DNA of 64,000 bases. Source: Gammaproteobacteria bacterium. GTDB lineage: Bacteria > Pseudomonadota > Gammaproteobacteria > UBA4575. Both the position numbers and the translations under genes were made by a program. How positions within the stretch are numbered: the first letter of the stretch is position 1; the number at the start of each line of letters is the position of its first letter. The DNA is taken from the NCBI GenBank assembly GCA_965207475.1, contig OZ242278.1, positions 264,320 to 328,319 on the forward strand, written 5' to 3'. The notes beneath the pieces are model-generated. The model worked only from the letters and a program-made list of their open reading frames with translations. It searched no databases and was not told the origin of the DNA. This document shows positions 1 through 64,000 of this stretch, in pieces.

Positions 1-254
1 CATCTTGAATTGAAAGCAGTATCTTGCATGATTGTAGCAGGACTGCGGCATGATCTGAATCAGCTACAGCCAAGGCCCTGTTGCTTTATACTGCAAAAGT
101 TGTACGCCCAAGGACAGATTGATTCGAAGCTCGGATCCGATTAATTTTTTCAACATAAACTGTTTCGATTTACAATTGTTACCCGAGGTTACCACCCGAT
201 GCATAATTGGTAGCCTTCAGATTCCTTTATCGATGCATACTCCAGGAGGAAGGT

Positions 255-1364
255 ATGGCAGTAACACGGCATTCAGCCCTGGAATCTCGGCACCGGAAGC
301 TAGGTTCACCACTTGGCGAGTGGAATGGAATGGATGTGCCCTGGGAATACAGCCAGGATGTGAAGGATGAGCATCTTGCTGTACGTAATTCTGCAGGCCT
401 GTTTGATGTTTCAGGTCTCAAAAAGGTGCATGTGGTGGGCCCTGACTCACTTGAAGTCGTTGATCACGTCTGCACACGCGACATGTCGACTGTATACCCT
501 GGCCGGTCAACCTACGCCCTTATTTTGAATGAGGAGGGCTGTATTACCGATGACTGCATCATGTTTCATTTGTGCCCCAACCACGTCATGATGGTTCACG
601 GTGCCGGAACAGGCATGGAACAGCTGCAGAAGTCTGCGCAGGGCAGGGACGTCACGGTTGTTTTCGACGATGATCTGCATGACATCTCATTGCAGGGACC
701 CAAGGCGATGGACTTTCTTGATCAGCATACAAATGCTGATATACAAAACTTGAAGTATTTCCACCAAGTTTCAGCTGTCTTGTTTGGCCACCAGTGCCTG
801 ATCTCGCGTACGGCCTACTCTGGTGAACGTGGTTACGAAATATTTGCCAAGGCCAGCAGCATTGGTCCAATCTGGGACGCCATCCTTGAAAATGGCAGCG
901 CGATAGGGATATTACCCTGCTCATTTAATTGCATTGATGCAATCCGGGTAGAAGTTGCATTATTGTTTTACCCGTATGACATGATGGAAAACAATACACC
1001 TTGGGAAGTCGGCCTGGGATTTGCGGTAAGCAAGAAAAAAGTGGCTGACTATCGCGGCAAAGAGGCGGTGATGCAATCCGTGGGCAAGGAAAAAATCAGG
1101 ACATTCGGCATCATTGCTGATTGTGATACGGCCGTGGACCCAGATGCAGAGGTTTTTCTGGATGGTCAGAAAGTTGGTGTGATTACTGCTCCTGTATTTT
1201 CCCCGGTTCTCAAAAAATCTATAGCCATGGCCCAGCTTCGTCCAGACCTTGCTCAAAGCGGAATTCGCCTTGAAATCAGCGGCAGAAATGTTTCATGCGC
1301 TGCGATCACTTCAGAAATTCCTTTTCTCGACCCAGCCAAGAAAAAAAGAACTGCTGTTAATTGA
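255..1364 (+). CDS. Aminomethyltransferase (GcvT/glycine-cleavage T-protein family)
   Basis: Carries the N-terminal GcvT motif AVRNSAGLFDVSGLKKVHVVGPD and spans the full-length family fold (about 370 aa). I chose ATG 255 rather than the ORF start at 207 because AGGAGGA lies at 244-250. It may be a DmdA-like paralogue rather than true GcvT. Confidence 0.7.
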   Translation: MAVTRHSALESRHRKLGSPLGEWNGMDVPWEYSQDVKDEHLAVRNSAGLFDVSGLKKVHVVGPDSLEVVDHVCTRDMSTVYPGRSTYALILNEEGCITDDCIMFHLCPNHVMMVHGAGTGMEQLQKSAQGRDVTVVFDDDLHDISLQGPKAMDFLDQHTNADIQNLKYFHQVSAVLFGHQCLISRTAYSGERGYEIFAKASSIGPIWDAILENGSAIGILPCSFNCIDAIRVEVALLFYPYDMMENNTPWEVGLGFAVSKKKVADYRGKEAVMQSVGKEKIRTFGIIADCDTAVDPDAEVFLDGQKVGVITAPVFSPVLKKSIAMAQLRPDLAQSGIRLEISGRNVSCAAITSEIPFLDPAKKKRTAVN

Positions 1365-1445
1365 TTTTGCGGGATCATTGTCATACACGGTTAAAAGGAT
1401 TTTGCACACATACTGCTGCTCATACCAGACATAGAGAGTGATGTA

Positions 1446-2165
1446 GTGAATCCCATACGAATTTTCAGGCACGATAGCTGGGTTGGAGCAGGGCACTTTA
1501 TTAGAACTCTAGAACGGAACAAGTTCAGCTATGAACTAGTCGCCATCGACCAAGGCGAGCCTGTCCTTGCTGACATTGACAATGTCAGTGGACTTGCATT
1601 TCTCGGAGGAACCATGAGCGTGAATGACACATACCCATGGATATCTGAAGAATTAAACCTTATATGCCGCGCAGCCGAAAAAAACCTTCCAATAATAGGC
1701 CATTGCTTTGGTGCTCAATTGATAAGCAAAGCTCTGGGTGGAAACATCAGCACTATGCCCAAGAAAGAAATAGGGTGGCACGCCATCGAGTTTCTGGATA
1801 ATGAAATCTGCAAGCAGTGGTTTTCACGACTGCCTAAAACTCTGGATGTGCTGCTTTGGCATGAAGATGCCATGACAATCCCAAGTGGAGCCACGCCTCT
1901 CTACACCACTGTTCATAATACGAATCAGGCTTTTACCATCGACAACATCATTGCCACCATCCCTCATCTGGAAGTGACCGCAAACATGCTCAACGACTGG
2001 CTTGAGGTCTATGGGTATGACCTGGTACCGCTCTCAGACAGCGTGCAAAGCGAGGCAGAAATCAGCAGGGACCTTGTGCAGCGTATAAGTTCGATGCATC
2101 AACTAGCTGATGTCATATACGACCAGTGGCTAAGCATGCTTGATGCTGACCAGAATATGCTCTAA
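1446..2165 (+). CDS. Class I glutamine amidotransferase-like protein (GATase1)
   Basis: 239 aa with a GTG start. Contains IIGHCFGAQL, the conserved nucleophile-Cys elbow of type-1 glutamine amidotransferases, and its N-terminus is typical of stand-alone GATase1 proteins. Confidence 0.6.
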   Translation: MNPIRIFRHDSWVGAGHFIRTLERNKFSYELVAIDQGEPVLADIDNVSGLAFLGGTMSVNDTYPWISEELNLICRAAEKNLPIIGHCFGAQLISKALGGNISTMPKKEIGWHAIEFLDNEICKQWFSRLPKTLDVLLWHEDAMTIPSGATPLYTTVHNTNQAFTIDNIIATIPHLEVTANMLNDWLEVYGYDLVPLSDSVQSEAEISRDLVQRISSMHQLADVIYDQWLSMLDADQNML

Positions 2166-2696
2166 TTCAACCAGATAAAATATATTCTTAAATATACTTA
2201 TCACCCTGTTAGTTGAATCGTATTGCATGCAAGCCTGTATTCCCTTTAACCTTCTTGCTGGTCCGTTCTGTTGTTTTATTTAATTTAACATAATATACAT
2301 TATACGCAATCATAGATTAGCCAAGAACCCAGACCCAGGCGACCTCACGAATCCATTTAGTCAACAGGCTCTCTCCTGTCTAAATAAAAAAATGTGATTT
2401 ACAGGATCAGCAGCGCTGTTCAGCTGTTTCTGCTTCCAAAGATAATGGAGCATGTCTGTAACCTCTCAGTTCACGCACAGTGCCTCGCATTATCGTTCCC
2501 ACACATATTCTGACCTGTTTGCGGGATACACTGTTTTGACCAAATGACTGATGCAGAAATTGCACAGAGCACGCCTTTTAATATTCCAGTGCCATAGCAC
2601 TAAGCAATATACGCATTCAAATATTTTATTTCCCAAACTAATAAAATATATTAGAATATAATTATATTGTTAATTACATTTAATGGGGATCCTACA

Positions 2697-3284
2697 ATGA
2701 ACTTATCAAAACTTGCCTATCCGATTATCGCTGGGCTTTTAGTGCTTCTGATAACACCTGCTTTCGGTGACCTGGCCAAAACTGGCGATACGGCTCAAAA
2801 CCAGTCAGCTGATTGCACGGTACATCCTGTTTTCACTGATCCTGAAGCAATGGCTGCTGCAATGACTAATCCGGTCAAATTCAATGAATTGATGGTTGCG
2901 ATCAATCACCCAGCCACTACTCAAGCACTTATGAACTGCTCTATTGATCCAAAGCAATGGGAGGCCTGGATGATGAGTTTCAGCGACCCTGCCAAGTTGA
3001 CGAATGCAATGGCACAGTTCATGAACCCCCAGACATATGTTAATTGGATGGCTGCTCCCATGAACCCGCAGTCATACCAGTTTATGTATGCGTATATGAA
3101 CCCGGCATTTTATATGCAGTGGATGACTGCTCTGATGAACCCGCAGTATTACCAGCCTCTGTATAAAACTATGGACTTCAACCAAGAAGGCACTGCGTGG
3201 ATGTTTAACCCAAGCACTTATCAAAATATGTTTAGCTCTTTCTATACCCCTTCTGTAGCAGAAGCCACAGTAGACAAAAACTAA
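2697..3284 (+). CDS. Secreted Met/Tyr-rich repeat protein ((M/F)NPxxY repeats)
   Basis: Start taken at ATG 2697 (GGGGA RBS upstream), giving a Sec-type signal peptide MNLSKLAYPIIAGLLVLLITPAFG. The mature part has at least five copies of a 12-13-aa repeat: FMNPQTY..., MNPQSY..., MNPAFY..., MNPQYY..., FNPSTY. Low-complexity but clearly periodic. Confidence 0.6.
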   Translation: MNLSKLAYPIIAGLLVLLITPAFGDLAKTGDTAQNQSADCTVHPVFTDPEAMAAAMTNPVKFNELMVAINHPATTQALMNCSIDPKQWEAWMMSFSDPAKLTNAMAQFMNPQTYVNWMAAPMNPQSYQFMYAYMNPAFYMQWMTALMNPQYYQPLYKTMDFNQEGTAWMFNPSTYQNMFSSFYTPSVAEATVDKN

Positions 3285-3362
3285 TCAAGCGAAATTGTTC
3301 AGTTTCGCAGGATGCCCCAAGGTATAACTGACTCTCAGGAACTGGAGTAGAAGGTATACCCC

Positions 3363-3399
3363 AAAAAAAAGCCTCGGTTGAAAGACCGGGGCTTTTCTT
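3363..3399. terminator. Bidirectional Rho-independent terminator between convergent genes
   Basis: An A-tract (3363-3370), an 8-bp stem (gcctcggt / accggggc, with one G:U pair), loop tgaaag, then cttttctt. It sits between the convergent ORFs ending at 3284 and 3466. Confidence 0.6.
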
Positions 3400-3465
3400 A
3401 ATTCAGCTACTCTTGGACTGGACTTTTCTGCCCACACCGGTTCACAGCTGATCCTTGAATGAAGC

Positions 3466-3852
3466 TTACAATGCCAACGGGAATGCGTTCTTCGTAAATG
3501 CAACGGCCATGATGTAGGCATAGGTTATCAGTGCAAGACACCAGGCCGAGGCTCTCACTCTCCTAGATTTTCCGCGTTTTAAAGCAATGACACCCAGCAC
3601 GATATATACCAACAGCCCGATAATCTTGGCGTTCAGCCATGTAGCTGGACCAAGATACTGAACCGTGATGAACACCAACGCGATCGCAGTGAGCAACAGT
3701 ATCGTATCATTTATATGTGGAACTATTTTTACCCAGCGCTGCTGTAATCTTTCTGACGATTGCAGCATCCAGACCCCGCGAACAAAAAATCCGGCAATCG
3801 ATAGGCATGCAGTGCCTACATGGACAGCGTACAGAACAACATAGGTAGCCAT
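3466..3852 (-). CDS. SirB2/YchQ-family small inner-membrane protein
   Basis: 128 aa with four predicted TM segments. LQQRWVKIVPHINDTILLL matches the conserved SirB2 (invasion gene expression up-regulator) core. Confidence 0.55.
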   Translation of the reverse strand: MATYVVLYAVHVGTACLSIAGFFVRGVWMLQSSERLQQRWVKIVPHINDTILLLTAIALVFITVQYLGPATWLNAKIIGLLVYIVLGVIALKRGKSRRVRASAWCLALITYAYIMAVAFTKNAFPLAL

Positions 3853-4166
3853 ATCAGAATTCGCTTGAATATGCAGCCAGATAATCAGTCATTTATCAGC
3901 CTCTATCCATTTCAGTTCCGTACCCGTTTAGCAAAACTTGTAACACAGGCACAGTGCCGCCGGATCTAAGAAATTCTCATACAAGTCATCTAAAATAGCC
4001 ACTATTATCTACTGGCCTGGATAGTTTGAACTAAGCAATCAATCAGTTAGTACGTTAGAATATTCGTGAACTTACATAGTAAACTATCGTCAAAAATTAC
4101 AGTATGGCCTGTATTGGCTAGATGACAGATGTGTGCATTTCACATCACCAATCTCAAGGGGACGCC

Positions 4167-4619
4167 ATGGACATTTCGAAAAGAAGATTCATTCAATACC
4201 AGCTTTGCATAGGCATATTTGCCTTAAGTTCAGGCGTAATACCACGAGCCTGGGCAGGATGGCCGTCAGCAGCGTTTGATGAAACTGAATACTTGCCCGC
4301 GTTAAAAGGGCTAATCGGCGATCAGGAACTGCTTGATGGACACGTAGAGCTGAATGTGCCAGATATCGCTGAAAATGGCGCGACGGTGCCTGTAAAGATT
4401 TCAACAGACCTGGATAACGTCGAATGGATAAGTATCATGGGTGACAAGAATCCAAGACCTTGGATTTCAAGGTTTTATTTTCACGGAAAATCCAAGCCCT
4501 ATGTCTCTACACGCATCAAATTGCGTGAGACCTCGCATGTAGTTGCCATCATCAAGGCAGAAGGCAAATTATACAGCACGAAAAGTGCAGTGAGAGTTAC
4601 CGCGGGCGGTTGTGTCTAA
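4167..4619 (+). CDS. soxY: SoxY-like sulfur carrier protein (Tat-secreted)
   Basis: Start taken at ATG 4167 (RBS aagggga) rather than ORF start 4122. Has a twin-arginine signal SKRRFIQYQLCIGIFALS, a SoxY-like fold length, and C-terminal ...RVTAGGCV with the carrier cysteine near the C-terminus. The canonical motif is GGCGG, so this one is atypical. It is immediately followed by soxZ. Confidence 0.65.
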   Translation: MDISKRRFIQYQLCIGIFALSSGVIPRAWAGWPSAAFDETEYLPALKGLIGDQELLDGHVELNVPDIAENGATVPVKISTDLDNVEWISIMGDKNPRPWISRFYFHGKSKPYVSTRIKLRETSHVVAIIKAEGKLYSTKSAVRVTAGGCV

Positions 4620-4643
4620 ATTTCAAATTTAAGGATTGAGAGA

Positions 4644-4958
4644 ATGTCTCAAAAAATGAAAATCAGAGCCAAAGTGAAAAACGGAATAACCACAGTTAAG
4701 GCCATACTTTATCACCCCATGGAATCTGGAAGCAGGAAAGATCCTGACACTGGAGAGCTAGTTCCGGCTCACTTTATCAAAAATGTCCAGGCAGCATTAA
4801 ATGGAGAAGTGATCATCTCTGCAGAATGGGGAACAGGGATTTCGAAAAATCCCTACTGGTCATTTGAATTTGAAGGGGGCAATCCCGGGGATATTGTGAC
4901 GATCAGCTGGACTGACAATCTTGGAGAATCAGGTACAGGAGAAGCGGAGATCAAGTAA
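4644..4958 (+). CDS. soxZ: SoxZ sulfur-compound chelating protein
   Basis: 104 aa with the SoxZ pattern K-x-LI/LY-H-P-MESG-x-RKD...NG...NPY..FEF. RBS AAGGA lies 8 nt upstream. Confidence 0.7.
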   Translation: MSQKMKIRAKVKNGITTVKAILYHPMESGSRKDPDTGELVPAHFIKNVQAALNGEVIISAEWGTGISKNPYWSFEFEGGNPGDIVTISWTDNLGESGTGEAEIK

Positions 4959-4979
4959 GGCCGAAAAGCTGGCAATGGA

Positions 4980-6125
4980 TTAGGTTGCCTGTTTCTTCCA
5001 CGGCCTGAGCAGTTCCAGCAATGACGTGGCCAATGCAGTAAAGAATCCTTTCTCATCCAAGATGTGGTACTGAACTTTCATTGTAAGCGCACTGCCAAAA
5101 ATAATTGAACCCAGGGCAAGAATTGACCCCATCGCCAATGTAGACATTCCAGTCACCCCCTGCCCTATCGTGCACCCGAATGAAAGCACGCCACCGAACC
5201 CCATCAAAACTGCGCCAATCAAATGGCTGGTCATCTCAGACTTGTTGCTGAATGTTTCAATCCTGAATGACCTTGATACAAGGGCATAGAGAAAGGAACC
5301 AGTAATCATCCCAAACGCAATCGCTATGCCAAAATTGATCTGAGCGCCTGTAAAAGTCATGAGATAGCTGATTGCATTTCCTGTTGGACCGATAAAGGCC
5401 ATGCCCTGGGGCATGACCGGTTCAAAGTCATCCTGGCCTACATAGCCGGTTACATACCATGCCGCAACCACGCATACGCCGATTATGACCCCTGCAAGAA
5501 TATTGTCGAAACTTCTGCGGAATTCCTTGTGTATAAAGGCATAGGTTATGAAACCTCCAGCCAGTACTACACCGATGATTACCCTCAGCCAAGCTGTATC
5601 CTCGAGGTTCAGAAGCGATCCCAGGTAGCTGATCAGGCTTTGGTCGTTTATGCCCTGGTTCGTAAGATCAGCATTGACAGCATAAATCCAGTTCAAACGC
5701 ACGATCGCCAACAGGCCTCGCATGGTCATATAGGCGGTTATGCCCAGCACTATAATCACGACGAGTGCCTTTAAGTTTCCACCACCGAGTCGAATTAAAT
5801 TCCGTTGCCCACAGCCTGCCGCCAATGTCATGCCAATTCCAAATAGAATTCCTCCAAGGATATAGCTGAGGATGTAAAAATTAGGTGAGAGATAGATTGA
5901 CGCATTCAGGTCCACGAGTCCCTGGAAAAACAAGAACTGTGCCCCAAGTATTGCTACACCAATTGCCAGGAACCAGGCTCCTAAACGGCCTTTTGACCCC
6001 ATGTTGATCACGTCACTGATCGCACCCATTGAACAAAAGTGAGTTTTGTTTCCAATAAAGCCAAATACAGCGGCTATGATGAAGCCAAGTATTGCTACCA
6101 GATGAAGGTTAGAAAATTCTTCCAT
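4980..6125 (-). CDS. yeeE: YeeE/YedE family thiosulfate-uptake protein (TsuA-like)
   Basis: 381 aa polytopic membrane protein. It has the two sulfur-transport-domain signature cysteines in AAGCGQRN and SFGCTIGQG. RBS aggaacgaggtg lies upstream of ATG 6125. Confidence 0.75.
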   Translation of the reverse strand: MEEFSNLHLVAILGFIIAAVFGFIGNKTHFCSMGAISDVINMGSKGRLGAWFLAIGVAILGAQFLFFQGLVDLNASIYLSPNFYILSYILGGILFGIGMTLAAGCGQRNLIRLGGGNLKALVVIIVLGITAYMTMRGLLAIVRLNWIYAVNADLTNQGINDQSLISYLGSLLNLEDTAWLRVIIGVVLAGGFITYAFIHKEFRRSFDNILAGVIIGVCVVAAWYVTGYVGQDDFEPVMPQGMAFIGPTGNAISYLMTFTGAQINFGIAIAFGMITGSFLYALVSRSFRIETFSNKSEMTSHLIGAVLMGFGGVLSFGCTIGQGVTGMSTLAMGSILALGSIIFGSALTMKVQYHILDEKGFFTALATSLLELLRPWKKQAT

Positions 6126-6440
6126 GTCACCTCGTTCCTACGGGATCAGGGGGCTAAATTATACAATGTAGATAACTTAAATTCACCAGAATGCCAATCC
6201 ATATAGCGAGCAATTATATCCCTGAATATTTTTGAATTTTCAGAATTGAAAGTACATGAGAAATATATCCTAAGGCCTGAATATCTCTTGAGTAATTTGA
6301 AAGCAGAAGAGCATTTCGAGTGTCTGCCTGCGTAGATTAAGGTTCTTCAAAAAGATTTTACAATAGTGTTCGTAACACCGCATGCCCATCCCAAATGCAA
6401 GTTCGCATATCTGTTGGGATGAGCACACCAGGTAATGTTA

Positions 6441-7121
6441 TTACTCAGTCTTGGACCCAGAATTAGGAAGGAAATTTTTCATCATGTCTGTCCATTGATC
6501 GTACCACTGCTTATGCTGTTCAGTATCCATTTGCGGGCTTCCGGGAGACTGCGGTGATTGTCCTCCATAGCTAGGCATTGGGGGCATCATACCCATAGGG
6601 TTCATCATCGGATTTCCCATCATGGGATTCATCATGTTCATGTACATTGCAGGATTCATCATGGATCCCATCATCGGTCCCATCATCGGTCCCATCATTC
6701 CCATCATCGGATACATCATGTTCATGTACATCGCAGGATTCATCATCCCGCCAAAGGAACCCATATAGGTATTTGGATTCATTATGGAAGTCATCGCGTG
6801 AGGATTCATCATTGCCTTGTAGGGTTGCCACATCATATCCAGCATAGGCCCGAAGCTGGCATGGTACTCAGCTATATCCTGGGGTTCATGACATAGCGCG
6901 CAAGCATCTAGAGACGATGAATTTTGAGGGTTCATCATGATCGCCATCATCTGCATCCATACGTTGGGGTCCATGGAGTGTTGCATTGCCTTCGACGTGC
7001 CTAATGGAGCAGGATCTGCTTGCGGGGTTGGTGTTTCCTCAGCATGTAAGCCGATGACGCAAGCAGTAAGTAGGCAACTAGCAATCAATACCCATCGAAG
7101 CAGTCTATTATTAAATAACAT
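6441..7121 (-). CDS. Secreted, extremely methionine-rich protein with a CxxCH haem-binding motif
   Basis: Signal peptide MLFNNRLLRWVLIASCLLTAC. The mature part is roughly one-quarter Met, with at least seven MMNP repeats and MGPMMGPMMG tracts. A single CALCH (CxxCH) motif is followed by a Met-rich block. RBS AGAAGGGAA lies upstream of ATG 7121. Confidence 0.6.
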   Translation of the reverse strand: MLFNNRLLRWVLIASCLLTACVIGLHAEETPTPQADPAPLGTSKAMQHSMDPNVWMQMMAIMMNPQNSSSLDACALCHEPQDIAEYHASFGPMLDMMWQPYKAMMNPHAMTSIMNPNTYMGSFGGMMNPAMYMNMMYPMMGMMGPMMGPMMGSMMNPAMYMNMMNPMMGNPMMNPMGMMPPMPSYGGQSPQSPGSPQMDTEQHKQWYDQWTDMMKNFLPNSGSKTE

Positions 7122-7160
7122 TTAAATTCCCTTCTGGTTAATAGGTTTACAAACGTATTC

Positions 7161-8258
7161 TCAAAACTCGCCTGTTGCAGCGCCTTCCATAATGTAAGTC
7201 ATTGCCTCGCGAATTCTGATCGCATCCTGACGCAAATCTTTAGCCAAATGCGAGTTCGGATTTTGAGCAAAATCAAGCCATTCGATACTCCAGTCCATGG
7301 TCATGACCCACAGCTTGCCCTCACCATCCTCAATCAATGAAATCTGGCACGGCAGGAATATAACAAATTCTGGAATTTCGTCTAAGATTTTTCGAGCAAC
7401 TGCCGCATCACAGAAACGAAACATCTCGACCTTGGCAGAAGGTTTTTCCGTGACTGCTTCAATTTCTTTCCACAGTGGGCTCGAACCAACAAACTTGAAG
7501 TTCAGCTCATTCGCACGGAGCTTCATGGCCTCCACAGCATCATCCCAGGAGACGTCTTCCTGAACAGGCATCTTGTCAGTCATGATACTGATCATGTCAC
7601 GCATGGAAAGCGGACTGAAGGCCATCGCAGTTTGAAAGGCATTCTTCTTGGCTTCACGGGACACTCCGGGAGATACCTTGTTTTTCGGCCAGTTTTGATA
7701 ATTCTGGGTCGGGAAAAACGGGATTCTTACAGCCGGTAAATGCTCTGGAACTTTGCCTCCCCTGTAAGCAGAACCCGCATGGCCGAACATACCAAACAAA
7801 AGATGTGGATTCATCGAGCGCATCATCATGTCCATGGCCCATGGTTGCGTCATCATGTCCACAGGAAAGTTATACATGGTCCTCATCATTCCCATCATCG
7901 GATACATCATGCCCATGTAGGCTGCAGGGTTTAGCATAGTGAAGGGGTTAAAGAAGTTCGCAAATGAACCATGTGCCCCCGTCCATGGGTTATGCACCGA
8001 TTGAGAAGGTGCCTGCTTTGCTATTCCTTCATTAATACTGGCCCGTGAGTCTTCGGTGGACTCTGGGTTAGTATCTGTATTTGTTTTCCCGCTTGGTTCT
8101 TGACTGTCATCCATCTTTACAACAGTCTCGGTCTGGACAGAATTCTCTGCGTTGTTTTGACTAGAAAGTTCTGAACTTATTGAGGTCGTGGGCAAGACTA
8201 GTATCCCAGCCATCAAGACAACGAGCGTCCGAGTCACTTCAGCATACTTCATAAGCAT
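7161..8258 (-). CDS. Secreted protein: Met-rich repeat region fused to a C-terminal DUF302-like domain
   Basis: N-terminal signal peptide, then an S/T/N/E-rich linker. The Met-rich block (MLNPAAYMGMMYPMMGMMRTMY...MDMMMRSMNP) is homologous to the two other Met-rich proteins. The C-terminal roughly 130 aa (VSWDDAVEAMKLRANELNF...PCQISLIEDGEGKLWVM...) resembles DUF302 (PF03625). That domain call is from memory, not from a search. Confidence 0.5.
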   Translation of the reverse strand: MLMKYAEVTRTLVVLMAGILVLPTTSISSELSSQNNAENSVQTETVVKMDDSQEPSGKTNTDTNPESTEDSRASINEGIAKQAPSQSVHNPWTGAHGSFANFFNPFTMLNPAAYMGMMYPMMGMMRTMYNFPVDMMTQPWAMDMMMRSMNPHLLFGMFGHAGSAYRGGKVPEHLPAVRIPFFPTQNYQNWPKNKVSPGVSREAKKNAFQTAMAFSPLSMRDMISIMTDKMPVQEDVSWDDAVEAMKLRANELNFKFVGSSPLWKEIEAVTEKPSAKVEMFRFCDAAVARKILDEIPEFVIFLPCQISLIEDGEGKLWVMTMDWSIEWLDFAQNPNSHLAKDLRQDAIRIREAMTYIMEGAATGEF

Positions 8259-8335
8259 TAAGTCCCTGTAACACCAGATTTTTGATATAGTTTGGCAGTA
8301 TACTGCTATAGGGTTTGCTCTGTCATTAGCTCATT

Positions 8336-8896
8336 TTGCAATCAGACAACTCACAGAGGTATCTTTTGAAACTTTTACTTGCCGCCGCCCTGCTGATCAT
8401 CGGTGCAGTCTCCATGGCTGTATCCTCTGTCACATTAGAGGCTACCAACAGCACGGACTTCTGCACATCGTGCCATTCCATGCAGTGGGTACAGGAAGAA
8501 TGGATGGAAAGCATCCACTATACAAATATCTCGGGTGTACGTGCCGGCTGTTCTGACTGCCATGTTCCGCACAGCCTGGGGCCAAAGCTGTATGCCAAGA
8601 TTCGCGCCGCAAAGGATGTATGGCACGAGATCCTGGGCACCATAGATGATGAAGAAAAATTTGAAAAGCACCGGTGGCAGATGGCAAATGCCGTATGGAC
8701 ACGAATGAAAGCAAATGACTCGCGTGAGTGTCAGTCATGCCACACCATTGCTGCCATGGATCTCAAGGAACAGGACCGCTCAGCACGCAAAAAACACAAA
8801 AATGCAGAGACGCGCGGAAAAACCTGCATTGATTGCCATACTGGTGTGGCACATACACTGCCCAGAAAACCTGCAGAGGAAATTGCACTGAACTAG
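8336..8896 (+). CDS. NapC/NirT/CymA-family membrane-anchored tetrahaem cytochrome c
   Basis: Four CxxCH motifs (CTSCH, CSDCH, CQSCH, CIDCH) after one N-terminal TM helix. Length and spacing are typical of NapC/NirT quinol dehydrogenases. An alternative TTG start at 8364 follows the GAGGT RBS. Confidence 0.8.
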   Translation: MQSDNSQRYLLKLLLAAALLIIGAVSMAVSSVTLEATNSTDFCTSCHSMQWVQEEWMESIHYTNISGVRAGCSDCHVPHSLGPKLYAKIRAAKDVWHEILGTIDDEEKFEKHRWQMANAVWTRMKANDSRECQSCHTIAAMDLKEQDRSARKKHKNAETRGKTCIDCHTGVAHTLPRKPAEEIALN

Positions 8897-9033
8897 GCAA
8901 GGCGCGGGTCTAAAAGCGGCCATTCAACTGTGCTAGTATTCGTGTGCGGGGATAAAAATCACTGCAGTTGTGCTTAGATTCTAGCCGTTTGCAGAATAAC
9001 GAAGCCATGAATATCCAGTACAGGAGGATAAGA

Positions 9034-9699
9034 ATGCTGTTAACAATTGTCCGCCATACATTTTTGTTATGTGTGCTCAGTCTGCTGACTTTCCATACCG
9101 TATCAGCATCCGACCTTGCAAGCCCGGCTATGCTATCTGACACATGTCTTGGCTGCCATGGTCCAGCAGGTATCAGCGAGGGGCCAGCGACCCCGACCAT
9201 TTCGGGAATGTCAGAAATTTACATAATTGGCGCAATGTTGGCCTACAAGTACGATAACGACGAGGATAAGGTTGAGGAAGTGATTGAATCGGATCCTGAC
9301 TTCGAGGACGTCGAATTCTTTGCCCGAACGTCCACTGTCATGGACCGAATTGCCAAAGGTTATTCCGAAGCAGAAATCAAGGCTATCGCAAAGTACTTTG
9401 CAGCATTGCCTTTTAAGGCCAGTGTGCAGGAGGTCAACCCTGAACTGGCCAAGGCCGGTGCAGAAATCCACGAACATCACTGTGAAAAATGCCACGAGGA
9501 TGGCGGAAGGTCTGCGGATGATGATGCAGGAGTACTGGCGGGACAGTGGATTCCTTACCTTGAATATACAATGGCTGATTTTCAAAGCGGCGATCGGGCC
9601 ATGCCTAAAAAAATGAGGAAGCAGATGGAAGAAGCCCATGACGTGCATGGAGAGGAATCAATTGCCAAACTCATCCAGTTTTATGCAGATCAGGAATAA
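9034..9699 (+). CDS. fccA: Flavocytochrome c sulfide dehydrogenase, dihaem cytochrome subunit
   Basis: I started it at ATG 9034 (AGGAGG at 9022-9027) rather than ORF start 8968. It has a signal peptide and two CxxCH motifs (CLGCH, CEKCH), and is immediately followed by the flavoprotein subunit with a slight overlap. Confidence 0.75.
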
Positions 9700-9730
9700 A
9701 GCGCCAGTCAGGATTGCAGGAGGAACTAAC

Positions 9731-11014
9731 ATGCCAAATCTAAATAGAAGGAAATTTTTACAGAGTACAGGTAGCGCATTTGCACTGGGCTCCACCGTAC
9801 TCGGTTTTCCGCATATAGCGGGGGCTGCAAAAAAACGTGTCGTCGTAATTGGCGGTGGTGTAGGCGGATCGATCGCTGCCAAATATATTGCCAAAGGAGA
9901 TTCTTCCATAGAGGTAACCATTGTTGAAGCAAAACCCAGTCACCATACATGCTTCATGAGTAATGAGGTAATTGGAGGTGATCGAGATATTTCAACAATC
10001 GAGTTTGGCTACGACAAGTTTGCGAGCCACGGAATAAAAGTAGTTCAGGACAAGGCTACTGCGGTTGACCCCGTTGCCCACAAGGTTACCACTGCAGGTG
10101 GTGTAACGCTTGAGTATGACCGTCTGGTAATGTCACCGGGCATTGCGCTCCAGTGGGAAACGATTGAAGGCTACGATGAGGCTGCTGCTGAAATCATGCC
10201 CCATGCCTGGCTAGCAGGACAGCAGACTGCACTGCTGAGAAAACAGCTGGAATCGATGGATGACGGTGGACTGGTGGTCATTGCCCCTCCAGGCAATCCG
10301 TTCCGTTGCCCGCCGGGCCCTTATGAGCGCGCCGCACAGATTGCTCATCATCTCAAGCATCACAAACCGAAATCCAAGGTTTTGATACTTGATGCCAAAG
10401 ACAAGTTCTCCAAACAGGGATTGTTCATGCAGGGTTACAAGAAAGTCTACGGGGACATGATCGAGTGGGTTCCAGGGGCGGATACAGGTGGAGGCGTCAC
10501 CTCGGTAGATCCCAAGGCGATGAAAGTCAGCACTGATTTTGATGAACATAAAGTTGCTGTAGCCAATATCATCCCACCGCAAAAAGCGGCACAAATTGCC
10601 CATGATGCAGATCTGACGGATGATTCTGGCTGGTGCCCTGTAGACTTGGGGACATTCGAGTCCAAGCGGCACAAGGACATACACGTCATCGGCGATGCCG
10701 GGATCATTACGGGTATGCCCAAGTCCGGTTTTGCTGCGGGCACCGAGGCGAAAGTGGTTGCTTCAGCAGTCGTCAGCATGCTTCAGGAAAAGGAGTCCGG
10801 CGTTAATTCCTATGCCAATGCATGCTACAGCATCATCGCACCAGACTACGGAATTTCTGTGGTTGCTGTGTACAAGCTTGCCGCAGACCGTTCGAAAATC
10901 GAAAAGATGAGTGGCGGGCTTACTCCTGCTGATGCAACTCCGGAAGCGCTTAAACGTGAAGTGCAATATGCCTACAGCTGGTTCAAAAATATGACGGCTG
11001 AAATGTTTGGTTAA
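9731..11014 (+). CDS. fccB: Flavocytochrome c sulfide dehydrogenase, FAD-binding subunit
   Basis: Start ATG 9731 (AGGAGG RBS) gives a Tat signal [16 protein letters not shown]. It has a Rossmann dinucleotide-binding motif [16 protein letters not shown], and its length and pattern match the FccB/SoxF flavoprotein family. Confidence 0.85.
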
Positions 11015-11029
11015 CCCGTCCGCAGCACA

Positions 11030-11059
11030 TGTTGAAACTAAAAAGGGGGCAGAAGCCCC
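11030..11059. terminator. Bidirectional Rho-independent terminator
   Basis: aaaaa-GGGGGC-agaa-GCCCCC-ttttttctt: a perfect 6-bp GC stem, a 4-nt loop, and an A-tract and T-tract on either side. It lies between convergent fccB (+) and the CxxCH protein gene (-). Confidence 0.7.
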
Positions 11060-11091
11060 CTTTTTTCTTGCACGATATTTGCCCGGCTACT

Positions 11092-11610
11092 TTATTCGAT
11101 AAGCGGCACCTTGTAGACAAGGGTCCCGATCGCCCCATCGTTGCCCTTGAAGTTTGCATGGCACATCACACACCTCTCGAGAACGACCGGGACGGCCGTG
11201 GCCTTACGCAGATAGCGCATGCCTTCAATGGTGACTACCTCTTCATGCGTAGACTCGCCACCTAGCAGCTTTTCTTTAGCCTGCTCTTCGAATTCATCTT
11301 TCGGTCGATTCATCTCAGGATGGATGAGAACATCCGTCAGGCCTACAAGGCGCACCTCGTGATAGCCGTTGTTACTCATGGTGTCAAACAACGCTTTCGC
11401 AGCGCTTGCCCCCGAAAACTTCGACGGATCAGTGACGTATTTGTCCGTGATCAGCACTATCGCTGTCTTGTACAGGGTGTCAAGCATCTCTACATGCTGG
11501 CGCGTTCTTGTGACTTCAGGATCTTCATCTGCCATGGAGGCTTCACTGAACAAAGCCAGCGGCATGCAGACAGGAACTAGCCAGGCAAGAAGGCTTTTTC
11601 GCTTTCTCAT
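11092..11610 (-). CDS. Periplasmic c-type haem (CxxCH) protein, DUF3365-like sensor-domain fold
   Basis: 172 aa with a signal peptide and a single C-terminal CVMCH motif. Its size and C-terminal haem position resemble DUF3365 (Tll0287-like) proteins. That domain assignment is from memory. Confidence 0.45.
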   Translation of the reverse strand: MRKRKSLLAWLVPVCMPLALFSEASMADEDPEVTRTRQHVEMLDTLYKTAIVLITDKYVTDPSKFSGASAAKALFDTMSNNGYHEVRLVGLTDVLIHPEMNRPKDEFEEQAKEKLLGGESTHEEVVTIEGMRYLRKATAVPVVLERCVMCHANFKGNDGAIGTLVYKVPLIE

Positions 11611-11755
11611 CGAACCCCCTTTTAGTGCACTTAAATAATATGTAGATAAAGTATAGGCTATAACATCTATTTTTTATAGATATTTGAAACTTGAGAACCC
11701 GGGAACAACGAAACCGAGAAACGATCTCTACACACAGAGACAAGGGAATTAAATT

Positions 11756-12190
11756 ATGAGAGTAACAAAATTTACGGACTATGCGCTCCGGGTTTTGATC
11801 TATATGGCCTGCAGACCACGAGGGGAGCTTATGACTGTTTCACAATTGGCCGAGGCATACTCCATTTCTGCACATCATGTTCGATCGATTGTGCATAAGC
11901 TGGGCAAGTCAGGATACATAAAAAGCGTCCAGGGCAAAGGCGGTGGAATCAGGCTGGCGTTAAGCCCCGATGAAATCATGCTTGGAGAAGTAATCAGAAA
12001 AACCGAGAAAGATCTGTTTATTGTCGAGTGTTTTGGACCGGATGGGCAGTGTCCAATTGTGCGGGCATGTAAACTCAAACATGTCCTCGGTGAAGCCTTG
12101 AATGCCTTCCTGGATACGCTGGACCAGTACAGCCTTGCAGATATTACCGACAACAAACACTCGATCATGCAGTTGATTGAGGCTGCTTGA
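11756..12190 (+). CDS. Rrf2-family transcriptional regulator (NsrR/IscR-like, Fe-S type)
   Basis: Has the N-terminal Rrf2 HTH (MRVTKFTDYALRVLIYMA...LAEAYSIS) and three clustered cysteines, ECFGPDGQCPIVRACK, matching the CX(5-6)CX5C cluster-ligand pattern. RBS AAGGGAA lies upstream. Confidence 0.8.
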   Translation: MRVTKFTDYALRVLIYMACRPRGELMTVSQLAEAYSISAHHVRSIVHKLGKSGYIKSVQGKGGGIRLALSPDEIMLGEVIRKTEKDLFIVECFGPDGQCPIVRACKLKHVLGEALNAFLDTLDQYSLADITDNKHSIMQLIEAA

Positions 12191-12296
12191 TGTCCCGGTC
12201 TCCAGTCATTGCACCTGGTTTAACGATTCCCGGGTTGGAATTTTGACTGAAGCGGACAACTCGTCAGCTTCAATGCTGAAGGACGACTTGTCCCGT

Positions 12297-12923
12297 CTAG
12301 ACAAACAGGCAGATATTCGCGTCCTTGGCAGCTGAAAGAAAGGAGGCTGCACCGACCCACTCTGATACTTCATCGATAAACTCGGCCTTGTCATACCCGA
12401 ATAAGTCCGCTGTCATCTCACAGCCAATAATTTTTACTTCAGCTTCGATGGATAAGGCACGCAACTCCTGGATACTTGCGACACCTTTCTCCTTGATAGT
12501 CCGCTCCATCATCAAGGTGGCAAATTTTTCAAATCCCGGGAGGTTACTGCTCAGTGCATTGGGTATATTCCATTCCACACTTTTGAACCAGTCGGGGCCA
12601 AACGGCATTTTCATTGGCATCGCAGGATTGCCCAGCGGCGAAACAGCAAGGTTCAAATCTTTCTTCAGAAGGTTCAGTCCGTAAAAAGTAAAGAAGCAGG
12701 ATACATCCCAGCCCAGAGCTGCAGCAGTCGACGCAAGAATAAAGGGAGGGTACGCCATGTCCAATGTGCCCTTGGTGGCAATCAGTGACAACTGGGGGGT
12801 CCTGGCTTCTGCACGCTCGCGCAGCCTTTGCTCCAGCCTTTCGTCGAACCAATTGTTCAGTGCTTCCTGGTCAAGCTGTGACGGGACCTGGGATTCGGAT
12901 TCGGGTGTACTTTCTTGCTGCAT
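12297..12923 (-). CDS. DsrE/DsrF-like family protein (sulfur-relay-like), with an N-terminal Q/E-rich extension
   Basis: The core LSLIATKGTLDMAYPPFILASTAAALGWDVSCFFTFYG is characteristic of the DsrE/DsrF-like (COG2210-type) family, with a candidate active cysteine in SCFF. Confidence 0.6.
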   Translation of the reverse strand: MQQESTPESESQVPSQLDQEALNNWFDERLEQRLRERAEARTPQLSLIATKGTLDMAYPPFILASTAAALGWDVSCFFTFYGLNLLKKDLNLAVSPLGNPAMPMKMPFGPDWFKSVEWNIPNALSSNLPGFEKFATLMMERTIKEKGVASIQELRALSIEAEVKIIGCEMTADLFGYDKAEFIDEVSEWVGAASFLSAAKDANICLFV

Positions 12924-13117
12924 TTAAACCTCCAACGGCACTAGAAATTGTCCCCATAGAGATGATTCAGTATAAGGCAGTTTTTCGACATATTACAGGA
13001 CACACCATGTTGAGCAGAATTACCAGCTACAGGTCCAGGTCTTTTCCGGATGCAAAGAAAGCTGACTCCAATGCTTGAATCACGCAACAAAGACTTTTAC
13101 TCGAAGACATCTAATAG

Positions 13118-13193
13118 TGGCGTCCCCAGGGGGATTCGAACCCCCGTTGCCGCCGTGAAAGGGCGATGTCCTAGGCCTCTAGACGATGGGGAC
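13118..13193 (-). tRNA. tRNA-Glu (anticodon UUC)
   Basis: The reverse complement reads GTCCCCATCGTCTAGAGGCCTAGGACATCGCCCTTTCACGGCGGCAACGGGGGTTCGAATCCCCCTGGGGACGCCA. That is 76 nt with a full cloverleaf, anticodon loop CUUUCAC, and an encoded CCA. Confidence 0.9.
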
Positions 13194-13710
13194 AGACGAA
13201 TGTTCCTGCATTAACCAGCTATACCTGCATCAGAAGCGGCGCAAGGTACGCTAACCCAGCTTTTGCGTCAAGTACTACGGCATCGGGCAGCACTTGATAT
13301 GGCTAGGCACTACTGAAAAGTAGCTCTAACCATCTGATATATTAGTATCAGTACACTACCAGATAATCCAGTTGCCCCCAATGTTGCCCCAGATACTGCG
13401 ATGGCCGGATCCAAATTCTTAAAGCGCTGTTATCTATAGTTATTTTTAATTTTTACGGATGTTGTCAAAAGTAAATCTGTTCCTTAGACAGTGCCAAGCC
13501 GAGACATGGTTAGGGAAAATAGACTTGCAGATCTGTCCATCTACCCAGGAACCCCTCTCCTCAAGGAATCTCTGTTTTTATTCCGATAGTGCCACGACTG
13601 CGGTTGTACCTATAAGAAACACAGGTGCGTCGCCAAGCGCAGATCACGAAGGGACACCTGATCGTGAAATGTATAATACGCTGGCACTTTGATGCATAAA
13701 GGAGTTCCGT

Positions 13711-14670
13711 ATGCCTATCCGTGATTACCAGTCGCTCATGCTTCCAGTCCTCAAGGCACTCGCCGACGGGCTCGAAGCCCCGCTGTCCAAAATACGAGCC
13801 CATGTTGCTGTTTCGGAAAAGCTGACTGAGCAAGAACTCTCCCAACGGGTGCCAAGTGGGCAGCAGACGGTCTTGAACAATCGCGTCAGTTGGGCGCTGC
13901 ATCGCTTGGAAAAGGCGGAACTGGTCGGGCGGTCGCGCCGCGGAGTATATCAACTGACAACTGAGGGGGACCGGTTGCTGAAGGAGGAACCGGAGAAAGT
14001 AAATAACGTTTTTCTTCGTACTCATTATTCAGCGTATGCAGAGTGGTTGCGTTTGTATGAACAGCGGTATAGGCAGCGACAGAAACGTGAGGGCACATCG
14101 CAGACTGCGCCAGCACAGCTTCGAGTGCCTGATTCCGAAGAGACGCCCGAGGAGCAACTGGGACGTGCCGCTCGGGAACTGCGCATTGCGCTGGAGTCTG
14201 AAATACTGAGTCTTGTCCGCAGTGCCCCTCCCGAATTCCTTGAGCACGTAATCGTCGATCTGCTGGTGTCGATGGGCTATGGTGGCGGTGATGCGGCCAA
14301 GAGCCGTGTGACAGGACGTTCGGGAGATGGCGGTATCGACGGCACAATCCGGGAAGACGCACTCGGTCTGGACGAGGTCTATGTTCAGGCCAAGAAATAC
14401 GCCGAAGGCAGCAACGTTGGCGAAGGTGACTTGCGCAACTTTGCAGGTGCCATTGACGCAGCAGGCACATCCAAGGGCGTATTCGTTACCACAGCTGGAT
14501 TCACGCGATCTGCGCGAGATTACATCGCACGCAGTCCAAAGCGAATCATTCTAATTGATGGCGAAGAATTGGCCCGACTTATGGTCCAGCACGATGTAGG
14601 CGTGCGGACACGCGACCGCTACGAGATCAAGCGGGTTGACGAAGACTATTTTGATCAGGAAGAGCTGTAG
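13711..14670 (+). CDS. mrr: Mrr-family type IV restriction endonuclease (Mrr_N winged-helix + Mrr_cat)
   Basis: Has an N-terminal Mrr_N-like domain and a C-terminal catalytic core (...GDGGIDGTIREDALGLDEVYVQAKKY...) with the PD-(D/E)XK-type D...(E/Q)xK arrangement typical of Mrr_cat. GGAG RBS lies upstream. Confidence 0.7.
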   Translation: MPIRDYQSLMLPVLKALADGLEAPLSKIRAHVAVSEKLTEQELSQRVPSGQQTVLNNRVSWALHRLEKAELVGRSRRGVYQLTTEGDRLLKEEPEKVNNVFLRTHYSAYAEWLRLYEQRYRQRQKREGTSQTAPAQLRVPDSEETPEEQLGRAARELRIALESEILSLVRSAPPEFLEHVIVDLLVSMGYGGGDAAKSRVTGRSGDGGIDGTIREDALGLDEVYVQAKKYAEGSNVGEGDLRNFAGAIDAAGTSKGVFVTTAGFTRSARDYIARSPKRIILIDGEELARLMVQHDVGVRTRDRYEIKRVDEDYFDQEEL

Positions 14671-14673
14671 TTC

Positions 14674-17478
14674 ATGCGCCTTTCGTGGAACGAGGTTCGA
14701 GTTCGTGCTGCAACTTTTGCCAAGGAGTGGCAGGATGCATTTTATGAGAAAGGCGAAGCACAAAGTTTCTACAACGATTTTTTTGAGATCTTTGGAGTTC
14801 GGCGACGAAGCGTTGCCCGCTACGAAGAGCATGTAAAGAAACTGGACGACACTTCCGGCTTCATTGACCTGTTCTGGCCGGGGGTTCTCATTGTCGAGCA
14901 GAAGAGTGCAGGACGTGACCTCACCAAGGCAGGCGACCAAGCTAGAGAATACTTTGATGCCCTGAAAGAAAGTGATCGGCCACAGTATATCTTGGTAAGC
15001 GACTTCCAGACCTTCGAACTCCATGATCTCGATGAGCGAAAGCAAGTAAATTTCAAACTCGCAGAGCTGCCCGCGCATGTCGAGTCGTTTGGCTTCATCC
15101 TCGGCGTACAGCGCCGCACCTTCCGCGATCAGGATCCGGCCAACATCAAGGCAGCGGAACTGGTCGGGCGGTTGCATGATGCCCTGGCCGCAACAGGCTA
15201 CCAAGGCCACTACCTGGAACGCTTTCTGGTGCGAATCGTCTTCTGCCTGTTTGCCGATGACACGGGCATTTTCGAGCCACGTGACATTTTCCTCGATTTC
15301 ATCCAGGCACGCACGAGCGAGGATGGGGCTGATCTCGGGCCGTGGCTGGCCCAATTGTTCCAGGTGATGGATACAACGGAAGATGCCCGCACGGCAACGC
15401 TGGATGAAGACCTTGCGCGGTTTCCCTATGTCAACGGTGACTTGTTCCATGGGCGACTAGACATTCCATCTTTTGACTCAGCCATGCGCAAATTGCTGCT
15501 GGATGCTTGCCGCTTTGACTGGTCGAATATTTCACCTGCAATCTTTGGGGCGTTGTTCCAGTCAGTAATGAATCCGGAGGAACGCCGTGCCCAGGGTGCG
15601 CACTATACGACCGAGAAGAACATCCTCAAGGTGATTGAGCCACTGTTTATGGACGACCTGCGCACCGAGTTCAAACGGCTAAAGTCTCGCAAGGACAGTC
15701 GGCGCCAAGCTGAGCTTCAACGATTTCAGAAAAAACTCGGCAGTTTGACGTTTTTTGACCCGGCCTGTGGTTGTGGCAACTTCCTTATCATCGCCTATCG
15801 GGAATTGCGTGAACTTGAGATTGAGGTCCTGAAGGAAATTCACAAAAAGTTCCTAGTTCGCATGAGCCGTCTGAAGGGCGGTTCCAGCCTTCCCTCAGAT
15901 CAACTTTCCTGCATCGATGTTAATCAGTTCTATGGGATTGAGTTAGGTGAATTCCCATCCCGAATCGCAGAAACCTCGCTGTGGATGATGGACCACATCA
16001 TGAACAACCGGCTAAGCCTGGAGTTTGGTCAGTCCTATGCGCGTATCCCGCTTGCAAAGTCGCCGCATATTGTCCACGGCGATGCGCTTGAAACGGACTG
16101 GTCCGAGTTGTTACCGGCGAAGGATTGCTCCTTCGTCTTCGGCAATCCGCCATTCAAAGGTGCAAAGTTCCAGACAGCGAACCAGCGCGCGCAGGTACGT
16201 AGGATCGCGGCACTCGGCAGGAGTGGCGGCACGCTCGATTATGTCTGTGCATGGTTCATCAAGGCAGGTGAGTATGTACAGGACAGCGATGCCCGAATCG
16301 GCTTCGTCGCGACCAACTCGATCACAGCAGGCGAGCAAGTAGCTCAACTCTGGCCGATCCTATTCGAGCGCTGCAAGCTGGAGATCGCATTCGCGCATCG
16401 CACATTCGCATGGGGATCGGATGCGCGTGGTAAGGCCCATGTGCATGTGGTGATTCTCGGTCTCGATCGAAGGGAGGCAGTGCAACCTAAGAAGCGCCTG
16501 TTCAGCTATCCCGACATCAACGGTGAGCCAGAGGAGACCCGCCATGTGGCGCTTTCTCCGTATCTGTTCGATGCCAGCGGGCTATCGGACCCGCATCTGG
16601 TGGTGCGGGAGGAGAGCGCGCCGATCAACGGAATGGGAAGATTGATAATAGGCTCCAAGCCAATCGACGGCGGAAATTACATTTTCGACGAAGCGGAACG
16701 CACTGCGTTTCTTGAAGCAGGGCCCGAGGCTGAGCAGTGGCTTCGACCGTTCATTGGAGCACGTGAGTATTTGCACGGTGGCGAACGGTGGATTCTTGCG
16801 CTACATGACACGCCGCCCGACGTGTTGGGGCGGTTGCCGCATGTACGAGAACGTATTGCAGCTGTACGGACATATCGTGAGGAAAGTAAAAGCAAGCCGA
16901 CTCAGAAACTTGCAAAAACACCAACGCTCTATCATGTGAATATTATTCCTGATGCACCGTTTCTTGTTATCCCCGAAGTCAGTTCGGAACGTCGTGAGTA
17001 CGCGCCTATCGGGTGGCTGGAGCCACCCGTAATCCCAAGCAATCTAGTCCGCGTTTTGGAAAATGCGACCTTGTCAGATTTTGCGTTGCTGACCTCAGCC
17101 ATGCACATGGCGTGGCTACGTCATATCGGTGGACGGCTGGAGAGCCGCTACCGCTATTCCATCGGTCTCGTCTACAACACCTTTCCGCTGCCGCCCAAGA
17201 ACTTGGACCTGTCAAAGCTGGACCCACTAGCACAAGCCGTGCTTGATGCCCGTGCAACTCATCCGAATGCCACGCTTGCAGATCTCTATGATCCTGACTC
17301 GATGCCTCCTAATCTCCGTAAGGCACACTACGCACTTGACCGTGCGGTGGACCAGCTCTATCGACATAAGGGGTTTGCTTCCGAACGCGAACGGGTCGAG
17401 CACCTGTTCATGCTATATGAGAAAATACAAGCGCCGCTAAAACCTATAACTAGGAAAAGAAGACCCCGAAAGCGATGA
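14674..17478 (+). CDS. MmeI-family type IIL restriction-modification enzyme (N-terminal PD-(D/E)XK endonuclease fused to gamma-class N6-adenine DNA methyltransferase and TRD)
   Basis: 934 aa. The N-terminal FIDLFWPGVLIVEQK is a D...ExK nuclease motif. Methyltransferase motif I is FFDPACGCGNFLI and motif IV is GNPPF. The domain order and the length (MmeI is about 919 aa) fit the MmeI family. It starts 3 nt after the mrr stop. Confidence 0.6.
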   Translation: MRLSWNEVRVRAATFAKEWQDAFYEKGEAQSFYNDFFEIFGVRRRSVARYEEHVKKLDDTSGFIDLFWPGVLIVEQKSAGRDLTKAGDQAREYFDALKESDRPQYILVSDFQTFELHDLDERKQVNFKLAELPAHVESFGFILGVQRRTFRDQDPANIKAAELVGRLHDALAATGYQGHYLERFLVRIVFCLFADDTGIFEPRDIFLDFIQARTSEDGADLGPWLAQLFQVMDTTEDARTATLDEDLARFPYVNGDLFHGRLDIPSFDSAMRKLLLDACRFDWSNISPAIFGALFQSVMNPEERRAQGAHYTTEKNILKVIEPLFMDDLRTEFKRLKSRKDSRRQAELQRFQKKLGSLTFFDPACGCGNFLIIAYRELRELEIEVLKEIHKKFLVRMSRLKGGSSLPSDQLSCIDVNQFYGIELGEFPSRIAETSLWMMDHIMNNRLSLEFGQSYARIPLAKSPHIVHGDALETDWSELLPAKDCSFVFGNPPFKGAKFQTANQRAQVRRIAALGRSGGTLDYVCAWFIKAGEYVQDSDARIGFVATNSITAGEQVAQLWPILFERCKLEIAFAHRTFAWGSDARGKAHVHVVILGLDRREAVQPKKRLFSYPDINGEPEETRHVALSPYLFDASGLSDPHLVVREESAPINGMGRLIIGSKPIDGGNYIFDEAERTAFLEAGPEAEQWLRPFIGAREYLHGGERWILALHDTPPDVLGRLPHVRERIAAVRTYREESKSKPTQKLAKTPTLYHVNIIPDAPFLVIPEVSSERREYAPIGWLEPPVIPSNLVRVLENATLSDFALLTSAMHMAWLRHIGGRLESRYRYSIGLVYNTFPLPPKNLDLSKLDPLAQAVLDARATHPNATLADLYDPDSMPPNLRKAHYALDRAVDQLYRHKGFASERERVEHLFMLYEKIQAPLKPITRKRRPRKR

Positions 17479-18299
17479 ATGAGTTTCTGTTCACGTCAAT
17501 CGTCCAACGCCAAAGGTGCTCAACTGACAGAGTAGACCCACGTCCAAATCTGCACAATGCTGTTCATATGAAACACGCACCGCATGGTCTTGCACGAGCT
17601 GTGCCGGTAGGCGCTAGTGCGGGCGAACAGAGAGCTACCGCCATGTTTGTGCTCCTGTTGCTAATTCTCGCTATGACTACAGCAGCACAAGCGAGCAAAC
17701 GTCTGCAGACCGTGACGTGTGGTCTGCCACAGCAGGACAACTCAATTCCCGATCTCTTTCCTACGGGGCTACACCGACCCTTTGCCGGACGATTCACTTA
17801 GCGGGCACATGGAGGTGAAGACCTTTAACCGCCTCCATCCCGAGAGTGGTATCAGCACCGAAATGTGGATGCTCTCACGCAATGTTGGCTGGTGGAGGCT
17901 GAAAATGATCCGGGTGCACCCGGATGATTTGTCAAAGCTTTCTGCCAAATCATCGACTCTCCTTTCCTGTCACGATCCGTTGTCATACGTGGAGGGGACA
18001 CAGACGAGGAAGAGTTAGTGACCAGGCAGATCTTGGCCCTGCTGCCGGACGTCTCCCAACTGCGGTGCTTCCCGCAATCGGAAAGATAGAAAATCACTCG
18101 TGAAGGTCCATTGACGGTGCATCACAAGCGGTTGGAACTGCGTTGCCTATTACCCGCCATTGCCGCAACGACAAATCTGCTGAACTTTATCTCCACAGGT
18201 CTCGGTGTTGTACGGCAACAAGACCCATTTGCGAGCGAAGAATTTAGTAGAGCATTTGGGTTAGCTAATCTGAGAATACAGTGATTTGAGTCCTTTCCC

Positions 18300-18800
18300 C
18301 TAATAACCAAAATGATCTTGGTCTAAGGAAAATTCAAAACATGGCCCTTTGTAAACGGCACCTGTAGTGCTTATACACCTAGGATGAAGCCGTAACTTTC
18401 TAGATTTTTGAACAGTTGTTGACCTTGGCCGGTGAAGAGAATTCAACAGACTGGAAAGTTTCTCAGCAGGCACGTACCAAACCTTTACTTCACCAATTTC
18501 CAAAACCTCAGGAAGAGAAGGATGCGTACGCCCAAGTGGTGCTTCAGGAGCAACCGAGGCCCCATAATCACCACAGAACATAAGCCGAATATCAGCAATA
18601 GATACTGTACTTTCACCCTCATTTATAGCAGTAATTTTTACTGCTGGTTCTGTGAGCCCTAATTCTTTAGAAACAGGGCCTGGTTCAATCATGGTCTCAA
18701 TACGAACTGTTTTCCGTGCAACACGCTTCCGTATCTTGCTGAGAAATGCAGAAAGTCTCAGAACTAAGTCTATATTGCTGAGTGTCTCTAGAAATCCCAT
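18300..18800 (-). CDS. Hypothetical protein (166 aa) in a low-GC pocket of the island
   Basis: It is the only sizeable ORF in 17.5-20.0 kb. Its GC (about 42%) is well below the surrounding island (about 55-62%), and I see no recognisable motif. The coding call is uncertain. Confidence 0.35.
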   Translation of the reverse strand: MGFLETLSNIDLVLRLSAFLSKIRKRVARKTVRIETMIEPGPVSKELGLTEPAVKITAINEGESTVSIADIRLMFCGDYGASVAPEAPLGRTHPSLPEVLEIGEVKVWYVPAEKLSSLLNSLHRPRSTTVQKSRKLRLHPRCISTTGAVYKGPCFEFSLDQDHFGY

Positions 18801-19204
18801 TCTTTGTGAGTATTCCCTTTCGCAATTAAATTAAGTGGTTCAGCTGCGTCACTACAAATTGTATTACAAACGATCACCTTGCGTTTAGGGGTTTTTTGGT
18901 TTTGACCACCCTATTCCACAAGTTGTAAGACCTTTATTTTTCAGTCTGTGGCCATCAAATTTGAAATCAATTAATCGAACGCTTTAGGTTACTGCTGTCA
19001 CAGATGTAGCTGGCCCAGTTACTCGAGCGCACTACCAACCGTTTGCACTACAGCCGGAGTTATCCGAGTGATATGCGGAAGCAGGCATTGCAAGCCTACT
19101 ACCGCAAGATCGGTTGGCTCATTATGGTAATGCGATCTCAGAGAAGTTTGTCAGCAACTGCATGCTAGGAGCAACTACGAGACGAGCTGGATTCTTATAC
19201 ACCC

Positions 19205-19262
19205 GGCCGTGTCACTACCCGGTGAAGCGAAGCAAAACGCGGTAGTGACGCGGCCGCTTTTG
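19205..19262 (+). terminator. Long perfect-stem hairpin followed by a T-run (terminator-like or RNA structural element)
   Basis: cggccgtgtcactacc (19205-19220) pairs with ggtagtgacgcggccg (19241-19256) as a 16-bp stem with one mismatch, around a 20-nt loop, followed by ctttt. No protein-coding gene lies immediately upstream on this strand. Confidence 0.35.
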
Positions 19263-20053
19263 GGCCCCGAAGCCAGCCGGTACCGTGCTCCCCGGTTTCC
19301 GGGCCCGCGTGCCCGGCGCGTGATGCGTTCCGAAGGCCCAGATTGATTTAGCACCGTGATACACATTTTCTTCTGTACAGACCCGGGGTCCGTGCCTATA
19401 CTGCACCTGTCGGTTTTGTACCGGTGCCATGGCGGTATATCCATGGCGATGAGGCACCTCCGGACTGCGTAAAGGTGCCCCGGCTGAAAGGCTGCAGTCC
19501 ATATTCAAGACCAGCCTGTATCCCTGTACCAGGGGTCAGGCGTGCGGAACCAGGCCCTTGGGGGCCGGTCTCCGCTCTACAACCCAAGGCCTTGTTGCCT
19601 GCAGACACCTGCGGGGCTTCCCCGTGCGTGTCATCCAACTCACGCCCTGTACAGGACGCATCGCCCTGGCCGTTTGGTCAGCTGGCAGTAACTGTACATA
19701 GGGCCTTTATTCCAACTCTGTGGAACGTATCCACACAATGTAAAAGGAGGTATTCAACGAGCGCCCTGAGAGGGGCCCATGAACTGGTACAGGGGCCTGT
19801 CTCTCAAGAGACATCCTGTACTGCCTGGAGCAGGCATATTCAAGTCATTGAGGGAGTCGTGTCCCATGGGCGTATTCGCCTGGCGAAACTTCAGCATCAA
19901 GGTGCTGGAGTGCCCAGAAACACTCACCAGAAAGGAACAACACAGGAAAGACTTGGACCATGAAGCATTTGAACTACGTACTGAACCAGCTTTGCCGGCA
20001 CTGCCGGGAAGGCAGTGATGCCACGCAACAAAACAAGCATGAGGAACCTATCC

Positions 20054-20302
20054 ATGAACTATCGAATTGTACGGCTGAAGGAGGTCCAGCAAATGACCGG
20101 ACTCTCCCGATCCACGATTTACGCACTCATTGCCCAAGGCAATTTCCCCAAACAGATCCAGCTCACCGAAAGCGGCCGATCCGTGGGCTGGCATGAACAG
20201 GCGGTAATCCGATGGATCGAGACCCGGCAGCAGGTGGAATGCCCGACCGGCCGCTACTCAGTCGTTGGCGGCCCTAGAGAAGAGCGAGATCACCTCGCCT
20301 GA
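20054..20302 (+). CDS. alpA: AlpA-family phage/island transcriptional regulator (excisionase-like HTH)
   Basis: Start ATG 20054 with GAGGAA RBS. LKEVQQMTGLSRSTIYALIAQGNFPKQIQL is the canonical AlpA/MerR-like HTH. The 3' end overlaps the integrase 3' end convergently. Confidence 0.7.
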   Translation: MNYRIVRLKEVQQMTGLSRSTIYALIAQGNFPKQIQLTESGRSVGWHEQAVIRWIETRQQVECPTGRYSVVGGPREERDHLA

Positions 20303-21484
20303 GGCTCGCAGCTGATCCAGGTAATCCGCCCAGGCCTGCATCATCTTCCTTCGCTCCGGCAGATGCGCCGTGCGGTTGTAGGCCCGCCCGTTCGGATCGC
20401 GCAAGCTGTGGGCCAGCTGGTGCTCGATATAGTCCGGGCGAAACTTCAGCACTTCATCCAAAATCGTGCGGGCCATCGCGCGAAAGCCGTGACCGGTCAT
20501 GGTCTCCTTGCCGATCCCCAAACCGCGCATGGCCGCCAGAACGGCGTTCTCGCTCATGGGCCGGTCCCCCTTGGGACTTCGGGCGCTGGGAAACACATAC
20601 CGGCCCTGTCCGGTCAGGGGCTGCAGTTCTTCCAGGATCTCCACGGCCTGCCGCGACAGCGGCACGATGTGCTGCGTTTTGGTCTTGGTCACCTCAAAGC
20701 GCCATTCGGCAGCATCCAGGTCGATATCTTCCCACTGCGCCTGGCGGAGTTCTCCGGGGCGCACAAAGACCAGTGGGGCAAGGCGCAGGGCGCACTGGAC
20801 CACGAGCGTCCCCTGGTACCCGTCGAGGGTCCTCAGGAGTCTTCCAACCTCGTTGGGCTCCGTAACCGAGGCAAAGTGCTTGCCTTTCACCGGGGGCAAT
20901 GCGCCCCTCAGATCTCCCGAGGGGTTGTATGTGGCCCGGCCGGTGGCAATGGCATAGCGAAACACCTGGCTGCAATAACTGAGTATCCGGTACGCCGTTT
21001 CCAGGGCTCCACGCTGTTCAATCCGCCGAAGGGTCTCAAGGAGTTGAGGTGCGGTAATCCGGGTTATCGGCCGGTTGCCGATCCATGGGAAGACATCGCC
21101 TTCGAGCTGGCTGATGACACGAGTTGCATGGCTGGGTGACCAGATGGAGGCGCGTTTGGCGAACCATTCCCGTGCCAGGGCCTCGAAACTGTTCGCGGCC
21201 TCGTCCGCCTTTGCCGCCTTCTCTGCCTTGCGCTGCTCGCTCGGGTCGACCCCGTTGACCAGCAGCTTGCGGGCCTCATCGCGCCGGGCACGGGCATCCT
21301 TGAGCGTGACATCAGGATAGACTCCCAGCGAGAGGCGCTTCTCCTTTCCTTCGAAGCGATACTTCAAGCGCCACCACTTTCCTCCGTGGGGAGCAACCTC
21401 CAGATACAGCCCGCCGCCGTCAAACAGCTTCCTGGATTTTTCGCCGGCCTTGGCGTTTCGGATTGAAGTATTAGACAGGCTCAT
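20258..21484 (-). CDS. int: Tyrosine-type site-specific integrase, P4/CP4-57 family
   Basis: 408 aa. It has an N-terminal Arm-binding DUF4102-like region (GGGLYLEVAPHGGKWWRLKYRFEGKEKRLSLGVYPDVTLKDAR) and a C-terminal catalytic domain with HGFRAMARTIL and HQLAHS...AYNR (R-H-R-Y family residues). It lies adjacent to a tRNA 3' end. Confidence 0.85.
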   Translation of the reverse strand: MSLSNTSIRNAKAGEKSRKLFDGGGLYLEVAPHGGKWWRLKYRFEGKEKRLSLGVYPDVTLKDARARRDEARKLLVNGVDPSEQRKAEKAAKADEAANSFEALAREWFAKRASIWSPSHATRVISQLEGDVFPWIGNRPITRITAPQLLETLRRIEQRGALETAYRILSYCSQVFRYAIATGRATYNPSGDLRGALPPVKGKHFASVTEPNEVGRLLRTLDGYQGTLVVQCALRLAPLVFVRPGELRQAQWEDIDLDAAEWRFEVTKTKTQHIVPLSRQAVEILEELQPLTGQGRYVFPSARSPKGDRPMSENAVLAAMRGLGIGKETMTGHGFRAMARTILDEVLKFRPDYIEHQLAHSLRDPNGRAYNRTAHLPERRKMMQAWADYLDQLRASGEVISLFSRAAND

Positions 21485-21647
21485 GGGGGCAACTCCCTTT
21501 ACAAATGGTACACTTGCCCCCGATTCTGCCCCCAGTTGCCCCCGGATGTCAATAAACTTCAGTGAACTGCTTTGGACACTGTTAAGCTATAAATATCTTA
21601 TTTATCAAATGGATAAAGACGTTATGGGACATTCTAAGATTTTGAAA

Positions 21648-21723
<76 letters not shown>

Positions 21724-21741
21724 ACTTCCCAAACCAGTAAT

Positions 21742-23148
21742 CTATATCGTGTCTGCAATGTATTCAATCGCCTGATCTATTCGGCGCATGGTCTTGTCGA
21801 CTCCAAGCAGTTCCAGTGTGATATCAATGGATGGCGAGATTGCCTTTCCCGTGACTGCCAATCTGAGGGTCGGCGCGACCTGGCCGAACTTCAAGCCCAT
21901 TTCACTGCTGACCGAATTTATCGCTGACTTGATCTGGTGTGCAGACCAGTCATCTACCTGCTCAAACTTGAATTTGAGATTCTGCAGAATTTTCATGCCT
22001 TCATGATTGAAATTCTTTTTGGCTGAATTCTCTTCGTAGCTGCTTATGTCCGCATAGAAATAGGTGCTTGTGTCACATATTTCAACTAGAGTCTTGCACC
22101 GGTCTTTCTGAATATCAAACAATTCGTCCAGTTCCGGCTTTCCGTCAGGATGTATCCCCTTAGAACGAAAATGCAGTGCAAGTTCATCCAAAACTTCACT
22201 GCCTGGAATTTGCTTCAAATGCTGGTGATTGACCCAGAGCAGCTTGTCCGGATCGAAAACTGCTGGAGACTGCTGGACTGAAGTCAAGCTGAACAGCTCA
22301 ATCATTTCCTCTACAGAAAATAACTCCTGATCTCCACTAGACCAGCCCAGCCTGACAAGATAGTTCATCAGTGCCTTGGCAAGAAATCCATCTTTTCTGT
22401 ATTGGTGAACTGACATGGCGCCATGCCTTTTCGATAGCCTTTTACCGTCTTTCCCGTGTATGAGCGGAATGTGCGCATACTTGGGTAAAGGCATCCCCAG
22501 GGACTTGAACAAATTTATCTGCCTGGGGGTATTGCTCAGGTGGTCATCCCCCCTGATTACGTGAGTGATGGAATGGTCAGAATCATCAACCACCACACAT
22601 AGATTATACGTAGGAGAACCGTCTGAACGAGCCAGTACCAGGTCATCAAGCTCACTGTTCATGATCTCAATCGGGCCATGAACCAGGTCCTCAAACCTGA
22701 CACTGCCGTCGAGCGGATTCTTGAATCTTACTACGGGATTTGAACCCGCTGCGGCTTTACCTTTCCTGGACCTGCAAAATCCGTCATAGCGAGGTTTTTG
22801 TTTGTTTTGAATCTGTTCTTTGCGTATGGCATCGAGACGCTCCCTGGAGCAATAGCAATGGTATGCCAAGCCCAGATCAAGCAACTGCTGCACAATTTCA
22901 CTGTATCTTTTCAGGCGTGAGGACTGAAAAACTGGTCCCGTGTCTGCCTCCATGCCCAGCCATGACAAATTGGAAAGGATGTCTTCTGTAAACTCGCTGG
23001 AAGAGCGCTGCTGATCGGTATCTTCTATGCGCAGAACATACTCGCCGTTATGCCGCCTGGCATACAGCCAGTTAAAAAGCGCAGTCCTGACACCACCTAA
23101 ATGCAGGTAACCGGTCGGACTCGGGGCAAAACGGGTGCGGATAGTCAT
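21742..23148 (-). CDS. gltX: Glutamate--tRNA ligase
   Basis: MTIRTRFAPSPTGYLHLGG carries the class-I HIGH motif, and the 468-aa length and overall pattern fit GltX. Confidence 0.9.
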   Translation of the reverse strand: MTIRTRFAPSPTGYLHLGGVRTALFNWLYARRHNGEYVLRIEDTDQQRSSSEFTEDILSNLSWLGMEADTGPVFQSSRLKRYSEIVQQLLDLGLAYHCYCSRERLDAIRKEQIQNKQKPRYDGFCRSRKGKAAAGSNPVVRFKNPLDGSVRFEDLVHGPIEIMNSELDDLVLARSDGSPTYNLCVVVDDSDHSITHVIRGDDHLSNTPRQINLFKSLGMPLPKYAHIPLIHGKDGKRLSKRHGAMSVHQYRKDGFLAKALMNYLVRLGWSSGDQELFSVEEMIELFSLTSVQQSPAVFDPDKLLWVNHQHLKQIPGSEVLDELALHFRSKGIHPDGKPELDELFDIQKDRCKTLVEICDTSTYFYADISSYEENSAKKNFNHEGMKILQNLKFKFEQVDDWSAHQIKSAINSVSSEMGLKFGQVAPTLRLAVTGKAISPSIDITLELLGVDKTMRRIDQAIEYIADTI

Positions 23149-23241
23149 AAGAAACGGCGTGCTAGATGGCCAGGCAGCATAGTGGACGATTGTACATGGA
23201 TACGGAAACAGAACCGAACCATACCAGAATTTGAAAACAGT

Positions 23242-23724
23242 TCAGACTGATATGAGCCAGATCAGCCCATGCAGACACAGTGCACTGTAGACGGCTGCAA
23301 GCAGATCATCCACCATGATCCCGAGCCCTCCTGCAATTTGCCGGTCTGCCAATGAAACTGGCCAAGGTTTCAAGATATCAAACACCCTGAAAAGCAAAAA
23401 CCCTGCCAGTACCCAATACCATGCAATGGGTACAAACAGCATGGTCAGCAAATAGCCGACAATCTCGTCAATTACGATCACGGGGTGATCATGCTTTCCT
23501 AAAGCCTGGGCTGTCTGTTTGCAGGTGTAGCACCCTGCCAAAAACAAAAGCACTACAAATGAGACATATATGCCAGTGCCGAATGACGTCAGAATCAGGT
23601 AAACCGGTATCGCAAACAAGGTCCCGACCGTTCCAGGTGCCACAGGTGACAGCCCTGCCCCGAACCCTGCAGAAAATATGTGCACAGGGTTGCTGAAAAT
23701 AATTTTGTTTATCTCCCGTGACAC
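23242..23724 (-). CDS. pgpA: Phosphatidylglycerophosphatase A
   Basis: 160 aa membrane protein with the PgpA motifs GTVGT, VIDEIVG and FRVFDILKP. Confidence 0.8.
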   Translation of the reverse strand: MSREINKIIFSNPVHIFSAGFGAGLSPVAPGTVGTLFAIPVYLILTSFGTGIYVSFVVLLFLAGCYTCKQTAQALGKHDHPVIVIDEIVGYLLTMLFVPIAWYWVLAGFLLFRVFDILKPWPVSLADRQIAGGLGIMVDDLLAAVYSALCLHGLIWLISV

Positions 23725-23733
23725 CGTATGCGA

Positions 23734-24699
23734 TCAAGAAAAGTGGTCAAAGCCTAATTTATCGGGCAGGGAAAAGGATTGGCCGGATCTTGAAAGCTCT
23801 ATCCCCTTGCCTTGGGTGATCCGTCCAATGCAACGGGTAGGACATGCAGTTTTTTCACTTATCATTGCGATTGCATCTTGATGTTCCGGGCGGACTGTAA
23901 ACATCAGTTCATAATCATCTCCGCCGGTCAGTACCACATGCCAGTCCTTATCGGTCTTTAGCTGTCTTTTCATGGCTTTTGAAAGCGGGATCTGGTCCAG
24001 TTCTATTTGTGCACCGACTTCGCTCATCAATAAAATCTGGTGTAAATCGCTTAAAAGCCCATCGGATATATCAATGGCTGCGCTGGCACAGGAAACAATT
24101 TCCTGGCCAAGATTCACTTTTGGCTCAGGCCGGTTTAAGCGTAACGTAAAGTATTCATGGTCTGCTTTGGCCATCGTGCGATGCTCAATACCGTCGCGTA
24201 ACTTTACGCCCATGGCCGCATCGCCAATGGTTCCAGATACATAGATGAGATCTCCTGGCCTGGCTCCTGACCTTGTCAGCACCAGGCCGGGTTCCAAAAA
24301 CCCGACCATGTAGAGCGAAATAGACAAAGGCCCACGGACCACGTCGCCTCCAATCAACCTGACACCATGCCTGTCAGCCAGTTGAAACAGTCCCTGGGAA
24401 AACCCTTCAAGCCAGACATGCTCAGCATCTGCCAGGGACAAGTTCAGGCTCGCCCACAACGGCGTTGCACCCATAGCAGCCAGGTCGCTCAGATTTACCG
24501 CCAGCGCTTTATAACCAAGGTCCCCAGGTTGGCAGCCCGGGTCAAAATGAACCCCCTCGTTCAGCATGTCAGAAGTGATCGCCAGCCTGGAACTCTTCGG
24601 AGGCCTGACCACGGCACCATCATCACCTATACCGATTTCCACACCGGCATCAGCAGAGTGCCTTGAGAAATACTTGGTGATGATCTCCTGCTCTGTCAA
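23734..24699 (-). CDS. thiL: Thiamine-monophosphate kinase
   Basis: N-terminal GIGDDGAVV...ITSDMLNEGVHF is typical of ThiL, and the pgpA-thiL-nusB order is conserved. Confidence 0.85.
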   Translation of the reverse strand: MTEQEIITKYFSRHSADAGVEIGIGDDGAVVRPPKSSRLAITSDMLNEGVHFDPGCQPGDLGYKALAVNLSDLAAMGATPLWASLNLSLADAEHVWLEGFSQGLFQLADRHGVRLIGGDVVRGPLSISLYMVGFLEPGLVLTRSGARPGDLIYVSGTIGDAAMGVKLRDGIEHRTMAKADHEYFTLRLNRPEPKVNLGQEIVSCASAAIDISDGLLSDLHQILLMSEVGAQIELDQIPLSKAMKRQLKTDKDWHVVLTGGDDYELMFTVRPEHQDAIAMISEKTACPTRCIGRITQGKGIELSRSGQSFSLPDKLGFDHFS

Positions 24700-24729
24700 A
24701 ATTTTTTGATTATGTAATGCGTTTGATGC

Positions 24730-25149
24730 TTAGTCTGCCAAATCCCGTTCCACCTTATCCAGTATGCCATTGATCAGCTTGTACCCTCCTGGTGAGCCAA
24801 ATTTCTTGCATAGAATGATGGCTTCAGAAATCACTACATCCCGCGGTACGTCATGCTTGTTTAGGATTTCGTAGGTAGAAAACAACAGAATGGCTCTTTC
24901 AACGGGACCTATCCGTTCAGCAGACCCGTCAACGCATGCAGTAAAAGTTTCAGTCAGCTTTTCTGCATTACCGATAGATTCCCGTAACAATTCAGTAAAG
25001 TATTCCTTGTCAACCTTGTACCAGTTCTCGTCCTCAGAAAATTGAACCAGGAGTTCTTCTGCGCTGTGTCCGGATAGCTGCCACTGGTATAAGGACTGTA
25101 ATGCAAAACGCCTTGACCAATGGCGTTTATGAGTTTCGGCTATGCTCAT
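24730..25149 (-). CDS. nusB: Transcription antitermination factor NusB
   Basis: 139 aa. The RRxARxxALQxLYQWQ N-terminus is characteristic of NusB. It overlaps the ribH 3' end by 23 nt. Confidence 0.85.
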   Translation of the reverse strand: MSIAETHKRHWSRRFALQSLYQWQLSGHSAEELLVQFSEDENWYKVDKEYFTELLRESIGNAEKLTETFTACVDGSAERIGPVERAILLFSTYEILNKHDVPRDVVISEAIILCKKFGSPGGYKLINGILDKVERDLAD

Positions 25150-25624
25150 CGGATGACCGGATAGCTCTCAATGCATTAACCATCTCCAAAACGCACAGGG
25201 CTGCATCGCGGCCCTTGTTGGTACTTCCGGAACTGCGCACAACCGCCTGTTCCAACGTGTCCGTGGTCAATAATCCAAAGGCGATGGGAACTCCTGATTG
25301 CAGGCTGGCTGCCTGTATGCCTAGCGTACACCCTTGGGACACATACTCGAAATGCGGAGTGTCGCCCCGTATCACGCAACCCAAAGCGATCAGCCCGTCA
25401 TAGCTGCCGGTCTCGGCCATGGCTTTGCATACCAGCGGCAACTCGAATGCGCCGGGCACATGTCTGCAGCTGATATCTGTTTCCGCCACCTGGTTTTCAA
25501 GCAACGTGCTTAGCGCGGCTTCCTGCATGGCTCTGACGATTCTCCCGTTAAAACGTGCAGACACGATCCCGACACGGGTGCCCTGCCCTGAATAGTCTGC
25601 TCCTTTCGTGTAACTCTCCTGCAC
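25127..25624 (-). CDS. ribH: 6,7-dimethyl-8-ribityllumazine synthase
   Basis: VGIVSARFNGRIV and the GAFELP motif. The GTG start overlaps the ribE stop. Confidence 0.85.
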   Translation of the reverse strand: MQESYTKGADYSGQGTRVGIVSARFNGRIVRAMQEAALSTLLENQVAETDISCRHVPGAFELPLVCKAMAETGSYDGLIALGCVIRGDTPHFEYVSQGCTLGIQAASLQSGVPIAFGLLTTDTLEQAVVRSSGSTNKGRDAALCVLEMVNALRAIRSSDEHSRNS

Positions 25625-26226
25625 TATGTTTTCTCCCTGTTCTGCATCAGGTTCTCAAGGTATCGTGCGATCAGGTCTACTTCCAGGTTCACTTTATCCC
25701 CGGGCATTGCCATGCCTAGTATGGTGTTATCCAAAGTATGCGGGATCACTGTTACACAGTATTGGTCGCGCTTCACTTCATTGACTGTCAAGCTGACGCC
25801 ATCTACGCTGATCGACCCTTTGGGCGCGATATAACGCAGCAGTTCCGGAGGCGAAGAAAACCATAACACTGATTCGTGCTCACCGTCTTCACGTGTTGCA
25901 AGCGCGCCGACGCCGTCTACATGGCCACTTACAAAGTGACCACCAAGACGTGTGGTAGGAGTGACCGCGCGTTCCAGGTTGACATGGTCGTGCCGGAGTA
26001 CGAAGCCGAATGTAGTGCAGTCACGTGATGCAACGGAAATATCCACGTTAAACGAGTTTTCACCTATGTCATAGGCAGTCAGGCAAACACCATTTACTGA
26101 GATACTGTCGCCCTTGGCAATTTCAGCTGTAAATCCGGAACTCGAGTGAATCAGATATCGGAAAATATCCTTTTCTTCCTTGAGCAAACGGGCTCGGCCA
26201 ACTTCTTCTATGATCCCTGTAAACAT
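25624..26226 (-). CDS. ribE: Riboflavin synthase (alpha subunit)
   Basis: MFTGIIEEVG...SVNGVCLT repeated as ...SVDGVSLTV: the two lumazine-binding repeats of riboflavin synthase. Confidence 0.85.
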   Translation of the reverse strand: MFTGIIEEVGRARLLKEEKDIFRYLIHSSSGFTAEIAKGDSISVNGVCLTAYDIGENSFNVDISVASRDCTTFGFVLRHDHVNLERAVTPTTRLGGHFVSGHVDGVGALATREDGEHESVLWFSSPPELLRYIAPKGSISVDGVSLTVNEVKRDQYCVTVIPHTLDNTILGMAMPGDKVNLEVDLIARYLENLMQNREKT

Positions 26227-26560
26227 GCTGAGCCTTTTTCCGAGAAGAGTATGTTATCGCTGGCAAATCTTTGAATACGACTAGACAGGTCCAGGCATTT
26301 CAAAACATTTGACAGTTTTATCCGAACCATCTGCCGCAATCCCATCCTGTGCATCTTCCCCTGAGAAACATTACTCTCCGGGTTTCTTCCTGAAATTATA
26401 CATGTTCAACAGGTGTACAGGCTCACGACAGGCCAGGCGGGCAATGCAGAGTCTGCTGTACAGGTTCATGCGGCATGGCCAGAATGGTTACTTGCGCCCG
26501 TGTATGGCCCGGTTTGGAATTCCCATACAGCCCAATGCACCATCATGTCATGAGTTCGCC

Positions 26561-27661
26561 CTAAGTACTGGATGGCCTGAACCTCAGCTTTATATCTTCT
26601 CCTATGACAGAGATGTCTTCTATTTGCATTGCCAGCCGATTCCGCATGTCCGTGATCAACGGCAGTCTGGCGAGCCCCTGGCCGCTTTCTCCAATGATGT
26701 GCGGTGCCATGTATACCATCATTTCGTCGACCAGGCCCTGACCAAGCAGGCTGCCAGTCAACCTGGAGCCCGCCTCGACCAGAACCTCATTAACTTCTCT
26801 GGCTGCCAGGTCATGCAACACTTCAGTGAGATCGAGCGAGTCTTGTTCCATGACCGTGATCTCTACATTTTTGCTTCGCAGACGTTCAATTTTCTGTGGA
26901 TTTGTTGAGCAGGTATAAATGACAGTCTTGCCGGGGCCGTGCAGCACCTTGGCAGCTTCAGGCATCATCAGGTTTGTGTCGAGAATGACCCGAAGCGGTT
27001 GCTGAGGCTCGGATTCCAGGTCCAACTGCTCCTTCGCAATACGCACAGTGAACATGGGATCATCGGCAAGTACCGTACCGATACCGGACATGATGGCGCA
27101 GCTTCGCGCCCGTAACTTCTGCACGTCAAGACGGGCCGGCTCACCGGATATCCACTTGCTGATACCGTTTGCCAGGGCAGTTTTACCATCCAAGCTCACA
27201 GCGACCTTGACTGTTACGTGCGGCCTGCCCTTTTGCATTCGAAGGAAGAAGCCCTTGTTGAGTTCCATTGCTTCCTCTTTCAGGACATCGCACCGAACCT
27301 GAACACCGTGTTGACTCAGATAGGCCAACCCTCTCCCATTTACCTGGGGATTCGGGTCTTGCGCCGCAACAACGACCCTCATGACTCCGACCTCTACCAG
27401 CGACTTTACACAGGGTGGTGTTCTCCCTTCATGCGAGCAAGGCTCAAGGGTTACGTAAACCGTACTGTTTTCAGCATTTTCCGTAGTATTTTCCAGAGCA
27501 TCTATTTCAGCATGATTCTGGCCAAGGCTGGCATGGTACCCTCTTGAAATGATGCGGCCATCTTTAACGATTACGCAGCCGACACGTGGATTCACACGTA
27601 CAACGTACAGCCCTTTTTTTGCGAGCCGCACCGCTTCTGCCATGAATGCATGGTCATTCAT
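26561..27661 (-). CDS. ribD: Bifunctional riboflavin biosynthesis deaminase/reductase RibD
   Basis: Has an N-terminal CMP/dCMP-type deaminase zinc motif (HAEIDAL...TLEPCSHEGRTPPC) and a C-terminal RibD reductase domain. Confidence 0.85.
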   Translation of the reverse strand: MNDHAFMAEAVRLAKKGLYVVRVNPRVGCVIVKDGRIISRGYHASLGQNHAEIDALENTTENAENSTVYVTLEPCSHEGRTPPCVKSLVEVGVMRVVVAAQDPNPQVNGRGLAYLSQHGVQVRCDVLKEEAMELNKGFFLRMQKGRPHVTVKVAVSLDGKTALANGISKWISGEPARLDVQKLRARSCAIMSGIGTVLADDPMFTVRIAKEQLDLESEPQQPLRVILDTNLMMPEAAKVLHGPGKTVIYTCSTNPQKIERLRSKNVEITVMEQDSLDLTEVLHDLAAREVNEVLVEAGSRLTGSLLGQGLVDEMMVYMAPHIIGESGQGLARLPLITDMRNRLAMQIEDISVIGEDIKLRFRPSST

Positions 27662-27702
27662 AAAAAGGACATGGAATTCCGGCTACCTGCGGGCAGTCAC
27701 GG

Positions 27703-28209
27703 TCAGTCAGCATCATCAATAATCAGGGAGAGCTGACCTTTGCGCATTTCCGGATCAAGATCTTTTTCCACCCGCTCGATCAAATCCTTGAACGCACGAA
27801 CATCTTCAAAGCTCCGGTATACCGATGCAAAGCGTACATAAGCCACCTGGTCAATCGCACGCAGTTCCTGCATGGCCCAGTCACCGATACTGCTCGCACG
27901 CACCTCACGTTTTCCAAGGGCAAGGGCCTTGCGTATTATCCTGCTGATAAGCGAGTCCAGTGTTTCGGTGGCTACCGGTCTTTTCTCGCAGGCCAGTGTC
28001 AAGCCCTTGCGCAATTTTTCCTCATCAAAAGGTTCTCGCCTTCCATCGCGTTTCACGATCCTGGGGAGGCTGCGCTCTGCCGCCTCATAAGTTGTGAAAC
28101 GTTCCTTGCACCGCAGGCACTCCCGCCTGCGCCGAACCTGGTCACCCTCCCTTGCAAGCCTGGAATCTATGACTTTCGTGTCTTCGAAATGGCAAAAGGG
28201 ACAATGCAT
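27703..28209 (-). CDS. nrdR: Transcriptional repressor NrdR
   Basis: [17 protein letters not shown] carries the zinc ribbon, and an ATP-cone domain follows. The nrdR-ribD linkage is conserved. Confidence 0.9.
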
Positions 28210-28241
28210 GTCGCGATAAAGGTACCATCACCGTAGGCAGA

Positions 28242-29522
28242 TCAAGCCACAGCCTGTTGTGCTGCACTGGACTGGTACACCGGAAAACGCTTGCACAAGT
28301 CAAGCACCTGATTCTTCACACGCTCTATGGTCTGGGTATTCTCAATGTCATCCAGGATGTCACACATCCAGTTGACAAGCTCCTGGCATTCAGGCTCCTT
28401 GAATCCGCGTGTCGTCGCGGCAGGGCTGCCGATCCTCAGTCCACTGGTCACGAATGGAGACTGCGGGTCATTAGGCACGGTGTTCTTGTTGACGGTAATG
28501 TTTGCCTGGCCAAGCGCGGCATCTGCAGCCTTTCCTGTCATGCCCTTGTCGATCAGGTCAACCAGGAACAGGTGGTCGTCGGTGCCGCCTGAGACAATCT
28601 TGTACCCTCGTTCCATGAACTGGTTTGCCATGACTCTCGCGTTGTTCAGAACCTGCTGCTGGTATGCCTTGAATTCAGGCTGCAGGGCCTCAAGAAAAGC
28701 TACGGCCTTGGCGGCGACTACGTGCATGAGCGGCCCGCCCTGGGTACCCGGAAACACCATGGAATTCAGTTTCTTTGTAATCTCTTCGTTCTCGCGAGCC
28801 AGAATGACTCCGCCGCGAGGTCCGCGCAGGGTCTTGTGCGTGGTTGAGGTGACGACATCCGCCAACGGCACCGGGTTTGGATAGAGGTCCGCTGCAATCA
28901 GCCCGGCTACGTGAGCCATGTCTACCACCATGTAGGCCCCTACGCTGTCACAGATATCCCTGAAACGCTGCCAGTCCCATACCCTGGAATACGCTGAAAA
29001 CCCAGCAATGATCATTTTCGGCCTGTGCTCTTCAGCCAGCTGTTCCACTTGGTCATAGTCGACTTCACCCGTATCCGGGTTCAGGCCGTACTGTACCGCA
29101 TTGAAGATTTTCCCCGAAAAGTTCACCGGGCAGCCGTGGGTCAGGTGTCCGCCATGAGGCAGGGCAAGCCCCATGATGGTGTCGTGCGGCGACAGTAAAG
29201 CCAGGTAAACGGCGGCGTTTGCCTGGGATCCGGAATGCGCCTGCACATTCGCATAGTCCGCACTGAACAGCTTCTTGACACGATCAATTGCCAATTGCTC
29301 GGCGATGTCTACGAATTCGCAGCCCCCGTAATAGCGCTTTGCAGGATAGCCTTCTGCGTATTTGTTCGTAAGTACACTTCCTTGAGCCTCCATCACTCGC
29401 GGGCTGGCGTAGTTCTCGGATGCTATCAGCTCCACATGTTCTTCCTGGCGGCGAATTTCTGACTGAATTGCCTCCTTGAGCTCCTTGTCAAAACTTGCGA
29501 CTGTCATGTCTGCTGTAAACAT
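28242..29522 (-). CDS. glyA: Serine hydroxymethyltransferase
   Basis: [30 protein letters not shown] and the PLP-binding [12 protein letters not shown] motif. Confidence 0.9.
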
Positions 29523-29620
29523 TATTCTTAACTCCTGCTCAGATTTTTAATTTGATTTGGCATAAATATGGGATTATAGCCTAATTTATAAGCAAAATAC
29601 GCAAGATGCTGAGGCGCTCA

Positions 29621-30565
29621 TCATGCGTCTGCCATCGCCCGGGTCACGGATATCCAGCCCTTGGCAATATTTCCAAGGTTGTAACCACCACCTCCCAGTG
29701 CCAGCAACCTCCCCCCGCAATGCAATTCTGCGTAGCTTATCAGCTGTTCCGTGACGAATTTATGCACCCTTTCGGTGTAGTGAAGATCCGTAATCGGGTC
29801 CCCGTGCAGACTGTCTACGCCGCATTGAAGCAGGACAAACTCCGGTGCGAACCGGTCAATGAACCTCCTGCCCCTTTCCCATTCCTCGAAGAACGCTTCA
29901 TCGCTGCTTCCGGGCAGCATCTCGATATTCAGCTTGGTTCCCTGCGCAGCACCAATCCCCGTTTCGGACGCCTTTCCTGTACCGGGATAAAGCGTCTTGC
30001 TGTGCTGGTGAAAATCAAGAAAAATCAGACGTTCATCACTTTCGTAGGAATAAAACACCCCGTCGCCATGATGGGCATCAATGTCCACGTACAGGATCCG
30101 GCCAAGCTTGTAGACTGAAAACAGGTGTTCAATCGCAGCACCGCAGTCATTGAATACACAAAACCCGCTTGCGATATTGCGCCGGGCGTGATGCAGCCCG
30201 CCAATTGGGCTGAACGCATGACGGCAGTCTCCTTTCATGATGGAATCTGCAGCCGCTAGGGTGGTCCCGACCACTGCAGCCGCTGCCTCATATACACCGG
30301 GGAATGCAGGGGTATCGCCTGCATCCAGGTAACCCCTGCCGATTTTGGAGCAATGCTTGACGTTTGCAACGTGTCCGGCAGTGTGGAACCGCTTCAACTG
30401 CTCTACGGTAGCCGAGCAGGGGCTTTGGACACAGCACCTGTCAGCAAGCCCCGTATCCTGCACGGTATCCCGGTACACCGAATACCGGTCCGAACTGAAT
30501 GGATGCCCGTCTGGAAACCCGTACTTGGCCAGATCATCACCGAGATATACACAGGTCTTAGCCAT
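29621..30565 (-). CDS. Histone deacetylase-family (AcuC/acetoin utilisation/acetylpolyamine amidohydrolase-like) protein
   Basis: Contains the zinc-site motif ILYVDIDAHHGDGV and GFCVFND, which are the class I/II HDAC-fold signatures. Confidence 0.7.
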   Translation of the reverse strand: MAKTCVYLGDDLAKYGFPDGHPFSSDRYSVYRDTVQDTGLADRCCVQSPCSATVEQLKRFHTAGHVANVKHCSKIGRGYLDAGDTPAFPGVYEAAAAVVGTTLAAADSIMKGDCRHAFSPIGGLHHARRNIASGFCVFNDCGAAIEHLFSVYKLGRILYVDIDAHHGDGVFYSYESDERLIFLDFHQHSKTLYPGTGKASETGIGAAQGTKLNIEMLPGSSDEAFFEEWERGRRFIDRFAPEFVLLQCGVDSLHGDPITDLHYTERVHKFVTEQLISYAELHCGGRLLALGGGGYNLGNIAKGWISVTRAMADA

Positions 30566-30607
30566 GCAAAACCTATTCAGTTGGTAAAGCAGTCTTGAAC
30601 GTACAGC

Positions 30608-33600
30608 TTACCCCAAGGCCAAGCGAGCGTTCCTGAAAATTTTCATCCATGGCCCGTCTTCCAGCCAGCCCTTGGGGTGCCAGGAGTACTGGACAGAGCG
30701 GAAAAGCCTTTCAGGATGCGGCATCATGATAGTGAAACGCCCGTCCTGGTTGCAGAAGGCCGTGACTCCTTGCGTTGAACCATTTGGATTATATGGATAT
30801 TTTTCAGTTACTTGTAAATTATTATTGATAAACCTCATTGAGATCATACGATGCTGCGAGAGTGAATCCAGTGCTTTTTTCGAAAGTTCTGCCTTGCCTT
30901 CTCCGTGCGCCACGACAACCGGCAGGCAGGACCCGTGCATGCCCTGGAGAAAGATCGACGCAGACGGCAAGATTTCTACCATTACCAGTCTCGCTTCGAA
31001 CTGGCCTGAGGTGTTATGGACAAAACTTGGCCAGCAGGACGTTCCGGGGATCAGCTCCTGCAGCTGGGCAAGCATCTGACAGCCATTGCAAATGCCCAGT
31101 GCAAACACGTCCGTACGCTCGAAAAATGCTGCCAGGGCATCCCGGACCCTGGTGTTGAACAGGATAGACTTGGCCCAGCCACCCCCAGCACCGAGCACAT
31201 CGCCATACGAGAAGCCGCCGCTGGCCACGAGCCCCTGAAACCCTTCCAGACCCTGTTTCCCGGAATTCAGCTTCGTCATGTGCAGGTCCACGCAATCGAA
31301 GCCCGCACGATCAAAGGCAGCAGCCATTTCCATGTGCCCGTTAACACCCTGTTCACGCAATATGGCCACTCTTGGTTTTGCTCCGGCAAGGACAGATGGC
31401 GGGTTCGACCGGTCATCCAGGTCGAATGTCAACTTTGCTGACAGGCCCGGGTCCGTCGTGTCGAGTATCGCGTCAAGCTCTTCCTCAGCGCATTCCGGGT
31501 TGTCGCGCAACTTCTGGATCGAGTGGCTGGTCTGCATCCAGAGCTTTTGCAGCTCGGTACGTCCAGCCTCATAAATCACCTGTTTTTCGTGATGGATCAC
31601 GATCCGGTCAGCAGCATTCAGCTCGGCAACGGCATGCGTGTGACCTGAAAGCCGGTGGTCCTCCAGAATTGCCTGAACCCTGCCCCAGTCGGACCTGCTA
31701 ATCTGAATCACCGCACCCAACTCTTCTGAAAACAGGCTGGCCAGCGGGTCAGACCCGAGGGGGTCCAGATGAATAGCCAACCCAACATGACTGGCAAAGC
31801 TCATCTCGCATAACGTCACGAACAGGCCTCCGTCAGAACGGTCATGGTAGGCATGGACAAGCTCTGACTGTTTCAGTTCGGTCACCGCACGAAACAGGTT
31901 CACTAGGTCGGATGCGTCATCCAGATCTGCAGGGGTCCTGCCCGTCAGGGAATACGCCTGGCACAGCGCCGAGCCACCCAGGCGATTCCTGGATTTTCCC
32001 AGGTCGATGAGAACGAGCAGGCTGTCCTCCACTTCTGTATCCAGTACGGGGGTGAGAGTTCTACGCACATCTTTTACGGGAGAAAATGCCGTAATAATCA
32101 ATGACAACGGCGCGGTTACTGACTTTTCACATGAATTTTCCTTCCAGAGGCTCCTCATTGACAGCGAGTCCTTGCCTACCGGGATGGGAATGCCTAGTGC
32201 AGGACACAGTTTCTCCGCAACCGCCTGCACCGTAGCATACAGTTCGGCATCCACGCCCTCATGGCCCGCAGCGGCCATCCAGTTTGCCGACAGGCTGATC
32301 TCTGCAAGATTTTCCACATCGCAGGCCAGGATATTGGTGACTGCCTCGGCGACAGCCAGGCGTCCTGATGCCGGGGCTGACAGCAAGGCAACAACCGGGC
32401 GCTCTCCCACTGACATGGCTTCTCCCGTATAGGCCTGGAAGTCACTGCAGGTTACAGCCGCATCCGATACGGCAACCTGCCATGGGCCGACAAACGGATC
32501 GCGTGCAACCAGGCCGGTCACTGTACGGTCTCCAATTGTGACCAGGAAATTCTTGGCAGCAACGGCCGGCAGCTGCAGTACTCTCTGGACTGCCTCGTCG
32601 ATTGAAACCGGAGGCATTGAACTTGCCGGCTTCCCGGGACTGTTTGAGACGACATCCCGCAGCATCCTGGGTGTGTTGCCCAGCAGCATGTCCATGGGCA
32701 GGTCGATCGATGTGTTTTCCAGAAGCCGGTCTTTCAGCACCAGCTTACTTTTTGCCGTGCTATGCCCGACGACTGCATAGGGACAGCGTTCGCGCTCGCA
32801 GATTTCAATGAATTCTTCAAGCCTGGCATGGTCGACGGCGAGCACATAACGCTCCTGGGCTTCGTTGCACCAGATCTCTTTGGGAGACATCCCTGTTTCA
32901 CCGCACGGGATATCCCGCAGTTCCAGTTCACCCCCCTGTTCTGCGTTGTCTAGTAACTCCGGTATCGCGTTGGACAACCCGCCGGCCCCGACATCGTGGA
33001 GGGATAGAATGGGATTGGCTGCACCAAACGCTGTGCAGCTTTCGATGACTTCCTGGCAACGCCTTTGCATCTCGGCATTGCTGCGCTGTACCGAGGCGAA
33101 ATCCAGCGCTTCCAGACTTTTGCCGCTGGACATGGAGGAAGCCGCTCCGCCTCCCAGTCCAATCAGCATGGCCGGGCCACCCAGAATCACAATTGGCGTA
33201 CCCTCAGAAAACTTCCTTTTCCTGATATGCGCCGTGCGAACATTGCCCAGCCCACCGGCAAGCATGATCGGTTTGTGGTAACCAAAGACGTGCGGGTCTT
33301 CCCCTTCAGCCGACACGTCCATTTCTAGAGTTCGGAAATACCCAAGGATGTTGGGCCGCCCGAACTCATTGTTGAATGATGCCGCGCCTACCGGGCCCTC
33401 GATCATGATTTCCAGGGGCGATGCGATCCTGGCCGGTTTTCCATACTCTGCCTCCCAGGGCTGTTCGCTGCCGGGAATCTTAAGGTTCGATACAGAAAAC
33501 CCGCACAGTCCGGCTTTGGGTCGACCTCCACACCCTACGGCACCCTCGTCCCTGATTTCGCCTCCCGAGCCCGTCGCTGCACCGGGAAAAGGTGAAATGG

Positions 33601-34498
33601 CGGTAGGATGATTATGCGTCTCCACCTTCATCAGGATATGCATGTCTTCCGGAACATATTCATACCTGTTGTCGCCAGGATTGGACTGGAACCGCGATGC
33701 CCGGTGTCCTCGAACTACCGCAGCATTGTCACTGTAGGCCGACAGAAGGTTTTCAGGGGAGTGTTCCGATGTCTCCCGGATCATCCCGAACAGGCTTTGT
33801 TTTTTTCTCTCGGCATCTATGATCCAGGAAGCATTGAAAATCTTATGCCTGCAATGCTCTGAATTCGCCTGGGCAAACATCATCAGCTCGGCATCCGTGG
33901 GCATCCTCTCCAGGCTCTCGTAGTGCCTGATCAGATAATTGATCTCGTCATGAGCAAGTGCCAGCCCCATCTCGCGGTTGGCATGCTGCAGCACTTCCCT
34001 GGGATTGCTACGGATGTCCAGGCGCACAAGACCTCTTGCAGGTTCCTCCGCAAAAAGTGAAGCGGCATCATCCACTGAGTGCACAACCGACTCTATCATG
34101 CGGTCATGCAAATGCATCTCTATGCTGCTTTGCTCTTCATCACTCAGCTCCCGGAGCAGCGTAAGTTGAAACTGGGTGCCCCGTTCTATGCGCCGGATCT
34201 TGCTTAAAGCGCAATTGTGCGCAATATCGGTTGCCTTGGATGACCATGGCGAGATGGTACCTGCCCGGGGGATAACCAGGACCTGGTGGTTGCTTTCACT
34301 GCTGGGACATTCCGGAGCATAGGAGAGCAGCTCCGTGAGACAGGCCATTTCTGCCGGGGTGAGTTCTCCAGCCGTATCGATGAAATGGTAGTACCTTGCG
34401 GTGAAGCCATCGATTTTGGATGAGATGCTTTTCAGGCTTTGGATGAGACCTCGAGCCTTGAACCCAGACAGGGCGCTGCCCCCTTCAAGAATTAGCAT
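30608..34498 (-). CDS. purL: Phosphoribosylformylglycinamidine synthase (single-chain, large PurL)
   Basis: 1296 aa. It has N-terminal FGAM synthetase domains and a C-terminal glutaminase domain (GICNGCQML), and the length matches gammaproteobacterial PurL. Confidence 0.9.
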   Translation of the reverse strand: MLILEGGSALSGFKARGLIQSLKSISSKIDGFTARYYHFIDTAGELTPAEMACLTELLSYAPECPSSESNHQVLVIPRAGTISPWSSKATDIAHNCALSKIRRIERGTQFQLTLLRELSDEEQSSIEMHLHDRMIESVVHSVDDAASLFAEEPARGLVRLDIRSNPREVLQHANREMGLALAHDEINYLIRHYESLERMPTDAELMMFAQANSEHCRHKIFNASWIIDAERKKQSLFGMIRETSEHSPENLLSAYSDNAAVVRGHRASRFQSNPGDNRYEYVPEDMHILMKVETHNHPTAISPFPGAATGSGGEIRDEGAVGCGGRPKAGLCGFSVSNLKIPGSEQPWEAEYGKPARIASPLEIMIEGPVGAASFNNEFGRPNILGYFRTLEMDVSAEGEDPHVFGYHKPIMLAGGLGNVRTAHIRKRKFSEGTPIVILGGPAMLIGLGGGAASSMSSGKSLEALDFASVQRSNAEMQRRCQEVIESCTAFGAANPILSLHDVGAGGLSNAIPELLDNAEQGGELELRDIPCGETGMSPKEIWCNEAQERYVLAVDHARLEEFIEICERERCPYAVVGHSTAKSKLVLKDRLLENTSIDLPMDMLLGNTPRMLRDVVSNSPGKPASSMPPVSIDEAVQRVLQLPAVAAKNFLVTIGDRTVTGLVARDPFVGPWQVAVSDAAVTCSDFQAYTGEAMSVGERPVVALLSAPASGRLAVAEAVTNILACDVENLAEISLSANWMAAAGHEGVDAELYATVQAVAEKLCPALGIPIPVGKDSLSMRSLWKENSCEKSVTAPLSLIITAFSPVKDVRRTLTPVLDTEVEDSLLVLIDLGKSRNRLGGSALCQAYSLTGRTPADLDDASDLVNLFRAVTELKQSELVHAYHDRSDGGLFVTLCEMSFASHVGLAIHLDPLGSDPLASLFSEELGAVIQISRSDWGRVQAILEDHRLSGHTHAVAELNAADRIVIHHEKQVIYEAGRTELQKLWMQTSHSIQKLRDNPECAEEELDAILDTTDPGLSAKLTFDLDDRSNPPSVLAGAKPRVAILREQGVNGHMEMAAAFDRAGFDCVDLHMTKLNSGKQGLEGFQGLVASGGFSYGDVLGAGGGWAKSILFNTRVRDALAAFFERTDVFALGICNGCQMLAQLQELIPGTSCWPSFVHNTSGQFEARLVMVEILPSASIFLQGMHGSCLPVVVAHGEGKAELSKKALDSLSQHRMISMRFINNNLQVTEKYPYNPNGSTQGVTAFCNQDGRFTIMMPHPERLFRSVQYSWHPKGWLEDGPWMKIFRNARLALG

Positions 34499-34641
34499 TT
34501 AGGCATCATATCCTTGTGCAAGGTGTAAGTGAGCAGGAATCATAACTCAAACCAGGGCAAATAATTCCGTCGTGTTAAGCAGACCAGACCGTCTGCCCCT
34601 ACTATGTCCAGAGGATTCATTATATACTCACCAGTGTCTCT

Positions 34642-34995
34642 GGGGGCGACCTGGCTTCGACGTGGGTCACGAAACCCGAGGTGCATGCCGAGGATGTAGC
34701 TTACCTCGTAAAATACGCTGCAAAATATAGTTGCAAACGACGACAACTACGCTTTAGCTGCCTAAACACCAGTCTGAAGCCGTCCGGCCTGTTCAGCTTG
34801 CGGGACAGTCCCGGGCGTAACCTTAGCAAGCTCGTGGGAAAGATTGCCTGAAGCGGACCCATTAAACCTTAATCAGGATCGCATTTACTTCCCCGTTCGT
34901 CGGGCAGTAAATGTTAAATCATAGGCGATACTAAGCATGTAGTACCAAAGGCGTAGGATTTGCGGACGCGGGTTCGATTCCCGCCGCCTCCACCA
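34642..34995 (+). ncRNA. ssrA: tmRNA (SsrA, transfer-messenger RNA)
   Basis: The 5' end GGGGGCGACCUGGCUUCGACGUGGG is a tRNA-like acceptor/D region. An internal reading frame GCA AAC GAC GAC AAC TAC GCT TTA GCT GCC TAA encodes the tag ANDDNYALAA*. The 3' end GGACGCGGGTTCGATTCCCGCCGCCTCCACCA gives the T-arm plus CCA. Total length about 354 nt. Confidence 0.85.
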
Positions 34996-35203
34996 CTGAG
35001 ACTTCCTGTAAAGTCCTAAAGCATCCTATAGTACCTTTTCCTCAGTGCACATTACCTTTCCATAGCATATGGGGCTATGTTGTAAAATATTATATAGTTG
35101 AAATGGTCGAAGCGTGGTCCCTGGTAGAGCACGGCACGCACACGAACATCTGCAGGAAATATTCTGCACACTGCACGCTTTCCGCCCGGTTTATACAGGC
35201 GGC

Positions 35204-36847
35204 ATGCGAGGAAACGGCGTGACGCAATTGACTTACGATCTTCGAACATTTAGAGGGGATCTTTTTGGGGGCATCACCGCCACGGTCGTGGTGTTTCCTG
35301 CGGCACTCGCTTTCGGCATGGCGTCGGGACTAGGAGCGGCTGCCGGAATCTACGGTTCGATCGCGGTCGGATTTTTTACCGCTGTTTTCGGCGGCACGCG
35401 GACACAGATTTCTGGACCGACCGGCCCGATGGCAGTCGCCACGGCAGTGATCGTCGCGAGTCACGCCTCGACACTTTCCGAGGCGTTGGTGATCGTCGTG
35501 CTCGGCGGGCTGCTGCAAACCTTGCTTGGGCTGACGCGAATCGGCCGCTTTGTGGCGTACACGCCACGTATGGTGATCTCCGGATTCATGTCCGGCATCG
35601 GCATCATCATTATCGTGATCCAGCTGGCACCGTTGCTGGGGGCACCTGCGGTCGGCGGACCGATAGAATCCATGAACAGGCTGCCGTCGGCACTAAGCAA
35701 CGTGAACTTCAGCGCGGTCACAATCGGCGTGCTCTCGCTCGTCATTGCCGCGCTTTGGCCACGCCGGTTGTCGACGTACCTGCCAGGGCCAGTCGTCGCA
35801 CTCATCATCGGAACACTGCTGGGTGTACTGTGGCTTCACGATGCGCCGGTTCTTGGGCCGGTTCCGGTCGGCATGCCAGTGTTCGCCCTGGATCTGCCGT
35901 CGGCAGGATTTTTGTTACGAGCCCTGGAGCCAGCCCTGATTCTGGCTCTTTTAGGATCGGTGGACAGCCTACTGACCTCGCTGATCGCGGATACGGTTAC
36001 CGGCACGCGCCACGAACCGAACCGGGAACTGGTAGGCCAAGGAATCGGCAACATGATGGCAGGCATGTTCGGCGGCATGCCCGGTGCAGGAAACACTCTC
36101 GGTACGCTGACCAACATTCATGCCGGCGGCACCACTCGCGTGTCCGGTGCGACCTACGCAGCTCTGATGCTGGTGCTAGTGTTTGGCCTAGGTGACTATA
36201 TCGAGCCGATCCCGCGCGCGGTGCTTGCGGGCGTGCTGATCAAGATTGGCCTGGACATCGTCGACTGGCAGATGCTCGCCCGCATCCACCGGATGCGCTT
36301 GGAGCACGCGCTTGTCATGCTGGTGACGCTAGGTATCACGGTGTTCGTCGACCTGGTTACCGCTGTAGCGCTGGGATTGATCGCGGCAGGATTGACCCAC
36401 GCGCGCCAGCTTGAGAACCTCGAACTCGACAGTGTTGTCTCGGTTCCGCTCTTGGACCGGAATTTCTTTGGCCTTTCGGACGACGTGGGTGACCCGTACG
36501 CAGCTCGGACCGGGCTGATCGCTTTGAAAGGGATATTCACCGTTGCCTCGTCCCATCGCCTGGTCGGTGCATTCAGCATCGACATCCAGAAGCATGACGT
36601 GGTGATCTTCGACTTCTCTGACACATCACATGTCGACGACAGTGCGGCTGTCGTGGTCGCACAGCTCATGAATGCAGCCGTCAAGGCTGATACTGAACTG
36701 ATCGTGGTGGGCCTGTCGGGGGAGGTGCTGGAGACGCTTCATACATTCAATATCCTGCGACATGTGCCCGCAGGTCGGAGCGTTAAAACTATGGACGAAG
36801 CCCGGGAGATTGCGCGGGCGTTGCTGAGAATCGGCGCAGACGATTGA
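35204..36847 (+). CDS. SulP-family anion transporter with C-terminal STAS domain
   Basis: A GTG at 35219 (GAGGAA RBS) is an alternative start. The N-terminal FRGDLFGGITATVVVFPAALAFGMASGLGAAAGIYGS is the SulP signature region. There are multiple TM segments and a C-terminal STAS-like segment (VVIFDFSDTSHVD...). GC is high, so the gene is probably acquired. Confidence 0.75.
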   Translation: MRGNGVTQLTYDLRTFRGDLFGGITATVVVFPAALAFGMASGLGAAAGIYGSIAVGFFTAVFGGTRTQISGPTGPMAVATAVIVASHASTLSEALVIVVLGGLLQTLLGLTRIGRFVAYTPRMVISGFMSGIGIIIIVIQLAPLLGAPAVGGPIESMNRLPSALSNVNFSAVTIGVLSLVIAALWPRRLSTYLPGPVVALIIGTLLGVLWLHDAPVLGPVPVGMPVFALDLPSAGFLLRALEPALILALLGSVDSLLTSLIADTVTGTRHEPNRELVGQGIGNMMAGMFGGMPGAGNTLGTLTNIHAGGTTRVSGATYAALMLVLVFGLGDYIEPIPRAVLAGVLIKIGLDIVDWQMLARIHRMRLEHALVMLVTLGITVFVDLVTAVALGLIAAGLTHARQLENLELDSVVSVPLLDRNFFGLSDDVGDPYAARTGLIALKGIFTVASSHRLVGAFSIDIQKHDVVIFDFSDTSHVDDSAAVVVAQLMNAAVKADTELIVVGLSGEVLETLHTFNILRHVPAGRSVKTMDEAREIARALLRIGADD

Positions 36848-37263
36848 ATGCGTGGACCTTCCGTGCATGGGCTTGGACAAGGTCGTCTGATGCAGCATAC
36901 CCGTGCCAGCCAGCTTGCAGACTTCTGACCGTGAATGTCTTGTCACTGAAGCGCGGAACCAAGAGAAACAACTAGCTTTACGGAGATTATGAACGCCTTA
37001 CCTGTGGAAAAAGGATGGATGGCCAAATTTAAGATGGGATGGAATGTGGCTTTCAAAGCTGTAAAAAATCTCAGCCGGGTAACCAGCATCATCTTGTACT
37101 GGGTACTTGAGGGCTTTGCAGGTTAGACAAAAGTTTTCGATCTCAATAAAAATCTTCACGATGCGACATGCTAGCGTAACTTCCCAAAGTCTAATGTGTT
37201 TCACGCCTCTGCATTTGTCAGCTATATATAATCGCGTAAAAACATGAAGAGAGGTATTACGGC

Positions 37264-37554
37264 ATGTCTATTATGAAAGCGGTAGAAGAGCTCATCCAAG
37301 AGGTTGCTGATGAACAGATTGAGCCTTACTCCATCGTCCTTAGAGCTAAGCTCACTGCAATTGAGACATTGCTGGACATGTTATGGACTAATGAGCTGTC
37401 CAAGGCGGAAGACCCTATTAGGGAAGCGCAAGAACTCAAGGAAACGGTTCTGGGATTAGTTAGGTACAATAAGGATGACGTTTATGAGCAGCTGTCTTTC
37501 GAATACATAGAAGAACGTCTGGACTCGATAATACACAGAGTAAGTCATCTCTAA
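37264..37554 (+). CDS. Hypothetical acidic protein (96 aa)
   Basis: A clean ORF with GAGAGG RBS upstream. It is helical and E/L-rich, with no recognisable motif. Confidence 0.3.
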   Translation: MSIMKAVEELIQEVADEQIEPYSIVLRAKLTAIETLLDMLWTNELSKAEDPIREAQELKETVLGLVRYNKDDVYEQLSFEYIEERLDSIIHRVSHL

Positions 37555-37714
37555 TATCAAGTGGTAACCACCTTCAATCTAGATGGGCACGTGAGTTGGG
37601 ACTTCCTTATAACCCGAGAATGAGAAACCACAAAAAATGATAAGTGTCATACCTCTAAATCTGATCCTGTCGCGACCAATTTGCCAAATACGGCTTATTC
37701 GTTGGATCCAATGG

Positions 37715-38698
37715 ATGAGCAGAACACTGTTGCTCCTCGTCATTGCAATACCTATCACGGTGTCAGCGCAGGATTGGCGGTTGCAGCTTGTATCGACGGC
37801 GTGGTCGCCGTTCACCGACGTTCCAGGGCAGTCACGGTTCGCTCTTGATCTAGTTGAGGAAGCCCTTCAGCGCATGGGAATCGTTGCCGAAACAGTTCTC
37901 GTAGATGAGGCTAGGCTAACGCCCTCGCTGCTGAAAGGCGAGTTCGACGGAAGTGTAGCCCTCTGGAAGGATCCGGAACGTGAACGCGTACTGATGTACT
38001 CGCAGCCGTATCTTGAGAACCGATTGATTCTCGTCGGGCGCCAAGGCAGCGACGTATCAGCAACCTCACTAGCCGACCTTATAGGCAAGCGAGTCGCCCT
38101 AGTCGCCGGATATTCATATGGCGAGGCAGTGAAAATCACAGACGGGCCGATCTTCGTTGGCTCGAACAGTGAAGAGGATAGCGTTGCAAAACTTCTCAAT
38201 GGTGAGGTGGACTACACACTAATGGATGACATCGTGATCCATTACCTCGCTGTCAATCACACAGAAGCAGCTCGAACGCGACTGGTGTTCGGCTCGACGC
38301 CGCTGCTTACACGCTCGCTTCACCTAGCTGTCCAGCGGTCGCATCCAAATGTCGAGTGGATCATCTTGCATTTCAACTCCGAACTACGCGGTATGATCGC
38401 TGACCGCAGTTACCATCGCTTGCTTTGGCTAGACTGGATTCGGGCAGACATTGACGGCGATGGTCGCAGTGAATTAGTGCCTCACGACGATCAAACCGGC
38501 CCAAATCCACCTGAGCATACCTATGAACTCTTCCTGGAAATCAGTCCAGCCACGGAGCCCATCACGAATAATCGCTTTTACTTCGGCGGCAATATCTACG
38601 AAGACTGGTCTACTGTGCCCGACCACTACAAGGTCCTGGACTTCACTAGAACTAGTCCGAGTCAACCCAAGGCTAGAATCTTCACTTTCAAGTTTTAG
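37715..38698 (+). CDS. Periplasmic substrate-binding protein (SBP family 3 / amino-acid-type), orphan
   Basis: Start 37715 gives the signal peptide MSRTLLLLVIAIPITVSA. The LIGKRVALVAGYSYGE and GEVDYTLMD segments are typical of the type-II periplasmic binding fold. No adjacent permease or ATPase genes. Confidence 0.55.
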   Translation: MSRTLLLLVIAIPITVSAQDWRLQLVSTAWSPFTDVPGQSRFALDLVEEALQRMGIVAETVLVDEARLTPSLLKGEFDGSVALWKDPERERVLMYSQPYLENRLILVGRQGSDVSATSLADLIGKRVALVAGYSYGEAVKITDGPIFVGSNSEEDSVAKLLNGEVDYTLMDDIVIHYLAVNHTEAARTRLVFGSTPLLTRSLHLAVQRSHPNVEWIILHFNSELRGMIADRSYHRLLWLDWIRADIDGDGRSELVPHDDQTGPNPPEHTYELFLEISPATEPITNNRFYFGGNIYEDWSTVPDHYKVLDFTRTSPSQPKARIFTFKF

Positions 38699-39250
38699 TG
38701 TAAACAAGCCTGCTATGGCTCGTGTCAGGCCTTCTGTGTATGTATCAGGTCCTGTGAGAGAGCTGGAGCGATAGTTTCTGGCAAGGTAGTCCGACAGGAA
38801 ACATATGCAAATTGTCGGTCGAATCGAGAACTTGGTGCCCATGACACCGTCTCCAAGACCGAGACTCAATGCGTCACCAGATACTTGAATACGCCGTAGC
38901 CTTCCCGCCTGCTCGTCTCATCTAGAACATATGCGATGGGTATCACCTGAAGTTTCGGCCACTGCGTGTACTCAGCAAAATGCAAGGTTTCCGTCAAAAA
39001 TATCCCGACAGCAAGATTGTGCACCTTCCCTGCCTCATCCCTGCCCTGAAACTGGCAATCAAATCCCACCGTGAAACGGGAATCCGGCGGCTGAAAGAAA
39101 TTTGAGGCCCACATCATGACATCCCCTTTCTTTTAAGAGGTAGTTCATGGCCCAAGGCGAACGGAACATCAAGGTGAACATTCCTCGGAGTTTCGCTAAT
39201 CAACTGAAACGTCTCACCTCTCTGTTTGCGGTGATAGCCTGCCTGTCCGC

Positions 39251-39820
39251 ATGCATGCCGACGCCGTCTTGGATGGCGACCGTGAGATGTTGTTGCGTCT
39301 CGGCGATGCAGCACGGGATTCGGGCGAATTTACGGCAGCTATCCCTTTCTATCGCCAGGCCCACTTGCTCGCCACGCTAAATCCTACACCATTGCTTCGG
39401 CTGGTTGAAACAGTCGATGACTTGGGGAAGTACCGCGAAGCTGGAAATACTTAGAAGCGCGTGTTGACAATCGAACCGCGCAACTTCGAGGCACTCATCG
39501 GGTACGGTGAAAACCTAGTCGTCCTTTGCAGGAACGACCCATGCGTGCAAGTAACTGGGTCCCCGAGTTGTCATGGAATTGCAAGCCTCCCTGACTTCAA
39601 GCATCGACTTCCGGGGTTACAGGGGACTCAATTGCGCTTTACAGCACATGAGTCTGAATACACTTCAAAGCCTCTTTCGACAACCAAAGGCCAGCATAAA
39701 AACTGGTTACAAACGCGAGCGCCGCCACCCCGCTGCCCGCGCCTCGGCCTCAGAGCAGAACCACCGCTCGCCCTGCGAGGTGTTGATGCGGGTTTGGTCG
39801 TAGAACCTGCCTCCCGGTAG
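39251..39820 (+). pseudogene. TPR-like repeat gene interrupted by an in-frame amber codon
   Basis: ORFs 39251-39454 and 39461-39820 are in the same frame, separated by the TAG at 39452-39454 (...LGKYREAGNT*KRVLTIEPRNFEALIGYGENL...). The TPR-like periodicity continues across the stop. Confidence 0.3.
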
Positions 39821-40561
39821 GTGGTAGATGCGCTTCCCACCCTTGCTGATATTGCCTTTGACCTTGCATCGCCCGCTACCTCGTTTCAGGGTCATCCCAA
39901 TGTCTTTGAGCCGCTTCCCCCTGCGCCAGTCCCAAGGGGGAACCACATCACCCCGCCATACCCCGCGTTTGGCCGCCTTAGCCGCCATTTCTTCCGCAAG
40001 GTAACGTCTGGAATACTGACGGTAGGCGAATGCCCAACCTTCAGCAACCATCCATGCGTTCACGTCTTTACCCCCGACCCGGCACACGGCGACCACGCGT
40101 CCGTAGCGGTCCCGGGCGCGCTCTTTGCAGGCTACAGAATGCGAGCCGATGCGGCGGGCAAGTGCACGGGTGGCCTCACGGCCACACGACCAAACTTGGC
40201 CTCCCGTGCGACATCGCTGCGCACTTTCCGGGGCATCGATGGCATGTAGACGTATACGTGATCCACAAACTTCCAGCGTATCGCCGTCGATAATATGTGC
40301 AGACCCCGTAAGCGTTGCATCCGCGATTCGAATTGCGTGATCCATCGAAAAATCTGCTTTCACTTGTCCATCGAGCGCATCACGGATCACTCCCGTGCTG
40401 CCGGCAAGCAAGCCCATCATGTGCTCCGTGTTCAGCCCGATGGCATCGTCGACAACACCGTGGGATTCCCGAACCATATGCTTTGCCTCGCCCCAAGCCG
40501 AGGGGGCGATTGCGACAACTCCGAGCGCCACGACAAAGGCCGTGACCAGCATCCTGATCAT
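39707..40561 (-). CDS. Secreted thermonuclease (SNase-like) family protein with a basic C-terminal extension
   Basis: Signal peptide MIRMLVTAFVVALGVVAIAPSAWG if started at 40561. The SNase core is IDGDTLEV...IRLHAIDAPE...R...GR. The C-terminal roughly 90 aa is K/R/W-rich. GC is high. Confidence 0.6.
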   Translation of the reverse strand: MIRMLVTAFVVALGVVAIAPSAWGEAKHMVRESHGVVDDAIGLNTEHMMGLLAGSTGVIRDALDGQVKADFSMDHAIRIADATLTGSAHIIDGDTLEVCGSRIRLHAIDAPESAQRCRTGGQVWSCGREATRALARRIGSHSVACKERARDRYGRVVAVCRVGGKDVNAWMVAEGWAFAYRQYSRRYLAEEMAAKAAKRGVWRGDVVPPWDWRRGKRLKDIGMTLKRGSGRCKVKGNISKGGKRIYHLPGGRFYDQTRINTSQGERWFCSEAEARAAGWRRSRL

Positions 40562-42097
40562 GCGCCTTACCGCAAGCTTTCTAAGATAACACGTGCGTCT
40601 CATTCTTATGAACTTTGCGGCGTTGAAAACCTTTTGGTAACTTCGAGACTTCACTAGTCAGCTAGCAATTTCTATTCAATTACTAGCACTATCCGCCTGT
40701 GTATCGACCCCTCATCTACTCGTTTGATTACGGTGAAGAGCATGACGGAATGTGGCGTTTGGAAGTGCAAAAGAGTAAGGGCATTATTGTAAGGGTAAGT
40801 GAGCTTGGGAGCGACCCTGATGTCCCCTATAGCCCCTATATGCGGTCCTTGCATTTTAGGCTGTAAGGAGACGGGACGAAGTCACTGCATTTTCTTGAAG
40901 ACATCGATAGCGTCCAGCGCAGCCGGTCCGACGATTACTATTAAAAGCGCAGGCAGGATGAGTACAGGCATGGGTATGGTGAGTATAGCGGGAAGCCGTG
41001 CACCTTTTACTAGGCCCTCGTCATCCGTTTAGTGAACATATCCTCAGACATCACGCGCAGGGCTTTCGACAATGGTGTGCCATGACGCTCGGCTTGGATG
41101 AGCATGTTCGCAAAACTTCGCATATCGGGAATCGGTACACAGCAAACCAGATTTTGCAACGCCAATCGTCAATCAGGAACAAATTTTAACTCAATCAATG
41201 TCTGACTTATCTCGTCTGAGAATTCTAGTAAGGTTTGATTTGTCTCGTTCGCGACACAATCGAGCGCGGTCTCGAAACTGAGCCCGGCTTCCACACAGGC
41301 CAACAGGAGATCAAGTCCACTAGGCATGACTTTCGTAATCTTATCCTATCGTCGCTCAATGCCTTTGAAATAATCAGGTTGGGCACGTACATGCCGGTCA
41401 ACACAGCCCCAGTGCAGCTGCAAGCTTTGCGATGGACGCAGAGGCAAGGTGCCGGGCCATTTGCTAACGTCAACTGAAAAGTGGAAGTCTCTGCCTGTTT
41501 CCCAGCAGGGATAACAGGATAATCACTGCCTGTTTGCCTTGCTTGACAGGTATTGTATTTGGCAGATAACCCGGCATTAGGGTATCAGTTGAGTTAGCAG
41601 TGAAAGTATATAGCAAGCAGGCAGGTGTTTACAAGAAGCAGGTAATTGTTATATAGGCATAAGTCTACTGTGGGCGATCGAGATTCAATTCAATGGAGGT
41701 ACGGGTATAGAGGAGACCTGCCTGCCAGGCCTGTATAGCATCCCTGGTATGCTTAGTGCAGAAAAAAGCCTGCCACTCTGAGGCGGACTTTCCCAGAGAA
41801 CGATTGCTGGCAAGGAACACACACATTAGACTAGCCGGTATCAGCAAACTCCCTGCGCAGCTAGCGATCCGGCTGTGCATTGAGCAGAGAATATCAAACC
41901 GGCACAATCCATGCGTGTTTATCGAATGTCACAGTGTTCCCACTTATCCTTCATCGTTCGCATTTCGATGAGAACCATAACTGTGGCGTGCCACGGCACC
42001 ATTTGAAAATGCCTGAAGATTTTCAGCGCATCCGGGACGATGCGAAGGCGGCTCCGCATGCCGCACGGCAGCAGGATAACCGGATTTAGGAGAAGCC

Positions 42098-42961
42098 ATG
42101 GGATTTGTGACGGATGTCGTCCTGCCTCTGGCGCTTGCTTTCATCATGCTGGCACTTGGGCTCGGACTCACCTTCGGTGATTTTGTACAGGTAGTGCGGC
42201 GACCGCGCGATTTCGCAGTCGGTGCTGTATCACAGATCCTCGTGCTGCCAGTGATCGCTTTTCTCCTTGCCAGCATCTGGCCGATGGCACCGGAGCTTGC
42301 CCTCGGGCTGATGATCATTGCTGCTGCTCCGGGCGGTGTAACCTCCAACCTCCTGACAGCCTTCGCGCGTGGCGATGTCGCACTGTCAATCTCACTGACA
42401 GCGGTGATCAGCCTGCTGAGCGTGCTCACGATCCCCTTGGTTGTTGTCTTCGCCTACGGCCATTTCATAGGTGACCAGGCGGTGCGGGACATCACAGTCG
42501 CCGACACTGCGATCAGTGTCTTCCTGATCGTCACCATCCCGGTACTGATCGGCCTGCTTGTCCGCCGTTTTGCCGAAAACTTCGCACTGCGGGTCGAACC
42601 GTCGGCCCGTGCCTTGTCCGCCGTGTTGTTCGTGCTTGTGCTTGCGGGTGCAATTTATCAGGAACGCAGTAATCTTGTCTCCTATTATGCCCAGGCCGGG
42701 CTGGCCACTTTTACCCTGAACCTGATGATGATGGTGATTGCTTACCTGCTTGCGCGGTGGTTCGCGACCGGAGCGAAACAGCGCACCGCTATCGCGATCG
42801 AGTGTGGACTGCAGAACGGGACGCTTGCGATCGCTATTGCAGTACTTTTGTTTGGCGGCGGACTCGCGACAGTGCCGGCTACAACCTACAGCCTGACCAT
42901 GTTCGTGACTGCGCTGATCTATGTCGCGCTGTTGCGACGCAGTAGGGATGCAGCCGCTTGA
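42098..42961 (+). CDS. Bile acid:sodium symporter (BASS/SBF) family transporter
   Basis: 287 aa with about 9-10 TM segments. The AAAPGGVTSNLLT segment is the BASS/AsbT family signature region. GC is high. Confidence 0.7.
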   Translation: MGFVTDVVLPLALAFIMLALGLGLTFGDFVQVVRRPRDFAVGAVSQILVLPVIAFLLASIWPMAPELALGLMIIAAAPGGVTSNLLTAFARGDVALSISLTAVISLLSVLTIPLVVVFAYGHFIGDQAVRDITVADTAISVFLIVTIPVLIGLLVRRFAENFALRVEPSARALSAVLFVLVLAGAIYQERSNLVSYYAQAGLATFTLNLMMMVIAYLLARWFATGAKQRTAIAIECGLQNGTLAIAIAVLLFGGGLATVPATTYSLTMFVTALIYVALLRRSRDAAA

Positions 42962-43383
42962 TGTGTGCGGTTTCCGTGTTCTGCTTGCACGGTAGATAAT
43001 AACCTGCAGTGCTGTTTTCCTGCCTTCATTCCGCCTGCCCTGACCGGATAAGGCTGCAGGAGGTTTGCACTAATCCTTTGGATGCCAGGGGCGCCTGACC
43101 CGGGTTGTCAGCATGGCTGCACAAGTGATGATTCAATATGGAGATTGAAGGTTACTGTTTTCTACATCATTTGAATGAAAAAGCGGACAGGCTATCCATG
43201 GACAGATATGGGTTATATCATGCAACTTTGATTTTGAAGAAAAGTACAGATGGTGTAATGCTCAGGAGGCAAAGAAGCATTGCCTGCAGATAACAATAAA
43301 TTTCTGTATGAGTCAGGGAAAAAACCACGTAAATTACCTGGCCTTTCAGCCTGTAAAATCAATTTTGTTCGGAAATTAATGCT

Positions 43384-43662
43384 ATGGATTACTCAGATGA
43401 CAAGTTCATTTCAGAATTCGACGCGTTCGCTGCCTACACTGTATTTGCAACGGTAGCGTCCGCCCTGCGGGTTCTGGTTCCCAGTGACCAGTTGGAGATC
43501 CTGCACGCCAAGCTTTCAAAAATCGATCATACCGTGTGGAAAAAACGTGAGGCCTACTTAAAGGATGAGCGCCATGTAGAGCTTAGAGAAAATTTTCAGG
43601 ACTCCTGTGCTGAGTACTGGAAAGCATTTCTAAATGACCTGGCCAGAGAAAGGCATCACTAA
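43384..43662 (+). CDS. Hypothetical protein (92 aa)
   Basis: An isolated ORF with moderate coding appearance and no motif recognised. Confidence 0.25.
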   Translation: MDYSDDKFISEFDAFAAYTVFATVASALRVLVPSDQLEILHAKLSKIDHTVWKKREAYLKDERHVELRENFQDSCAEYWKAFLNDLARERHH

Positions 43663-44415
43663 ATCAAGCACCCGCTGAAAAGTCCGCTGCAACCGTAAAC
43701 GCCTCCCTGAGCCTTACGCGAATCGCCTGCCTTCCCCCTTCAAGCAGGTTGCGTACCGGTTTTTGATAAATGGCACAGTCCACTGCCTCGTATGCATGGC
43801 TGACTGAAACAACATCATAGTTCGCCTCACGTTATGATTATAACTTACTGAGATTACTGTAATTCACCTCAGTCTTTCCACTTGGCACCCATATTTATTC
43901 TTGTAGCTATACAGGGGGTTTCAGTGACCAGTGATAGGCTCCAGTCAGACTCTTGGATGTATGACCTATTTAAAGGTGAGGGTTCGTAAATCTATGCCTG
44001 AAATGCAGCAGTACTTTTTCATACCGCGTGCCACTCATGTTCTGGTTATCCAGCTTAAGGATGCCGTCAATTTGATCCACTAATTTGTCGTTCATGTCGA
44101 GATTACTCGCTATGGTGATTATCATGTCAGCCACAGCGTTCATTTCCCCTTCATGACCCTCGTATTCAGATTCGCTCATGTTGCCCTCCAAGCCAGTTTG
44201 TAACCATTAGAATTTCCTGGTCAGTTATATTTCAGGTCAATAATAGCATTATGCTAGAGGCTGTAAAAATCCTGTAAGGAAATCTGTCGACGCTGCAGAT
44301 TGAAAAGGCTGCCTTTCCCCGATACCCCCTCGATTGCGAATCTGGCAGGTTATACGGCCTTCAATGCCGCCCATTCACTGGGTGACAGGTTGTCAGCGCC
44401 ATGTCTCATAAGGAT

Positions 44416-45276
44416 TCAGTTTCCTGCAGACTGGACACGTCCTCTCCGGGGCCAGGGGATCAAGACAGGTGTCGTGGCCTGATAGTCGCGATAGCCAGGG
44501 TATTTTCCAGCAGAAATTGATTCTGTGAGCCGGATCGAGAAGACAAAAAGAATCGTAAGCAGAACAAACCCCAGACCCGTCCAGTGCAGCCACTGGCCTG
44601 AGGCCGCAACCGCGAACAAATAAAATATCCACCACATGCCAATCTCGCAGAAGTAATTGGGGTGTCTGCAATAGCGGAAAAGCCCGGTTGTGATGAAAGG
44701 CCTGGTAATTTTTTTACCTGCTGCAGCGCGTTGCTTTTTATCCTGCTGAAATCGCCACATCTGTTCATCGGCAATCGCCTCAAAAACAAGCAATACCACG
44801 ATGACTGCAGCCGCTGCCATATCCATCCAGTTCAAGGGGGTCTGGCGCCACAGCCAGGCTTGGTGAACAGGAGAAGTAAACAGCCAGACCAGCAGCATCT
44901 GGCCGGCAGCGATCACCGTGAGATTCAGCACCTGGAACCCAACCGGCCCGGCGCGTTCTCTTACGACAATCCACCGGTAATCCTCTCCACCCCGCCTGAA
45001 TCCACCTTTACGGGCGTAGTTGAAAGTCAGTCTCGCCCCCCAAATGATGACAAGCAGTGCCATGAGATTGATACGCGCCGAATTGAATTCCGTGTCAACC
45101 GCCACCATCAAGCAGTACACCGCCGGACAAATTGGCCATATCCGGTCTACCCAGGAGTATTCCCGGACGGTTATTGAAAGCAACCAGGCGAATGCGGCAA
45201 GCAGTATGCACAAGTCCAGCGCCGAACCGAATGGCGAACCGGCCAGCGGATGATTAAAAATATTCAGTATCTCCAT
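44416..45276 (-). CDS. DUF1295-family membrane protein (steroid 5-alpha-reductase/ICMT-like fold)
   Basis: 286 aa polytopic protein with the conserved GLFRYCRHPNYFCE motif typical of DUF1295 and 3-oxo-5-alpha-steroid-dehydrogenase-like proteins. Confidence 0.65.
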   Translation of the reverse strand: MEILNIFNHPLAGSPFGSALDLCILLAAFAWLLSITVREYSWVDRIWPICPAVYCLMVAVDTEFNSARINLMALLVIIWGARLTFNYARKGGFRRGGEDYRWIVVRERAGPVGFQVLNLTVIAAGQMLLVWLFTSPVHQAWLWRQTPLNWMDMAAAAVIVVLLVFEAIADEQMWRFQQDKKQRAAAGKKITRPFITTGLFRYCRHPNYFCEIGMWWIFYLFAVAASGQWLHWTGLGFVLLTILFVFSIRLTESISAGKYPGYRDYQATTPVLIPWPRRGRVQSAGN

Positions 45277-45442
45277 TCGCAGCCCCTGCCCCTGTCAGTG
45301 GACTCCACTTGCTCAGCCCTTGAAGAGGTGAAGAATTTGCCTGTCGGCTATGGCAGCCAAACCTACTGTACATCCGCTTTTCACAACAATCTACAGCGAA
45401 CACCCTGTTCCGAATGACCTGGTTGAACTGAACAGCCGGCTG

Positions 45443-46210
45443 TCATACCGCTTTATTTTCGATGCCTGAGTAGGCAATCGGGAGGTAATAGTCCACTTCC
45501 GATACGCTGTACCCTATCAAGTCACATAACCTGCGATGGCATTCCTGTTCAGTGGCCCCCCTCTCCTTCCATACCGGTACGCGTTTCATCATGGTTTCAA
45601 CCCGTTCCCTCGGGGTGATAAGCCAGGTCTCCTGGGATACTTCCCCGAAGTAGAAGTCAGCCGTGTACTTTCTCATCGCTTCAGGTTTCATATACAGGGT
45701 AAGTACCATTACCTTGCCCGCACCCTTTTCCAAAACATGATCGGCAAGAAATTGCATGGTGTCTCCACTATCACCCAGATCGTCGACTATCAATATGGTT
45801 TTGCCCTGCATCGGCATCGAAATTTCATCCTGTATCCGAGGCTGCCCATGCCGTTTCCCTGGCCCCGTATAGGCCGACACGACAACGGTACCAAACCGGA
45901 TCTTTGCAGGGTGCTGGGAACAACCTCCAACCAGGTGGTCATAAAGCAAAACACCGGGTAACAGGCCACCCATTGCAACCATGAGTACAGATGTAATCCT
46001 GTCCGGCTTCCCTGACATTCTCTGCTGATAGCCATGAACCTGCCTGGCCAGTTCCAGGCAGACTGCAGATTCAACAAAATCCGGCACCAAAAGGAACCTC
46101 AGCTCGTCATCAGGAATCTCGATTCCCTGCGGATTGCGCCAGTAGTCAAGGTCAACGGTGTCTATACAGTGTTTCATGGGTGACGTGCAGGAGGATGTAC
46201 TTTCCATCAA
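45443..46210 (-). CDS. Phosphoribosyltransferase-domain protein with an N-terminal extension
   Basis: Has the PRPP-binding motif KTILIVDDLGDSGDTMQFL. At 255 aa it is longer than Hpt/Gpt/Apt, and a Cys-rich N-terminal extension of about 60 aa is present. Confidence 0.6.
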   Translation of the reverse strand: MMESTSSCTSPMKHCIDTVDLDYWRNPQGIEIPDDELRFLLVPDFVESAVCLELARQVHGYQQRMSGKPDRITSVLMVAMGGLLPGVLLYDHLVGGCSQHPAKIRFGTVVVSAYTGPGKRHGQPRIQDEISMPMQGKTILIVDDLGDSGDTMQFLADHVLEKGAGKVMVLTLYMKPEAMRKYTADFYFGEVSQETWLITPRERVETMMKRVPVWKERGATEQECHRRLCDLIGYSVSEVDYYLPIAYSGIENKAV

Positions 46211-46485
46211 ATCGTCGTATGAATGCTCGAACAGGGTATGATTTCATATCGCCAAGGCAGTCATGCACCAAAACCTGCCGCCTCTCCCGGGAGTTCATGA
46301 GAAATATTTCAAAAACCCGAGGTTAACACGATCGATAATCTAGTTTAATAATATTCAGTATTACTTTGAATAAAAAGTTATTTCCTGTTTCAGAATTACG
46401 ATTCTCCAAACAGTCCCGTGTCGCGATGCAAGCCCCGGGTACCAGAATCGACGGATAGGCAGTATCCGCAGGTACACACAGCCTG

Positions 46486-49400
46486 TCAAAGGTCACACGA
46501 ATCATCTGCAGGCTCGCCGGAAGGAAAGCTCCATTCACGCCATCCCTTCAACAGCGGGAAGTAAAGGCCCAGCCTTATGGGATGATTCTCCATCCTGCTC
46601 ATCACCTCCGCGTAGTGTTCCAGTTGTTCACGGTAGCGCATTTGTTCCTGGTCCAGGAAATCTTCAAGCTTTCCGCCATGGGTACTTGCCTTGAAATCGA
46701 TGATCCAGCGGGTTCCCTCTTCATCCACGAACGTTCGATCGATAATGACGTGCACGACCGTACTGTTTTCCACGCAACTCAATTCCAGTTCGGAAGCTGC
46801 CTTGTCATGCGCCCTGCTCAACACCCACCTTCCCCTCTCGTCTTCCAGGGTGGACCTGAGTGCCGCACATACTTTCTGGTGGGCAGGTTTTATCCGGTTC
46901 TTCGGCACTGCAAGACGTTCAAGCAGCGTGTAACCCGTCTTTTGGAGGTTTTCGATCTCGGCCGGATTCACGTTTTCGATCCCTTTGGACCCAATGAACT
47001 GAAGCAATCTGTGCAACACGGTTCCGATGTGCCGCGCTGTCTCTCCTGCCCAGTCAAAACTGATCGCTTCACGGCCATGTAAATTCTCGTCATCCCTGCT
47101 GCAATGCACCTCAATTGGCTGCCCGGGAGCGGGTAGAAACCATTCCAAGTCCAGGCGGGTGCGCATGGGCTGGGAAATCACGGCCATGCCGGTAGCATTT
47201 CCTGTCGCCCCGACCTCCTTTGAACTTCGAAACCCGGCAAGACAAGACAGGTAACGCTTTTCAACTGCCGGCCAGAGGCACGCAAGGAGCGAGTTCCTCT
47301 GCGGCTTGAGCCCTGCTGTAACACCGCTTTGCTCCTGTACGTGCCCGAGCAGATACAGGCGATGCCTGGCCCGGGTAGCTGCCACGTACAGTAACCGACC
47401 CTCTTCAAAATTTCCCTTTACCCTGTCCAAGTACTGCAGATACGAGGCAAGCGACCCTTTCTCCTCACCTGACCGGCTGACCGGGGCAAGAAGCAGGTCG
47501 CTTGCACCCGATTCCCGGCCACGCTCCAGCCAGTCCAGCAGTTTCTCCTCGCTGCCTTTTGGAACCCGTCCAAGCCCCGGGAGTATCACTGTATCAAATT
47601 CCAGCCCTTTCGCCTTGTGGATTGTCATGAGCTGCAAAGTACCGCTCGCCCCGGCATCGGGCAGGGCAAACAACTGGTCAACCTGCTTGTCCAGCTCCTG
47701 GAAATTTGGCACGTCCCGTTCTTCCCCGATTTCCTCAAGCAACTGGAAAAATACCTCTCCATCCTCAAGACCGGCCCTTGTGTCCACACAAGCGGGTCCG
47801 CCCAGCGTAATCCACGTACCTTCAACGCTGTCCCTCAGTGAGCCGCGACCCTGCCCAGATATGGCTGCATCCAGTACCGGCAATACCCTGGCAACACGCC
47901 TCTGACCGTCCGGACTCAGCCGTGTGACGCGCTGTTCATCGTGCAGCAGGTCGAGTACCGTTCGATTCCAGTCATCGCCTGCCAGGGAATGAAGGTCGGA
48001 AAGTGTCAATCCGCAATACGGTGCACGAAGCACAGCCAGCCACGCTATCCGGTCATTCAGGCGGCTCAATGCCCTGGTCAGTGCAAGCAAGTCCTGGACC
48101 AAGGGGCGATGGGACAGCTTCTCGATTTCAACGGCCTGGTAGTGCAGCCCTGCGGCCTGAAGCTGCCTTGCAATCTCCGTGAGATGCGTGCGTGCCCGCA
48201 CGAGCACTGCGATCGTGCCTTCGGGGGACATTGATCTTGCCTCCCTGACAATTGACACTACCTCGCCAGCCTCCGAAGCATCATTACGCTTGTCCGATGG
48301 ACAAATGGTTACCGCTTCGGATACCGAGCGCGGATGAAAAGACTCCGATCTCGCAAAGGATACGGCTCCCTCGTTGAAGCTGTCCTGCTTCGGCAGGACA
48401 AGCCTGAAAAACCGGTTGATCCAGTCCACGATCCCCTGTTGCGAACGGAAATTTACTGCAAGACACAGGTACTCGAGCTGGACCTGGCTGATCCCGTGTT
48501 CCTTCGCGATGAAAAACAGCCCTACTTCCGCTTCACGAAAACGATAAATAGACTGCATGGGGTCACCCACGACGAACAGGGTCCTGCCGTCTCCAGGCTG
48601 CCAGCCTGTCGTCAGCAGTTCGAGCAAGTTGAACTGGCTGAAAGAAGTATCCTGGAATTCATCTACCAGCAGGTGCTGTATTCGATAATCCATGGACAAG
48701 GCAAGATCAGTGGGGTCATCCGCACTGCCAAGCGCCGTGATGGCGGCTTGCACCAGGGCCGTAAAGTCAACCTGCCCATGTTTTCTGAAAACAAGTTCAA
48801 GGTGGGCCGAAGCCACACGCAACAGCTGTACCAGTGCTCTCAAGGTAGACCATTCCTGGTCCGTATATTCCCGTGGAGGCAATTTCGGCAGCCATTCAAG
48901 CTTCTGAAGCAGGCCATCCTGGTCTTTCATTGACCGGAGCAAGGCCACCATGCGCTCTTTCATCTCATGAAAATAATCCTTTTCATGCTTGTCAGCGGCT
49001 TCCCCCTGTGAGGGAAAGCCCTGGTTCTTGTTCACGTTCCTGCGCCAGCGGCCACCCTGTGTCAGCAGCAGTTCTGCAATACCTTCCCATTGACCACGGT
49101 GCTCAAGGTCAGCTCCAGGCAGCCTTTCAAGGCCAGCGCAGCAAGCAATCTTGGAATGACTTCCATGCGGCAGATGGTCGGCTGCAAAATGCAACAGCGT
49201 GATGAGTTCCGGGATCACTCGGCGGGGGAAATGGGCAACTAGGCCCTGCAACGCATCGGTAACCAGCCGTGCCGTGGCATCCTCCAGCCTTCCTCGCTCC
49301 AGTTTTGAATCATCCGCGCAGGCAATGTGACGAAGCCACAGGTCCCGGTGCCCCAGCATGGTCGAAATCAATTCCTCCAGTCTGTCCAGGCGGTTGTCCA

Positions 49401-49947
49401 GGCACCTGGCCAAATGCGCAACGGCGTCTGACCAGTCAGATTTCAATTCGAGTTCCATAACAGTACTGCGCGCTGCCTCAAGATACAGTCTCTCGGGATC
49501 TTGCGTTATGGCGGGGACCGAACCGAACCGGGAAAGCACTGGCATTTGTCGTACAAGCGCCATGCATAAAGAATCGATAGTCTGGACCCGCAGGCGTGTC
49601 GGGTTCTTGATCAGTTGCCAGCCTTTCTCCACATCGCGAGCCAGTGCTTTTCGTGCCAGTTCCCATGTACGTAGTTCATGTTCCTCCTCAGGCATCTCAT
49701 TGCGACTGGCCGACTGCAGCGCAAGCACTATCCGCTGTCGCATCTCTCCCGCCGCCTTGCGCGTGAACGTGATCGCCACAATTTCCTCGGGCGCCTCGAC
49801 ACCAGCCAGGAGCACGAGAAAGCGTTGCATCAGCAATCCGGTTTTCCCGGACCCTGCGGGCGCCTGTACGATAAACGACCCGGAAGGGTCCAGCGCACGC
49901 ATGCGCGCCGGCTGGTCGCCCTTCCCTTGCACCTTTTGACTAGCCAT
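46486..49947 (-). CDS. addA: AddA-type ATP-dependent helicase/nuclease (UvrD-like SF1 helicase + C-terminal RecB-family nuclease)
   Basis: Start ATG 49947 (AGGAAA RBS) precedes Walker A QAPAGSGKTGLL. UvrD-like motifs run through the protein (e.g. VDEFQDTS). The C-terminal nuclease has IIDFKAS. About 1150 aa. Confidence 0.75.
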   Translation of the reverse strand: MASQKVQGKGDQPARMRALDPSGSFIVQAPAGSGKTGLLMQRFLVLLAGVEAPEEIVAITFTRKAAGEMRQRIVLALQSASRNEMPEEEHELRTWELARKALARDVEKGWQLIKNPTRLRVQTIDSLCMALVRQMPVLSRFGSVPAITQDPERLYLEAARSTVMELELKSDWSDAVAHLARCLDNRLDRLEELISTMLGHRDLWLRHIACADDSKLERGRLEDATARLVTDALQGLVAHFPRRVIPELITLLHFAADHLPHGSHSKIACCAGLERLPGADLEHRGQWEGIAELLLTQGGRWRRNVNKNQGFPSQGEAADKHEKDYFHEMKERMVALLRSMKDQDGLLQKLEWLPKLPPREYTDQEWSTLRALVQLLRVASAHLELVFRKHGQVDFTALVQAAITALGSADDPTDLALSMDYRIQHLLVDEFQDTSFSQFNLLELLTTGWQPGDGRTLFVVGDPMQSIYRFREAEVGLFFIAKEHGISQVQLEYLCLAVNFRSQQGIVDWINRFFRLVLPKQDSFNEGAVSFARSESFHPRSVSEAVTICPSDKRNDASEAGEVVSIVREARSMSPEGTIAVLVRARTHLTEIARQLQAAGLHYQAVEIEKLSHRPLVQDLLALTRALSRLNDRIAWLAVLRAPYCGLTLSDLHSLAGDDWNRTVLDLLHDEQRVTRLSPDGQRRVARVLPVLDAAISGQGRGSLRDSVEGTWITLGGPACVDTRAGLEDGEVFFQLLEEIGEERDVPNFQELDKQVDQLFALPDAGASGTLQLMTIHKAKGLEFDTVILPGLGRVPKGSEEKLLDWLERGRESGASDLLLAPVSRSGEEKGSLASYLQYLDRVKGNFEEGRLLYVAATRARHRLYLLGHVQEQSGVTAGLKPQRNSLLACLWPAVEKRYLSCLAGFRSSKEVGATGNATGMAVISQPMRTRLDLEWFLPAPGQPIEVHCSRDDENLHGREAISFDWAGETARHIGTVLHRLLQFIGSKGIENVNPAEIENLQKTGYTLLERLAVPKNRIKPAHQKVCAALRSTLEDERGRWVLSRAHDKAASELELSCVENSTVVHVIIDRTFVDEEGTRWIIDFKASTHGGKLEDFLDQEQMRYREQLEHYAEVMSRMENHPIRLGLYFPLLKGWREWSFPSGEPADDSCDL

Positions 49948-52660
49948 TGGAGATTTCCTGGTCGCCTTGAACGTTTTCCCGGGCCTTGAGCTCACGAATT
50001 CGGCACAAGGGCCCAAGCGAGCAGTATGTACACGTGGCTGAAGGATGCTTCGGGTTCACGCGCGCACTCCCTGCGCGGAAGTCCGCACCAAGCTTTTCCA
50101 TTGTCGTGCGCCATCGCTCAAGCAACTCCTGCCAGGAATTGAACTCCGATGCACCGGGCATTTTTTGCCAGTGCCTTACCCCGGCCACCAGTGCCTCCTC
50201 CTCGGCCACGCCCCTGAATCCAATGGCCCCGGCTTTTACCTGTGCGATGAGAACACCGGCAAGATCCTTCTGAAACATCATGCTGTAGAGCGGCAGCTGA
50301 GGCTCATCGGGCCTTTCGCCAAACCACTGGCTGGCCCTGATATCACCCGTCTTGTAATCAATCACTACACGCCTGCCGTCTTCAAGCTCATCAACACGAT
50401 CGATCTTCAGCCGAACCCTGATCCCGCCAGCCGTTGCTTCACACTCTACTTCTCTTTCAATGACCCGAAATGGCTCCCTGTCCTTTTCCCGCTCCAGCCA
50501 CTCATGGATCTGCTGGCAAAGCCGCTCGGCCTCGATCTCCCTGAAACGGGTCATGAAACCCTGTGGGTATTTTCCGGCAGTCTTGTCCATTACCTCGTTT
50601 ACCGTAGCCCGGATAAAATCTGCCAGAGGCGCACTTTTCATGGCAGCAAGCTTCCTGCTGCTACCCAAATTTTCCCAGATCTTTTCAAGGATACGGTGGA
50701 CCAGCAATCCGCGGGCCATGGCGTCCAGGCCGATGTTCGATTGCCGCAGGTCGCGGGCCCCAAGCCTGAGTTCCGCGAAAGCTCGAAACGAGCATGCAGC
50801 CTGGAGCTTGAAAACAGCGCTCCCGCCTTTTACACGACTGGCATCCGCCACAGCCACCTGGCTCTCCTCGAATTCGTCCAAAATTGCACTCGCCTGCACC
50901 GTGTCTCTCCAGAGCGGGGATGACGACAGGCCCAAGGACATGGAATCCCTTGAAGGCAGATGGACAAGCAACGGGCTGGGCCTCAGTTCCTCATCACCGC
51001 TTCGCTGGGGAAAACTCACGACAATTTCGCCTGCACTTTCCAGGATCCTGTTTGAAAGCGACTGTGCGGCTTGCAGTGCAAGGGTTTCACTTGAGCGGGG
51101 CAACCCGGTATCTCGCTGAACGGGTAAAGGGATAAACGGGTTTGGCCGGGAGGGCGGCGGCCAGGCCCCGTCATGCATACCCATTACCCATAAACAATCA
51201 AACTGCAGCCAGCTGGACTGGACAACACCGAGAACCTGAACAGGCGCGAAGCCGGTCCGAGGCTGGAAAATCCTTTCCTTGGCCATGCGTGTCAGCCGGC
51301 CAAGCGCAGCCGATGCACTCATCGAACCTGTAACCGGATCCAGCGAGGCAAACGTCGACAGAAGTTCCCGCCATGCCTCGACACTCTGGTATTCCTCGCT
51401 CGACAATGGACGCCCTTTGGACCAGCCGGCAGCATCCAGTAAACCCGCGAAGCTTTCCGACCACCCTCCAGGCGTATCCGTGCGTGGACAGTCCCAGGCC
51501 ACCCTGGCCCAGGCGTCGAGGTTTTCCACGAGCAAGGGACATGAATAGGGTTTTCCGGGCCGTGATGCGTGATAGCGTACAGTCTTCAGTTCCAGATCCG
51601 GCGCACCCGTCTCCCTCAGCCTGCTGTCAAGCATTGCCCTGGAACTGGCTTCCTCTTGCCACCCGGAGATGAAGGGTGAACGCAGCAGTCTCGAGAGTTC
51701 ATCCAGGGCAATCACCCGGTCGAGCAGCCGTAGCAGCCTCAATGCAGCGCCTACAGCAGGGAAACTGCTCAAGGGCAAGCCCAGAGAAAGATTGTAAGGC
51801 CGGGAGTTCGAATGAAGGCCCGGCTGCACGGCATGAGGAACCAGGATCCTGTCCAGGGCCTTGATGACGAGTTGCCGGTTTTCAGCGAAGTCTGGAACTA
51901 CCACACCAACCTGCACGTCAGCATTTTCTTCAAGCCTTGCACGGACCCACCTCGCCATGCATTCCGCCTCCTGCCCTTCATCAGCGCATGCGGTCATGGA
52001 AGCAGTACCCTGCATGCCGGCAGGTTTTATCCAGCTGACCTTGCAACCCGACTCGACCAGCGTCTGGATGAGCGACTCTTCTTGAGGAGTCAGCACATCG
52101 AAACCGAACAGTATCAGCTCATCAGGCAATACCCGTGCTAAAGCCTTGTTTTCGCGAAGCAGCCGGGCCGCAAGAAGGTCAGACGACAGCCAGCGCCCGC
52201 GCTCACACCGGGCATTAAATTTCATGGCCCAGTTCAAGAAGGCTTCGCTGTCGCTGTTATACCGGAACCGCTGCCTGGTCAGCGGCAAATGCCATGAATG
52301 GATCAGCTGCCAGGCCTCCTGTACCAGTTCCACGGTCCCTGGAATTTGCTGAAGAGGCTGCTCCGGCATGCTGTCGACGATGATGTCTTGCCACAAATGC
52401 CTTTCCTGCACGGGTGTGAGCAGATGCTCACGGGTCGAAACACCACCTGATACCAGGATTTCTTCCCATATGCTCTGTAGCCAGTCCGTCCATGGCATCA
52501 CTTGTGGAGTGGGCCAGACTTCGAGCCCTTTACTGGCTTGCGCATACTCGAAGCTCTGTCGCAGGCTCCTAGCCAGTCTCTTGTGCCCGGTAAGAATTGT
52601 CACCCCGCGCCTGAGGGCATCAAGCATGTCCTGAAGCGAAGAAGTCATCAGCCTGGCCAA
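49940..52660 (-). CDS. addB: AddB-type PD-(D/E)XK nuclease subunit (proteobacterial AddB, inactive-helicase-like N-terminus, Fe-S nuclease C-terminus)
   Basis: The C-terminus carries the RecB-nuclease motif VVIDYKTG and a terminal cysteine cluster C-x2-C-x5-C (CTYCSLGPLC). It lies immediately upstream of and overlapping the addA start. About 906 aa. Confidence 0.65.
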   Translation of the reverse strand: MARLMTSSLQDMLDALRRGVTILTGHKRLARSLRQSFEYAQASKGLEVWPTPQVMPWTDWLQSIWEEILVSGGVSTREHLLTPVQERHLWQDIIVDSMPEQPLQQIPGTVELVQEAWQLIHSWHLPLTRQRFRYNSDSEAFLNWAMKFNARCERGRWLSSDLLAARLLRENKALARVLPDELILFGFDVLTPQEESLIQTLVESGCKVSWIKPAGMQGTASMTACADEGQEAECMARWVRARLEENADVQVGVVVPDFAENRQLVIKALDRILVPHAVQPGLHSNSRPYNLSLGLPLSSFPAVGAALRLLRLLDRVIALDELSRLLRSPFISGWQEEASSRAMLDSRLRETGAPDLELKTVRYHASRPGKPYSCPLLVENLDAWARVAWDCPRTDTPGGWSESFAGLLDAAGWSKGRPLSSEEYQSVEAWRELLSTFASLDPVTGSMSASAALGRLTRMAKERIFQPRTGFAPVQVLGVVQSSWLQFDCLWVMGMHDGAWPPPSRPNPFIPLPVQRDTGLPRSSETLALQAAQSLSNRILESAGEIVVSFPQRSGDEELRPSPLLVHLPSRDSMSLGLSSSPLWRDTVQASAILDEFEESQVAVADASRVKGGSAVFKLQAACSFRAFAELRLGARDLRQSNIGLDAMARGLLVHRILEKIWENLGSSRKLAAMKSAPLADFIRATVNEVMDKTAGKYPQGFMTRFREIEAERLCQQIHEWLEREKDREPFRVIEREVECEATAGGIRVRLKIDRVDELEDGRRVVIDYKTGDIRASQWFGERPDEPQLPLYSMMFQKDLAGVLIAQVKAGAIGFRGVAEEEALVAGVRHWQKMPGASEFNSWQELLERWRTTMEKLGADFRAGSARVNPKHPSATCTYCSLGPLCRIRELKARENVQGDQEISNG

Positions 52661-53040
52661 GCTACACCTCCTGATCCGCAGTTCTTTCCAGTCGAGCGTT
52701 CACCATGCAGTACAGGTCCATCCGGGTTACAGGCATGCCGTTTCACTGCTGATTGAAAGAAACCATATGCAGCGATTCGCTATAAGGACACCTGGAGCAT
52801 ACACGAACAGAAGCTGAGCCTATGAATTACCTGGTTAGGGGGTTTTTAATGGGTGTGATGATTGGAATAATCATATTGCGGATAAAAAAATCCCGGATAT
52901 GACCGATACCGCTGTCCAGTCGGGGGACACGATAGCCATCATCGGGCAGGGACGAAATATCGGCAGGGATTTCGGAGCATGCATGCGAGTCCCCAGAATC
53001 CCGAAATAAGGGCAGCCAGCGCTCGACTCATGCACCGCAC

Positions 53041-53514
53041 TTATTCGTGCATCTGCTCCTGGAGATAATTCTCGATACCCACCTTGTCGATCAGGGCAAG
53101 CTGGGTTTCCAGCCAGTCTATATGCTCTTCCTCTGATTCCAGGATTTGCTCGAACAGCTCTCGACTGACAAAGTCACTGATGGATTCCGAATAGGTGATG
53201 GCTTCACGCAATACAGGGACGGCTTCCATTTCCAGTCTCAGGTCACATTCCAGCATCTCTTTCGTGTTCTCACCCACATAGACCTTGCCAATATCCTGCA
53301 TGTTGGGTATCCCTTCGAGAAACAGAATGCGTTCCATCAACTTGTCTGCATGCTTCATCTCATCAATGGATTCGGCGTGTTCATGCTCTGCAATACGATG
53401 CAGGCCCCAGTCCCTGAACATCTTGGCATGCAGGAAATACTGGTTGATTGCCGTCAACTCGTTTTTTAACGCTCGGTTCAGACGTGCAATTATTTCTGTG
53501 TTTTCCGGTTTCAT
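53041..53514 (-). CDS. bfr: Bacterioferritin
   Basis: 157 aa. [22 protein letters not shown] and the ferroxidase-centre E/H residues ([21 protein letters not shown]) are characteristic of bacterioferritin. Confidence 0.9.
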
Positions 53515-53674
53515 TGGACGCTAGATATGGATATGTCCCAAGTATGCATCAAGCGTGTCATGTTGTACAGGTCAGCGGTAAAGTCTTGAATTTGTGTGAA
53601 AATCTGTTCAGAAATAAGAATTATTATCGTTCTCTGTTGCAATTAAATCTCATTCGTGTTTATAATAATTCACT

Positions 53675-53923
53675 ATGTACGTCTGCCTATGCCATGCCGT
53701 GAAAGAAGCAGAAATTGCTGCTGCAGTAGCGGGTGGCTGCAAGGACCTGGATACCCTCGGCGAGGTGCTGGGCGTCGGGACCAGCTGTGAAATCTGTCGC
53801 TCGGAAGCGCAGTCCATCATAGACACCGTGCTGCGCAACGCATCTCAAGCTGAAAACGTCTGCAAGCAGGAACTGATTTCAAAAACCCAGGCCCCTCCCC
53901 TGCAGCAAGCCATCAATTTCTAG
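53675..53923 (+). CDS. bfd: Bacterioferritin-associated ferredoxin (BFD-like [2Fe-2S] domain)
   Basis: MYVCLCHAV...C...C gives the four-Cys BFD-like [2Fe-2S] pattern (C4, C6, C38, C41 region). It is divergent from bfr, which is the classic arrangement. Confidence 0.8.
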   Translation: MYVCLCHAVKEAEIAAAVAGGCKDLDTLGEVLGVGTSCEICRSEAQSIIDTVLRNASQAENVCKQELISKTQAPPLQQAINF

Positions 53924-54086
53924 CCATCCGTCTTTGACTCGATAAACACCACCACGGCATACTGGACAGAATCCAGGGTGGTGCACATGCCTTTGACCCA
54001 GCCCTTGCTGCCCCAGTGCGATTCGCTGGGCATGCCAGCTTGATCGTGAACCCGGGATACAGCGCATATCCTACAGGCGTAAAGCA

Positions 54087-57000
54087 ATGCAGTTACTCGA
54101 CTCTGGCCATATTCGCTATTCCCCGTCGGACCTCGTCACATTCCTCGAGTGTCCCCATGCCAGCTGGCTGGATACCAGGAGCCTGACAGAGAAGCTGGAC
54201 AGGAAAAGCCCCGGCCCTGTCGAGAGGCTCTTATGGAAAAAAGGCCTTGAGCACGAAGGAAAGTACCTGGACCACCTGAGATCGACAGGAGCGGACGTCA
54301 GGGAAATCCCGCGTGGCACCACCCTGGAGAAACAGGCCGAATCCACCGCAGAAGCAATCTCCGAAGGCGTGGACGTCATCTACCAGGCCGCTTTCCTGGA
54401 AGAGCCCTGGTGTGGCTACGCGGACTTCCTGATCAGACGTGATGCGCCATCAAGCCTTGGTCGTTTCAGCTACGAAGTGCTGGATACCAAGCTGGCCCGG
54501 ATGGCCCGGCCCAAGCACATCATTCAGCTGTGTGCCTACTCGGAGATGCTTGCCCGCATTCAAGGTGTGCTCCCTTCGAACATGCAGCTGTTTACGGGAA
54601 ACAACGAAAGGCAGGTCTTCAAGGTCTCTGATTTTTTTGCCTATTACCTGCGCACCAGGCAGCGTTTCGAAGCCTGTATGCGAGCACAGCCCGTCAACCC
54701 CTATCCCGAGCCCTGTGCTCACTGCAGGTTCTGTCCATGGGAGCCTCATTGCACCTCACGCTGGGAATCCGATGACCATCTAAGCCTGGTGGCAGGCATC
54801 CGGCGCACACAGCTGAACAAGCTTCACAAAGCCGGCATTCGCACCGTTGCACAACTCGCGAAGACCCCTGTAGACCTGAAGGTTGCGGACCTGAACCAGG
54901 ACGTTTTCCTTCGGCTTCGCCAGCAGGCTGCATTGCAGGCCGTCAAGACCAGAACGGGCAGGGATACCTGCGAGGTGATCCCCTTTGCATCACGCAAGGG
55001 TTTTGCACGCATGCCCGAACCGGATGATGATGACCTGTTCTTTGACATGGAAGGCAATCCCCTGCATCCAGATGGCCTGGAATACCTGTTCGGACTGCAC
55101 CGCATGTCCGGTGGAGAGGCCGTGTTCGAGCAGTTCTGGGCACACGACCACGAAGAAGAAAAAGAAGCGTTCAAGCAGTTCATGGGTTTTCTGGAAGATC
55201 ATCTTGCCAGGCACCCGCATGCCTATGTCTATCACTATGGTCATTACGAGGTGTCCACGCTGAAACGCCTGTCAGGCCGCTATGCAGCCTGTGAAAAGCA
55301 GCTGGACAGCCTGCTTCGTGAACAGAAGTTTGTAGACCTGTACCTGGTTGTCCGGGAAAGCTTGCGCTCATCAGAGCCAGGCTACTCCATCAAGAACCTT
55401 GAGGTCTTTTATTTGGGCAAGCGGGCAGATCCTGTCGCAACCGCCGCTGACAGCATACTCGTTTACAACGAATGGCGTGAATCCGGCGAGGCGTCCCTGT
55501 TGCAGGACATCGCCGATTACAACCAAGTGGACTGTACTTCCACCCGAATGCTGCGTGACTGGCTTTTGACGCTAAGGCCCGATGGTACTCCCTGGTTTAC
55601 GCTTCAGGCCGAACCCGTGCTGAACGCAGCACGGCAGCTGAAGGCTTCGGGTGCCAGCCATGAGAATGTCCGGGGAATCCTTGAAAAACAGTTGCTTGAA
55701 TCCCCTGCGATAAACGAAAGGCTGACCCATCTTCTGGAATTCCACCAGCGCGAGGCCAAATCGCAGTGGTGGGACAGGTTTGAACGCCAGAACAAGCTTG
55801 AGGATGAACTGATTGAAGATGCCGAGTGCCTGGGCGGCCTGCAGCAGGTCGGGCATCCGCAGGTGCATGGGCTGACCGTCATCCACACATTCCAGTTCCC
55901 TCCACAGGAATGCAAGCTGAGAACGGGCAGCCCTGTCGTAAACGTGGCCAATATGCAGCCTGCTGGCAGGGTCCTTGAGCTGGATGAGAACCACCGCATT
56001 GTACGGATCGGACGAAGGTCGAACATGGAGCCGCTGCCTGCCCGGTTTACTGCCGGACCCCCTGGCCCGGTCAACAGCCAGGGCATTCAATCGGCAATCT
56101 GCAGGTACGTGGAAAATGTTGCCAGAAACCCCAGCAAAACCTTTGCGGCGACCGAGCTCCTGGGCCGCAAGCTGCCGCGGATTCATGACAGGACGCCCGG
56201 AACACCCATTGTGACATCACGGGACATGAAGGCTGAAACATTCCGGGCCATCGCCGGGCTGCAGAACAGCTACCTGTTCATTCAGGGTCCACCCGGCTCA
56301 GGCAAGACCTATGTAGCCAGTCATGTGATTGTCGAACTGATCCGGCAAGGAAAAAAAATCGGCATTTCATCGAATTCCCACAAGGCCATTCACAACTTGC
56401 TGTCTCGTGTGGAGAGGACCGCAGCAGGAAAGAACGTAGGCTTCCACGGAGTGAAAAAGGCAACAAGGGGCAATGAAGAGACATTCTTTGACAGCGAACG
56501 GGTCTCAAACGAGACCCGGGTGGAGGATATTCACCTGGACATGGATATCTTTGCCGGCACGGCGTGGCTTTTTTCGCACGCGAGAATGCGGGATGCACTG
56601 GATTACCTGTTCATAGATGAGGCCGGCCAGGTCTCGACAGCGAACGTTGTCGCCATGGCGTCCTCTGCAAGAAACATTGTCCTCGTGGGAGATCAGATGC
56701 AGCTTGGCCAGCCGGTCAAGGGAGTGCATCCCGGCGAGGCCGGGCTTTCAGTCCTCGAGTTCCTCCTTGGGGAAGAGGCTACCATCGCACCGGAACAGGG
56801 TATTTTCCTGGACAGGACCTACCGGCTGGGACCCGGTATCTGCCGTTTTGTTTCCGATGCATTCTACGATGGCAAGCTGATGCCTCACGAAAACACGTCA
56901 CGGCGAATCCTGAACCTTCGTGGCTCGAATCTGCCCAATGAAGGTCTGGTCCTGGCCAGTGCAAACCACGAAGGCTGTTCACAGAAAAGCACTGAGGAAG

Positions 57001-57422
57001 GCGAACTGGTGCGAGCCCTGTACAGTGAATTACTGGGCCAGTCTTTCAAGGACCTGGACGGCAGTGCACGGCCCATCAGCCGGGAAGATATCCTTGTGGT
57101 GACCCCCTACAACGTACAGGCCAATTACCTTCGTTCACTGTTGCCCGAAGGTGCCAGGGTGGGTACGGTGGATAAATTCCAGGGACAGGAGGCGCCCATC
57201 GTACTGATTTCCATGGTGACTTCAAGTGCCGAAGACCTGCCTCGAAACGTCGAGTTCCTGTACAGCAAAAACCGCCTGAACGTAGCCATCTCTCGTGCTC
57301 AGTGCCTGGCTGTAATCATCGTAAATTCAGGGCTGCTGGAAATTTCATGCAGAACAGTCGAACAAATGAAGCTGGCCAGCACTTTCTGCCTGCTGGAAGA
57401 GTATGCGACGCCTCTTGAATGA
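54087..57422 (+). CDS. Large fusion protein: N-terminal RecB/Cas4-like PD-(D/E)XK nuclease with Cys cluster + HhH + C-terminal SF1 (Dna2/Upf1-like, AAA_11/AAA_12) helicase
   Basis: 1111 aa. The N-terminus has GYADFLIRRD...YEVLDTKLAR (D/ExK) and the QLCAYSEML (QxxxY) RecB-nuclease motif, plus CAHCRFCPWEPHC. The helix-hairpin-helix is RTQLNKLHKAGIRTVAQL. The C-terminus has Walker A IQGPPGSGKTYV, Walker B LFIDEAGQ, and motifs VDKFQGQE...NVAISRAQ of SF1B helicases. Confidence 0.7.
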   Translation: MQLLDSGHIRYSPSDLVTFLECPHASWLDTRSLTEKLDRKSPGPVERLLWKKGLEHEGKYLDHLRSTGADVREIPRGTTLEKQAESTAEAISEGVDVIYQAAFLEEPWCGYADFLIRRDAPSSLGRFSYEVLDTKLARMARPKHIIQLCAYSEMLARIQGVLPSNMQLFTGNNERQVFKVSDFFAYYLRTRQRFEACMRAQPVNPYPEPCAHCRFCPWEPHCTSRWESDDHLSLVAGIRRTQLNKLHKAGIRTVAQLAKTPVDLKVADLNQDVFLRLRQQAALQAVKTRTGRDTCEVIPFASRKGFARMPEPDDDDLFFDMEGNPLHPDGLEYLFGLHRMSGGEAVFEQFWAHDHEEEKEAFKQFMGFLEDHLARHPHAYVYHYGHYEVSTLKRLSGRYAACEKQLDSLLREQKFVDLYLVVRESLRSSEPGYSIKNLEVFYLGKRADPVATAADSILVYNEWRESGEASLLQDIADYNQVDCTSTRMLRDWLLTLRPDGTPWFTLQAEPVLNAARQLKASGASHENVRGILEKQLLESPAINERLTHLLEFHQREAKSQWWDRFERQNKLEDELIEDAECLGGLQQVGHPQVHGLTVIHTFQFPPQECKLRTGSPVVNVANMQPAGRVLELDENHRIVRIGRRSNMEPLPARFTAGPPGPVNSQGIQSAICRYVENVARNPSKTFAATELLGRKLPRIHDRTPGTPIVTSRDMKAETFRAIAGLQNSYLFIQGPPGSGKTYVASHVIVELIRQGKKIGISSNSHKAIHNLLSRVERTAAGKNVGFHGVKKATRGNEETFFDSERVSNETRVEDIHLDMDIFAGTAWLFSHARMRDALDYLFIDEAGQVSTANVVAMASSARNIVLVGDQMQLGQPVKGVHPGEAGLSVLEFLLGEEATIAPEQGIFLDRTYRLGPGICRFVSDAFYDGKLMPHENTSRRILNLRGSNLPNEGLVLASANHEGCSQKSTEEGELVRALYSELLGQSFKDLDGSARPISREDILVVTPYNVQANYLRSLLPEGARVGTVDKFQGQEAPIVLISMVTSSAEDLPRNVEFLYSKNRLNVAISRAQCLAVIIVNSGLLEISCRTVEQMKLASTFCLLEEYATPLE

Positions 57423-57545
57423 CTCTATACTATGCACGCATGGACTCGGGCTCGACCAGCCTCAGTTCAATGAAGAGAGGACTTACCAGGTATAAGAAGG
57501 CCTGTATACTCATCAGCGCAACAAAATAAGGATAAATCAGTAGAT

Positions 57546-58226
57546 ATGAATGCACTTCGAAGCTCCTTGGAACTGTTATTTAACCTGGGCGGGCCGGTCG
57601 TACTGGTCCTTCTGGTTTTCTCTGTAATTGGAACCGCAGTAATCCTGCTGAAAATCTGGCAGTTCATTGTGCTGCGCCCGGGATCGTCCAGAACTGCGGA
57701 GAAAGCCCTGCAGTTATGGCACAGCAATGAACGGGAAAAAGCCATCGATACGGTCCGGAACAGAAACCAGCCTGTGGCGAAAGTGCTGCACACGGCCTTT
57801 GTACAGCTGCAGGCAAGACTGGGAACATCCGTTGAAAACGCACGGGAAGAAACCCTGCGTGTCGCCCGCGCGCAGCTCGAAAAACTCAGGAGCTATCTGC
57901 GAATCCTGGAAGTCATCGCGGCCTTGAGTCCCCTGCTTGGACTGCTGGGAACCGTGCTTGGCATGATAAAAGTCTTCCGTGAACTGGAGCTGGCAGGCAG
58001 CAAGGTGGATCCTTCCATCCTGTCGGGCGGCATCTGGGAAGCCTTGCTGACTACGGCAATGGGCCTGTCCATCGCGATCCCTGCAGTGCTGATGGTGAAC
58101 TATTTTGACCGCGTGATAGACCGGGTCAGGCACCGAATGGAAGATACGGCAACACAGGTGTTTACCAGCGACGAGCACGTACAGGAACCCGGTAAAGCGC
58201 ACGCCAGTTCAGCCTCGATCGCCTGA
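57546..58226 (+). CDS. exbB: MotA/TolQ/ExbB proton-channel family protein
   Basis: Three TM segments with the conserved LGLLGTVLGMIKVF channel motif, followed by exbD homologues. Confidence 0.8.
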   Translation: MNALRSSLELLFNLGGPVVLVLLVFSVIGTAVILLKIWQFIVLRPGSSRTAEKALQLWHSNEREKAIDTVRNRNQPVAKVLHTAFVQLQARLGTSVENAREETLRVARAQLEKLRSYLRILEVIAALSPLLGLLGTVLGMIKVFRELELAGSKVDPSILSGGIWEALLTTAMGLSIAIPAVLMVNYFDRVIDRVRHRMEDTATQVFTSDEHVQEPGKAHASSASIA

Positions 58227-58228
58227 CG

Positions 58229-58639
58229 ATGCAAATCGCAGAAGTCCGCAAGCCGCGCAGCCTCATCAGCCTGACTCCGCTAATCGACGTGGTGTTCATA
58301 CTGCTGGTGTTCTTCATGCTTGTGACAGACTTTGCCAGGTTCTCCACTGTCTCCCTCAGCGTCGCGCAGGATGAAAGCGCAGTGGATACAAGGCAGACGA
58401 GTTCGATCGTGCAGATTTCCAGTACGGGAGAACTGCGGTTCGATCACGAGGAAATCCGCTTTTCACAACTGACTGCGCACGCCAAGGAAAAGCTTTCTGC
58501 CAATAAAAATCACATTTTCTTCATACAGCCTGATGACCAGACACATTTGCAGGAGACGGTATTTGTTCTGGACGAACTCATACAGCTTGCACCCGAAAAC
58601 ATTTCGTTCCTCAGGGACCTTGCCAAGGACACGCCATGA
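58229..58639 (+). CDS. exbD: Biopolymer transport protein ExbD/TolR
   Basis: 136 aa. The N-terminal LTPLIDVVFILLVFFM single-TM signature is characteristic of ExbD/TolR. Confidence 0.8.
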   Translation: MQIAEVRKPRSLISLTPLIDVVFILLVFFMLVTDFARFSTVSLSVAQDESAVDTRQTSSIVQISSTGELRFDHEEIRFSQLTAHAKEKLSANKNHIFFIQPDDQTHLQETVFVLDELIQLAPENISFLRDLAKDTP

Positions 58640-59034
58640 CGCTTACTGAATCTCGCAAGACACAGGAATTCGAGAGTGTATTGCCTCTGATTAACGTGAT
58701 CTTTCTGTTACTCATTTTTCTCATCATAGGCGGAATCTTCACGAAGCCTGAATTGCTGGATGTGCACCCGCCTGAATCCATCAGTGACAGGCAGTCACCG
58801 GATGAGGCGATACAAATCCTCTTGGACAAGGAAGGCGAGCTGTCCCATGATGGAAAGATCATTTCGATGTACAGGTTTCAACAAATCATGGAGCAGGCCT
58901 CCCTGAACGATCCGGACATGCCCATCCAGGTAAAAGCCGATCATAAAGTTGCCATGCAGAAAGTCTTTGAGGTCATGGAAATTATCAAGAATGCGGGTCA
59001 CGATAATTTTCAGCTGTTTACATTGAAAATATAG
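58636..59034 (+). CDS. exbD: Second ExbD/TolR paralogue
   Basis: 132 aa with LPLINVIFLLLIFLII, and it overlaps the first exbD by 4 nt. Confidence 0.75.
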   Translation: MTLTESRKTQEFESVLPLINVIFLLLIFLIIGGIFTKPELLDVHPPESISDRQSPDEAIQILLDKEGELSHDGKIISMYRFQQIMEQASLNDPDMPIQVKADHKVAMQKVFEVMEIIKNAGHDNFQLFTLKI

Positions 59035-59050
59035 TACCCGTTTATCAGAA

Positions 59051-59818
59051 ATGGATATTGGTTCCAGGCACTGGTTTAGTGTTCTCAGCATAGCTGTCCT
59101 GATTCACCTGTATGCAGCCGTGAATGTGAATCTCACAGGCTTTACGGCAGAATCCAAACAATCGTTTGACCGGTACACGGTCGACTTGACAACCCTCTCC
59201 CTGCCTCCCAAGCAGCTAAAGCTCGAACCCTTCAAGCCGCCTGCACCACCCAAGAAAACCCCTGCTCCTGAAGCAAAACCGGCACCCAAGCCAAAGCCGA
59301 AGCCCGTTCCAAAACCCGCACCGCCCAAAATTGTTGCTCCAAAAATTGAGAAGCCCAAGGTGGTGCGACCGGAACTTGAAAAGCCCGTCCAGGCTACACA
59401 GCCTGTGGAAACACAACCCAGCGAGGTACAACAACCGGCACCCCGGCCATCTGTGCAGCAGCCGGCCCGCACATCCACTGCCAAACCTTCGGCAAGCCAC
59501 AGGCCTGCACCCAGGCCAGGATCCCAGACCGCGAAGCCGGGTTACTATAAACTGATACTCGAGAGGCTCGAACGCTTGAAAAAATACCCGTCGCGTGCAC
59601 GACGCCGCGGTCAACAGGGCACGGTAGTCCTATCCTTCACCCTGAACAGGGACGGCAGCCTGAAACATTACAGGATCACCCAGAGCTCTGGGGCGAAATC
59701 CCTGGATCTTGAAGTAAAAAAACTGATCCTTCGCGCCACACCTTTCCCGGCAATACCCAAGAATATAAGCTCTGACACGCTGGAAGTGTCCGTGCCGATC
59801 TCGTTTTCACTTCAGTGA
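59051..59818 (+). CDS. tonB: TonB energy transducer
   Basis: An N-terminal TM anchor, then a Pro/Lys-rich spacer (PAPPKKTPAPEAKPAPKPKPKPVPKPAPPK), then a C-terminal TonB domain (YPSRARRRGQQGTVVLSFTLNRDGSL). Confidence 0.75.
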   Translation: MDIGSRHWFSVLSIAVLIHLYAAVNVNLTGFTAESKQSFDRYTVDLTTLSLPPKQLKLEPFKPPAPPKKTPAPEAKPAPKPKPKPVPKPAPPKIVAPKIEKPKVVRPELEKPVQATQPVETQPSEVQQPAPRPSVQQPARTSTAKPSASHRPAPRPGSQTAKPGYYKLILERLERLKKYPSRARRRGQQGTVVLSFTLNRDGSLKHYRITQSSGAKSLDLEVKKLILRATPFPAIPKNISSDTLEVSVPISFSLQ

Positions 59819-59835
59819 ATCACGGAATGTACCCT

Positions 59836-59869
59836 TCCCGCCTGTCACCGGCAGGCTCGCCCCGGCGGG
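59836..59869. terminator. Nested GC hairpin between convergent tonB and receptor genes (probable bidirectional terminator)
   Basis: cccgcc-tgtcaccggcaggctcg-ccccggcggg. The outer arms cccgcc/ggcggg and an inner gcctg/caggc stem are both complementary. It lies in the 63-nt gap between convergent CDS ends. Confidence 0.45.
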
Positions 59870-59881
59870 ACTCAACAGGTA

Positions 59882-62461
59882 TCAGAACTGGTATTCCAGA
59901 GTTGCGTAGTAAAACCCGCCGTTGAAACCGAAGGGTGCTGCGCGCCTGGAGTAAGTAAATACTCCATCTGATGAGACAACCGTATTGCCCTCTGCATCCA
60001 CGATTGTGCCGGCTCGCGAACGACTGATCTTGTCCTTGTCCGGCTCATTATCGAAAAGGTTATCGGCACCCACCTTGATAGTCATGCCCGGACCCACCTC
60101 GTAGCTCATTTGCACATCTGTGATTAGCTCCGAATCATAAGACTGTTTCTTGAATTTTCCCCCGACTTCTTCCGCGATCCTGTAGTTCCCGTACCGCTGT
60201 ACGGAAGCTGAAGCGGAGAACTTTCCCAGCCTGTAAAGCGCCGTCAGGGCCGCCCGGTTCTTGGGCTGCCAGTCTTCAATGATCGACCGGTCCAGGTCAG
60301 TGAACAGTGATGCCGGCAGACCAGCTGGCAGGTTGACAGAATCGATTTCAGTGTCCGTCCAGGATCCGAGAAGCTGCAGGGTAAGGTCACCTCGAATTTC
60401 GTAAGGTACATCCCAGGTGATTACGATATCGGCTCCCTCGGTCACCGTGTCCACACCGTTCATGAAGAACTGCGCCCTGCTGACCCCTTCCCGCTTCAGC
60501 GATTCAATGATCGAGTCAGAAAGCTCGCTGGACTGACCTGCACCAGGCACTGTCAACTGCCCGCTGACAATGATTCGGTCATCGACCTCAATTCTGTACA
60601 GGTCTGCGGTAAGCGCCAGGGAAGGAGACGGCTGGAAGACAAAGCCTCCGCTGAAGTTGATGGATTCCTCTTCATCCAGTTCCGGGATACCGATTGCCTT
60701 GGCAAGCGGTCCGTCGTTGCGGAATGTTCCTACCTGGAATCCCTGGCCGCCCCGGAACTGTGTGCTGATATTGTTGAAGTAGATCTGCTGCATGGAAGGT
60801 GCGCGGAATCCTGAACTGACCGATGCGCGGAAGGAAAGCGTTTCATTCAGGTCCAGCTTGGACGCAATCTTGCCGTTCAGGGTATCGCCAAAGTCGCTGT
60901 AATCCTCGTAGCGCAATCCCAGTCCCAGCTGAAGCTTGTCATTCACCTGGATATCGGTGTCTACATAAAAGGATTCTGCATGCCTGGTTTCGCTGACTTC
61001 GTTGCCCGGCTGGAATCCCGGGAAGACCTGTATGCCGCCATCTCCTCCACCTTCACCGTCATAATCCGCATAGGAATACAGCTCTCCCGCATCGATTTCA
61101 TAACGGTCACGCCTGTACTCGGCTCCCCATGCGATGTCGGCACGCTTGTACGGGATTGTGAAATCAAGGTTCACAGTAGTCAGGTCCAGGCCCAGTTCGC
61201 CCGAGTCTGCACTTGTCTGGGTCGCTCCAGTAAATTCGGTACCAGGAAATGCCGGGTAGGTACCCCCCGGATTCAGCATCCTGTTTACCCAGGAAGCGTT
61301 TTGCGAGTTTCGTATATCGAACTCGAAGGTGTTGCCTCCATGCACAATGCTGAAATCAACCGTCAGCCCGTTTTCAAACTCGCGGCGGATTCCTGCGCCC
61401 ATGGAATAATCCTGTACAGTCGTATCGATCAGGGGCAAAAATCCGTCAGGATAAATTGAACCAACCGGATTCCGGTTCCCCTGGTTTGCGCGCCTGTAAA
61501 ATCCGCCACTCAGGTTGGTGGAGCGCGAATAATTCGCGAATCCATACAGCTCTCCCCAGTCATCCATAATTGGCTGAACGAGGTTCAGGGAACTGACAAA
61601 ATGCTCCTGTTCGGCATCCCCGATTCTGAAGTTGCGACGTTCAAAATCACGCTCCTTGTTGCCCGGGTCCTCTTTGATCGTCTGGACTCCCTCAACAAAT
61701 GTGCAGTCAGTGTCGCCAGCGGCACAGAGCACCGTGTCCGGGTACTGGATCTGGGCAGACTTTCCGGCGCGGTTGGTTCGGTCACGCTCGTTGTATTCGA
61801 GGGCCAGGTGCACTACACCATCATTGCCCAGGGCAAACCCCTTGTTGACACCAACCGAACGGCGTTCACCATCACCATGGAAAGTGGACCCGTACAATCC
61901 CCGCAGCGTGCCCTCGTAATCCTCCTTGAGAACGATATTGATGACCCCTGCCACGGCGTCCGAACCGTACTGCGCCGAAGCTCCATCCCTCAAAACCTCG
62001 ACTCTTTCAATGGCATGTATCGGAATGGCATTCATGTCCGTGCCCGCCGTGCCCCGACCCACCGAAGTATTGACGTGAATCAACGCACTTCCATGCCGCC
62101 TCTTGCCGTTGACCAGCACCAGTACCTGGTCGGGACCCATGCCACGCAATGTGGCGGGACGCACCGAATCCGTACCGTCGCTGATTGTCGAGCTGGAAAA
62201 ATTGAATGAAGGGATAAGGGCCTGGATGGCACGTCCCAGTTCGCTCTGTCCGGTCCGAACCAGTTCTTCTCCACTCACCACGTCGACAGGAACCGGCGAG
62301 TCAGCAACACTGCGCTCACCGAACCGGCTGCCTACCACGACGATTTCACCCAGCTCGACCACCTCCTGGCCAGAGACGGTCAAGGAAGCCAGCATGAGCA
62401 GTGATGCCACGGTGCCCTGCATCCAGTGACCGGTTGTAAAACAGTTCTTTTCGATTTTCAT
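59882..62461 (-). CDS. TonB-dependent outer-membrane receptor
   Basis: Has an N-terminal plug with a TonB box region (EIVVVGSRF), a roughly 22-strand barrel length, and a C-terminal aromatic residue (...YATLEYQF). The start is ambiguous: ATG 62461 or 62473, or TTG 62497. Confidence 0.8.
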   Translation of the reverse strand: MKIEKNCFTTGHWMQGTVASLLMLASLTVSGQEVVELGEIVVVGSRFGERSVADSPVPVDVVSGEELVRTGQSELGRAIQALIPSFNFSSSTISDGTDSVRPATLRGMGPDQVLVLVNGKRRHGSALIHVNTSVGRGTAGTDMNAIPIHAIERVEVLRDGASAQYGSDAVAGVINIVLKEDYEGTLRGLYGSTFHGDGERRSVGVNKGFALGNDGVVHLALEYNERDRTNRAGKSAQIQYPDTVLCAAGDTDCTFVEGVQTIKEDPGNKERDFERRNFRIGDAEQEHFVSSLNLVQPIMDDWGELYGFANYSRSTNLSGGFYRRANQGNRNPVGSIYPDGFLPLIDTTVQDYSMGAGIRREFENGLTVDFSIVHGGNTFEFDIRNSQNASWVNRMLNPGGTYPAFPGTEFTGATQTSADSGELGLDLTTVNLDFTIPYKRADIAWGAEYRRDRYEIDAGELYSYADYDGEGGGDGGIQVFPGFQPGNEVSETRHAESFYVDTDIQVNDKLQLGLGLRYEDYSDFGDTLNGKIASKLDLNETLSFRASVSSGFRAPSMQQIYFNNISTQFRGGQGFQVGTFRNDGPLAKAIGIPELDEEESINFSGGFVFQPSPSLALTADLYRIEVDDRIIVSGQLTVPGAGQSSELSDSIIESLKREGVSRAQFFMNGVDTVTEGADIVITWDVPYEIRGDLTLQLLGSWTDTEIDSVNLPAGLPASLFTDLDRSIIEDWQPKNRAALTALYRLGKFSASASVQRYGNYRIAEEVGGKFKKQSYDSELITDVQMSYEVGPGMTIKVGADNLFDNEPDKDKISRSRAGTIVDAEGNTVVSSDGVFTYSRRAAPFGFNGGFYYATLEYQF

Positions 62462-62599
62462 GGTATCTTTCATTATAGTGTTCACCAATATATTCAATAA
62501 CGCGTGTCCGAGCCCTATTTGACTCGAAGACCTATCAACGCCGGGTTGGATCTGTCACACAGGTGAGTCTTAGCAGTGTGTTCTTGATTCTGCATAAAT

Positions 62600-63010
62600 A
62601 TGCTGGATTTTTTCCTTGAATTCAAATTTGTTTTCACTGCACTGGCCTGGGGCTCCCTGGCCTTGTTCATTACCAGCATTGCCATCATGCCCTGGCTGAT
62701 CACGAAAATTCCTGCAGACTACTTCTGCATGCAGCGGCGTACGCCTGCCAGGCTCAACAGCCGTCCCTTGCCTTCGCGGGTACTGGCCTACGCAAGGAAT
62801 GTTTTCGGCTGTACCCTTGTGGTACTGGGGATTGTCATGCTGCTTTTGCCGGGACAGGGCATCCTTACGATTCTGGCAGGCCTGTTCCTGATGAATTTTC
62901 CGGGCAAATACGAGCTCGAGTGCAAGCTGGTCGCCATGCCCAAGGTACTGAACTCGCTGAACTGGATTCGGGAAAAAGCCAGAAAGCCACCCCTGATCAC
63001 GAACCCGTGA
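62600..63010 (+). CDS. Small membrane protein, PGPGW-type
   Basis: 136 aa with two TM hairpins, and LLLPGQGILT resembles the PGPGW transmembrane motif. Confidence 0.45.
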   Translation: MLDFFLEFKFVFTALAWGSLALFITSIAIMPWLITKIPADYFCMQRRTPARLNSRPLPSRVLAYARNVFGCTLVVLGIVMLLLPGQGILTILAGLFLMNFPGKYELECKLVAMPKVLNSLNWIREKARKPPLITNP

Positions 63011-63130
63011 TGAATCAGGGCTGCATCTTTCCGGCGCAATGCATTATCTGCTAAAGTCGCAATACGGCATGGGTGCGAGCTTTCTGCACATGAGGTGGCT
63101 GAGCATGTTTCGCACCGCCGGCAGCTGACG

Positions 63131-63472
63131 ATGAGCGACACGATCTTCACCAAAATCATCAACAAGGAAATCCCTGCCGACATTGTCTATGAAGACGATT
63201 CCTGCATCGCGTTTCACGATGTCAACCCCCAGGCGCCTACCCACATTCTCGTCATTCCAAAAATACAGATCGCCAGGCTTGCAGAAGCTGGTGAAGAAGA
63301 CCAGGCACTGCTGGGCCACCTGATGCTGAAAACCAGGGAAATCGCAAAAAACCTGGGCTTCGAAGATGCCTTCAGGGTGGTCATCAACAACGGTGAAGGG
63401 GCCGGACAAACTGTCTTCCACCTGCATATCCATTTGCTGGCGGGCAGGCCTTTCAGCTGGCCGCCGGGCTAG
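63131..63472 (+). CDS. HIT-family (histidine triad, HinT-like) nucleotide hydrolase
   Basis: Start taken at MSDTIFTKII. The histidine triad HLHIHLL is near the C-terminus, and ...CIAFHDVNPQAPTHILVIP is typical of HinT. Confidence 0.8.
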   Translation: MSDTIFTKIINKEIPADIVYEDDSCIAFHDVNPQAPTHILVIPKIQIARLAEAGEEDQALLGHLMLKTREIAKNLGFEDAFRVVINNGEGAGQTVFHLHIHLLAGRPFSWPPG

Positions 63473-63475
63473 GCC

Positions 63476-64000
63476 TCACCTGGCCAGCAATTGCTTGCGT
63501 GCCTTCACCAGGTGTTTACCCATGCTCTCGTCAACTGCAGGATACTCCAGATTCAGGCTTTGCAGGGTGTCCCGGATAACCCCGGCCACACAGTAACGCA
63601 TAAACGGCTTGTTATCTGCAGGAACCACGTACCAGGGCGCCCAAGGTCTGGAGGTCTTGTTTACCATTTCCTCGTAGGCAGTCATGTAATCCTGCCAGAA
63701 TTCCCGTTCCTGCAGGTCTGAAAAAGACCATTTCCAGTGTTTGTCCTTTCTGTTGATCCTGCGTAAAAGCCGGTTTTTCTGCTCTGTTTTCGACACGTTC
63801 AGCCAGAACTTCAGGATTACAGTGCCGTTCAGTGCCAGGTGCTTCTCCATATTGCAGATGGATTCAAACCGTTCCTGCCACAGTGCGTCCAGATTGTCAT
63901 GGGGCGGCAGATTCTGGTGAGCCAGCAATTCAGGATGGACGCGAACGACCAGCACTTCTTCGTAGTAACTTCGATTGAAGATTCCGATATACCCTCTTTC
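63476..64000 (-). CDS. Polyphosphate kinase 2 (PPK2) family protein, C-terminal part (N-terminus beyond window end)
   Basis: ...KFWLNVSKTEQKNRLLRR...WAPWYVVPADNKP matches the PPK2 C-terminal lid region. The Walker A part would lie upstream, outside the window. Confidence 0.6.
   Translation of the reverse strand, partial: ERGYIGIFNRSYYEEVLVVRVHPELLAHQNLPPHDNLDALWQERFESICNMEKHLALNGTVILKFWLNVSKTEQKNRLLRRINRKDKHWKWSFSDLQEREFWQDYMTAYEEMVNKTSRPWAPWYVVPADNKPFMRYCVAGVIRDTLQSLNLEYPAVDESMGKHLVKARKQLLAR

Follow-up and report, generated by a model that had tools for sequence, protein, structure and literature searches.

A YeeE-channel gene module encoding methionine-rich periplasmic proteins in uncultured sulfur-oxidising Gammaproteobacteria, with a possible role in sulfur import

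How stored or carrier-bound sulfur is handed over to the cell interior in uncultured sulfur-oxidising bacteria is the question raised by a locus within a 64,000-nucleotide stretch of gammaproteobacterial DNA (the window). A YeeE-like protein, SoxT1A, was experimentally shown in 2024 to be a sulfur importer for dissimilatory oxidation (PMC11582611); the import of sulfane sulfur is otherwise unresolved (PMC11094781), and according to the Dahl group, SoxT transporters are no general solution for it (PMC11582611). A sequence-only reading of the window had proposed that three secreted, methionine-rich repeat proteins, here called A, B, and C, form the core of an undescribed periplasmic system in a sulfur-oxidation locus. 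We recovered the three ORFs exactly where that reading had placed them, and Pfam and NCBIfam confirmed the sulfur-oxidation locus by identifying SoxY, SoxZ, YeeE-like, NapC/NirT-like, FccAB, and DsrE2 proteins. The features are as follows:

2697..3284, + strand: protein A, 195 aa, secreted; monocistronic, beside soxYZ
4122..4619, + strand: soxY, periplasmic sulfur carrier (PF13501, E 4e-29; TIGR04488, 131.6 bits vs cutoff 125)
4644..4958, + strand: soxZ (PF08770, E 6.5e-34; TIGR04490, 126 bits vs cutoff 76)
4980..6125, - strand: YeeE/YedE-family (SoxT-like) membrane channel (PF04143, E 1.3e-62), last gene of C-B-yeeE
6441..7121, - strand: protein B, 226 aa, secreted
6582..6824, - strand: Met-rich low-complexity insertion of B, aa ~100-180, 39.5% Met
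6888..6902, - strand: CxxCH of B (C74-A-L-C77-H78), presumed haem c attachment site
7161..8258, - strand: protein C, 365 aa, secreted; leads the C-B-yeeE unit, 39 nt ahead of B
7293..7436, - strand: DUF302 match in C, aa 275-322 (PF03625, E 2.2e-9, 37.5 bits vs cutoff 23)
7809..7961, - strand: Met-rich tract of C, aa ~100-150, FNPFTMLNPAAYMGMMYPMMGMMRTMYNFPVDMM..., same module type as in B
8336..8896, + strand: NapC/NirT-family tetrahaem cytochrome, four CxxCH, divergent from C (PF03264, E 2.5e-66)
8968..11014, + strand: fccA-fccB, flavocytochrome c sulfide dehydrogenase (PF00034/PF13442 and PF21706, PF09242)
12297..12923, - strand: DsrE2 sulfur-carrier protein (NF047629, 210.3 bits vs cutoff 210)

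SoxY ends in a GGC motif (...TAGGCV), and fccA and fccB encode the cytochrome and the flavoprotein subunit, respectively. The YeeE-like protein aligned to 6LEO over residues 14-345 with C22, C91, and C293 each placed on a cysteine; all three cysteines of the channel in Spirochaeta thermophila YeeE are thus retained. DsrE2 is a candidate sulfur acceptor on the cytoplasmic side. The description of the three genes as lying upstream of napC-fccAB had to be corrected, as the transcription of B and C diverges from that of these genes.

All three proteins begin with typical Sec-type signal sequences, as judged by inspection (A, ...ITPAFG/DL; B, ...GLHA/EE; C, ...TSISS/EL), in agreement with what had been claimed for them; the ATG of A is nested in a longer TTG ORF starting at 2667. 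Relative to the background of 2.6% methionine across 46 long ORFs from the window, A contains 9.7% (10.5% mature), B 20.8% (23.1% mature), and C 8.8% overall. The earlier estimate of about 25% for B was thus slightly high. That such values are a compositional artefact of untranslated, ATG/CAT-rich repeats could be argued from the short DNA repeats in the Met-rich tract and from mirror-image ORFs on the opposite strand, such as a His-rich ORF at 6558-6896. However, comparison with locus L001, which is 88-94% identical, gave dN/dS values of 0.18 for A, 0.19 for B, and 0.12 for C, indicating purifying selection on all three. More than 20 loci have conserved orthologues, gene order is conserved, and signal peptides, motifs, and flanking domains are kept at 21-60% identity across many lineages. 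The artefact, which the sequence-only reading had itself named as a possible refutation, is for practical purposes refuted and has next to no chance of being correct. All three are genuine proteins, exported to the periplasm by the Sec route. A, B, and the Met-rich tract had no match in Pfam, NCBIfam (copper-binding families included), or solved structures, nor were they described in the literature searched, which bears out the claim that they belong to no described family.

The three repeat strings quoted in the sequence-only reading are all present, but the repeat is not shared evenly. Protein A consists of ~8-11 tandem 13-residue units, x-M-[ND]-P-x-x-[YFW]-x-x-[WM]-M. Their period is a strict 13 residues, [ND]P occurring at aa 58, 71, 84, 97, 110, 123, 135, and 148. 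The motif [ND]Pxx[YFWM] occurs eight times in A (shuffle mean 0.47; 0/5000 shuffles reach 8) and six times in B (mean 0.94; 0/5000 reach that count), while the two copies in C are not significant (436/5000 shuffles). A single family of three is borne out in part: B and C have the tract MNPAxYMxMMYPMMGMM in common, but A is alignable with B over 27 columns only (hhalign probability 88.6%). Protein A, which matched no Pfam or NCBIfam model, is best explained as a more distant paralogue, built of repeat units of the form [ND]Pxx[YFW]xx[WM]M. Its family alignment (19 sequences) contains two invariant cysteines, C40 and C81, and its orthologues adjoin soxYZ in L001, L002, L005, L011, L018, L019, and L020. 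Met-rich paralogues multiply within related loci, up to 5-6 per locus. The Met loads of C and B covary weakly (Spearman 0.43, p 0.046, uncorrected for phylogeny).

In protein B, a helical core with the CxxCH precedes the disordered insertion, and the helix at the C terminus (MDxxQ[YH]xQW[FY]xQWT.MMKNF) is conserved. The AF2 model has pLDDT values of 77-88 at aa 41-115 and below 50 at aa 136-197, followed by a helix at 200-217. The CxxCH is nearly invariant in the family alignment A1, and among 25 family members, down to 21% identity, it forms the sole invariant columns besides the initiator Met. As no other feature is invariant throughout the family, a small c-type haem protein is the most probable identity of B. 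The neighbouring genes for other c-type cytochromes imply the presence of a haem-attachment system. The core gave no match to any known cytochrome fold or profile, and the CxxCH could instead be a redox-active dithiol, by analogy with the DsbA/SoxS partners of SoxT. Two family members carry the JGI name "cytochrome c553." Neither the invariant CxxCH of B nor the DUF302 domain of C, which are the most informative features of these proteins, had featured in the sequence-only reading. Its statement that histidine is almost absent does not hold for B, which contains six, one of them within the CxxCH.

The DNA of the B insertion contains a 12-nt tandem array encoding (GPMM)n and a 49-nt direct repeat, and its length varies among close relatives, the protein being 226 aa here and 253 aa in L001. 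Distant members of the family, which comprises 109 clusters among 1.84 billion representatives, are short (130-170 aa, 21-39% identity) and lack the insertion. The best explanation is that B gained, in the present lineage, a disordered insertion of 70-90 residues with ~40% Met.

In protein C, the signal sequence is followed by an acidic Ser/Thr-rich linker, the Met-rich tract, and a conserved C-terminal domain of ~230 aa. PF03625 matched 30/30 aligned homologues of C. The C-terminal domain contains two invariant cysteines (FRFCD and FLPC), and a weak alignment to TT1751 (1J3M) covers the CNP...LPC segment. The Met-rich part spans only about 50 residues, and 7-8 Met per 20 residues are found in this tract (aa ~100-150) alone; in L023, it is expanded to reach 22% Met over the whole protein. 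A promoter-like site lies upstream of the gene at 8326-8297. The predicted-structure model (pLDDT 48) was too poor to use. We conclude that C is a periplasmic DUF302 protein, possibly anchored.

Related loci define what is conserved around these genes. C lies directly upstream of B in 21/21 related loci having the region, as in the window, with gaps of a few tens of nucleotides. A YeeE gene follows B in 18 loci, and most loci encode DsrE2 close to C-B. In clade 2 (L023 and L024), dsrE2-C-B-yeeE is a stand-alone, same-strand cluster of four genes led by dsrE2, an arrangement also found in L006, L008, L014, L015, and L017. Its clade 2 neighbours are the housekeeping genes tol-pal and queCE, and neither sox nor fcc genes adjoin it directly; the NapC/NirT-like cytochrome and fccAB are context in clade 1 only. 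A conserved, undescribed module does exist in sulfur oxidisers, with the Met-rich proteins as its periplasmic part, but what is conserved is C-B-YeeE(-DsrE2) and not soxYZ or fccAB, a point that the sequence-only reading had missed. The minimal B homologues are adjoined by DUF302 in 4/6 loci (L025, L026, L029, and L030) and by YeeE in 2/6 (L026 and L029), and the one in L026 lies beside soxXYZAB, tusA, dsrE2, and an ArsR-type regulator. DUF302 and YeeE were not found near the homologue in L027 and L028, both on short or low-coverage contigs. That minimal members without the Met tract keep the same neighbours indicates that the core function is independent of the tract.

On the best reading of these data, the downstream YeeE/SoxT-like channel is the membrane component of a conserved module for sulfur trafficking, to which B and C contribute the periplasmic part. 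We tentatively propose, with a probability of roughly 0.45, that A, B, and C serve as accessories of a SoxT-like module importing sulfane sulfur, with Met tracts capturing the sulfur and DsrE2 accepting it. Zero-valent sulfur would arise in the periplasm on SoxYZ, as part of a truncated Sox system, or via FccAB. It would be captured by the Met- and aromatic-rich tracts, whose flexible thioether and hydrophobic surfaces might suit S8 or long polysulfanes. The haem of B and/or the DUF302 cysteines of C, presumably in physical contact, may then process the sulfur and present it to the YeeE-like channel with its three pore-lining cysteines, and DsrE2 would receive it for cytoplasmic oxidation. Both sulfur as the ligand and the inward direction of transport are inferred. 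Counting against a sulfur-binding role, Met-rich tracts are classic Cu(I)/Ag(I) sites.

Of the three roles that the sequence-only reading had suggested without a choice among them, the sulfur- or polysulfide-associated one fits the context best, as part of a hand-over or import module that need not be a coat. Were they a coat, A, the MNP-repeat paralogues, and perhaps B would envelop periplasmic sulfur deposits as functional analogues of Allochromatium SgpA-D, and the link to YeeE would reflect shared regulation only. In common with Sgps as described in PMC10386293, the proteins are repetitive and hydrophobic, are exported by Sec, and have prolines at regular intervals, the period being 13 residues in A; the gene for A lies beside soxYZ and, as with sgp, is monocistronic, and paralogue number differs between lineages, as expected of structural proteins. 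However, an invariant CxxCH, a Met-rich tract fused to a DUF302 domain, and tight operonic coupling with a transporter and DsrE2 are unexpected for a purely structural coat, and the known sgp genes form transcription units of their own according to PMC10386293. We regard a coat as unlikely; it is nonetheless compatible with the import module, since it could also serve as a delivery interface.

A soft-metal role, in which the tracts sequester or chaperone Cu(I)/Ag(I) and so, for instance, protect or supply the enzymes of a sulfidic periplasm, appears rather more doubtful. Mets motifs are known from Ctr1, CueO, CopA/PcoA, and CusF, and the MxxM, MxM, and MM runs with aromatics resemble them. L025 encodes an LTXXQ/"Metal_resist"-like protein with a Met-rich N terminus (a weak Pfam match), and the distant B homologue of L028 is located after an RND efflux operon. 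Yet no copper-binding family profile matched even at E <= 10, and cop, cus, pco, sil, and P-type ATPase genes are absent from the window and the annotated related loci, so both profile and genomic support are absent here. Moreover, all conserved neighbours handle sulfur and stay with minimal members that have no tract. Even less probable is a redox buffer, possibly a redox-switchable Met-rich condensate, scavenging periplasmic oxidants by sacrificial Met oxidation, as does MrpX of perchlorate reducers. MrpX (PMC5358917), a Met-rich peptide of the periplasm, provides a precedent, and the tracts here, with up to 40% Met, are predicted to be disordered. However, the genes of the known system also include those for MsrP/YedYZ, which acts in repair, and for a pair of ECF sigma and anti-sigma factors, and a molybdopterin MsrP-type gene, the methionine sulfoxide reductase partner, is absent from the window and every annotated related locus. 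Such a buffer would also leave the CxxCH, DUF302, and the YeeE/DsrE2 linkage unexplained.

Like MrpX with MsrP (YedY), the proteins described here are Met-rich periplasmic polypeptides, but they are larger, have a conserved folded core, CxxCH, and DUF302, and lack MsrPQ or ECF-sigma partner genes. With CusF, CopC/PcoC, PcoE/SilE, and the Met inserts of CueO/CopA they share dense periplasmic MxxM/MxM thioether motifs, sometimes with aromatics; they show no profile similarity to these Cu(I)/Ag(I) binders, however, have no His-Met pairing or copper-homeostasis neighbours, and differ in their repeat unit, [MF][ND]Pxx[YFW]. The SgpA-D proteins of Allochromatium vinosum are likewise Sec-exported, hydrophobic, repetitive proteins with regular prolines in the periplasm of a sulfur oxidiser, but descriptions of them mention no Met richness, haem motif, or operon with a transporter.

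DUF302 genes recur within Acidithiobacillia sox clusters and beside YeeE/YedE in Sulfitobacter (PMC5037610, PMC11034169). Protein C, a family member by the Pfam gathering score, is associated with sox and YeeE/YedE genes as these proteins are (PF03625; TT1751, 1J3M) but differs in a long N-terminal extension (linker and Met-rich tract) and ~100 extra conserved residues ahead of the Pfam core; membership in this family of unknown function gives no mechanism. TsuA(YeeE)-TsuB(YeeD) of E. coli and Spirochaeta thermophila (6LEO, 8J4C) represents the transporter family of our YeeE-like protein, which aligns full length and conserves the three essential cysteines. However, the latter scores far under the NCBIfam TsuA cutoffs (105 vs 400 bits) and has no adjacent YeeD/TusA-like gene in the window, while TsuA has no periplasmic partners and serves assimilation, not dissimilatory oxidation.

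Among the closest counterparts are SoxT1A and SoxT1B of Hyphomicrobium denitrificans, import and signalling modules with DsbA-like/SoxS and Rhd442/TusA partners; in the model for SoxT1A, a neighbouring CxxC redox protein of the periplasm presents the sulfur and a cytoplasmic sulfurtransferase accepts it (PMC11582611). The module described here is carried by uncultured Gammaproteobacteria; its periplasmic partners are DUF302 and CxxCH (probably haem) proteins with Met-rich tracts instead of thioredoxin-fold proteins, and its candidate acceptor is DsrE2, not Rhd442 or TusA. In both, nevertheless, sox genes adjoin the gene for a YeeE/YedE-family channel that has three pore cysteines, a periplasmic Cys-motif protein is encoded directly alongside, and a cytoplasmic sulfurtransferase gene lies nearby, in organisms that have SoxYZ and downstream cytoplasmic sulfur carriers. 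As real, secreted proteins within a conserved and so far undescribed YeeE module, A, B, and C are thus good candidates for the periplasmic hand-over step.

The three secreted methionine-rich proteins, A, B, and C, are encoded by open reading frames (ORFs) that we found exactly where the sequence-only reading had placed them.

Methionine-rich genes of the window
2697-3284, + strand: A, ORF of 195 amino acids
6441-7121, - strand: B, ORF of 226 amino acids
7161-8258, - strand: C, ORF of 365 amino acids

As that reading had proposed, each starts with a Sec signal sequence that is plausible by inspection, and all are rich in methionine (A, 9.7%; B, 20.8%; C, 8.8%) as compared to the 46 long ORFs of the window (2.6%). 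Mature B contains 23.1% methionine, rising to 39.5% across residues 100-180, and the enrichment in C is confined to residues ~100-150. Shuffle tests demonstrated that the motif [ND]Pxx[YFWM] occurs eight times in A (shuffle mean 0.47) and six times in B (shuffle mean 0.94), numbers that none of 5000 shuffles reached in either case, while it was not over-represented in C. In A, eight successive units recur with a strict period of 13 residues. Comparison with the closely related locus L001 gave dN/dS values of 0.18 for A, 0.19 for B, and 0.12 for C, with 0.05-0.06 for YeeE and SoxY. Thus, A, B, and C are genuine genes rather than a product of ATG-rich repeats; a compositional artifact, to which we assign virtually no chance, is excluded by selection and conservation. 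A histidine-rich ORF of 112 amino acids (HHRSHHRSHH...) antisense to B (6558-6896, + strand) is an artifact and not a gene because it mirrors the ATG codons of B read as CAT. "IIGFIMP" ORFs likewise lie opposite methionine-rich tracts in many loci.

The window also encodes SoxY, SoxZ, a YeeE/YedE protein, a NapC/NirT-like tetraheme cytochrome, and FccAB, which bears out the sulfur-oxidation setting described earlier, together with a Tll0287-like CxxCH protein, an Rrf2 regulator, and DsrE2. We surveyed conservation by tblastn of the window proteins against 22 related loci from metagenome-assembled genomes of uncultured Gammaproteobacteria; the relatives are recorded as uncultured Gammaproteobacteria or Thiotrichales, and an exact search for the C protein of the window returned no record. 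Wherever the region is present (21 related loci, including L024, plus the window), C lies directly upstream of B, with gaps of a few tens of nucleotides. The YeeE-like gene, encoding a SoxT-like membrane channel, then follows B in 18 loci. B and yeeE are separated by zero to four extra methionine-rich paralogs, some with and some without CxxCH, and some with an N-terminal membrane anchor. In the window and in most related loci, soxYZ converges on the channel gene. The loci of clade 2 (L006, L008, L014/L023, L015, L017, and L024) carry dsrE2-C-B-yeeE on a single strand, with soxYZ either 3-4 kb distant or absent from the locus; dsrE2, which is 6 kb away in the window, belongs here to the same operon. 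In L023 and L024, the four-gene cluster is located between queC and unrelated genes, with sox and fcc not immediately adjacent. Because the clade 2 cluster stands without adjacent sox or fcc genes, the conserved unit is C-B-yeeE, often with dsrE2. The sox and fcc genes fall outside this unit. We also considered fccAB and napC as core members and rejected them since they are missing from the clade 2 locus. Across loci, the methionine load of C co-varies weakly with that of B (rho 0.43, uncorrected for phylogeny). A megablast search of the region against plasmids gave no match.

Several further genes accompany the region. The gene for a NapC/NirT-type tetraheme quinol dehydrogenase (8336-8896, + strand) immediately precedes fccAB and is divergent from C, a pairing with fccAB that is kept across the clade 1 loci, in which napC-fccAB lies beside C; it suggests a link of flavocytochrome c or B to the quinone pool. 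Between fccB and the Rrf2 regulator lies a gene for a secreted protein of 172 amino acids with a CVMCH heme motif (11092-11610, - strand). Its L001 ortholog has a weak Tll0287-like match (PF11845), which suggests a heme-based sensor; NCBIfam gave no match. A membrane protein of the SirB family (PF04247, E 6.7e-40; 3466-3852, - strand) is encoded between A and soxY; the gene has the same position in L001 and is absent from the other loci examined. The window further contains an ordinary tmRNA gene and, between two tRNA genes (13118-21723), a genomic island.

Genomic island and tmRNA
13118-13193, - strand: tRNA-Glu
13711-14670: Mrr-like restriction protein, island
14674-17478: methyltransferase-like ORF of 934 amino acids, island
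20258-21484: tyrosine integrase, island
21648-21723, - strand: tRNA-Ala
34642-34995, + strand: tmRNA, tag peptide ANDDNYALAA

The syntenic DsrE2-gltX interval of L001 lacks the Mrr-like, methyltransferase-like, and integrase genes; it is shorter and holds only three small unrelated ORFs.

Two features had escaped the sequence-only reading, namely, a CxxCH motif in B and a DUF302 domain in C. The motif of B (C74, C77, and H78) follows the signal peptide of the exported protein and is nearly invariant in an alignment of 24 close homologs. Among 25 diverse members, with identities down to 21%, these three residues and the initiator methionine are the only invariant columns. The family has four parts: a signal peptide, a helical core (consensus M-x-K-S-M-D-P-x-V-W...M-M-N-P...C-A-x-C-H-x-x-E-D-x-A-R-Y...G-P-M), a low-complexity methionine-rich tract of very variable length, and a conserved C-terminal helix (M-M-D-P-K-Q-Y-E-Q-W-F-x-Q-W-T-E-M-M-K-N-F). 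In the AlphaFold2 model, residues 41-115 of B are helical (pLDDT 77-88), the methionine-rich tract is disordered, and a further helix spans residues 200-217. When 1.84 billion representative proteins were searched exhaustively with HMMER, only 109 clusters of this family were retrieved. Because many members are short (130-170 amino acids) and consist of the core and the C-terminal helix without the methionine-rich insertion, the latter is a lineage-specific expansion. Its window version includes a 12-nucleotide tandem array that encodes (GPMM)n, along with a 49-nucleotide direct repeat of 94% identity, and the L001 ortholog is 27 residues longer than the window protein. Source databases call the homologs "hypothetical protein" or, twice, "cytochrome c553." We found no sequence or fold similarity of B to a known cytochrome c class, and the B profile gave no significant match among PDB sequences, only low-complexity noise. 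Since the histidine of CxxCH is invariant and the neighboring genes show c-type cytochrome maturation, B is probably a heme c protein, as predicted from the motif; alternatively, CxxCH could be a redox-active dithiol.

The C-terminal part of C matched DUF302 (PF03625) with 37.5 bits against a gathering cutoff of 23 (E 2.2e-9), and the same domain was matched by 30/30 aligned homologs. It lies inside a region of ~230 residues conserved at 60-75% identity and containing two invariant cysteines. Its FRFCDA...FLPC segment aligns with ACNP...LLPC of 1J3M, the C-N-P...L-P-C segment of TT1751. In a profile search of the PDB, the C-terminal half of C matched TT1751 weakly (E 0.83), and the C profile otherwise retrieved low-complexity noise only; AlphaFold2 with the 30-sequence alignment reached a pLDDT of 48 for C, too low for a fold search. 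The C homologs (334 matches), among whose source database names is "DUF302 domain-containing protein," share a layout of signal or anchor, acidic linker of 0-250 residues, methionine-rich tract, and conserved domain, and the C protein of L023 contains 22% methionine over its entire length. DUF302 genes have been reported inside sox clusters of Acidithiobacillia (PMC5037610) and adjoining YeeE/YedE in sox clusters of Sulfitobacter (PMC11034169), in both cases with no function assigned.

The family of A comprises 19 matches, in which two cysteines are invariant and about eleven units begin with [ND]P. Profile-profile alignment with hhalign matched residues 57-83 of A to residues 50-76 of B (27 columns, probability 88.6%), pairing the invariant C81 of A with the first cysteine of the CxxCH motif. 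This suggests that A and B may be of common ancestry. The notion of one homologous family of three finds partial support; the likeness between B and C may be compositional. That the family is undescribed was confirmed: even at E ≤ 10, neither Pfam nor NCBIfam returned a match for A, B, or the N-terminal portion of C, and the literature searched on methionine-rich proteins in connection with sulfur globules, DUF302, SoxYZ, or the sulfur-oxidizing periplasm yielded no description of it.

Among six short distant B homologs, four keep a DUF302 neighbor, and two of these also a YeeE neighbor. In L026, from a 5.2-Mb genome, soxXYZAB, tusA, dsrE2, and an ArsR-type regulator gene are followed by genes for an MNP-repeat protein, short B, DUF302, and YeeE. 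In L029, short B is divergent from DUF302, a methionine-rich protein, and YeeE, and in L025 and L030 it adjoins DUF302 and MNP-repeat proteins. No DUF302 or YeeE neighbors of short B were found in L027 and L028, the contigs of which are short or of low coverage. Beside short B, DUF302, and YeeE, these other Gammaproteobacteria encode secreted proteins in which the 9-residue unit FMNPxxYxx is repeated as many as ~13 times and methionine reaches 27%.

FMNPxxYxx repeat proteins
L025, 3708-4334
L025, 4544-5221
L026, 9263-9934
L029, 1458-2210
L029, 3779-4690
L030, 319-981

They represent a wider repeat family, so far undescribed, to which A is related. L025 also encodes an LTXXQ/CpxP-like periplasmic protein (5335-5826; weak Pfam matches) with a methionine-rich N terminus, MFGQPMMQPGMMQPMMPGMM. 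As it is found in the same kind of locus, a third unrelated fold has acquired methionine-rich tracts there.

The YeeE-like protein matched PF04143 (E 1.3e-62) and aligned over its full length with Spirochaeta thermophila YeeE, with cysteines at all three channel-lining positions (C22, C91, and C293 of 6LEO). Its score is far below the NCBIfam TsuA cutoffs, and it is therefore a member of the family and not an equivalog of the assimilatory thiosulfate transporter. B, with its CxxCH, and C, with its two invariant cysteines, are encoded directly upstream of this channel, with DsrE2 nearby. We consider that these methionine-rich proteins are functionally part of a YeeE-centered sulfur module, with a probability of roughly 0.75. 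Within it, we tentatively propose, at slightly less than even odds, that B and C act as accessory proteins in the periplasm, passing zero-valent sulfur to the channel. They would take this sulfur from SoxYZ, FccAB, or stored sulfur; the methionine- and aromatic-rich tracts, judging purely from composition and context, may bind hydrophobic sulfur species; and B and C would then present the sulfur to the channel for delivery to DsrE2, which is likely to be the acceptor of the module. A more ambitious version, which we regard as unlikely, is that B, C, and the MNP-repeat paralogs constitute a new class of periplasmic zero-valent-sulfur handlers. The disordered methionine- and aromatic-rich tracts of a heme protein and a DUF302 protein would create a thioether-rich phase in which S8 and polysulfane are dissolved or bound, and heme- or cysteine-dependent cleavage would mobilize the sulfur through the YeeE-like channel to DsrE2.

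Other roles have to be weighed against sulfur delivery to the channel. The proteins, and A especially, have general features of sulfur globule proteins (Sgp), for which a Sec signal, hydrophobic repeats, and regularly spaced prolines have been given as criteria (PMC10386293). Like Sgp, they combine a Sec signal peptide with repetitive hydrophobic sequence and spaced prolines, at intervals of 13 residues in A and 4-13 residues in B. A structural globule coat could coexist with sulfur import; however, it leaves the CxxCH motif, the DUF302 fusion, and the operon unexplained, and we think it unlikely. The chemistry of methionine tracts would also fit Cu(I)/Ag(I) binding, but the short B members lacking the tract keep the same neighbors. 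Moreover, the profiles of CusF, CopC/PcoC, PcoE/SilE, CopK, and DUF305/CopM gave no match, and no copper or silver homeostasis genes were found in the window or in annotated L001, L002, L023, L024, and L026, so that metal binding appears quite improbable. Even less probable is a sacrificial redox buffer of the MrpX type. In that system, a methionine-rich peptide is encoded with MsrP/YedYZ; here, the proteins are likewise methionine-rich, but the MsrP partner is missing, as no MsrP-type gene is present in the window or the annotated related loci.

The locus defines a compact set, widely conserved in uncultured marine and sediment Gammaproteobacteria, that consists of a DUF302 protein and a small CxxCH protein together with a YeeE-like channel and DsrE2; MNP-repeat proteins may or may not be present. 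The set makes the import question testable with few recombinant proteins. DUF302, uncharacterized but recurrent in sox clusters, thereby gains a concrete set of partners. Two unannotated families are defined, the CxxCH family of B and the [ND]Pxx[YFW] repeat family of A, along with secreted proteins in which tracts of up to 40% methionine have expanded in an unusual, lineage-specific manner. If the phase-forming handlers proposed above were real, they would provide the long-sought entry route of periplasmically stored sulfur to the cytoplasm of gammaproteobacterial sulfur oxidizers and a first function for DUF302.

The transfer of sulfane sulfur from periplasm to cytoplasm is an acknowledged gap, and the sole importer shown is SoxT1A (PMC11094781, PMC11582611). 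Li et al. (2024) demonstrated that this YeeE-like protein of Hyphomicrobium denitrificans brings in sulfur to be oxidized in the cytoplasm, and proposed that a periplasmic CxxC redox protein frees the sulfur from SoxYZ, which then passes through the channel to a cytoplasmic sulfurtransferase; they stressed that SoxT is a non-universal solution (PMC11582611). According to Tanabe et al. (2024), the import step is otherwise unresolved (PMC11094781). The system described here is a variant of this recently established YeeE/SoxT sulfur-import module, with undescribed protein families and an unusual methionine-rich expansion. It shares with the H. denitrificans module the three-tier logic of a periplasmic cysteine-motif protein, a channel, and a cytoplasmic acceptor, as read here from the genes; in contrast to that module, its periplasmic partners are a DUF302 protein and a CxxCH protein with methionine-rich tracts.

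Follow-up and report, generated by a model that had tools for sequence, protein, structure and literature searches.

The gene at positions 6441 to 7121 (minus strand) of the window, by which we mean the whole 64-kb stretch of contig OZ242278.1 from a Gammaproteobacteria bacterium (GCA_965207475.1), probably encodes a Sec-exported periplasmic monohaem c-type cytochrome. Judging from its sequence, its gene neighbourhood and its predicted structure, we think it likely that this protein belongs to an undescribed family and works with DUF302 and YeeE proteins in the handling of oxidised sulfur.

The open reading frame list and its translation give a complete coding sequence of 226 aa, with a stop codon at 6441-6443 and a GAAGGG Shine-Dalgarno-like element 7-9 nt 5' of the ATG. 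Residues 1-27 (MLFNNRLLRWVLIASCLLTACVIGLHA, followed by EE; 7041..7121, minus strand) form a putative signal peptide, called by reading the sequence and the alignments. Its n-h-c organisation and its conserved junction (GLHA, then EE) are the export signal expected of a c-type cytochrome. The tetrapeptide LTAC at aa 18-21 resembles a lipobox, but its Cys is not conserved in relatives and the A-EE junction is, and we rejected the lipoprotein reading. Met accounts for 47/226 residues (20.8%) of the whole protein and 46/199 (23.1%) of the mature protein, and charged residues for 9% of the whole. An initial sequence-only reading had described a secreted protein of about 25% Met; secretion and Met richness hold, and the figure should be 21-23%. 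A His-rich ORF (6558-6896, plus strand) and an Asp-rich ORF (6571-6831, minus strand) are by-products of an ATG-rich repeat within the gene, and were rejected because the conserved modules that flank this repeat occur in the Met frame only.

As the sequence-only reading had claimed, the translation contains a single CxxCH, the putative haem-attachment motif CALCH at aa 74-78 (6888..6902, minus strand). When the mature sequence was shuffled 200,000 times, a CxxCH arose in only 0.0275% of the shuffles (P = 2.75e-4). Absence of the motif from homologues had been set beforehand as an observation that would refute the haem assignment. We found instead that both Cys and the His are all kept in 173 of the 176 non-redundant segments spanning the motif columns, the three deviating relatives having GxxCH, CxxCR and CxxSH, and that this conservation reaches down to about 30% identity. 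Among the 120 matches listed in the first homologue search, 94 have the motif; the other 26 lack the whole haem module described below, and none carries a mutated motif. By these sequence criteria, selection has kept the CxxCH in this secreted protein, and chance is excluded as its origin. The annotated ORFs of the 64-kb window include no Ccm or Ccs genes. Three further CxxCH proteins with significant matches to cytochrome families are encoded in the same 10-kb cluster (a NapC-type protein with four motifs, an FccA with two and a Tll0287-like protein with one), and from these we infer, indirectly, that the organism has a maturation system and matures haem c.

The rest of the protein had been described as otherwise made of low-complexity repeats, which proved to be incorrect. 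Alignments and AlphaFold2 models define a conserved 75-aa helical haem module at aa 42-116 (6774..6998, minus strand), and a conserved C-terminal helix module lies at aa 197-219 (QMDTEQHKQWYDQWTDMMKNFLP; 6465..6533, minus strand), where the model places a helix at 200-217. Structure prediction had been proposed as a way to look for a folded module, and the region around the motif is indeed modelled at pLDDT >90: residues 51-100 score 91-92 in the full-length model and 93-94 in a model of the domain. Within the haem module P52, C74, C77, H78 and G91 are invariant in the alignments, and S49, M50, D51, M59, M62, M63, P65, A84, Y86 and M93 are near-invariant. Position 85 is R in most relatives and E in the window protein. 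The C-terminal helix, with the family consensus MMDPKQYEQWFxQWTEMMKNFxPQ, is common to the cytochrome candidate and its haem-less paralogues.

After export, a cytochrome c maturation system would join haem to Cys74 and Cys77, with His78 as the proximal ligand. The sixth ligand would be a Met, for which the candidates are M59, M62 and M63 on the helix before the motif, M93, M96 and M97 in a GPMxxMM turn after it, and M198 just before the C-terminal helix. Conserved Met residues are found 11-15 residues before the first Cys and 15-19 residues after the His, and in short members of the family a near-invariant Met stands 38 residues beyond the His, just ahead of the C-terminal helix. In class I cytochromes c the ligand Met lies about 40-60 residues beyond the His and a C-terminal helix follows it. 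Because some distant members are missing the upstream helix and others M93, conservation leaves the choice at these three groups.

We next consider how the protein relates to known families. At E<=1e-3 the cytochrome candidate has 133 homologues. Those with names are proteins from metagenome-assembled genomes (MAGs) of uncultured Gammaproteobacteria, all labelled "hypothetical protein" save two with the automatic JGI labels "cytochrome c553" and "cytochrome c peroxidase"; we looked for cultured carriers among these named matches and found only MAGs. When the window protein and nine relatives were scanned against Pfam and NCBIfam, nothing came out above threshold, and a PDB sequence search with a full-length profile gave no match. 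A fold search with the predicted structure yielded no significant PDB fold match and no match to any cytochrome fold, the class I fold included. Likewise, the class I cytochrome c profiles (PF00034 and PF13442) did not match the window protein in Pfam, and the best class I score among relatives was 18 bits against a cut-off of 27. Comparisons with hhalign, for which SoxY, SoxZ and SirB served as negative controls, aligned 9-12 columns of the FccA class I domains and of NapC, covering the motif only, with a probability of 12% over 12 columns for the FccA domains. All of the weak or sub-threshold similarities are to c-type cytochromes (SoxX, SorU, DUF1924/DHC, Cytochrome_CBB3) and are centred on the motif. 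The sequence-only reading named no described cytochrome class with this combination of features, which agrees with our finding that the protein falls within no curated family and no solved structure. We found no description of the family in literature on Met-rich proteins, cytochromes, sulfur oxidation, sulfur globules, YeeE and DUF302, of which our coverage was incomplete, so that this does not prove absence.

The closest known likenesses are SoxX and the sulfite dehydrogenase subunit SorU, which are also secreted, have a single CxxCH, belong to sulfur-oxidation clusters and resemble the short family members in having a mature core of about 100 residues. They are the recurrent best sub-threshold NCBIfam matches (E 0.008-0.4), but with scores of 11-17 bits against curated cut-offs of 61-100, and the candidate matches no class I profile or fold. 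Its family also differs from them in its Met-rich repeat expansion, in its distinct MDPxxYxxWF C-terminal helix and in its neighbour, which is DUF302 rather than SoxA or SorT. A second likeness is to the tetrahaem cytochrome c of photosynthetic reaction centres, in which a Met-carrying helix is likewise followed by a turn, CxxCH and then G-x-D-x-A; in the reaction-centre cytochrome of Blastochloris viridis, a Met on the helix preceding CxxCH is the sixth ligand. When searched against the PDB, the haem-module profile found weak matches only, to these cytochromes: the best was 8z82_C (whole-sequence E = 1.1e-4), and many more had E values of 0.002-0.2, but no single segment reached significance by itself (i-E >= 2.9). 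The candidate differs from them in having one haem motif rather than four, no fold match and a different biology.

Between the haem module and the C-terminal helix lies a Met-rich, uncharged repeat (aa 117-196; 6534..6773, minus strand) built of MMNP, MMGP and NPAMYMNMM units, in which 29/80 residues (36%) are Met and 0% are charged. MxM and MxxM motifs abound in the protein. The segment is a Met/Pro/Asn/Gly/Tyr repeat, with the aromatic Tyr residues spaced by N, P, G or S, and is predicted to be disordered (pLDDT <50). At the DNA level it contains a 12-nt tandem repeat (4.8 copies at 6657-6710) and a 49-nt repeat of 94% identity with a spacing of 84 nt. Nearly all differences among relatives at >=88% identity are indels of whole units in this segment. 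Short relatives of 120-175 aa lack the repeat, so that it is best described as an expansion; in them the C-terminal helix comes after the haem core and only two or three short MNPxxW/Y units. Sequence comparison places the short and long forms in one family. The disordered segment would part the compact haem module from the C-terminal helix at a distance that shifts with unit indels, and could act as a flexible tether or a self-associating element that keeps the proteins of the cluster together in the periplasm, a role suggested by the fact that the DUF302 partner and the haem-less paralogues bear the same kind of Met-rich segment. There is a mechanistic analogy in yeast Pbp1/ataxin-2, whose uncharged Met/Tyr low-complexity region self-associates and is switched by Met oxidation. 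The analogy extends to the Met-rich repeat only, as the Pbp1 domain is eukaryotic, cytosolic and unrelated in sequence.

The gene had been placed between yeeE and a Met-rich DUF302 fusion, and the annotation bears this out. Ending 39 nt upstream, a gene at 7161..8258 (minus strand) encodes a secreted DUF302 protein (PF03625, E = 2.2e-9) that is extended at its N-terminus by a disordered, Met-rich stretch and that, at 37.5 bits, passes the gathering score of 23; a promoter-like site lies upstream of it at 8326-8297. Downstream of the candidate, after a gap of 315 nt, is a YeeE/YedE-family sulfur transporter gene (4980..6125, minus strand; PF04143, E = 1.3e-62). In 37 of the 40 loci a DUF302 gene directly precedes the cytochrome gene, on the same strand and with gaps of about 35-135 nt, and the YeeE gene is conserved beside this pair across related loci. 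The DUF302 core, which is >=63% identical in more than 120 clusters, has two Cys at identical positions (FCD...LPC) in 40/40 sequences; its extension contains 6-33% Met in 39 of these and 1% in the remaining one, from locus L042. All 120 DUF302 homologues among the matches listed carry PF03625. A PDB search with the DUF302 partner gave no match, and hhalign related its Met-rich extension to the cytochrome repeat with a probability of 45%. DUF302 genes have been noticed in sox clusters for a decade without being assigned a function. They were noted independently within sox clusters that lack soxCD (PMC5037610, PMC5248467).

The wider sulfur-gene context is real and strongly conserved, both in the 40 loci and, in other gene orders, in the distant members at L042, L044 and L050. 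A stand-alone SoxYZ pair (4122..4958, plus strand; soxY 4122-4619, PF13501; soxZ 4644-4958, PF08770) is conserved in the neighbourhood of related loci. A haem-less secreted "MNPxxY" repeat protein (2667..3284, plus strand), with the same repeat unit as the Met-rich segment of the cytochrome, is conserved in at least 14 loci and has analogous proteins in L042 and L044. Its translation probably begins at the ATG near 2697. Transcribed divergently from the DUF302-cytochrome pair is a block at 8336..11014 that encodes a NapC/NirT-type tetrahaem cytochrome (8336-8896, plus strand; Pfam; four CxxCH), an FccA-like dihaem cytochrome (8968-9699, plus strand; Pfam; two CxxCH) and an FccB-like flavoprotein (9638-11014, plus strand), the last identified from its ORF translation, from its recurrence across the loci and from the FCSD Pfam families recorded for its equivalents at L042 and L048. 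The start given for the FccB-like ORF is probably too far upstream. About 22-25 of the 40 loci have this block; in about 15 the DUF302-cytochrome pair occurs without it. Two members stand apart: one at L048, among other cytochromes with SoxYZ and FccB and no DUF302, and one at L049, among housekeeping genes and adjoining a thioredoxin-like gene.

Taken together with the haem module, this neighbourhood suggests that a conserved module of the two-cysteine DUF302 protein, the Met-rich cytochrome, the haem-less Met-rich proteins and a YeeE-type transporter has the cytochrome as its redox component and acts beside SoxYZ and flavocytochrome c sulfide dehydrogenase. The most likely role of the cytochrome would be to accept electrons from, or donate them to, a step at the DUF302 cysteines that involves a thiol or sulfane sulfur, with the oxidised sulfur going to import or storage. 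YeeE-like SoxT proteins are known to import sulfur for oxidation (PMC11582611).

We then asked whether other explanations account for the same observations. An unlikely one, which is partly compatible with the explanation we prefer, is that the Met-rich secreted proteins of the cluster self-associate into a thioether-rich matrix around periplasmic zero-valent sulfur, with the haem connecting this deposit to the electron-transport chain. The proteins concerned (the haem-less MNPxxY and MMNP proteins, the DUF302 extension and the cytochrome itself) would then play the part that sulfur globule proteins play in purple sulfur bacteria. Each cluster encodes several secreted low-complexity repeat proteins, and the repeat is uncharged, predicted to be disordered, spaced with Tyr among N, P, G and S, and rapidly changing in repeat number, all of which would suit such a matrix. 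SgpA-D of Allochromatium vinosum are likewise small, secreted and repetitive proteins of sulfur oxidisers without SoxCD, but differ from the candidate in composition and are not known to be Met-rich or to contain haem. The known globule envelope proteins are small, secreted and very hydrophobic (PMC10386293), which we count in favour of a matrix. Also in its favour is the combination of a truncated Sox system (SoxYZ, with no SoxCD nearby) and FccAB, which in symbiotic sulfur oxidisers accompanies periplasmic sulfur globules (PMC11237559). Against a matrix, sulfur storage by the carrier organisms is an assumption of this reading, and that Met thioethers have an affinity for S8 or polysulfide is conjecture. 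Moreover, short family members that are nearly devoid of the repeat keep the same neighbours, so that the core function needs no matrix. A broader version, which we offer as speculation and also consider unlikely, is that the Met-rich cytochrome, the two-cysteine DUF302 protein and the haem-less repeat proteins form an unrecognised periplasmic assembly: a self-associating, thioether-rich phase that would hold zero-valent sulfur or polysulfide from SoxYZ and FccAB, be wired by haem and feed the YeeE-type importer.

Somewhat more doubtful is the possibility that the protein serves flavocytochrome c sulfide dehydrogenase as its dedicated soluble acceptor and relays electrons from FccAB either to a terminal oxidase or to the quinone-linked cytochrome of the NapC type, with DUF302 and YeeE incidental. 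The divergently adjacent NapC-FccA-FccB block would fit this, as would the L048 member, which sits among c-type cytochromes beside SoxYZ and FccB without DUF302. However, it is DUF302 (37/40), and not FccAB, that lies closest and recurs most widely, the loci without NapC-FccAB retain the pair, and distant members retain DUF302 and YeeE. FccAB also has a dihaem subunit of its own.

It is also improbable that the CxxCH is a redox-active or metal-binding CxxC, with the His kept for another reason, instead of a haem site. The failure of the predicted fold to match any cytochrome, the alignment of class I and NapC-type profiles over the motif alone, and the thioredoxin-like gene after the L049 member are consistent with such a CxxC. 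Yet the His is conserved as strictly as both Cys, the protein would be exported unfolded by Sec into a compartment where the haem-attachment machinery uses CxxCH, and every weak similarity is to a haem c protein.

A function in periplasmic Cu(I) binding or copper handling, in which MxM and MxxM motifs would bind Cu(I) and the CxxCH would be a Cu(I)-oxidising haem or part of a metal site, is very improbable. The candidate does share a periplasmic location and clustered MxM/MxxM with Met-rich copper proteins (the Met-rich insert of CueO, PcoE/SilE, CopM/CopK, CusF), but has no homology to them and has a conserved haem module. His and Asp usually accompany Met in copper sites, and the repeat has neither. 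The annotated ORFs of the 64-kb window include no cop, cus or pco gene, multicopper oxidase or P-type ATPase, and none turned up in the gene lists of the related loci that we inspected. All conserved neighbours are genes of sulfur oxidation, and Pfam gave no match to a copper family. A sacrificial Met sink, scavenging periplasmic oxidants and re-reduced by methionine sulfoxide reductase in the manner of the secreted, 20% Met protein MrpX of Azospira suillum, is hardly credible: the candidate resembles MrpX in being secreted and about 21% Met, but MrpX has 44% charged residues, no haem motif and a yedYZ-mrpX operon under the oxidant-sensing sigma factor SigF (PMC4436054), whereas the candidate has 9% charged residues overall and 0% in the repeat, no yedY/msrP-like gene among the annotated window ORFs or the loci inspected, and an invariant CxxCH module that a Met sink leaves unexplained. 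Altogether, the copper, oxidant-sink, matrix and non-haem CxxC explanations are weaker than that of a c-type cytochrome.

How periplasmic sulfane sulfur from SoxYZ or flavocytochrome c is stored, or handed over to the cytoplasm through YeeE/SoxT-type proteins, is poorly understood. Our analysis places a tightly conserved, unannotated gene set, comprising DUF302, the Met-rich cytochrome, haem-less Met-rich proteins and YeeE, at this step. The set occurs in many uncultured marine sulfur-oxidising Gammaproteobacteria, whose source habitats are marine sediments and communities associated with invertebrates, and offers a candidate redox component open to expression and assay. With it comes a candidate c-type cytochrome family that current profile and fold libraries do not recognise, and the 36%-Met low-complexity insert between the haem core and the C-terminal helix gives this family unusual value for studying haem ligation and the role of Met-rich disordered regions in bacteria. 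If the periplasmic assembly considered above were to prove true, it would be a novel type of apparatus for storing sulfur and handing it over, and the cytochrome class at its centre would have a new fold.

The gene at 6441-7121 (-) that encodes the Met-rich cytochrome candidate is an intact open reading frame of 226 codons, with a GAAGGG element 7-9 nt 5' of the ATG. As read from the sequence, its product begins with a typical signal sequence, MLFNNRLLRWVLIASCLLTACVIGLHA, followed by EE. The single CxxCH noticed in the sequence-only reading is indeed the only one: the translation gives CALCH at residues 74-78 (nt 6888-6902, minus strand), and a CxxCH arose by chance in 0.0275% of shuffles of the mature sequence. 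Methionine accounts for 20.8% of the whole protein (47/226), 23.1% of the mature protein (46/199), and 36% of the repeat at residues 117-196 (29/80), in which there are no charged residues.

Conservation of the motif among homologues had been proposed as a check on the haem assignment. Our first search with this protein returned 133 relatives, and 94 of the 120 that were listed contain exactly one CxxCH at a comparable position, at identities down to ~30%. The other 26 lack the motif and are shorter; because the entire haem module is absent from them while the Met-rich repeats and the C-terminal module are kept, we regard them as paralogues rather than degenerate copies. For an unbiased count, we ran a haem-module profile against all collected proteins and locus ORFs and considered the non-redundant segments covering the motif columns. 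Both Cys and the His are kept in 173 segments, against three deviants (GxxCH, CxxCR, and CxxSH), so the refuting outcome named beforehand, homologues without the motif, did not emerge.

Family alignments and two AlphaFold2 runs (full-length and domain-only) divide the protein into four parts: a signal peptide, a haem module, a repeat segment, and a C-terminal helix. The conserved, helical haem module spans 75 residues (42-116), of which P52, C74, C77, H78, and G91 are invariant in the alignments and S49, M50, D51, M59, M62, M63, P65, A84, Y86, and M93 nearly so. A folded module around the motif, about which the earlier reading had asked, is thus predicted: block-mean pLDDT is 91-92 over residues 51-100 of the full-length model, and the domain-only model has a mean of 84.6. 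The repeat segment, built of units such as MMNP, MMGP, and NPAMYMNMM, has pLDDT below 50. It is followed by the conserved helix at residues 197-219, with the family consensus MMDPKQYEQWFxQWTEMMKNFxPQ.

The family is a small one, since a profile of the haem module alone retrieved only 62 clusters at E <= 1e-3 from 1.84 billion representative proteins. Some members are of a short type (120-175 aa), in which the CxxCH is followed directly by D-x-ARY...GPM..MMNP.NWMNP.AY..MM.PMMDP.TY..WYNAWM.KYG, so that the C-terminal helix of the long type comes after the haem core with merely two or three MNPxxW/Y units between. A short-type profile retrieves the long type at E values from 1e-24 to 1e-10. Comparison of the two types points to an inserted expansion: the Met-rich region of this protein is an expanded short MNPxxY-type unit, placed within a small cytochrome after the haem core and ahead of the C-terminal helix. 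The description of a motif embedded in a disordered Met matrix is thus too simple.

The Met-rich repeat evolves by insertion and deletion of units. In its DNA, a 12-nt unit is tandemly repeated 4.8 times (6657-6710), and a 49-nt sequence recurs with 94% identity at 84 nt spacing. Relatives sharing 88% identity or more with the protein are 191 to 253 aa long. Residues 1-49 are also missing from the two shortest, P0174 and P0175, and the full-length members differ almost only by blocks of repeat units. Within the single 90%-identity cluster of the protein (P0173, P0002, and P0174-P0186), lengths run from 135 to 244 aa and the aligned members (191-244 aa) differ by whole units, a strain-level length polymorphism of the Met-rich segment. 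The other frames of the repeat hold a His-rich ORF (6558-6896, +) and an Asp-rich ORF (6571-6831, -), and two database relatives, P0179 and P0121, end in exactly that Asp/His-rich frame (...DEPHGYDEP...). These ends result from frameshifts within the repeat, whether through assembly error or genuine slippage.

How does this protein relate to known cytochromes? It has no match in Pfam and only sub-threshold matches in NCBIfam, to SorU and SoxX; nine relatives gave recurrent sub-threshold matches to SoxX, SorU, DUF1924 (a dihaem cytochrome), Cytochrome_CBB3, and Cytochrom_C. When the haem-module profile was compared with PDB sequences, the top matches were tetrahaem cytochrome subunits of reaction centres (8z82_C, E = 1.1e-4; others 0.002 to 0.2). 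These alignments span helix-turn-CxxCH-G-x-D-x-A segments, none of them significant singly, and the resemblance is confined to the local layout of one haem-binding segment. With hhalign, the probability was 12% over 12 columns for class I dihaem FccA (aligned from related loci) and 25% over 9 columns for NapC, against 0.1% for negative controls. From the Pfam/NCBIfam, PDB-sequence, and hhalign results we conclude that the protein is a candidate c-type cytochrome that fits none of the class I, NapC/NirT, and reaction-centre families. Sequence conservation leaves three groups of Met as candidate sixth ligands: M59, M62, and M63, 11-15 residues before Cys74 in a reaction-centre-like position, on a helix that is absent from some distant members; M93, M96, and M97, 15-19 residues past His78; and M198, immediately ahead of the C-terminal helix. 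The corresponding Met of the short type lies 38 residues past the His, a class I-like spacing. Because the CxxCH is strictly conserved, the protein is Sec-exported, the folded module is confidently predicted, and all weak similarities are to haem-c proteins, covalent haem is very probable, and with it the assignment to a new family of periplasmic monohaem cytochromes c.

The gene lies, as the sequence-only reading stated, between a YeeE-family gene (4980-6125, -) and a Met-rich DUF302 fusion (7161-8258, -). Scanning one genome for each bacterial and archaeal species, we obtained 40 loci, every one from metagenome-assembled genomes of uncultured Gammaproteobacteria or 'Thiotrichales', several of them closed (1.7-2.8 Mb). 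The DUF302 gene, the most constant neighbour, ends about 35-135 nt 5' of the cytochrome gene on the same strand in 37 loci, the other three being contig-edge or paralogue matches. YeeE follows in most loci, SoxYZ is nearby, and about 22-25 of the 40 have NapC-FccA-FccB upstream in divergent orientation. Distant members retain the association in a different order: SoxX-like cytochrome, SoxY, SoxZ, SoxA, SoxB-like (5'-nucleotidase family), regulator, Met-rich 223-aa protein, cytochrome, DUF302, and YeeE in locus L042; YeeE, Met-rich 300-aa protein, and DUF302, with the cytochrome divergent, in L044; and SoxYZ, a 93-aa ORF, DUF302, and cytochrome in L050. Two loci depart from this pattern. One, L048, has the gene amid other cytochromes, adjoining SoxYZ and FccB, without DUF302; in the other, L049 (7001-8540), a short member, P0191, is directly upstream of a 351-aa thioredoxin-like (Thioredoxin_2) protein. 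P0191 is outside any sulfur cluster, amid the housekeeping genes recA, recX, and alaS. Synteny ties the function of the cytochrome to sulfur oxidation.

Four haem-c proteins are encoded by the window's sulfur cluster, which spans 2.6-13 kb, namely a NapC-type protein (four motifs), FccA (two), a Tll0287-like protein (one), and the Met-rich cytochrome, from which it follows that the organism matures cytochromes c. The gene for the NapC/NirT-type membrane tetrahaem cytochrome directly precedes fccA-fccB (8336-11014, +), an order that is conserved in about 22 loci and suggests how sulfide electrons might pass from flavocytochrome c to the quinone pool; the listed fccB ORF shares 62 nt with fccA, and translation of fccB therefore probably begins further downstream. 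The cluster is edged by the secreted Tll0287-like protein, with a single CVMCH near its C-terminus (11092-11610, -), and a DsrE2-like (DrsE_2) protein (12297-12923, -). The remainder of the window holds housekeeping genes and a restriction-modification and integrase island. This region (13711-21484), adjoining gltX, encodes an Mrr-type restriction endonuclease, an MmeI-type restriction-modification enzyme, two Pfam-less ORFs, and a phage-type integrase, and is probably an integrated island interrupting the neighbourhood.

In 40/40 sequences the DUF302 partner contains two Cys and no more, spaced 21 residues apart (FCD...LPC). Core identity is 63% or higher over 176 residues in >120 clusters, each of them from uncultured Gammaproteobacteria; for a domain of unknown function, such conservation looks like the constraint on an enzyme. 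Methionine makes up 6-33% of the partner's N-terminal extension in 39 of 40 sequences and 1% in L042; in the copy encoded in the window, the extension is long, acidic and disordered, then Met-rich. Many loci also encode one to three haem-less Met-rich proteins, most ending in the cytochrome's C-terminal helix. One in the window (2667-3284, +) is a secreted protein of ~nine-residue MNPxxYxxW/M units (MNPQTYVNWM, MNPQSYQFMY, MNPAFYMQWM, and others) whose position is conserved in at least 14 related loci. Repeat proteins like it are encoded in L042 (7263-7934) and L044 (1569-2210 and 3779-4681), the last having the 'MDPxxYxxWF' motif of the C-terminal helix three or four times in tandem.

DUF302 genes have been described between soxA and soxB in organisms without soxCD (PMC5037610, PMC5248467), and YeeE-like SoxT proteins in Hyphomicrobium import sulfur for cytoplasmic oxidation (PMC11582611). 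From the observed parts list and its co-occurrence we infer an electron-transfer partner and a role for the repeats: the cytochrome would be the electron carrier of a DUF302/YeeE module, exchanging electrons with a thiol or sulfane step at both DUF302 cysteines, and the Met-rich repeats common to the cytochrome, the DUF302 extension, and the haem-less paralogues would be flexible, mutually associating tethers. We favour this explanation as a whole, with some reserve; the specific DUF302 redox step, taken alone, is a tentative suggestion.

Alternatively, the repeats could form a matrix for sulfur deposits. Multiple secreted, uncharged, Tyr-spaced repeat proteins and a truncated Sox context would fit, but short family members without the repeat have the same neighbours, and we think this unlikely. 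Similarly doubtful is the idea that a thioether-rich protein phase in the periplasm, wired by haem, stores sulfur and hands it over. That the cytochrome is a plain electron acceptor of FccAB is slightly less probable still: NapC-FccAB is a frequent neighbour and the L048 context agrees, yet the link is looser than that to DUF302. A non-haem CxxC site is improbable, as the His is conserved as strictly as both Cys. Copper binding, very improbable, and an MrpX-type oxidant sink, the least credible, fit the Met richness only: the expected gene context is absent for each, with no copper or msrPQ genes among the annotated ORFs of the 64-kb window, and MrpX is 44% charged (PMC4436054) versus 0% in this repeat.

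As a kind of protein, a c-type cytochrome is already known. Named relatives are all 'hypothetical protein', apart from two automatic JGI labels, and our literature search found no description of the Met-rich family. The family itself has not been described, nor have its predicted fold, for which there was no match, its 36%-Met expansion, and the conserved module that it forms with DUF302 and YeeE.

Follow-up and report, generated by a model that had tools for sequence, protein, structure and literature searches.

DUF302 is a widespread protein family with a structure solved since 2004. No biochemical function for any DUF302 protein was found in the searchable literature; an apparent mention in a paper on auranofin was rejected, the domain there being DUF3025. 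Reported locations of DUF302 genes are clusters with sox, sqr or persulfide dioxygenase genes, and above all sox operons devoid of soxCD (PMC5037610, PMC5248467, PMC11034169, PMC5061849, PMC6305408), which agrees with the statement in an earlier note on this DNA that the domain recurs in sulfur-metabolism neighbourhoods. In Acidithiobacillia the gene is found between soxA and soxB (PMC5037610, PMC5248467); elsewhere it adjoins the YeeE gene in the sox clusters of Sulfitobacter (PMC11034169), is included in the sqr operon of Synechocystis (PMC5061849) and forms part of an Arthrobacter plasmid module together with a sulfur dioxygenase and rhodaneses (PMC6305408). For the protein of the Acidithiobacillia sox operon, trithionate oxidation has been speculated (PMC5037610).

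The product of ORF 7161-8258 in the window, by which we mean the whole 64-kb stretch of DNA analysed here, has the same fold as the TT1751-like DUF302 proteins (PF03625; 1j3m, 1q9u, 7tj1), matches the family above the Pfam threshold, and has two cysteines, Cys283 and Cys304, that each align with a cysteine of TT1751. The solved DUF302 proteins are single domains of about 130 residues, whereas this protein, which is predicted to be exported, additionally carries a disordered spacer, a Met-rich module and a conserved N-terminal extension some 60 residues long; a QNPNxH loop is specific to its clade, unlike the solved members. The Acidithiobacillia protein described by Boden and co-workers is likewise Sox-associated and was assumed to be periplasmic, in line with the predicted signal peptides in most of the present clade, but it comprises only 191 aa and has no Met-rich part, whereas the gene found here stands at the head of a unit encoding a Met-rich haem-motif protein and YeeE (PMC5037610).

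YeeE-like SoxT transporters have only recently been implicated in the route by which periplasmic sulfane sulfur from SoxY and sulfide dehydrogenases reaches the cytoplasm; in Hyphomicrobium, they import sulfur that is then oxidised there (PMC11582611). The YeeE/TsuA-YeeD and SoxT1/SoxT2 systems (PMC11073785, PMC11582611) resemble the present locus in that a YeeE-family transporter is tied to sulfur oxidation genes and has accessories encoded next to it. The accessory YeeD is however cytoplasmic and TusA-like, whereas the accessories here, the DUF302 and Met-rich proteins, are predicted to be exported, and no YeeD gene was found in the 315-bp gap preceding yeeE.

Architecture of the DUF302 protein

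ORF 7161-8258 on the reverse strand is a single ATG-to-stop reading frame that fits these positions exactly and encodes 365 aa plus the stop; the second ATG (8252) may be the true start. As a search gave 334 homologues, with strong conservation of the C-terminal 230 residues (alignment A1), we conclude that it is a real gene. PF03625 was present in all 120 of the listed homologues among these 334. The source organism is an uncultured sulfur-oxidising gammaproteobacterium. A promoter-like site matching at 10 of 12 positions lies upstream of the gene at 8326-8297, and the promoter and terminator scan gave counts no higher than expected by chance.

The product is a Met-rich DUF302 protein, predicted to be exported. 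Its five parts are, from the N-terminus, a signal peptide or anchor, a spacer that is acidic and disordered, the Met-rich module, a Pro-rich linker and the DUF302 domain (Table 1). Read by eye, the first 28 residues comprise a basic n-region, a 12-residue hydrophobic core and the sequence SIS. Hydrophobic N-termini also occur in the homologues and in most of 150 representatives of the DUF302 clade, and these N-termini are the basis for the predicted export. Of the 67 residues of the spacer, 11 are acidic, 4 are basic and 30 are S/T/N/Q; the spacer varies in length and sequence across the homologues, with large length differences and zero conserved columns in A1. The linker, modelled by AlphaFold2 at a pLDDT of 35-58, has many invariant columns in alignments A1 and A2, with the motif LPxxxIPGFPTQ...N.VSP.xSxEAKKNAF, and is partly kept in unfused relatives of 239 aa, for example in L055.

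The earlier note had assigned the C-terminal module to DUF302 and proposed a Pfam search, and this search supports the assignment (PF03625, E=2.2e-9, 37.5 bits against a cut-off of 23, aa 275-322). It is further supported by Foldseek of the AlphaFold2 model, which retrieved the three solved DUF302 proteins (1q9u, 7tj1, 1j3m) with E-values between 2e-7 and 4e-7 and target TM-scores of 0.66-0.83; no other fold was significant, the next match having E=0.06. The sequence strings quoted for the region are all present in the ORF. The domain had been placed at aa 235-365; its C-terminal location holds, but the folded part starts earlier, at about aa 225, and aa 225-365 have a pLDDT of 86-94. The DUF302 call is qualified by the divergence of this sub-clade, predicted to be exported, whose identity to the solved structures is 13-16% for the 365-aa protein. 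A phmmer and profile search of the PDB retrieved 1j3m at a marginal E=1.3, the remainder being low-complexity noise, and NCBIfam has no model for the DUF302 or Met-rich proteins of the locus.

The 365-aa protein belongs to a small, divergent DUF302 clade, mostly of predicted exported proteins, with two near-invariant cysteines. Among the aligned representatives of this clade, position 283 is Cys in 127 of 138 and position 304 in 124 of 137, and P303, E310, D311 and W317 are each found in more than 90%.

Table 1. Features of the DUF302 gene and of the genes around it in the window
Feature	Position (nt)	Strand	Basis or remark
Signal peptide or signal anchor, aa 1-28	8175..8258	-	MLMKYAEVTRTLVVLMAGILVLPTTSIS, read from sequence
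Polar/acidic low-complexity spacer, aa 29-95	7974..8174	-	Composition and A1
Met-rich module, aa 96-165	7764..7973	-	17 Met in 70 residues
Pro-rich linker and two helices entering the DUF302 domain, aa 166-224	7587..7763	-	Conservation in A1 and A2
DUF302 (TT1751-like) alpha/beta domain, aa 225-365	7164..7586	-	Pfam, AlphaFold2, Foldseek
Cys283 codon, motif F-R-F-C-D	7410..7412	-	Invariant in A1 and A2
Cys304 codon, motif F-L-P-C-x-I	7347..7349	-	Invariant in A1 and A2
226-aa protein, predicted exported, 21% Met, CALCH haem-c motif	6441..7121	-	Composition; 39 bp downstream of DUF302 gene
YeeE/YedE-family sulfur transporter	4980..6125	-	Pfam Sulf_transp E=1.3e-62; third gene, same strand
SoxY (4122-4619) and SoxZ (4644-4958), periplasmic sulfur-carrier pair	4122..4958	+	Pfam in relative L081, synteny
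Third Met-rich protein, 195 aa from internal ATG, 9% Met	2697..3284	+	ORF 2667-3284
NapC/NirT tetrahaem cytochrome	8336-8896	+	Pfam Cytochrom_NNT; divergent from DUF302 gene
Dihaem cytochrome c	8968-9699	+	Pfam Cytochrom_C; divergent from DUF302 gene
FccB, flavocytochrome c sulfide dehydrogenase flavoprotein	9638-11014, likely start 9731	+	Pfam FCSD_central, FCSD-flav_bind
DsrE2-type sulfur-transfer protein, borders cluster	12297..12923	-	Pfam DrsE_2 E=1.2e-46

The Met-rich module and roles known for methionine

The Met content of the module (24%) compares with a mean of 2.8% in the long ORFs of the window (binomial P=7.6e-12), and only ORFs 7161-8258 and 6441-7121 reach at least nine Met per 40 residues anywhere in the 64 kb. 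The earlier note had called the product the third Met-rich protein, and this is correct, the others being those of 6441-7121 and 2667-3284. The module contains (N)P-capped Met/aromatic motifs followed by the conserved stretch PVDxMTxxxxMDxMMRSMxP, in which T137, M145, M146, M149 and P151 are invariant in A1. It is rich in aromatic residues, only 4 of its 70 residues (6%) are charged, and AlphaFold2 modelled it as short helices at a low pLDDT of 31-55. Such a Met-rich DUF302 module appears to be new to description.

No claim is made that the fused module stems from the partner gene, because hhalign of the module against the N-domain of the neighbour 6441-7121 gave only a 19-column, low-complexity match. 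Since the density of Met N-terminal to the DUF302 domain is graded among relatives, and module and partner genes gave no sign of homology beyond low complexity, the 'fusion' may instead be an expansion of Met in situ. DNA tandem repeats were not found within the Met module of the DUF302 gene itself.

The classical roles of Met-rich segments are those of copper(I) ligand and of sink for oxidants. Sulfidic habitats are copper-stressed, which counts for a role in Cu(I) or soft-metal buffering. The Met modules would then bind periplasmic Cu(I) and protect or supply c-type cytochromes, and DUF302 would be a metal-handling domain that acts through its two cysteines. The dense MxxM and MxM motifs (8 and 6 in the DUF302 protein, which also has 6 MM, and 15 and 7 in the neighbour 6441-7121) are shared with the equally extracytoplasmic Met-rich Cu(I) regions of CopA/PcoA, the CueO insert, PcoC/CopC, CusF and Ctr1. 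Cu(I) binding by Met clusters is well established (PMC10092412 and references therein), and a DUF302 gene lies beside a metal-resistance island in Acidihalobacter (PMC7760498). We nevertheless consider this role distinctly unlikely. Unlike the Met-rich Cu(I) proteins, the DUF302 protein has no cupredoxin, CusF or CopC domain, nor any other copper-domain Pfam match, and His is rare in the arrays: the Met array of the neighbour (79 residues, nt 6576-6812) has a single His and lacks Cys. The conserved neighbours are all sulfur genes (Sox, Fcc, YeeE, DsrE2) and include no copper genes; a P-type ATPase, HMA, multicopper oxidase, CusCBA/CusF or CopC/D was found neither among the scanned genes of the window nor in the annotated 21 kb of L081, a 93%-identical relative. 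Furthermore, one relative of the partner protein, in L082, lacks Met-richness.

A second known role is that of a sacrificial oxidant sink, in which exported Met would be turned into methionine sulfoxide by reactive species arising where sulfide meets oxygen, thereby shielding the cysteines and haems of Sox and Fcc, and would be re-reduced by a periplasmic methionine sulfoxide reductase. The model for such a role is MrpX of Azospira, which is exported, consists of Met to 20% and scavenges hypochlorite (PMC4436054). The Met fraction is similar here (24% in the module, 21% in the neighbour), the proteins are predicted to be exported and modelled as largely disordered, and the tandem Met-rich copies described below would suit a stoichiometric role. 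However, MrpX is a small protein with 44% charged residues that is co-transcribed with yedYZ (msrPQ) (PMC4436054), whereas the module here has 6% and sits on a folded domain with no msrPQ nearby: no molybdopterin oxidoreductase or YedZ-type gene was found among the scanned window genes or in the same annotated 21 kb of L081. An oxidant sink would also account neither for the DUF302 domain and the link with YeeE nor for the conserved CxxCH motif and the orderly helix repeats of 12/13 residues, and we regard it as decidedly improbable.

A conserved unit with a CxxCH protein and YeeE

The DUF302 gene heads a conserved three-gene unit encoding DUF302, a Met-rich CxxCH protein and a YeeE-type transporter. 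In the second protein, CALCH is found at aa 74-78 (nt 6888-6902), behind a signal-like N-terminus. The pattern MQKSMDPxVW...C..CH...ARYQKDFGPMM is conserved in 45 CxxCH-protein sequences (44 locus sequences and the window's own), the members of this alignment having been selected for carrying CxxCH from a family assembled from related loci. A homologue search by shared exact words, with the N-domain of this protein as query, gave no candidate. The protein matched no Pfam family, including the Pfam cytochromes, and in NCBIfam it gave only a 14-bit match to SorU; on its motif, we presume it to be a haem c protein.

The unit is surrounded by genes for sulfur oxidation and electron transfer. The genes at 4122-4958 correspond to genes of the 93%-identical relative L081 that match the Pfam families SoxY and SoxZ. 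The NapC-like, dihaem and FccB genes (8336..11014) are conserved upstream of the DUF302 gene in L001-L030, and the DsrE2 gene is near it in most gammaproteobacterial loci. The protein encoded at 2697-3284, conserved beside SirB and SoxYZ in L001-L012, contains 13-residue (D/N)P-capped helix repeats and two invariant cysteines; its all-alpha AlphaFold2 model of 11 short helices gave no structural match.

The presence of CxxCH in the product of the gammaproteobacterial gene 3' of DUF302, in the same 44 locus sequences and the window's own, and the richness of the cluster in cytochromes (NapC-like, FccA and a Tll0287-like protein with CVMCH) would be in line with a redox or haem role. In that case the adjacent Met-rich c-type cytochrome would have DUF302 as its partner, its maturation factor or its redox sensor, and the unit would move electrons and not sulfur. 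However, CxxCH is missing from the beta- and alphaproteobacterial partner proteins, many members of the DUF302 clade have no adjacent cytochrome, and we know of no cofactor for DUF302. Such a role seems to us most improbable.

The earlier note had also proposed a survey of DUF302 neighbourhoods for Met-rich partners, and had held that the fusion ties DUF302 to a Met-rich system. By strict Met cut-offs, a Met-rich ORF was found within 3 kb of the DUF302 gene at 58 of 79 related loci; 83 such ORFs lie within this distance and 3 further off in the same loci, corresponding to densities of 1.93 and 0.08 per 10 kb, or about a 23-fold difference. The tie is thus upheld by the neighbourhood, although the gene fusion itself may be the in-situ expansion considered above. 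The pairing spans Gamma-, Beta- and Alphaproteobacteria. In the gammaproteobacterial loci L001-L034, the order is DUF302, a CxxCH protein with 20-30% Met, and YeeE, and the trio is flanked by SoxYZ, FccAB-NapC and DsrE2. Rhodocyclaceae (L052-L057) have the order YeeE, Met-rich, DUF302, and Arenicellales (L066, L067) the order Met-rich, DUF302, YeeE. In Beta- and Alphaproteobacteria, DUF302 and the Met-rich repeat protein are encoded by separate adjoining genes. The trio stands alone in Sulfuritalea, between queC and ribosomal protein genes, and the alphaproteobacterial DUF302/Met-rich pair of L070 lies outside any sulfur cluster. Of the other members of the DUF302 clade, one is directly 3' of soxYZAXB, and others adjoin a DsrC-like gene, cysA or FccB (L058, L068, L071, L074). 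The relative of the partner repeat protein in L082 is not Met-rich at all, from which it follows that Met is not essential to the pairing of DUF302 with its partner.

Met-rich genes also occur in tandem, with up to 4 per locus by the strict cut-offs and 5 by looser ones. The sulfur globule proteins known so far are rich in Gly and Tyr rather than in Met, which speaks against a structural role in which the Met-rich proteins would coat, or condense around, periplasmic sulfur deposits as sulfur globule proteins do, with DUF302 anchoring or organising the coat. Low-complexity proteins with predicted export, arrays of variable length, one to several tandem paralogues per locus, and repeat expansion at the DNA level (a 12-bp tandem repeat at 6657-6721 in the gene of the neighbour 6441-7121, encoding (GPMM)n) would fit such a scaffold. 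A candidate relative is VHTgp, a disordered protein of 223 aa that is encoded directly upstream of a DUF302 gene and whose own gene was transcribed more highly than any other in a gammaproteobacterium from sediment (bioRxiv 10.64898/2026.01.07.698198). Chemistry is favoured over pure structure, however, by the haem motif and by the near-invariant residues of DUF302, and we judge a scaffold to be very unlikely.

Proposed role in sulfur transfer

We lean tentatively, at somewhat less than an even chance, towards a role of the DUF302 unit in the periplasm, as an accessory that would deal with zero-valent sulfur and direct it to YeeE, a sulfur-transfer role that is suggested by the gene neighbourhood. 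The zero-valent (sulfane) sulfur would be the product of flavocytochrome c sulfide dehydrogenase or would be carried by SoxY, and the unit would hand it towards YeeE for import and subsequent oxidation in the cytoplasm. The cysteine pair of DUF302 (Cys283 and Cys304) would be the likely persulfide acceptor, while the thioether-lined Met modules, fused here and encoded by separate genes elsewhere, might hold hydrophobic sulfur chains or mediate contacts between the partners. Counted against this sulfur-transfer role were the solubility of thiosulfate, the known YeeE substrate, for which a hydrophobic carrier is unnecessary, the non-Met partner in L082, the out-of-cluster pair in L070, and the classical Cu(I) and oxidant roles of Met.

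In a bolder form, which we think rather unlikely, YeeE would constitute an unrecognised periplasmic system together with DUF302 and the Met-rich proteins with helical repeats and haem motif. The thioether-lined proteins of this system would serve as a 'solvent' for zero-valent sulfur, which is hydrophobic, and the two DUF302 cysteines would strip sulfane sulfur from SoxY or from the products of Fcc and feed it to the transporter. If true, this would give the DUF302 family a function and would explain how periplasmic sulfane sulfur enters the cytoplasm in sulfur oxidisers that lack SoxCD. The DUF302 protein is a testable lead on sulfur handling outside the cytoplasm in sulfur-oxidising bacteria, and the locus offers concrete candidates and residues (Cys283, Cys304 and CxxCH) for biochemistry and genetics.

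The repeats of the partner proteins carry Met at the hydrophobic positions of amphipathic helices. Short D/N-P-capped helices with Met at hydrophobic positions are likewise found in STI1/DP-type domains (Hop DP, ubiquilin, Sgt2). The partner proteins gave weak, sub-threshold matches to STI1-HOP_DP, UBQLN1 and RPAP3_C (19-20 bits for STI1-HOP_DP/UBQLN1 against cut-offs of 27-29), the DUF302 protein itself had no Pfam match to STI1-HOP_DP/UBQLN1, and Foldseek of a partner protein model against the PDB gave no match with E<1. The likeness to STI1/DP domains is one of pattern, from which membership does not follow. The 12/13-residue helix repeat bears Met in the Sulfuritalea MAG (L055), in a sulfur cluster, and Leu, Val or Ile in L082, in a different gene context.

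DUF302 assignment and anatomy of the protein

The ORF runs from ATG to stop at exactly 7161-8258 on the minus strand and encodes 365 aa, in agreement with the earlier note, whose proposal of a C-terminal DUF302 domain was confirmed by both profile and fold. Pfam PF03625 matched the C-terminal part with E=2.2e-9 (score 37.5 bits, cut-off 23), and a Foldseek search of the AlphaFold2 model against the PDB returned the three solved DUF302 proteins 1q9u, 7tj1 and 1j3m at E 2e-7 to 4e-7, with target TM-scores of 0.66-0.83; the next match had E=0.06. Sequence similarity to the solved structures is marginal (1j3m, the protein TT1751, at E=1.3), and in those marginal alignments Cys283 (FRFCD) and Cys304 (FLPC) both pair with TT1751 cysteines. 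Profile, fold and cysteine pair all place the protein in the DUF302 family.

A word-indexed protein search yielded 334 homologues, with PF03625 in all 120 of those listed, and several sources already annotate them as 'DUF302 domain-containing protein'. When aa 195-365 were compared exhaustively by phmmer with 1.84 billion cluster representatives, just 271 clusters matched at E ≤1e-3 (131 at 1e-10, 26 at 1e-30), and the clade is therefore small and divergent. Its best 150 representatives are mostly 170-260 aa long with hydrophobic, signal-like N-termini, and only four of them have a Met-rich N-terminal part; C283, P303, C304, E310, D311 and W317 each occur in >90% of those aligned, and a QNPNxH loop is confined to the closest relatives.

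The anatomy of the protein (Table) was derived from alignments of 24 and then 83 homologues, and from an AlphaFold2 model of aa 95-365. The protein, which we infer to be exported, has a signal-like N-terminus, a Met module that is hydrophobic and uncharged, and a DUF302 domain in which two cysteines are conserved. Met accounts for 8.8% of all residues and for 17 of the 70 residues at aa 96-165 (binomial P = 7.6e-12 against the mean of 2.8% Met in the window's long ORFs); across the whole 64 kb, only this ORF and its neighbour at 6441-7121 reach at least 9 Met per 40 residues. The module has just 6% charged residues, many aromatics, and N-P and M-N-P motifs, and is closed by a conserved stretch with T137, M145, M146, M149 and P151 invariant in the homologue alignment. 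The Met fraction is comparable to that of MrpX, which would suggest an oxidant sink, but MrpX is highly charged and msrPQ-linked, whereas the module here is not and no msrPQ-type gene was identified among the window genes scanned or in the annotated 21 kb around the gene in a 93%-identical relative; the protein was rejected as an MrpX-type peptide, a defining feature having been tested and found absent.

The earlier note described a fusion of Met repeats to DUF302. The two components do lie in one polypeptide here, and Beta- and Alphaproteobacteria encode them in two neighbouring genes; an origin by gene fusion is less certain. Met density N-terminal to DUF302 is graded among relatives, with at least 12 Met per 40 residues in 32 loci, 8-11 in 18 loci (as a short WMNMQWMMMMANHFMN-type element) and <8 in 27 loci, and hhalign of the Met module against the neighbour gave low-complexity similarity only. 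The architecture may therefore reflect growth in place of a short Met-rich element rather than fusion with a partner gene.

Features of the protein and of the window
Feature	Position	Strand	Evidence or remarks
N-terminus, signal-peptide-like or anchor-like	aa 1-28	-	inspection of sequence
Spacer, polar and acidic, unconserved, length highly variable	aa 29-95	-	alignments
Met-rich module	aa 96-165	-	composition, alignments, AlphaFold2 pLDDT 31-55
Pro-rich linker, strongly conserved, and two short helices	aa 166-224	-	alignments, AlphaFold2
Beta-alpha domain (DUF302)	aa 225-365	-	AlphaFold2 pLDDT 86-94
Met-rich neighbour, 226 aa, putatively exported	6441-7121	-	21% Met; CxxCH at 6888-6902; 39 bp after DUF302 gene
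YeeE/YedE transporter	further 315 bp past neighbour	-	Pfam Sulf_transp, E=1e-62
NapC/NirT tetrahaem cytochrome, dihaem cytochrome c, FccB flavoprotein	8336-11014	+	divergent, 77 bp upstream of DUF302 gene
Tll0287-like (DUF3365) haem protein	11092-11610	-	CVMCH motif; beyond FccB, adjoins Rrf2 regulator
Rrf2 regulator, DsrE2	beyond FccB, with Tll0287-like gene
SoxYZ, SirB, third Met-rich protein	other side of the cluster
Third Met-rich protein, 195 aa, putatively exported	2697-3284	+	9% Met, moderately Met-rich; lies in ORF 2667-3284
tRNA-Glu	13118-13193
Mrr-family restriction endonuclease, MmeI-type restriction-modification enzyme (934 aa), tyrosine integrase	about 13400-21500		between tRNA-Glu and tRNA-Ala
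tRNA-Ala	21648-21723

Met-rich partner proteins

A scan of one genome per species found 80 loci with relatives of the protein. The close loci come from MAGs of uncultured Gammaproteobacteria or 'Thiotrichales', whose chromosomes measure 1.7-2.8 Mb, and the top match has 94% identity and identical synteny; more distant loci belong to Rhodocyclaceae, Sulfuritalea, Thiobacillaceae, Arenicellales, Rhodobacteraceae and Hyphomicrobiales. None of the 80 has the strongly Met-rich form in a cultured organism.

In a survey of DUF302 neighbourhoods for Met-rich partners, as proposed in the earlier note, 58 of the 79 loci analysed have a strictly Met-rich ORF (12 or more Met within a stretch of 40 residues, and a total Met content of 12% or more) within 3 kb. 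Such ORFs number 83 within 3 kb of the DUF302 gene, and the other 355 kb of these loci contain 3 (1.93 versus 0.08 per 10 kb), counts that are not independent events, many loci being phylogenetically related. Some loci have up to four Met-rich genes in tandem, or five by a looser test.

In gammaproteobacterial loci, the gene directly downstream of DUF302 has a CxxCH motif. Among 45 aligned sequences (44 from loci chosen for having the motif, and the window's own) its context is conserved as MQKSMDPxVW..MM.MMM....C..CH...D.ARYQKDFGPMM, followed by a Met array. In the window, a 12-bp DNA tandem repeat within this array (4.8 copies, 6657-6721) encodes (GPMM)n, which suggests growth by slippage. 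The neighbour looks like a Met-rich monohaem c-type protein with putative haem attachment; it matched no Pfam family and no cytochrome profile. The existence of partners without CxxCH makes a role in redox or haem chemistry alone less likely. His-rich ORFs at 6558-6896 (+) and 7740-7934 (+), for example HHRISHHGIHHVHVH, lie antisense to the Met-rich coding regions and were rejected as genes: ATG reads as CAT on the opposite strand, and these ORFs mirror the ATG-rich coding sequence.

Larger partners are made of 12/13-residue units, h-T-(D/N)-P-K-h-h-x-x-h-h. In the partner of a Sulfuritalea MAG (L055, 4688-5935; 24% Met), Met or Trp fill the hydrophobic positions; in that of locus L082 (2608-3828), Leu, Val, Ile or Phe do, and the protein is not Met-rich. 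The L082 gene has a DUF302 gene on either side, with cysA and a LysR regulator upstream. It shows that Met is dispensable for the DUF302-partner relationship itself, and none of the models so far fully explains it. The third Met-rich protein has 13-residue, (D/N)P-capped Met/aromatic helix units and two invariant Cys. It has 19 homologues and matched no Pfam or NCBIfam family; its AlphaFold model is all-alpha (11 short helices, mean pLDDT 60) and matched no solved fold, and in close relatives its gene always adjoins SirB and SoxYZ. Partner proteins gave sub-threshold Pfam matches to STI1-HOP_DP, UBQLN1 and RPAP3_C. These matches recall the way eukaryotic STI1 domains cap their Met-rich helices with D/N-P, but do not establish membership; the DUF302 protein was rejected as an STI1-domain protein, a defining feature being absent when tested.

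Sulfur gene context and possible function

The gene is tightly and repeatedly linked to Met-rich partners, the YeeE transporter, and Sox, Fcc and DsrE2 genes. In tblastn of window proteins against the 80 loci, the entire arrangement was kept in the related loci L001-L030. Rhodocyclaceae (L052-L057) have the order YeeE, Met-rich protein (415-480 aa), DUF302 protein (239 aa); Sulfuritalea has this trio alone, bounded by queC and ribosomal protein genes; and Arenicellales-like loci (L064-L067) have SoxB, Met-rich, small Met-rich CxxCH protein, DUF302, YeeE. The DUF302 gene is immediately ahead of FccB in L058, L068, L071 and L074, and other clade members lie directly 3' of soxYZAXB, adjoin a DsrC-like gene, or are flanked by a LysR regulator with cysA and by a second DUF302 gene. 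One alphaproteobacterial pair (L070) has no sulfur cluster around it. Cu(I) buffering by the Met-rich modules is supported by their Met motifs, but no copper gene or copper-binding domain was found in the conserved neighbourhood; the protein was rejected as a recognised copper protein, a defining feature having been tested and found absent.

The NapC/NirT-type tetrahaem cytochrome gene lies directly ahead of fccA and fccB, also in L001-L030, which points to a possible electron route from flavocytochrome c sulfide dehydrogenase to a membrane-bound NapC-like cytochrome. FccB probably starts at 9731, right before a twin-arginine motif (NRRKFLQ). The Tll0287-like protein and the Rrf2 regulator, both kept in the closest relatives, could be a sensor-regulator pair for the cluster. 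SoxY (4122-4619, +) has the C-terminus ...TAGGCV, unlike the GGCGG-type end of canonical SoxY. Lucinid symbionts have divergent SoxY paralogues near YeeE (PMC11237559), and this SoxY may belong with them.

The literature searched assigns no function to DUF302 and repeatedly places it in sox, sqr and dioxygenase clusters, in line with the link to sulfur metabolism in the earlier note. Acidithiobacillia and Thiohalorhabdus, in organisms without soxCD, have the gene between soxA and soxB, where a trithionate role was speculated (PMC5037610, PMC5248467). In Sulfitobacter, soxF and soxH enclose it together with YeeE (PMC11034169); in Synechocystis it is part of the sqr operon (PMC5061849); and Arthrobacter plasmids carry it alongside genes for a sulfur dioxygenase, rhodaneses and TauE (PMC6305408). 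In Hyphomicrobium, the YeeE-like SoxT1A is needed to bring sulfur into the cytoplasm, where it is oxidised (PMC11582611). The exported DUF302 clade, its Met-rich extension, the Met-rich CxxCH partner and the conserved YeeE association are undescribed in the literature found.

Polysulfide or S0 is an established product of flavocytochrome c sulfide dehydrogenase and of SQR, and where the Sox system is truncated, sulfane sulfur stays on SoxY. From sequence, predicted structure and gene context in metagenome-assembled genomes, we tentatively propose, as a reading slightly more likely wrong than right, that the trio of DUF302 protein, Met-rich partner and YeeE handles zero-valent sulfur in the periplasm. 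The DUF302 cysteine pair would accept sulfur derived from Fcc/SQR or SoxY and pass it to YeeE, with DsrE2-type carriers taking over in the cytoplasm; the Met modules, flexible thioethers on amphipathic helices, would give sulfur chains or rings a soft hydrophobic surface, or alternatively serve in partner docking. That the protein takes some part in handling periplasmic sulfur stands on firmer ground than these specific cysteine and methionine roles. A structural coat like that of sulfur globules is suggested by the low complexity and tandem paralogues, and possibly by very high expression in a 2026 preprint, but would leave the haem motif and the invariant DUF302 residues unexplained. That preprint reports VHTgp, an unannotated, poorly folded protein of 223 residues, as the top-transcribed gene of a sediment gammaproteobacterial MAG, just upstream of a DUF302 gene in the same direction (bioRxiv 10.64898/2026.01.07.698198). 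As a lead only, VHTgp is a candidate member of the Met-rich partner family. The Met-rich ORF upstream of DUF302 in the Arenicellales-like locus L067 (4506-5177) also encodes 223 aa.

Mobile island and tmRNA

The stretch between the two tRNA genes is absent from L081, a 93%-identical relative with an IS481-type transposase in its place, and is therefore a strain-specific mobile island bordering the sulfur cluster. A tmRNA gene at 34642-34995 (+) encodes the tag peptide ANDDNYALAA.
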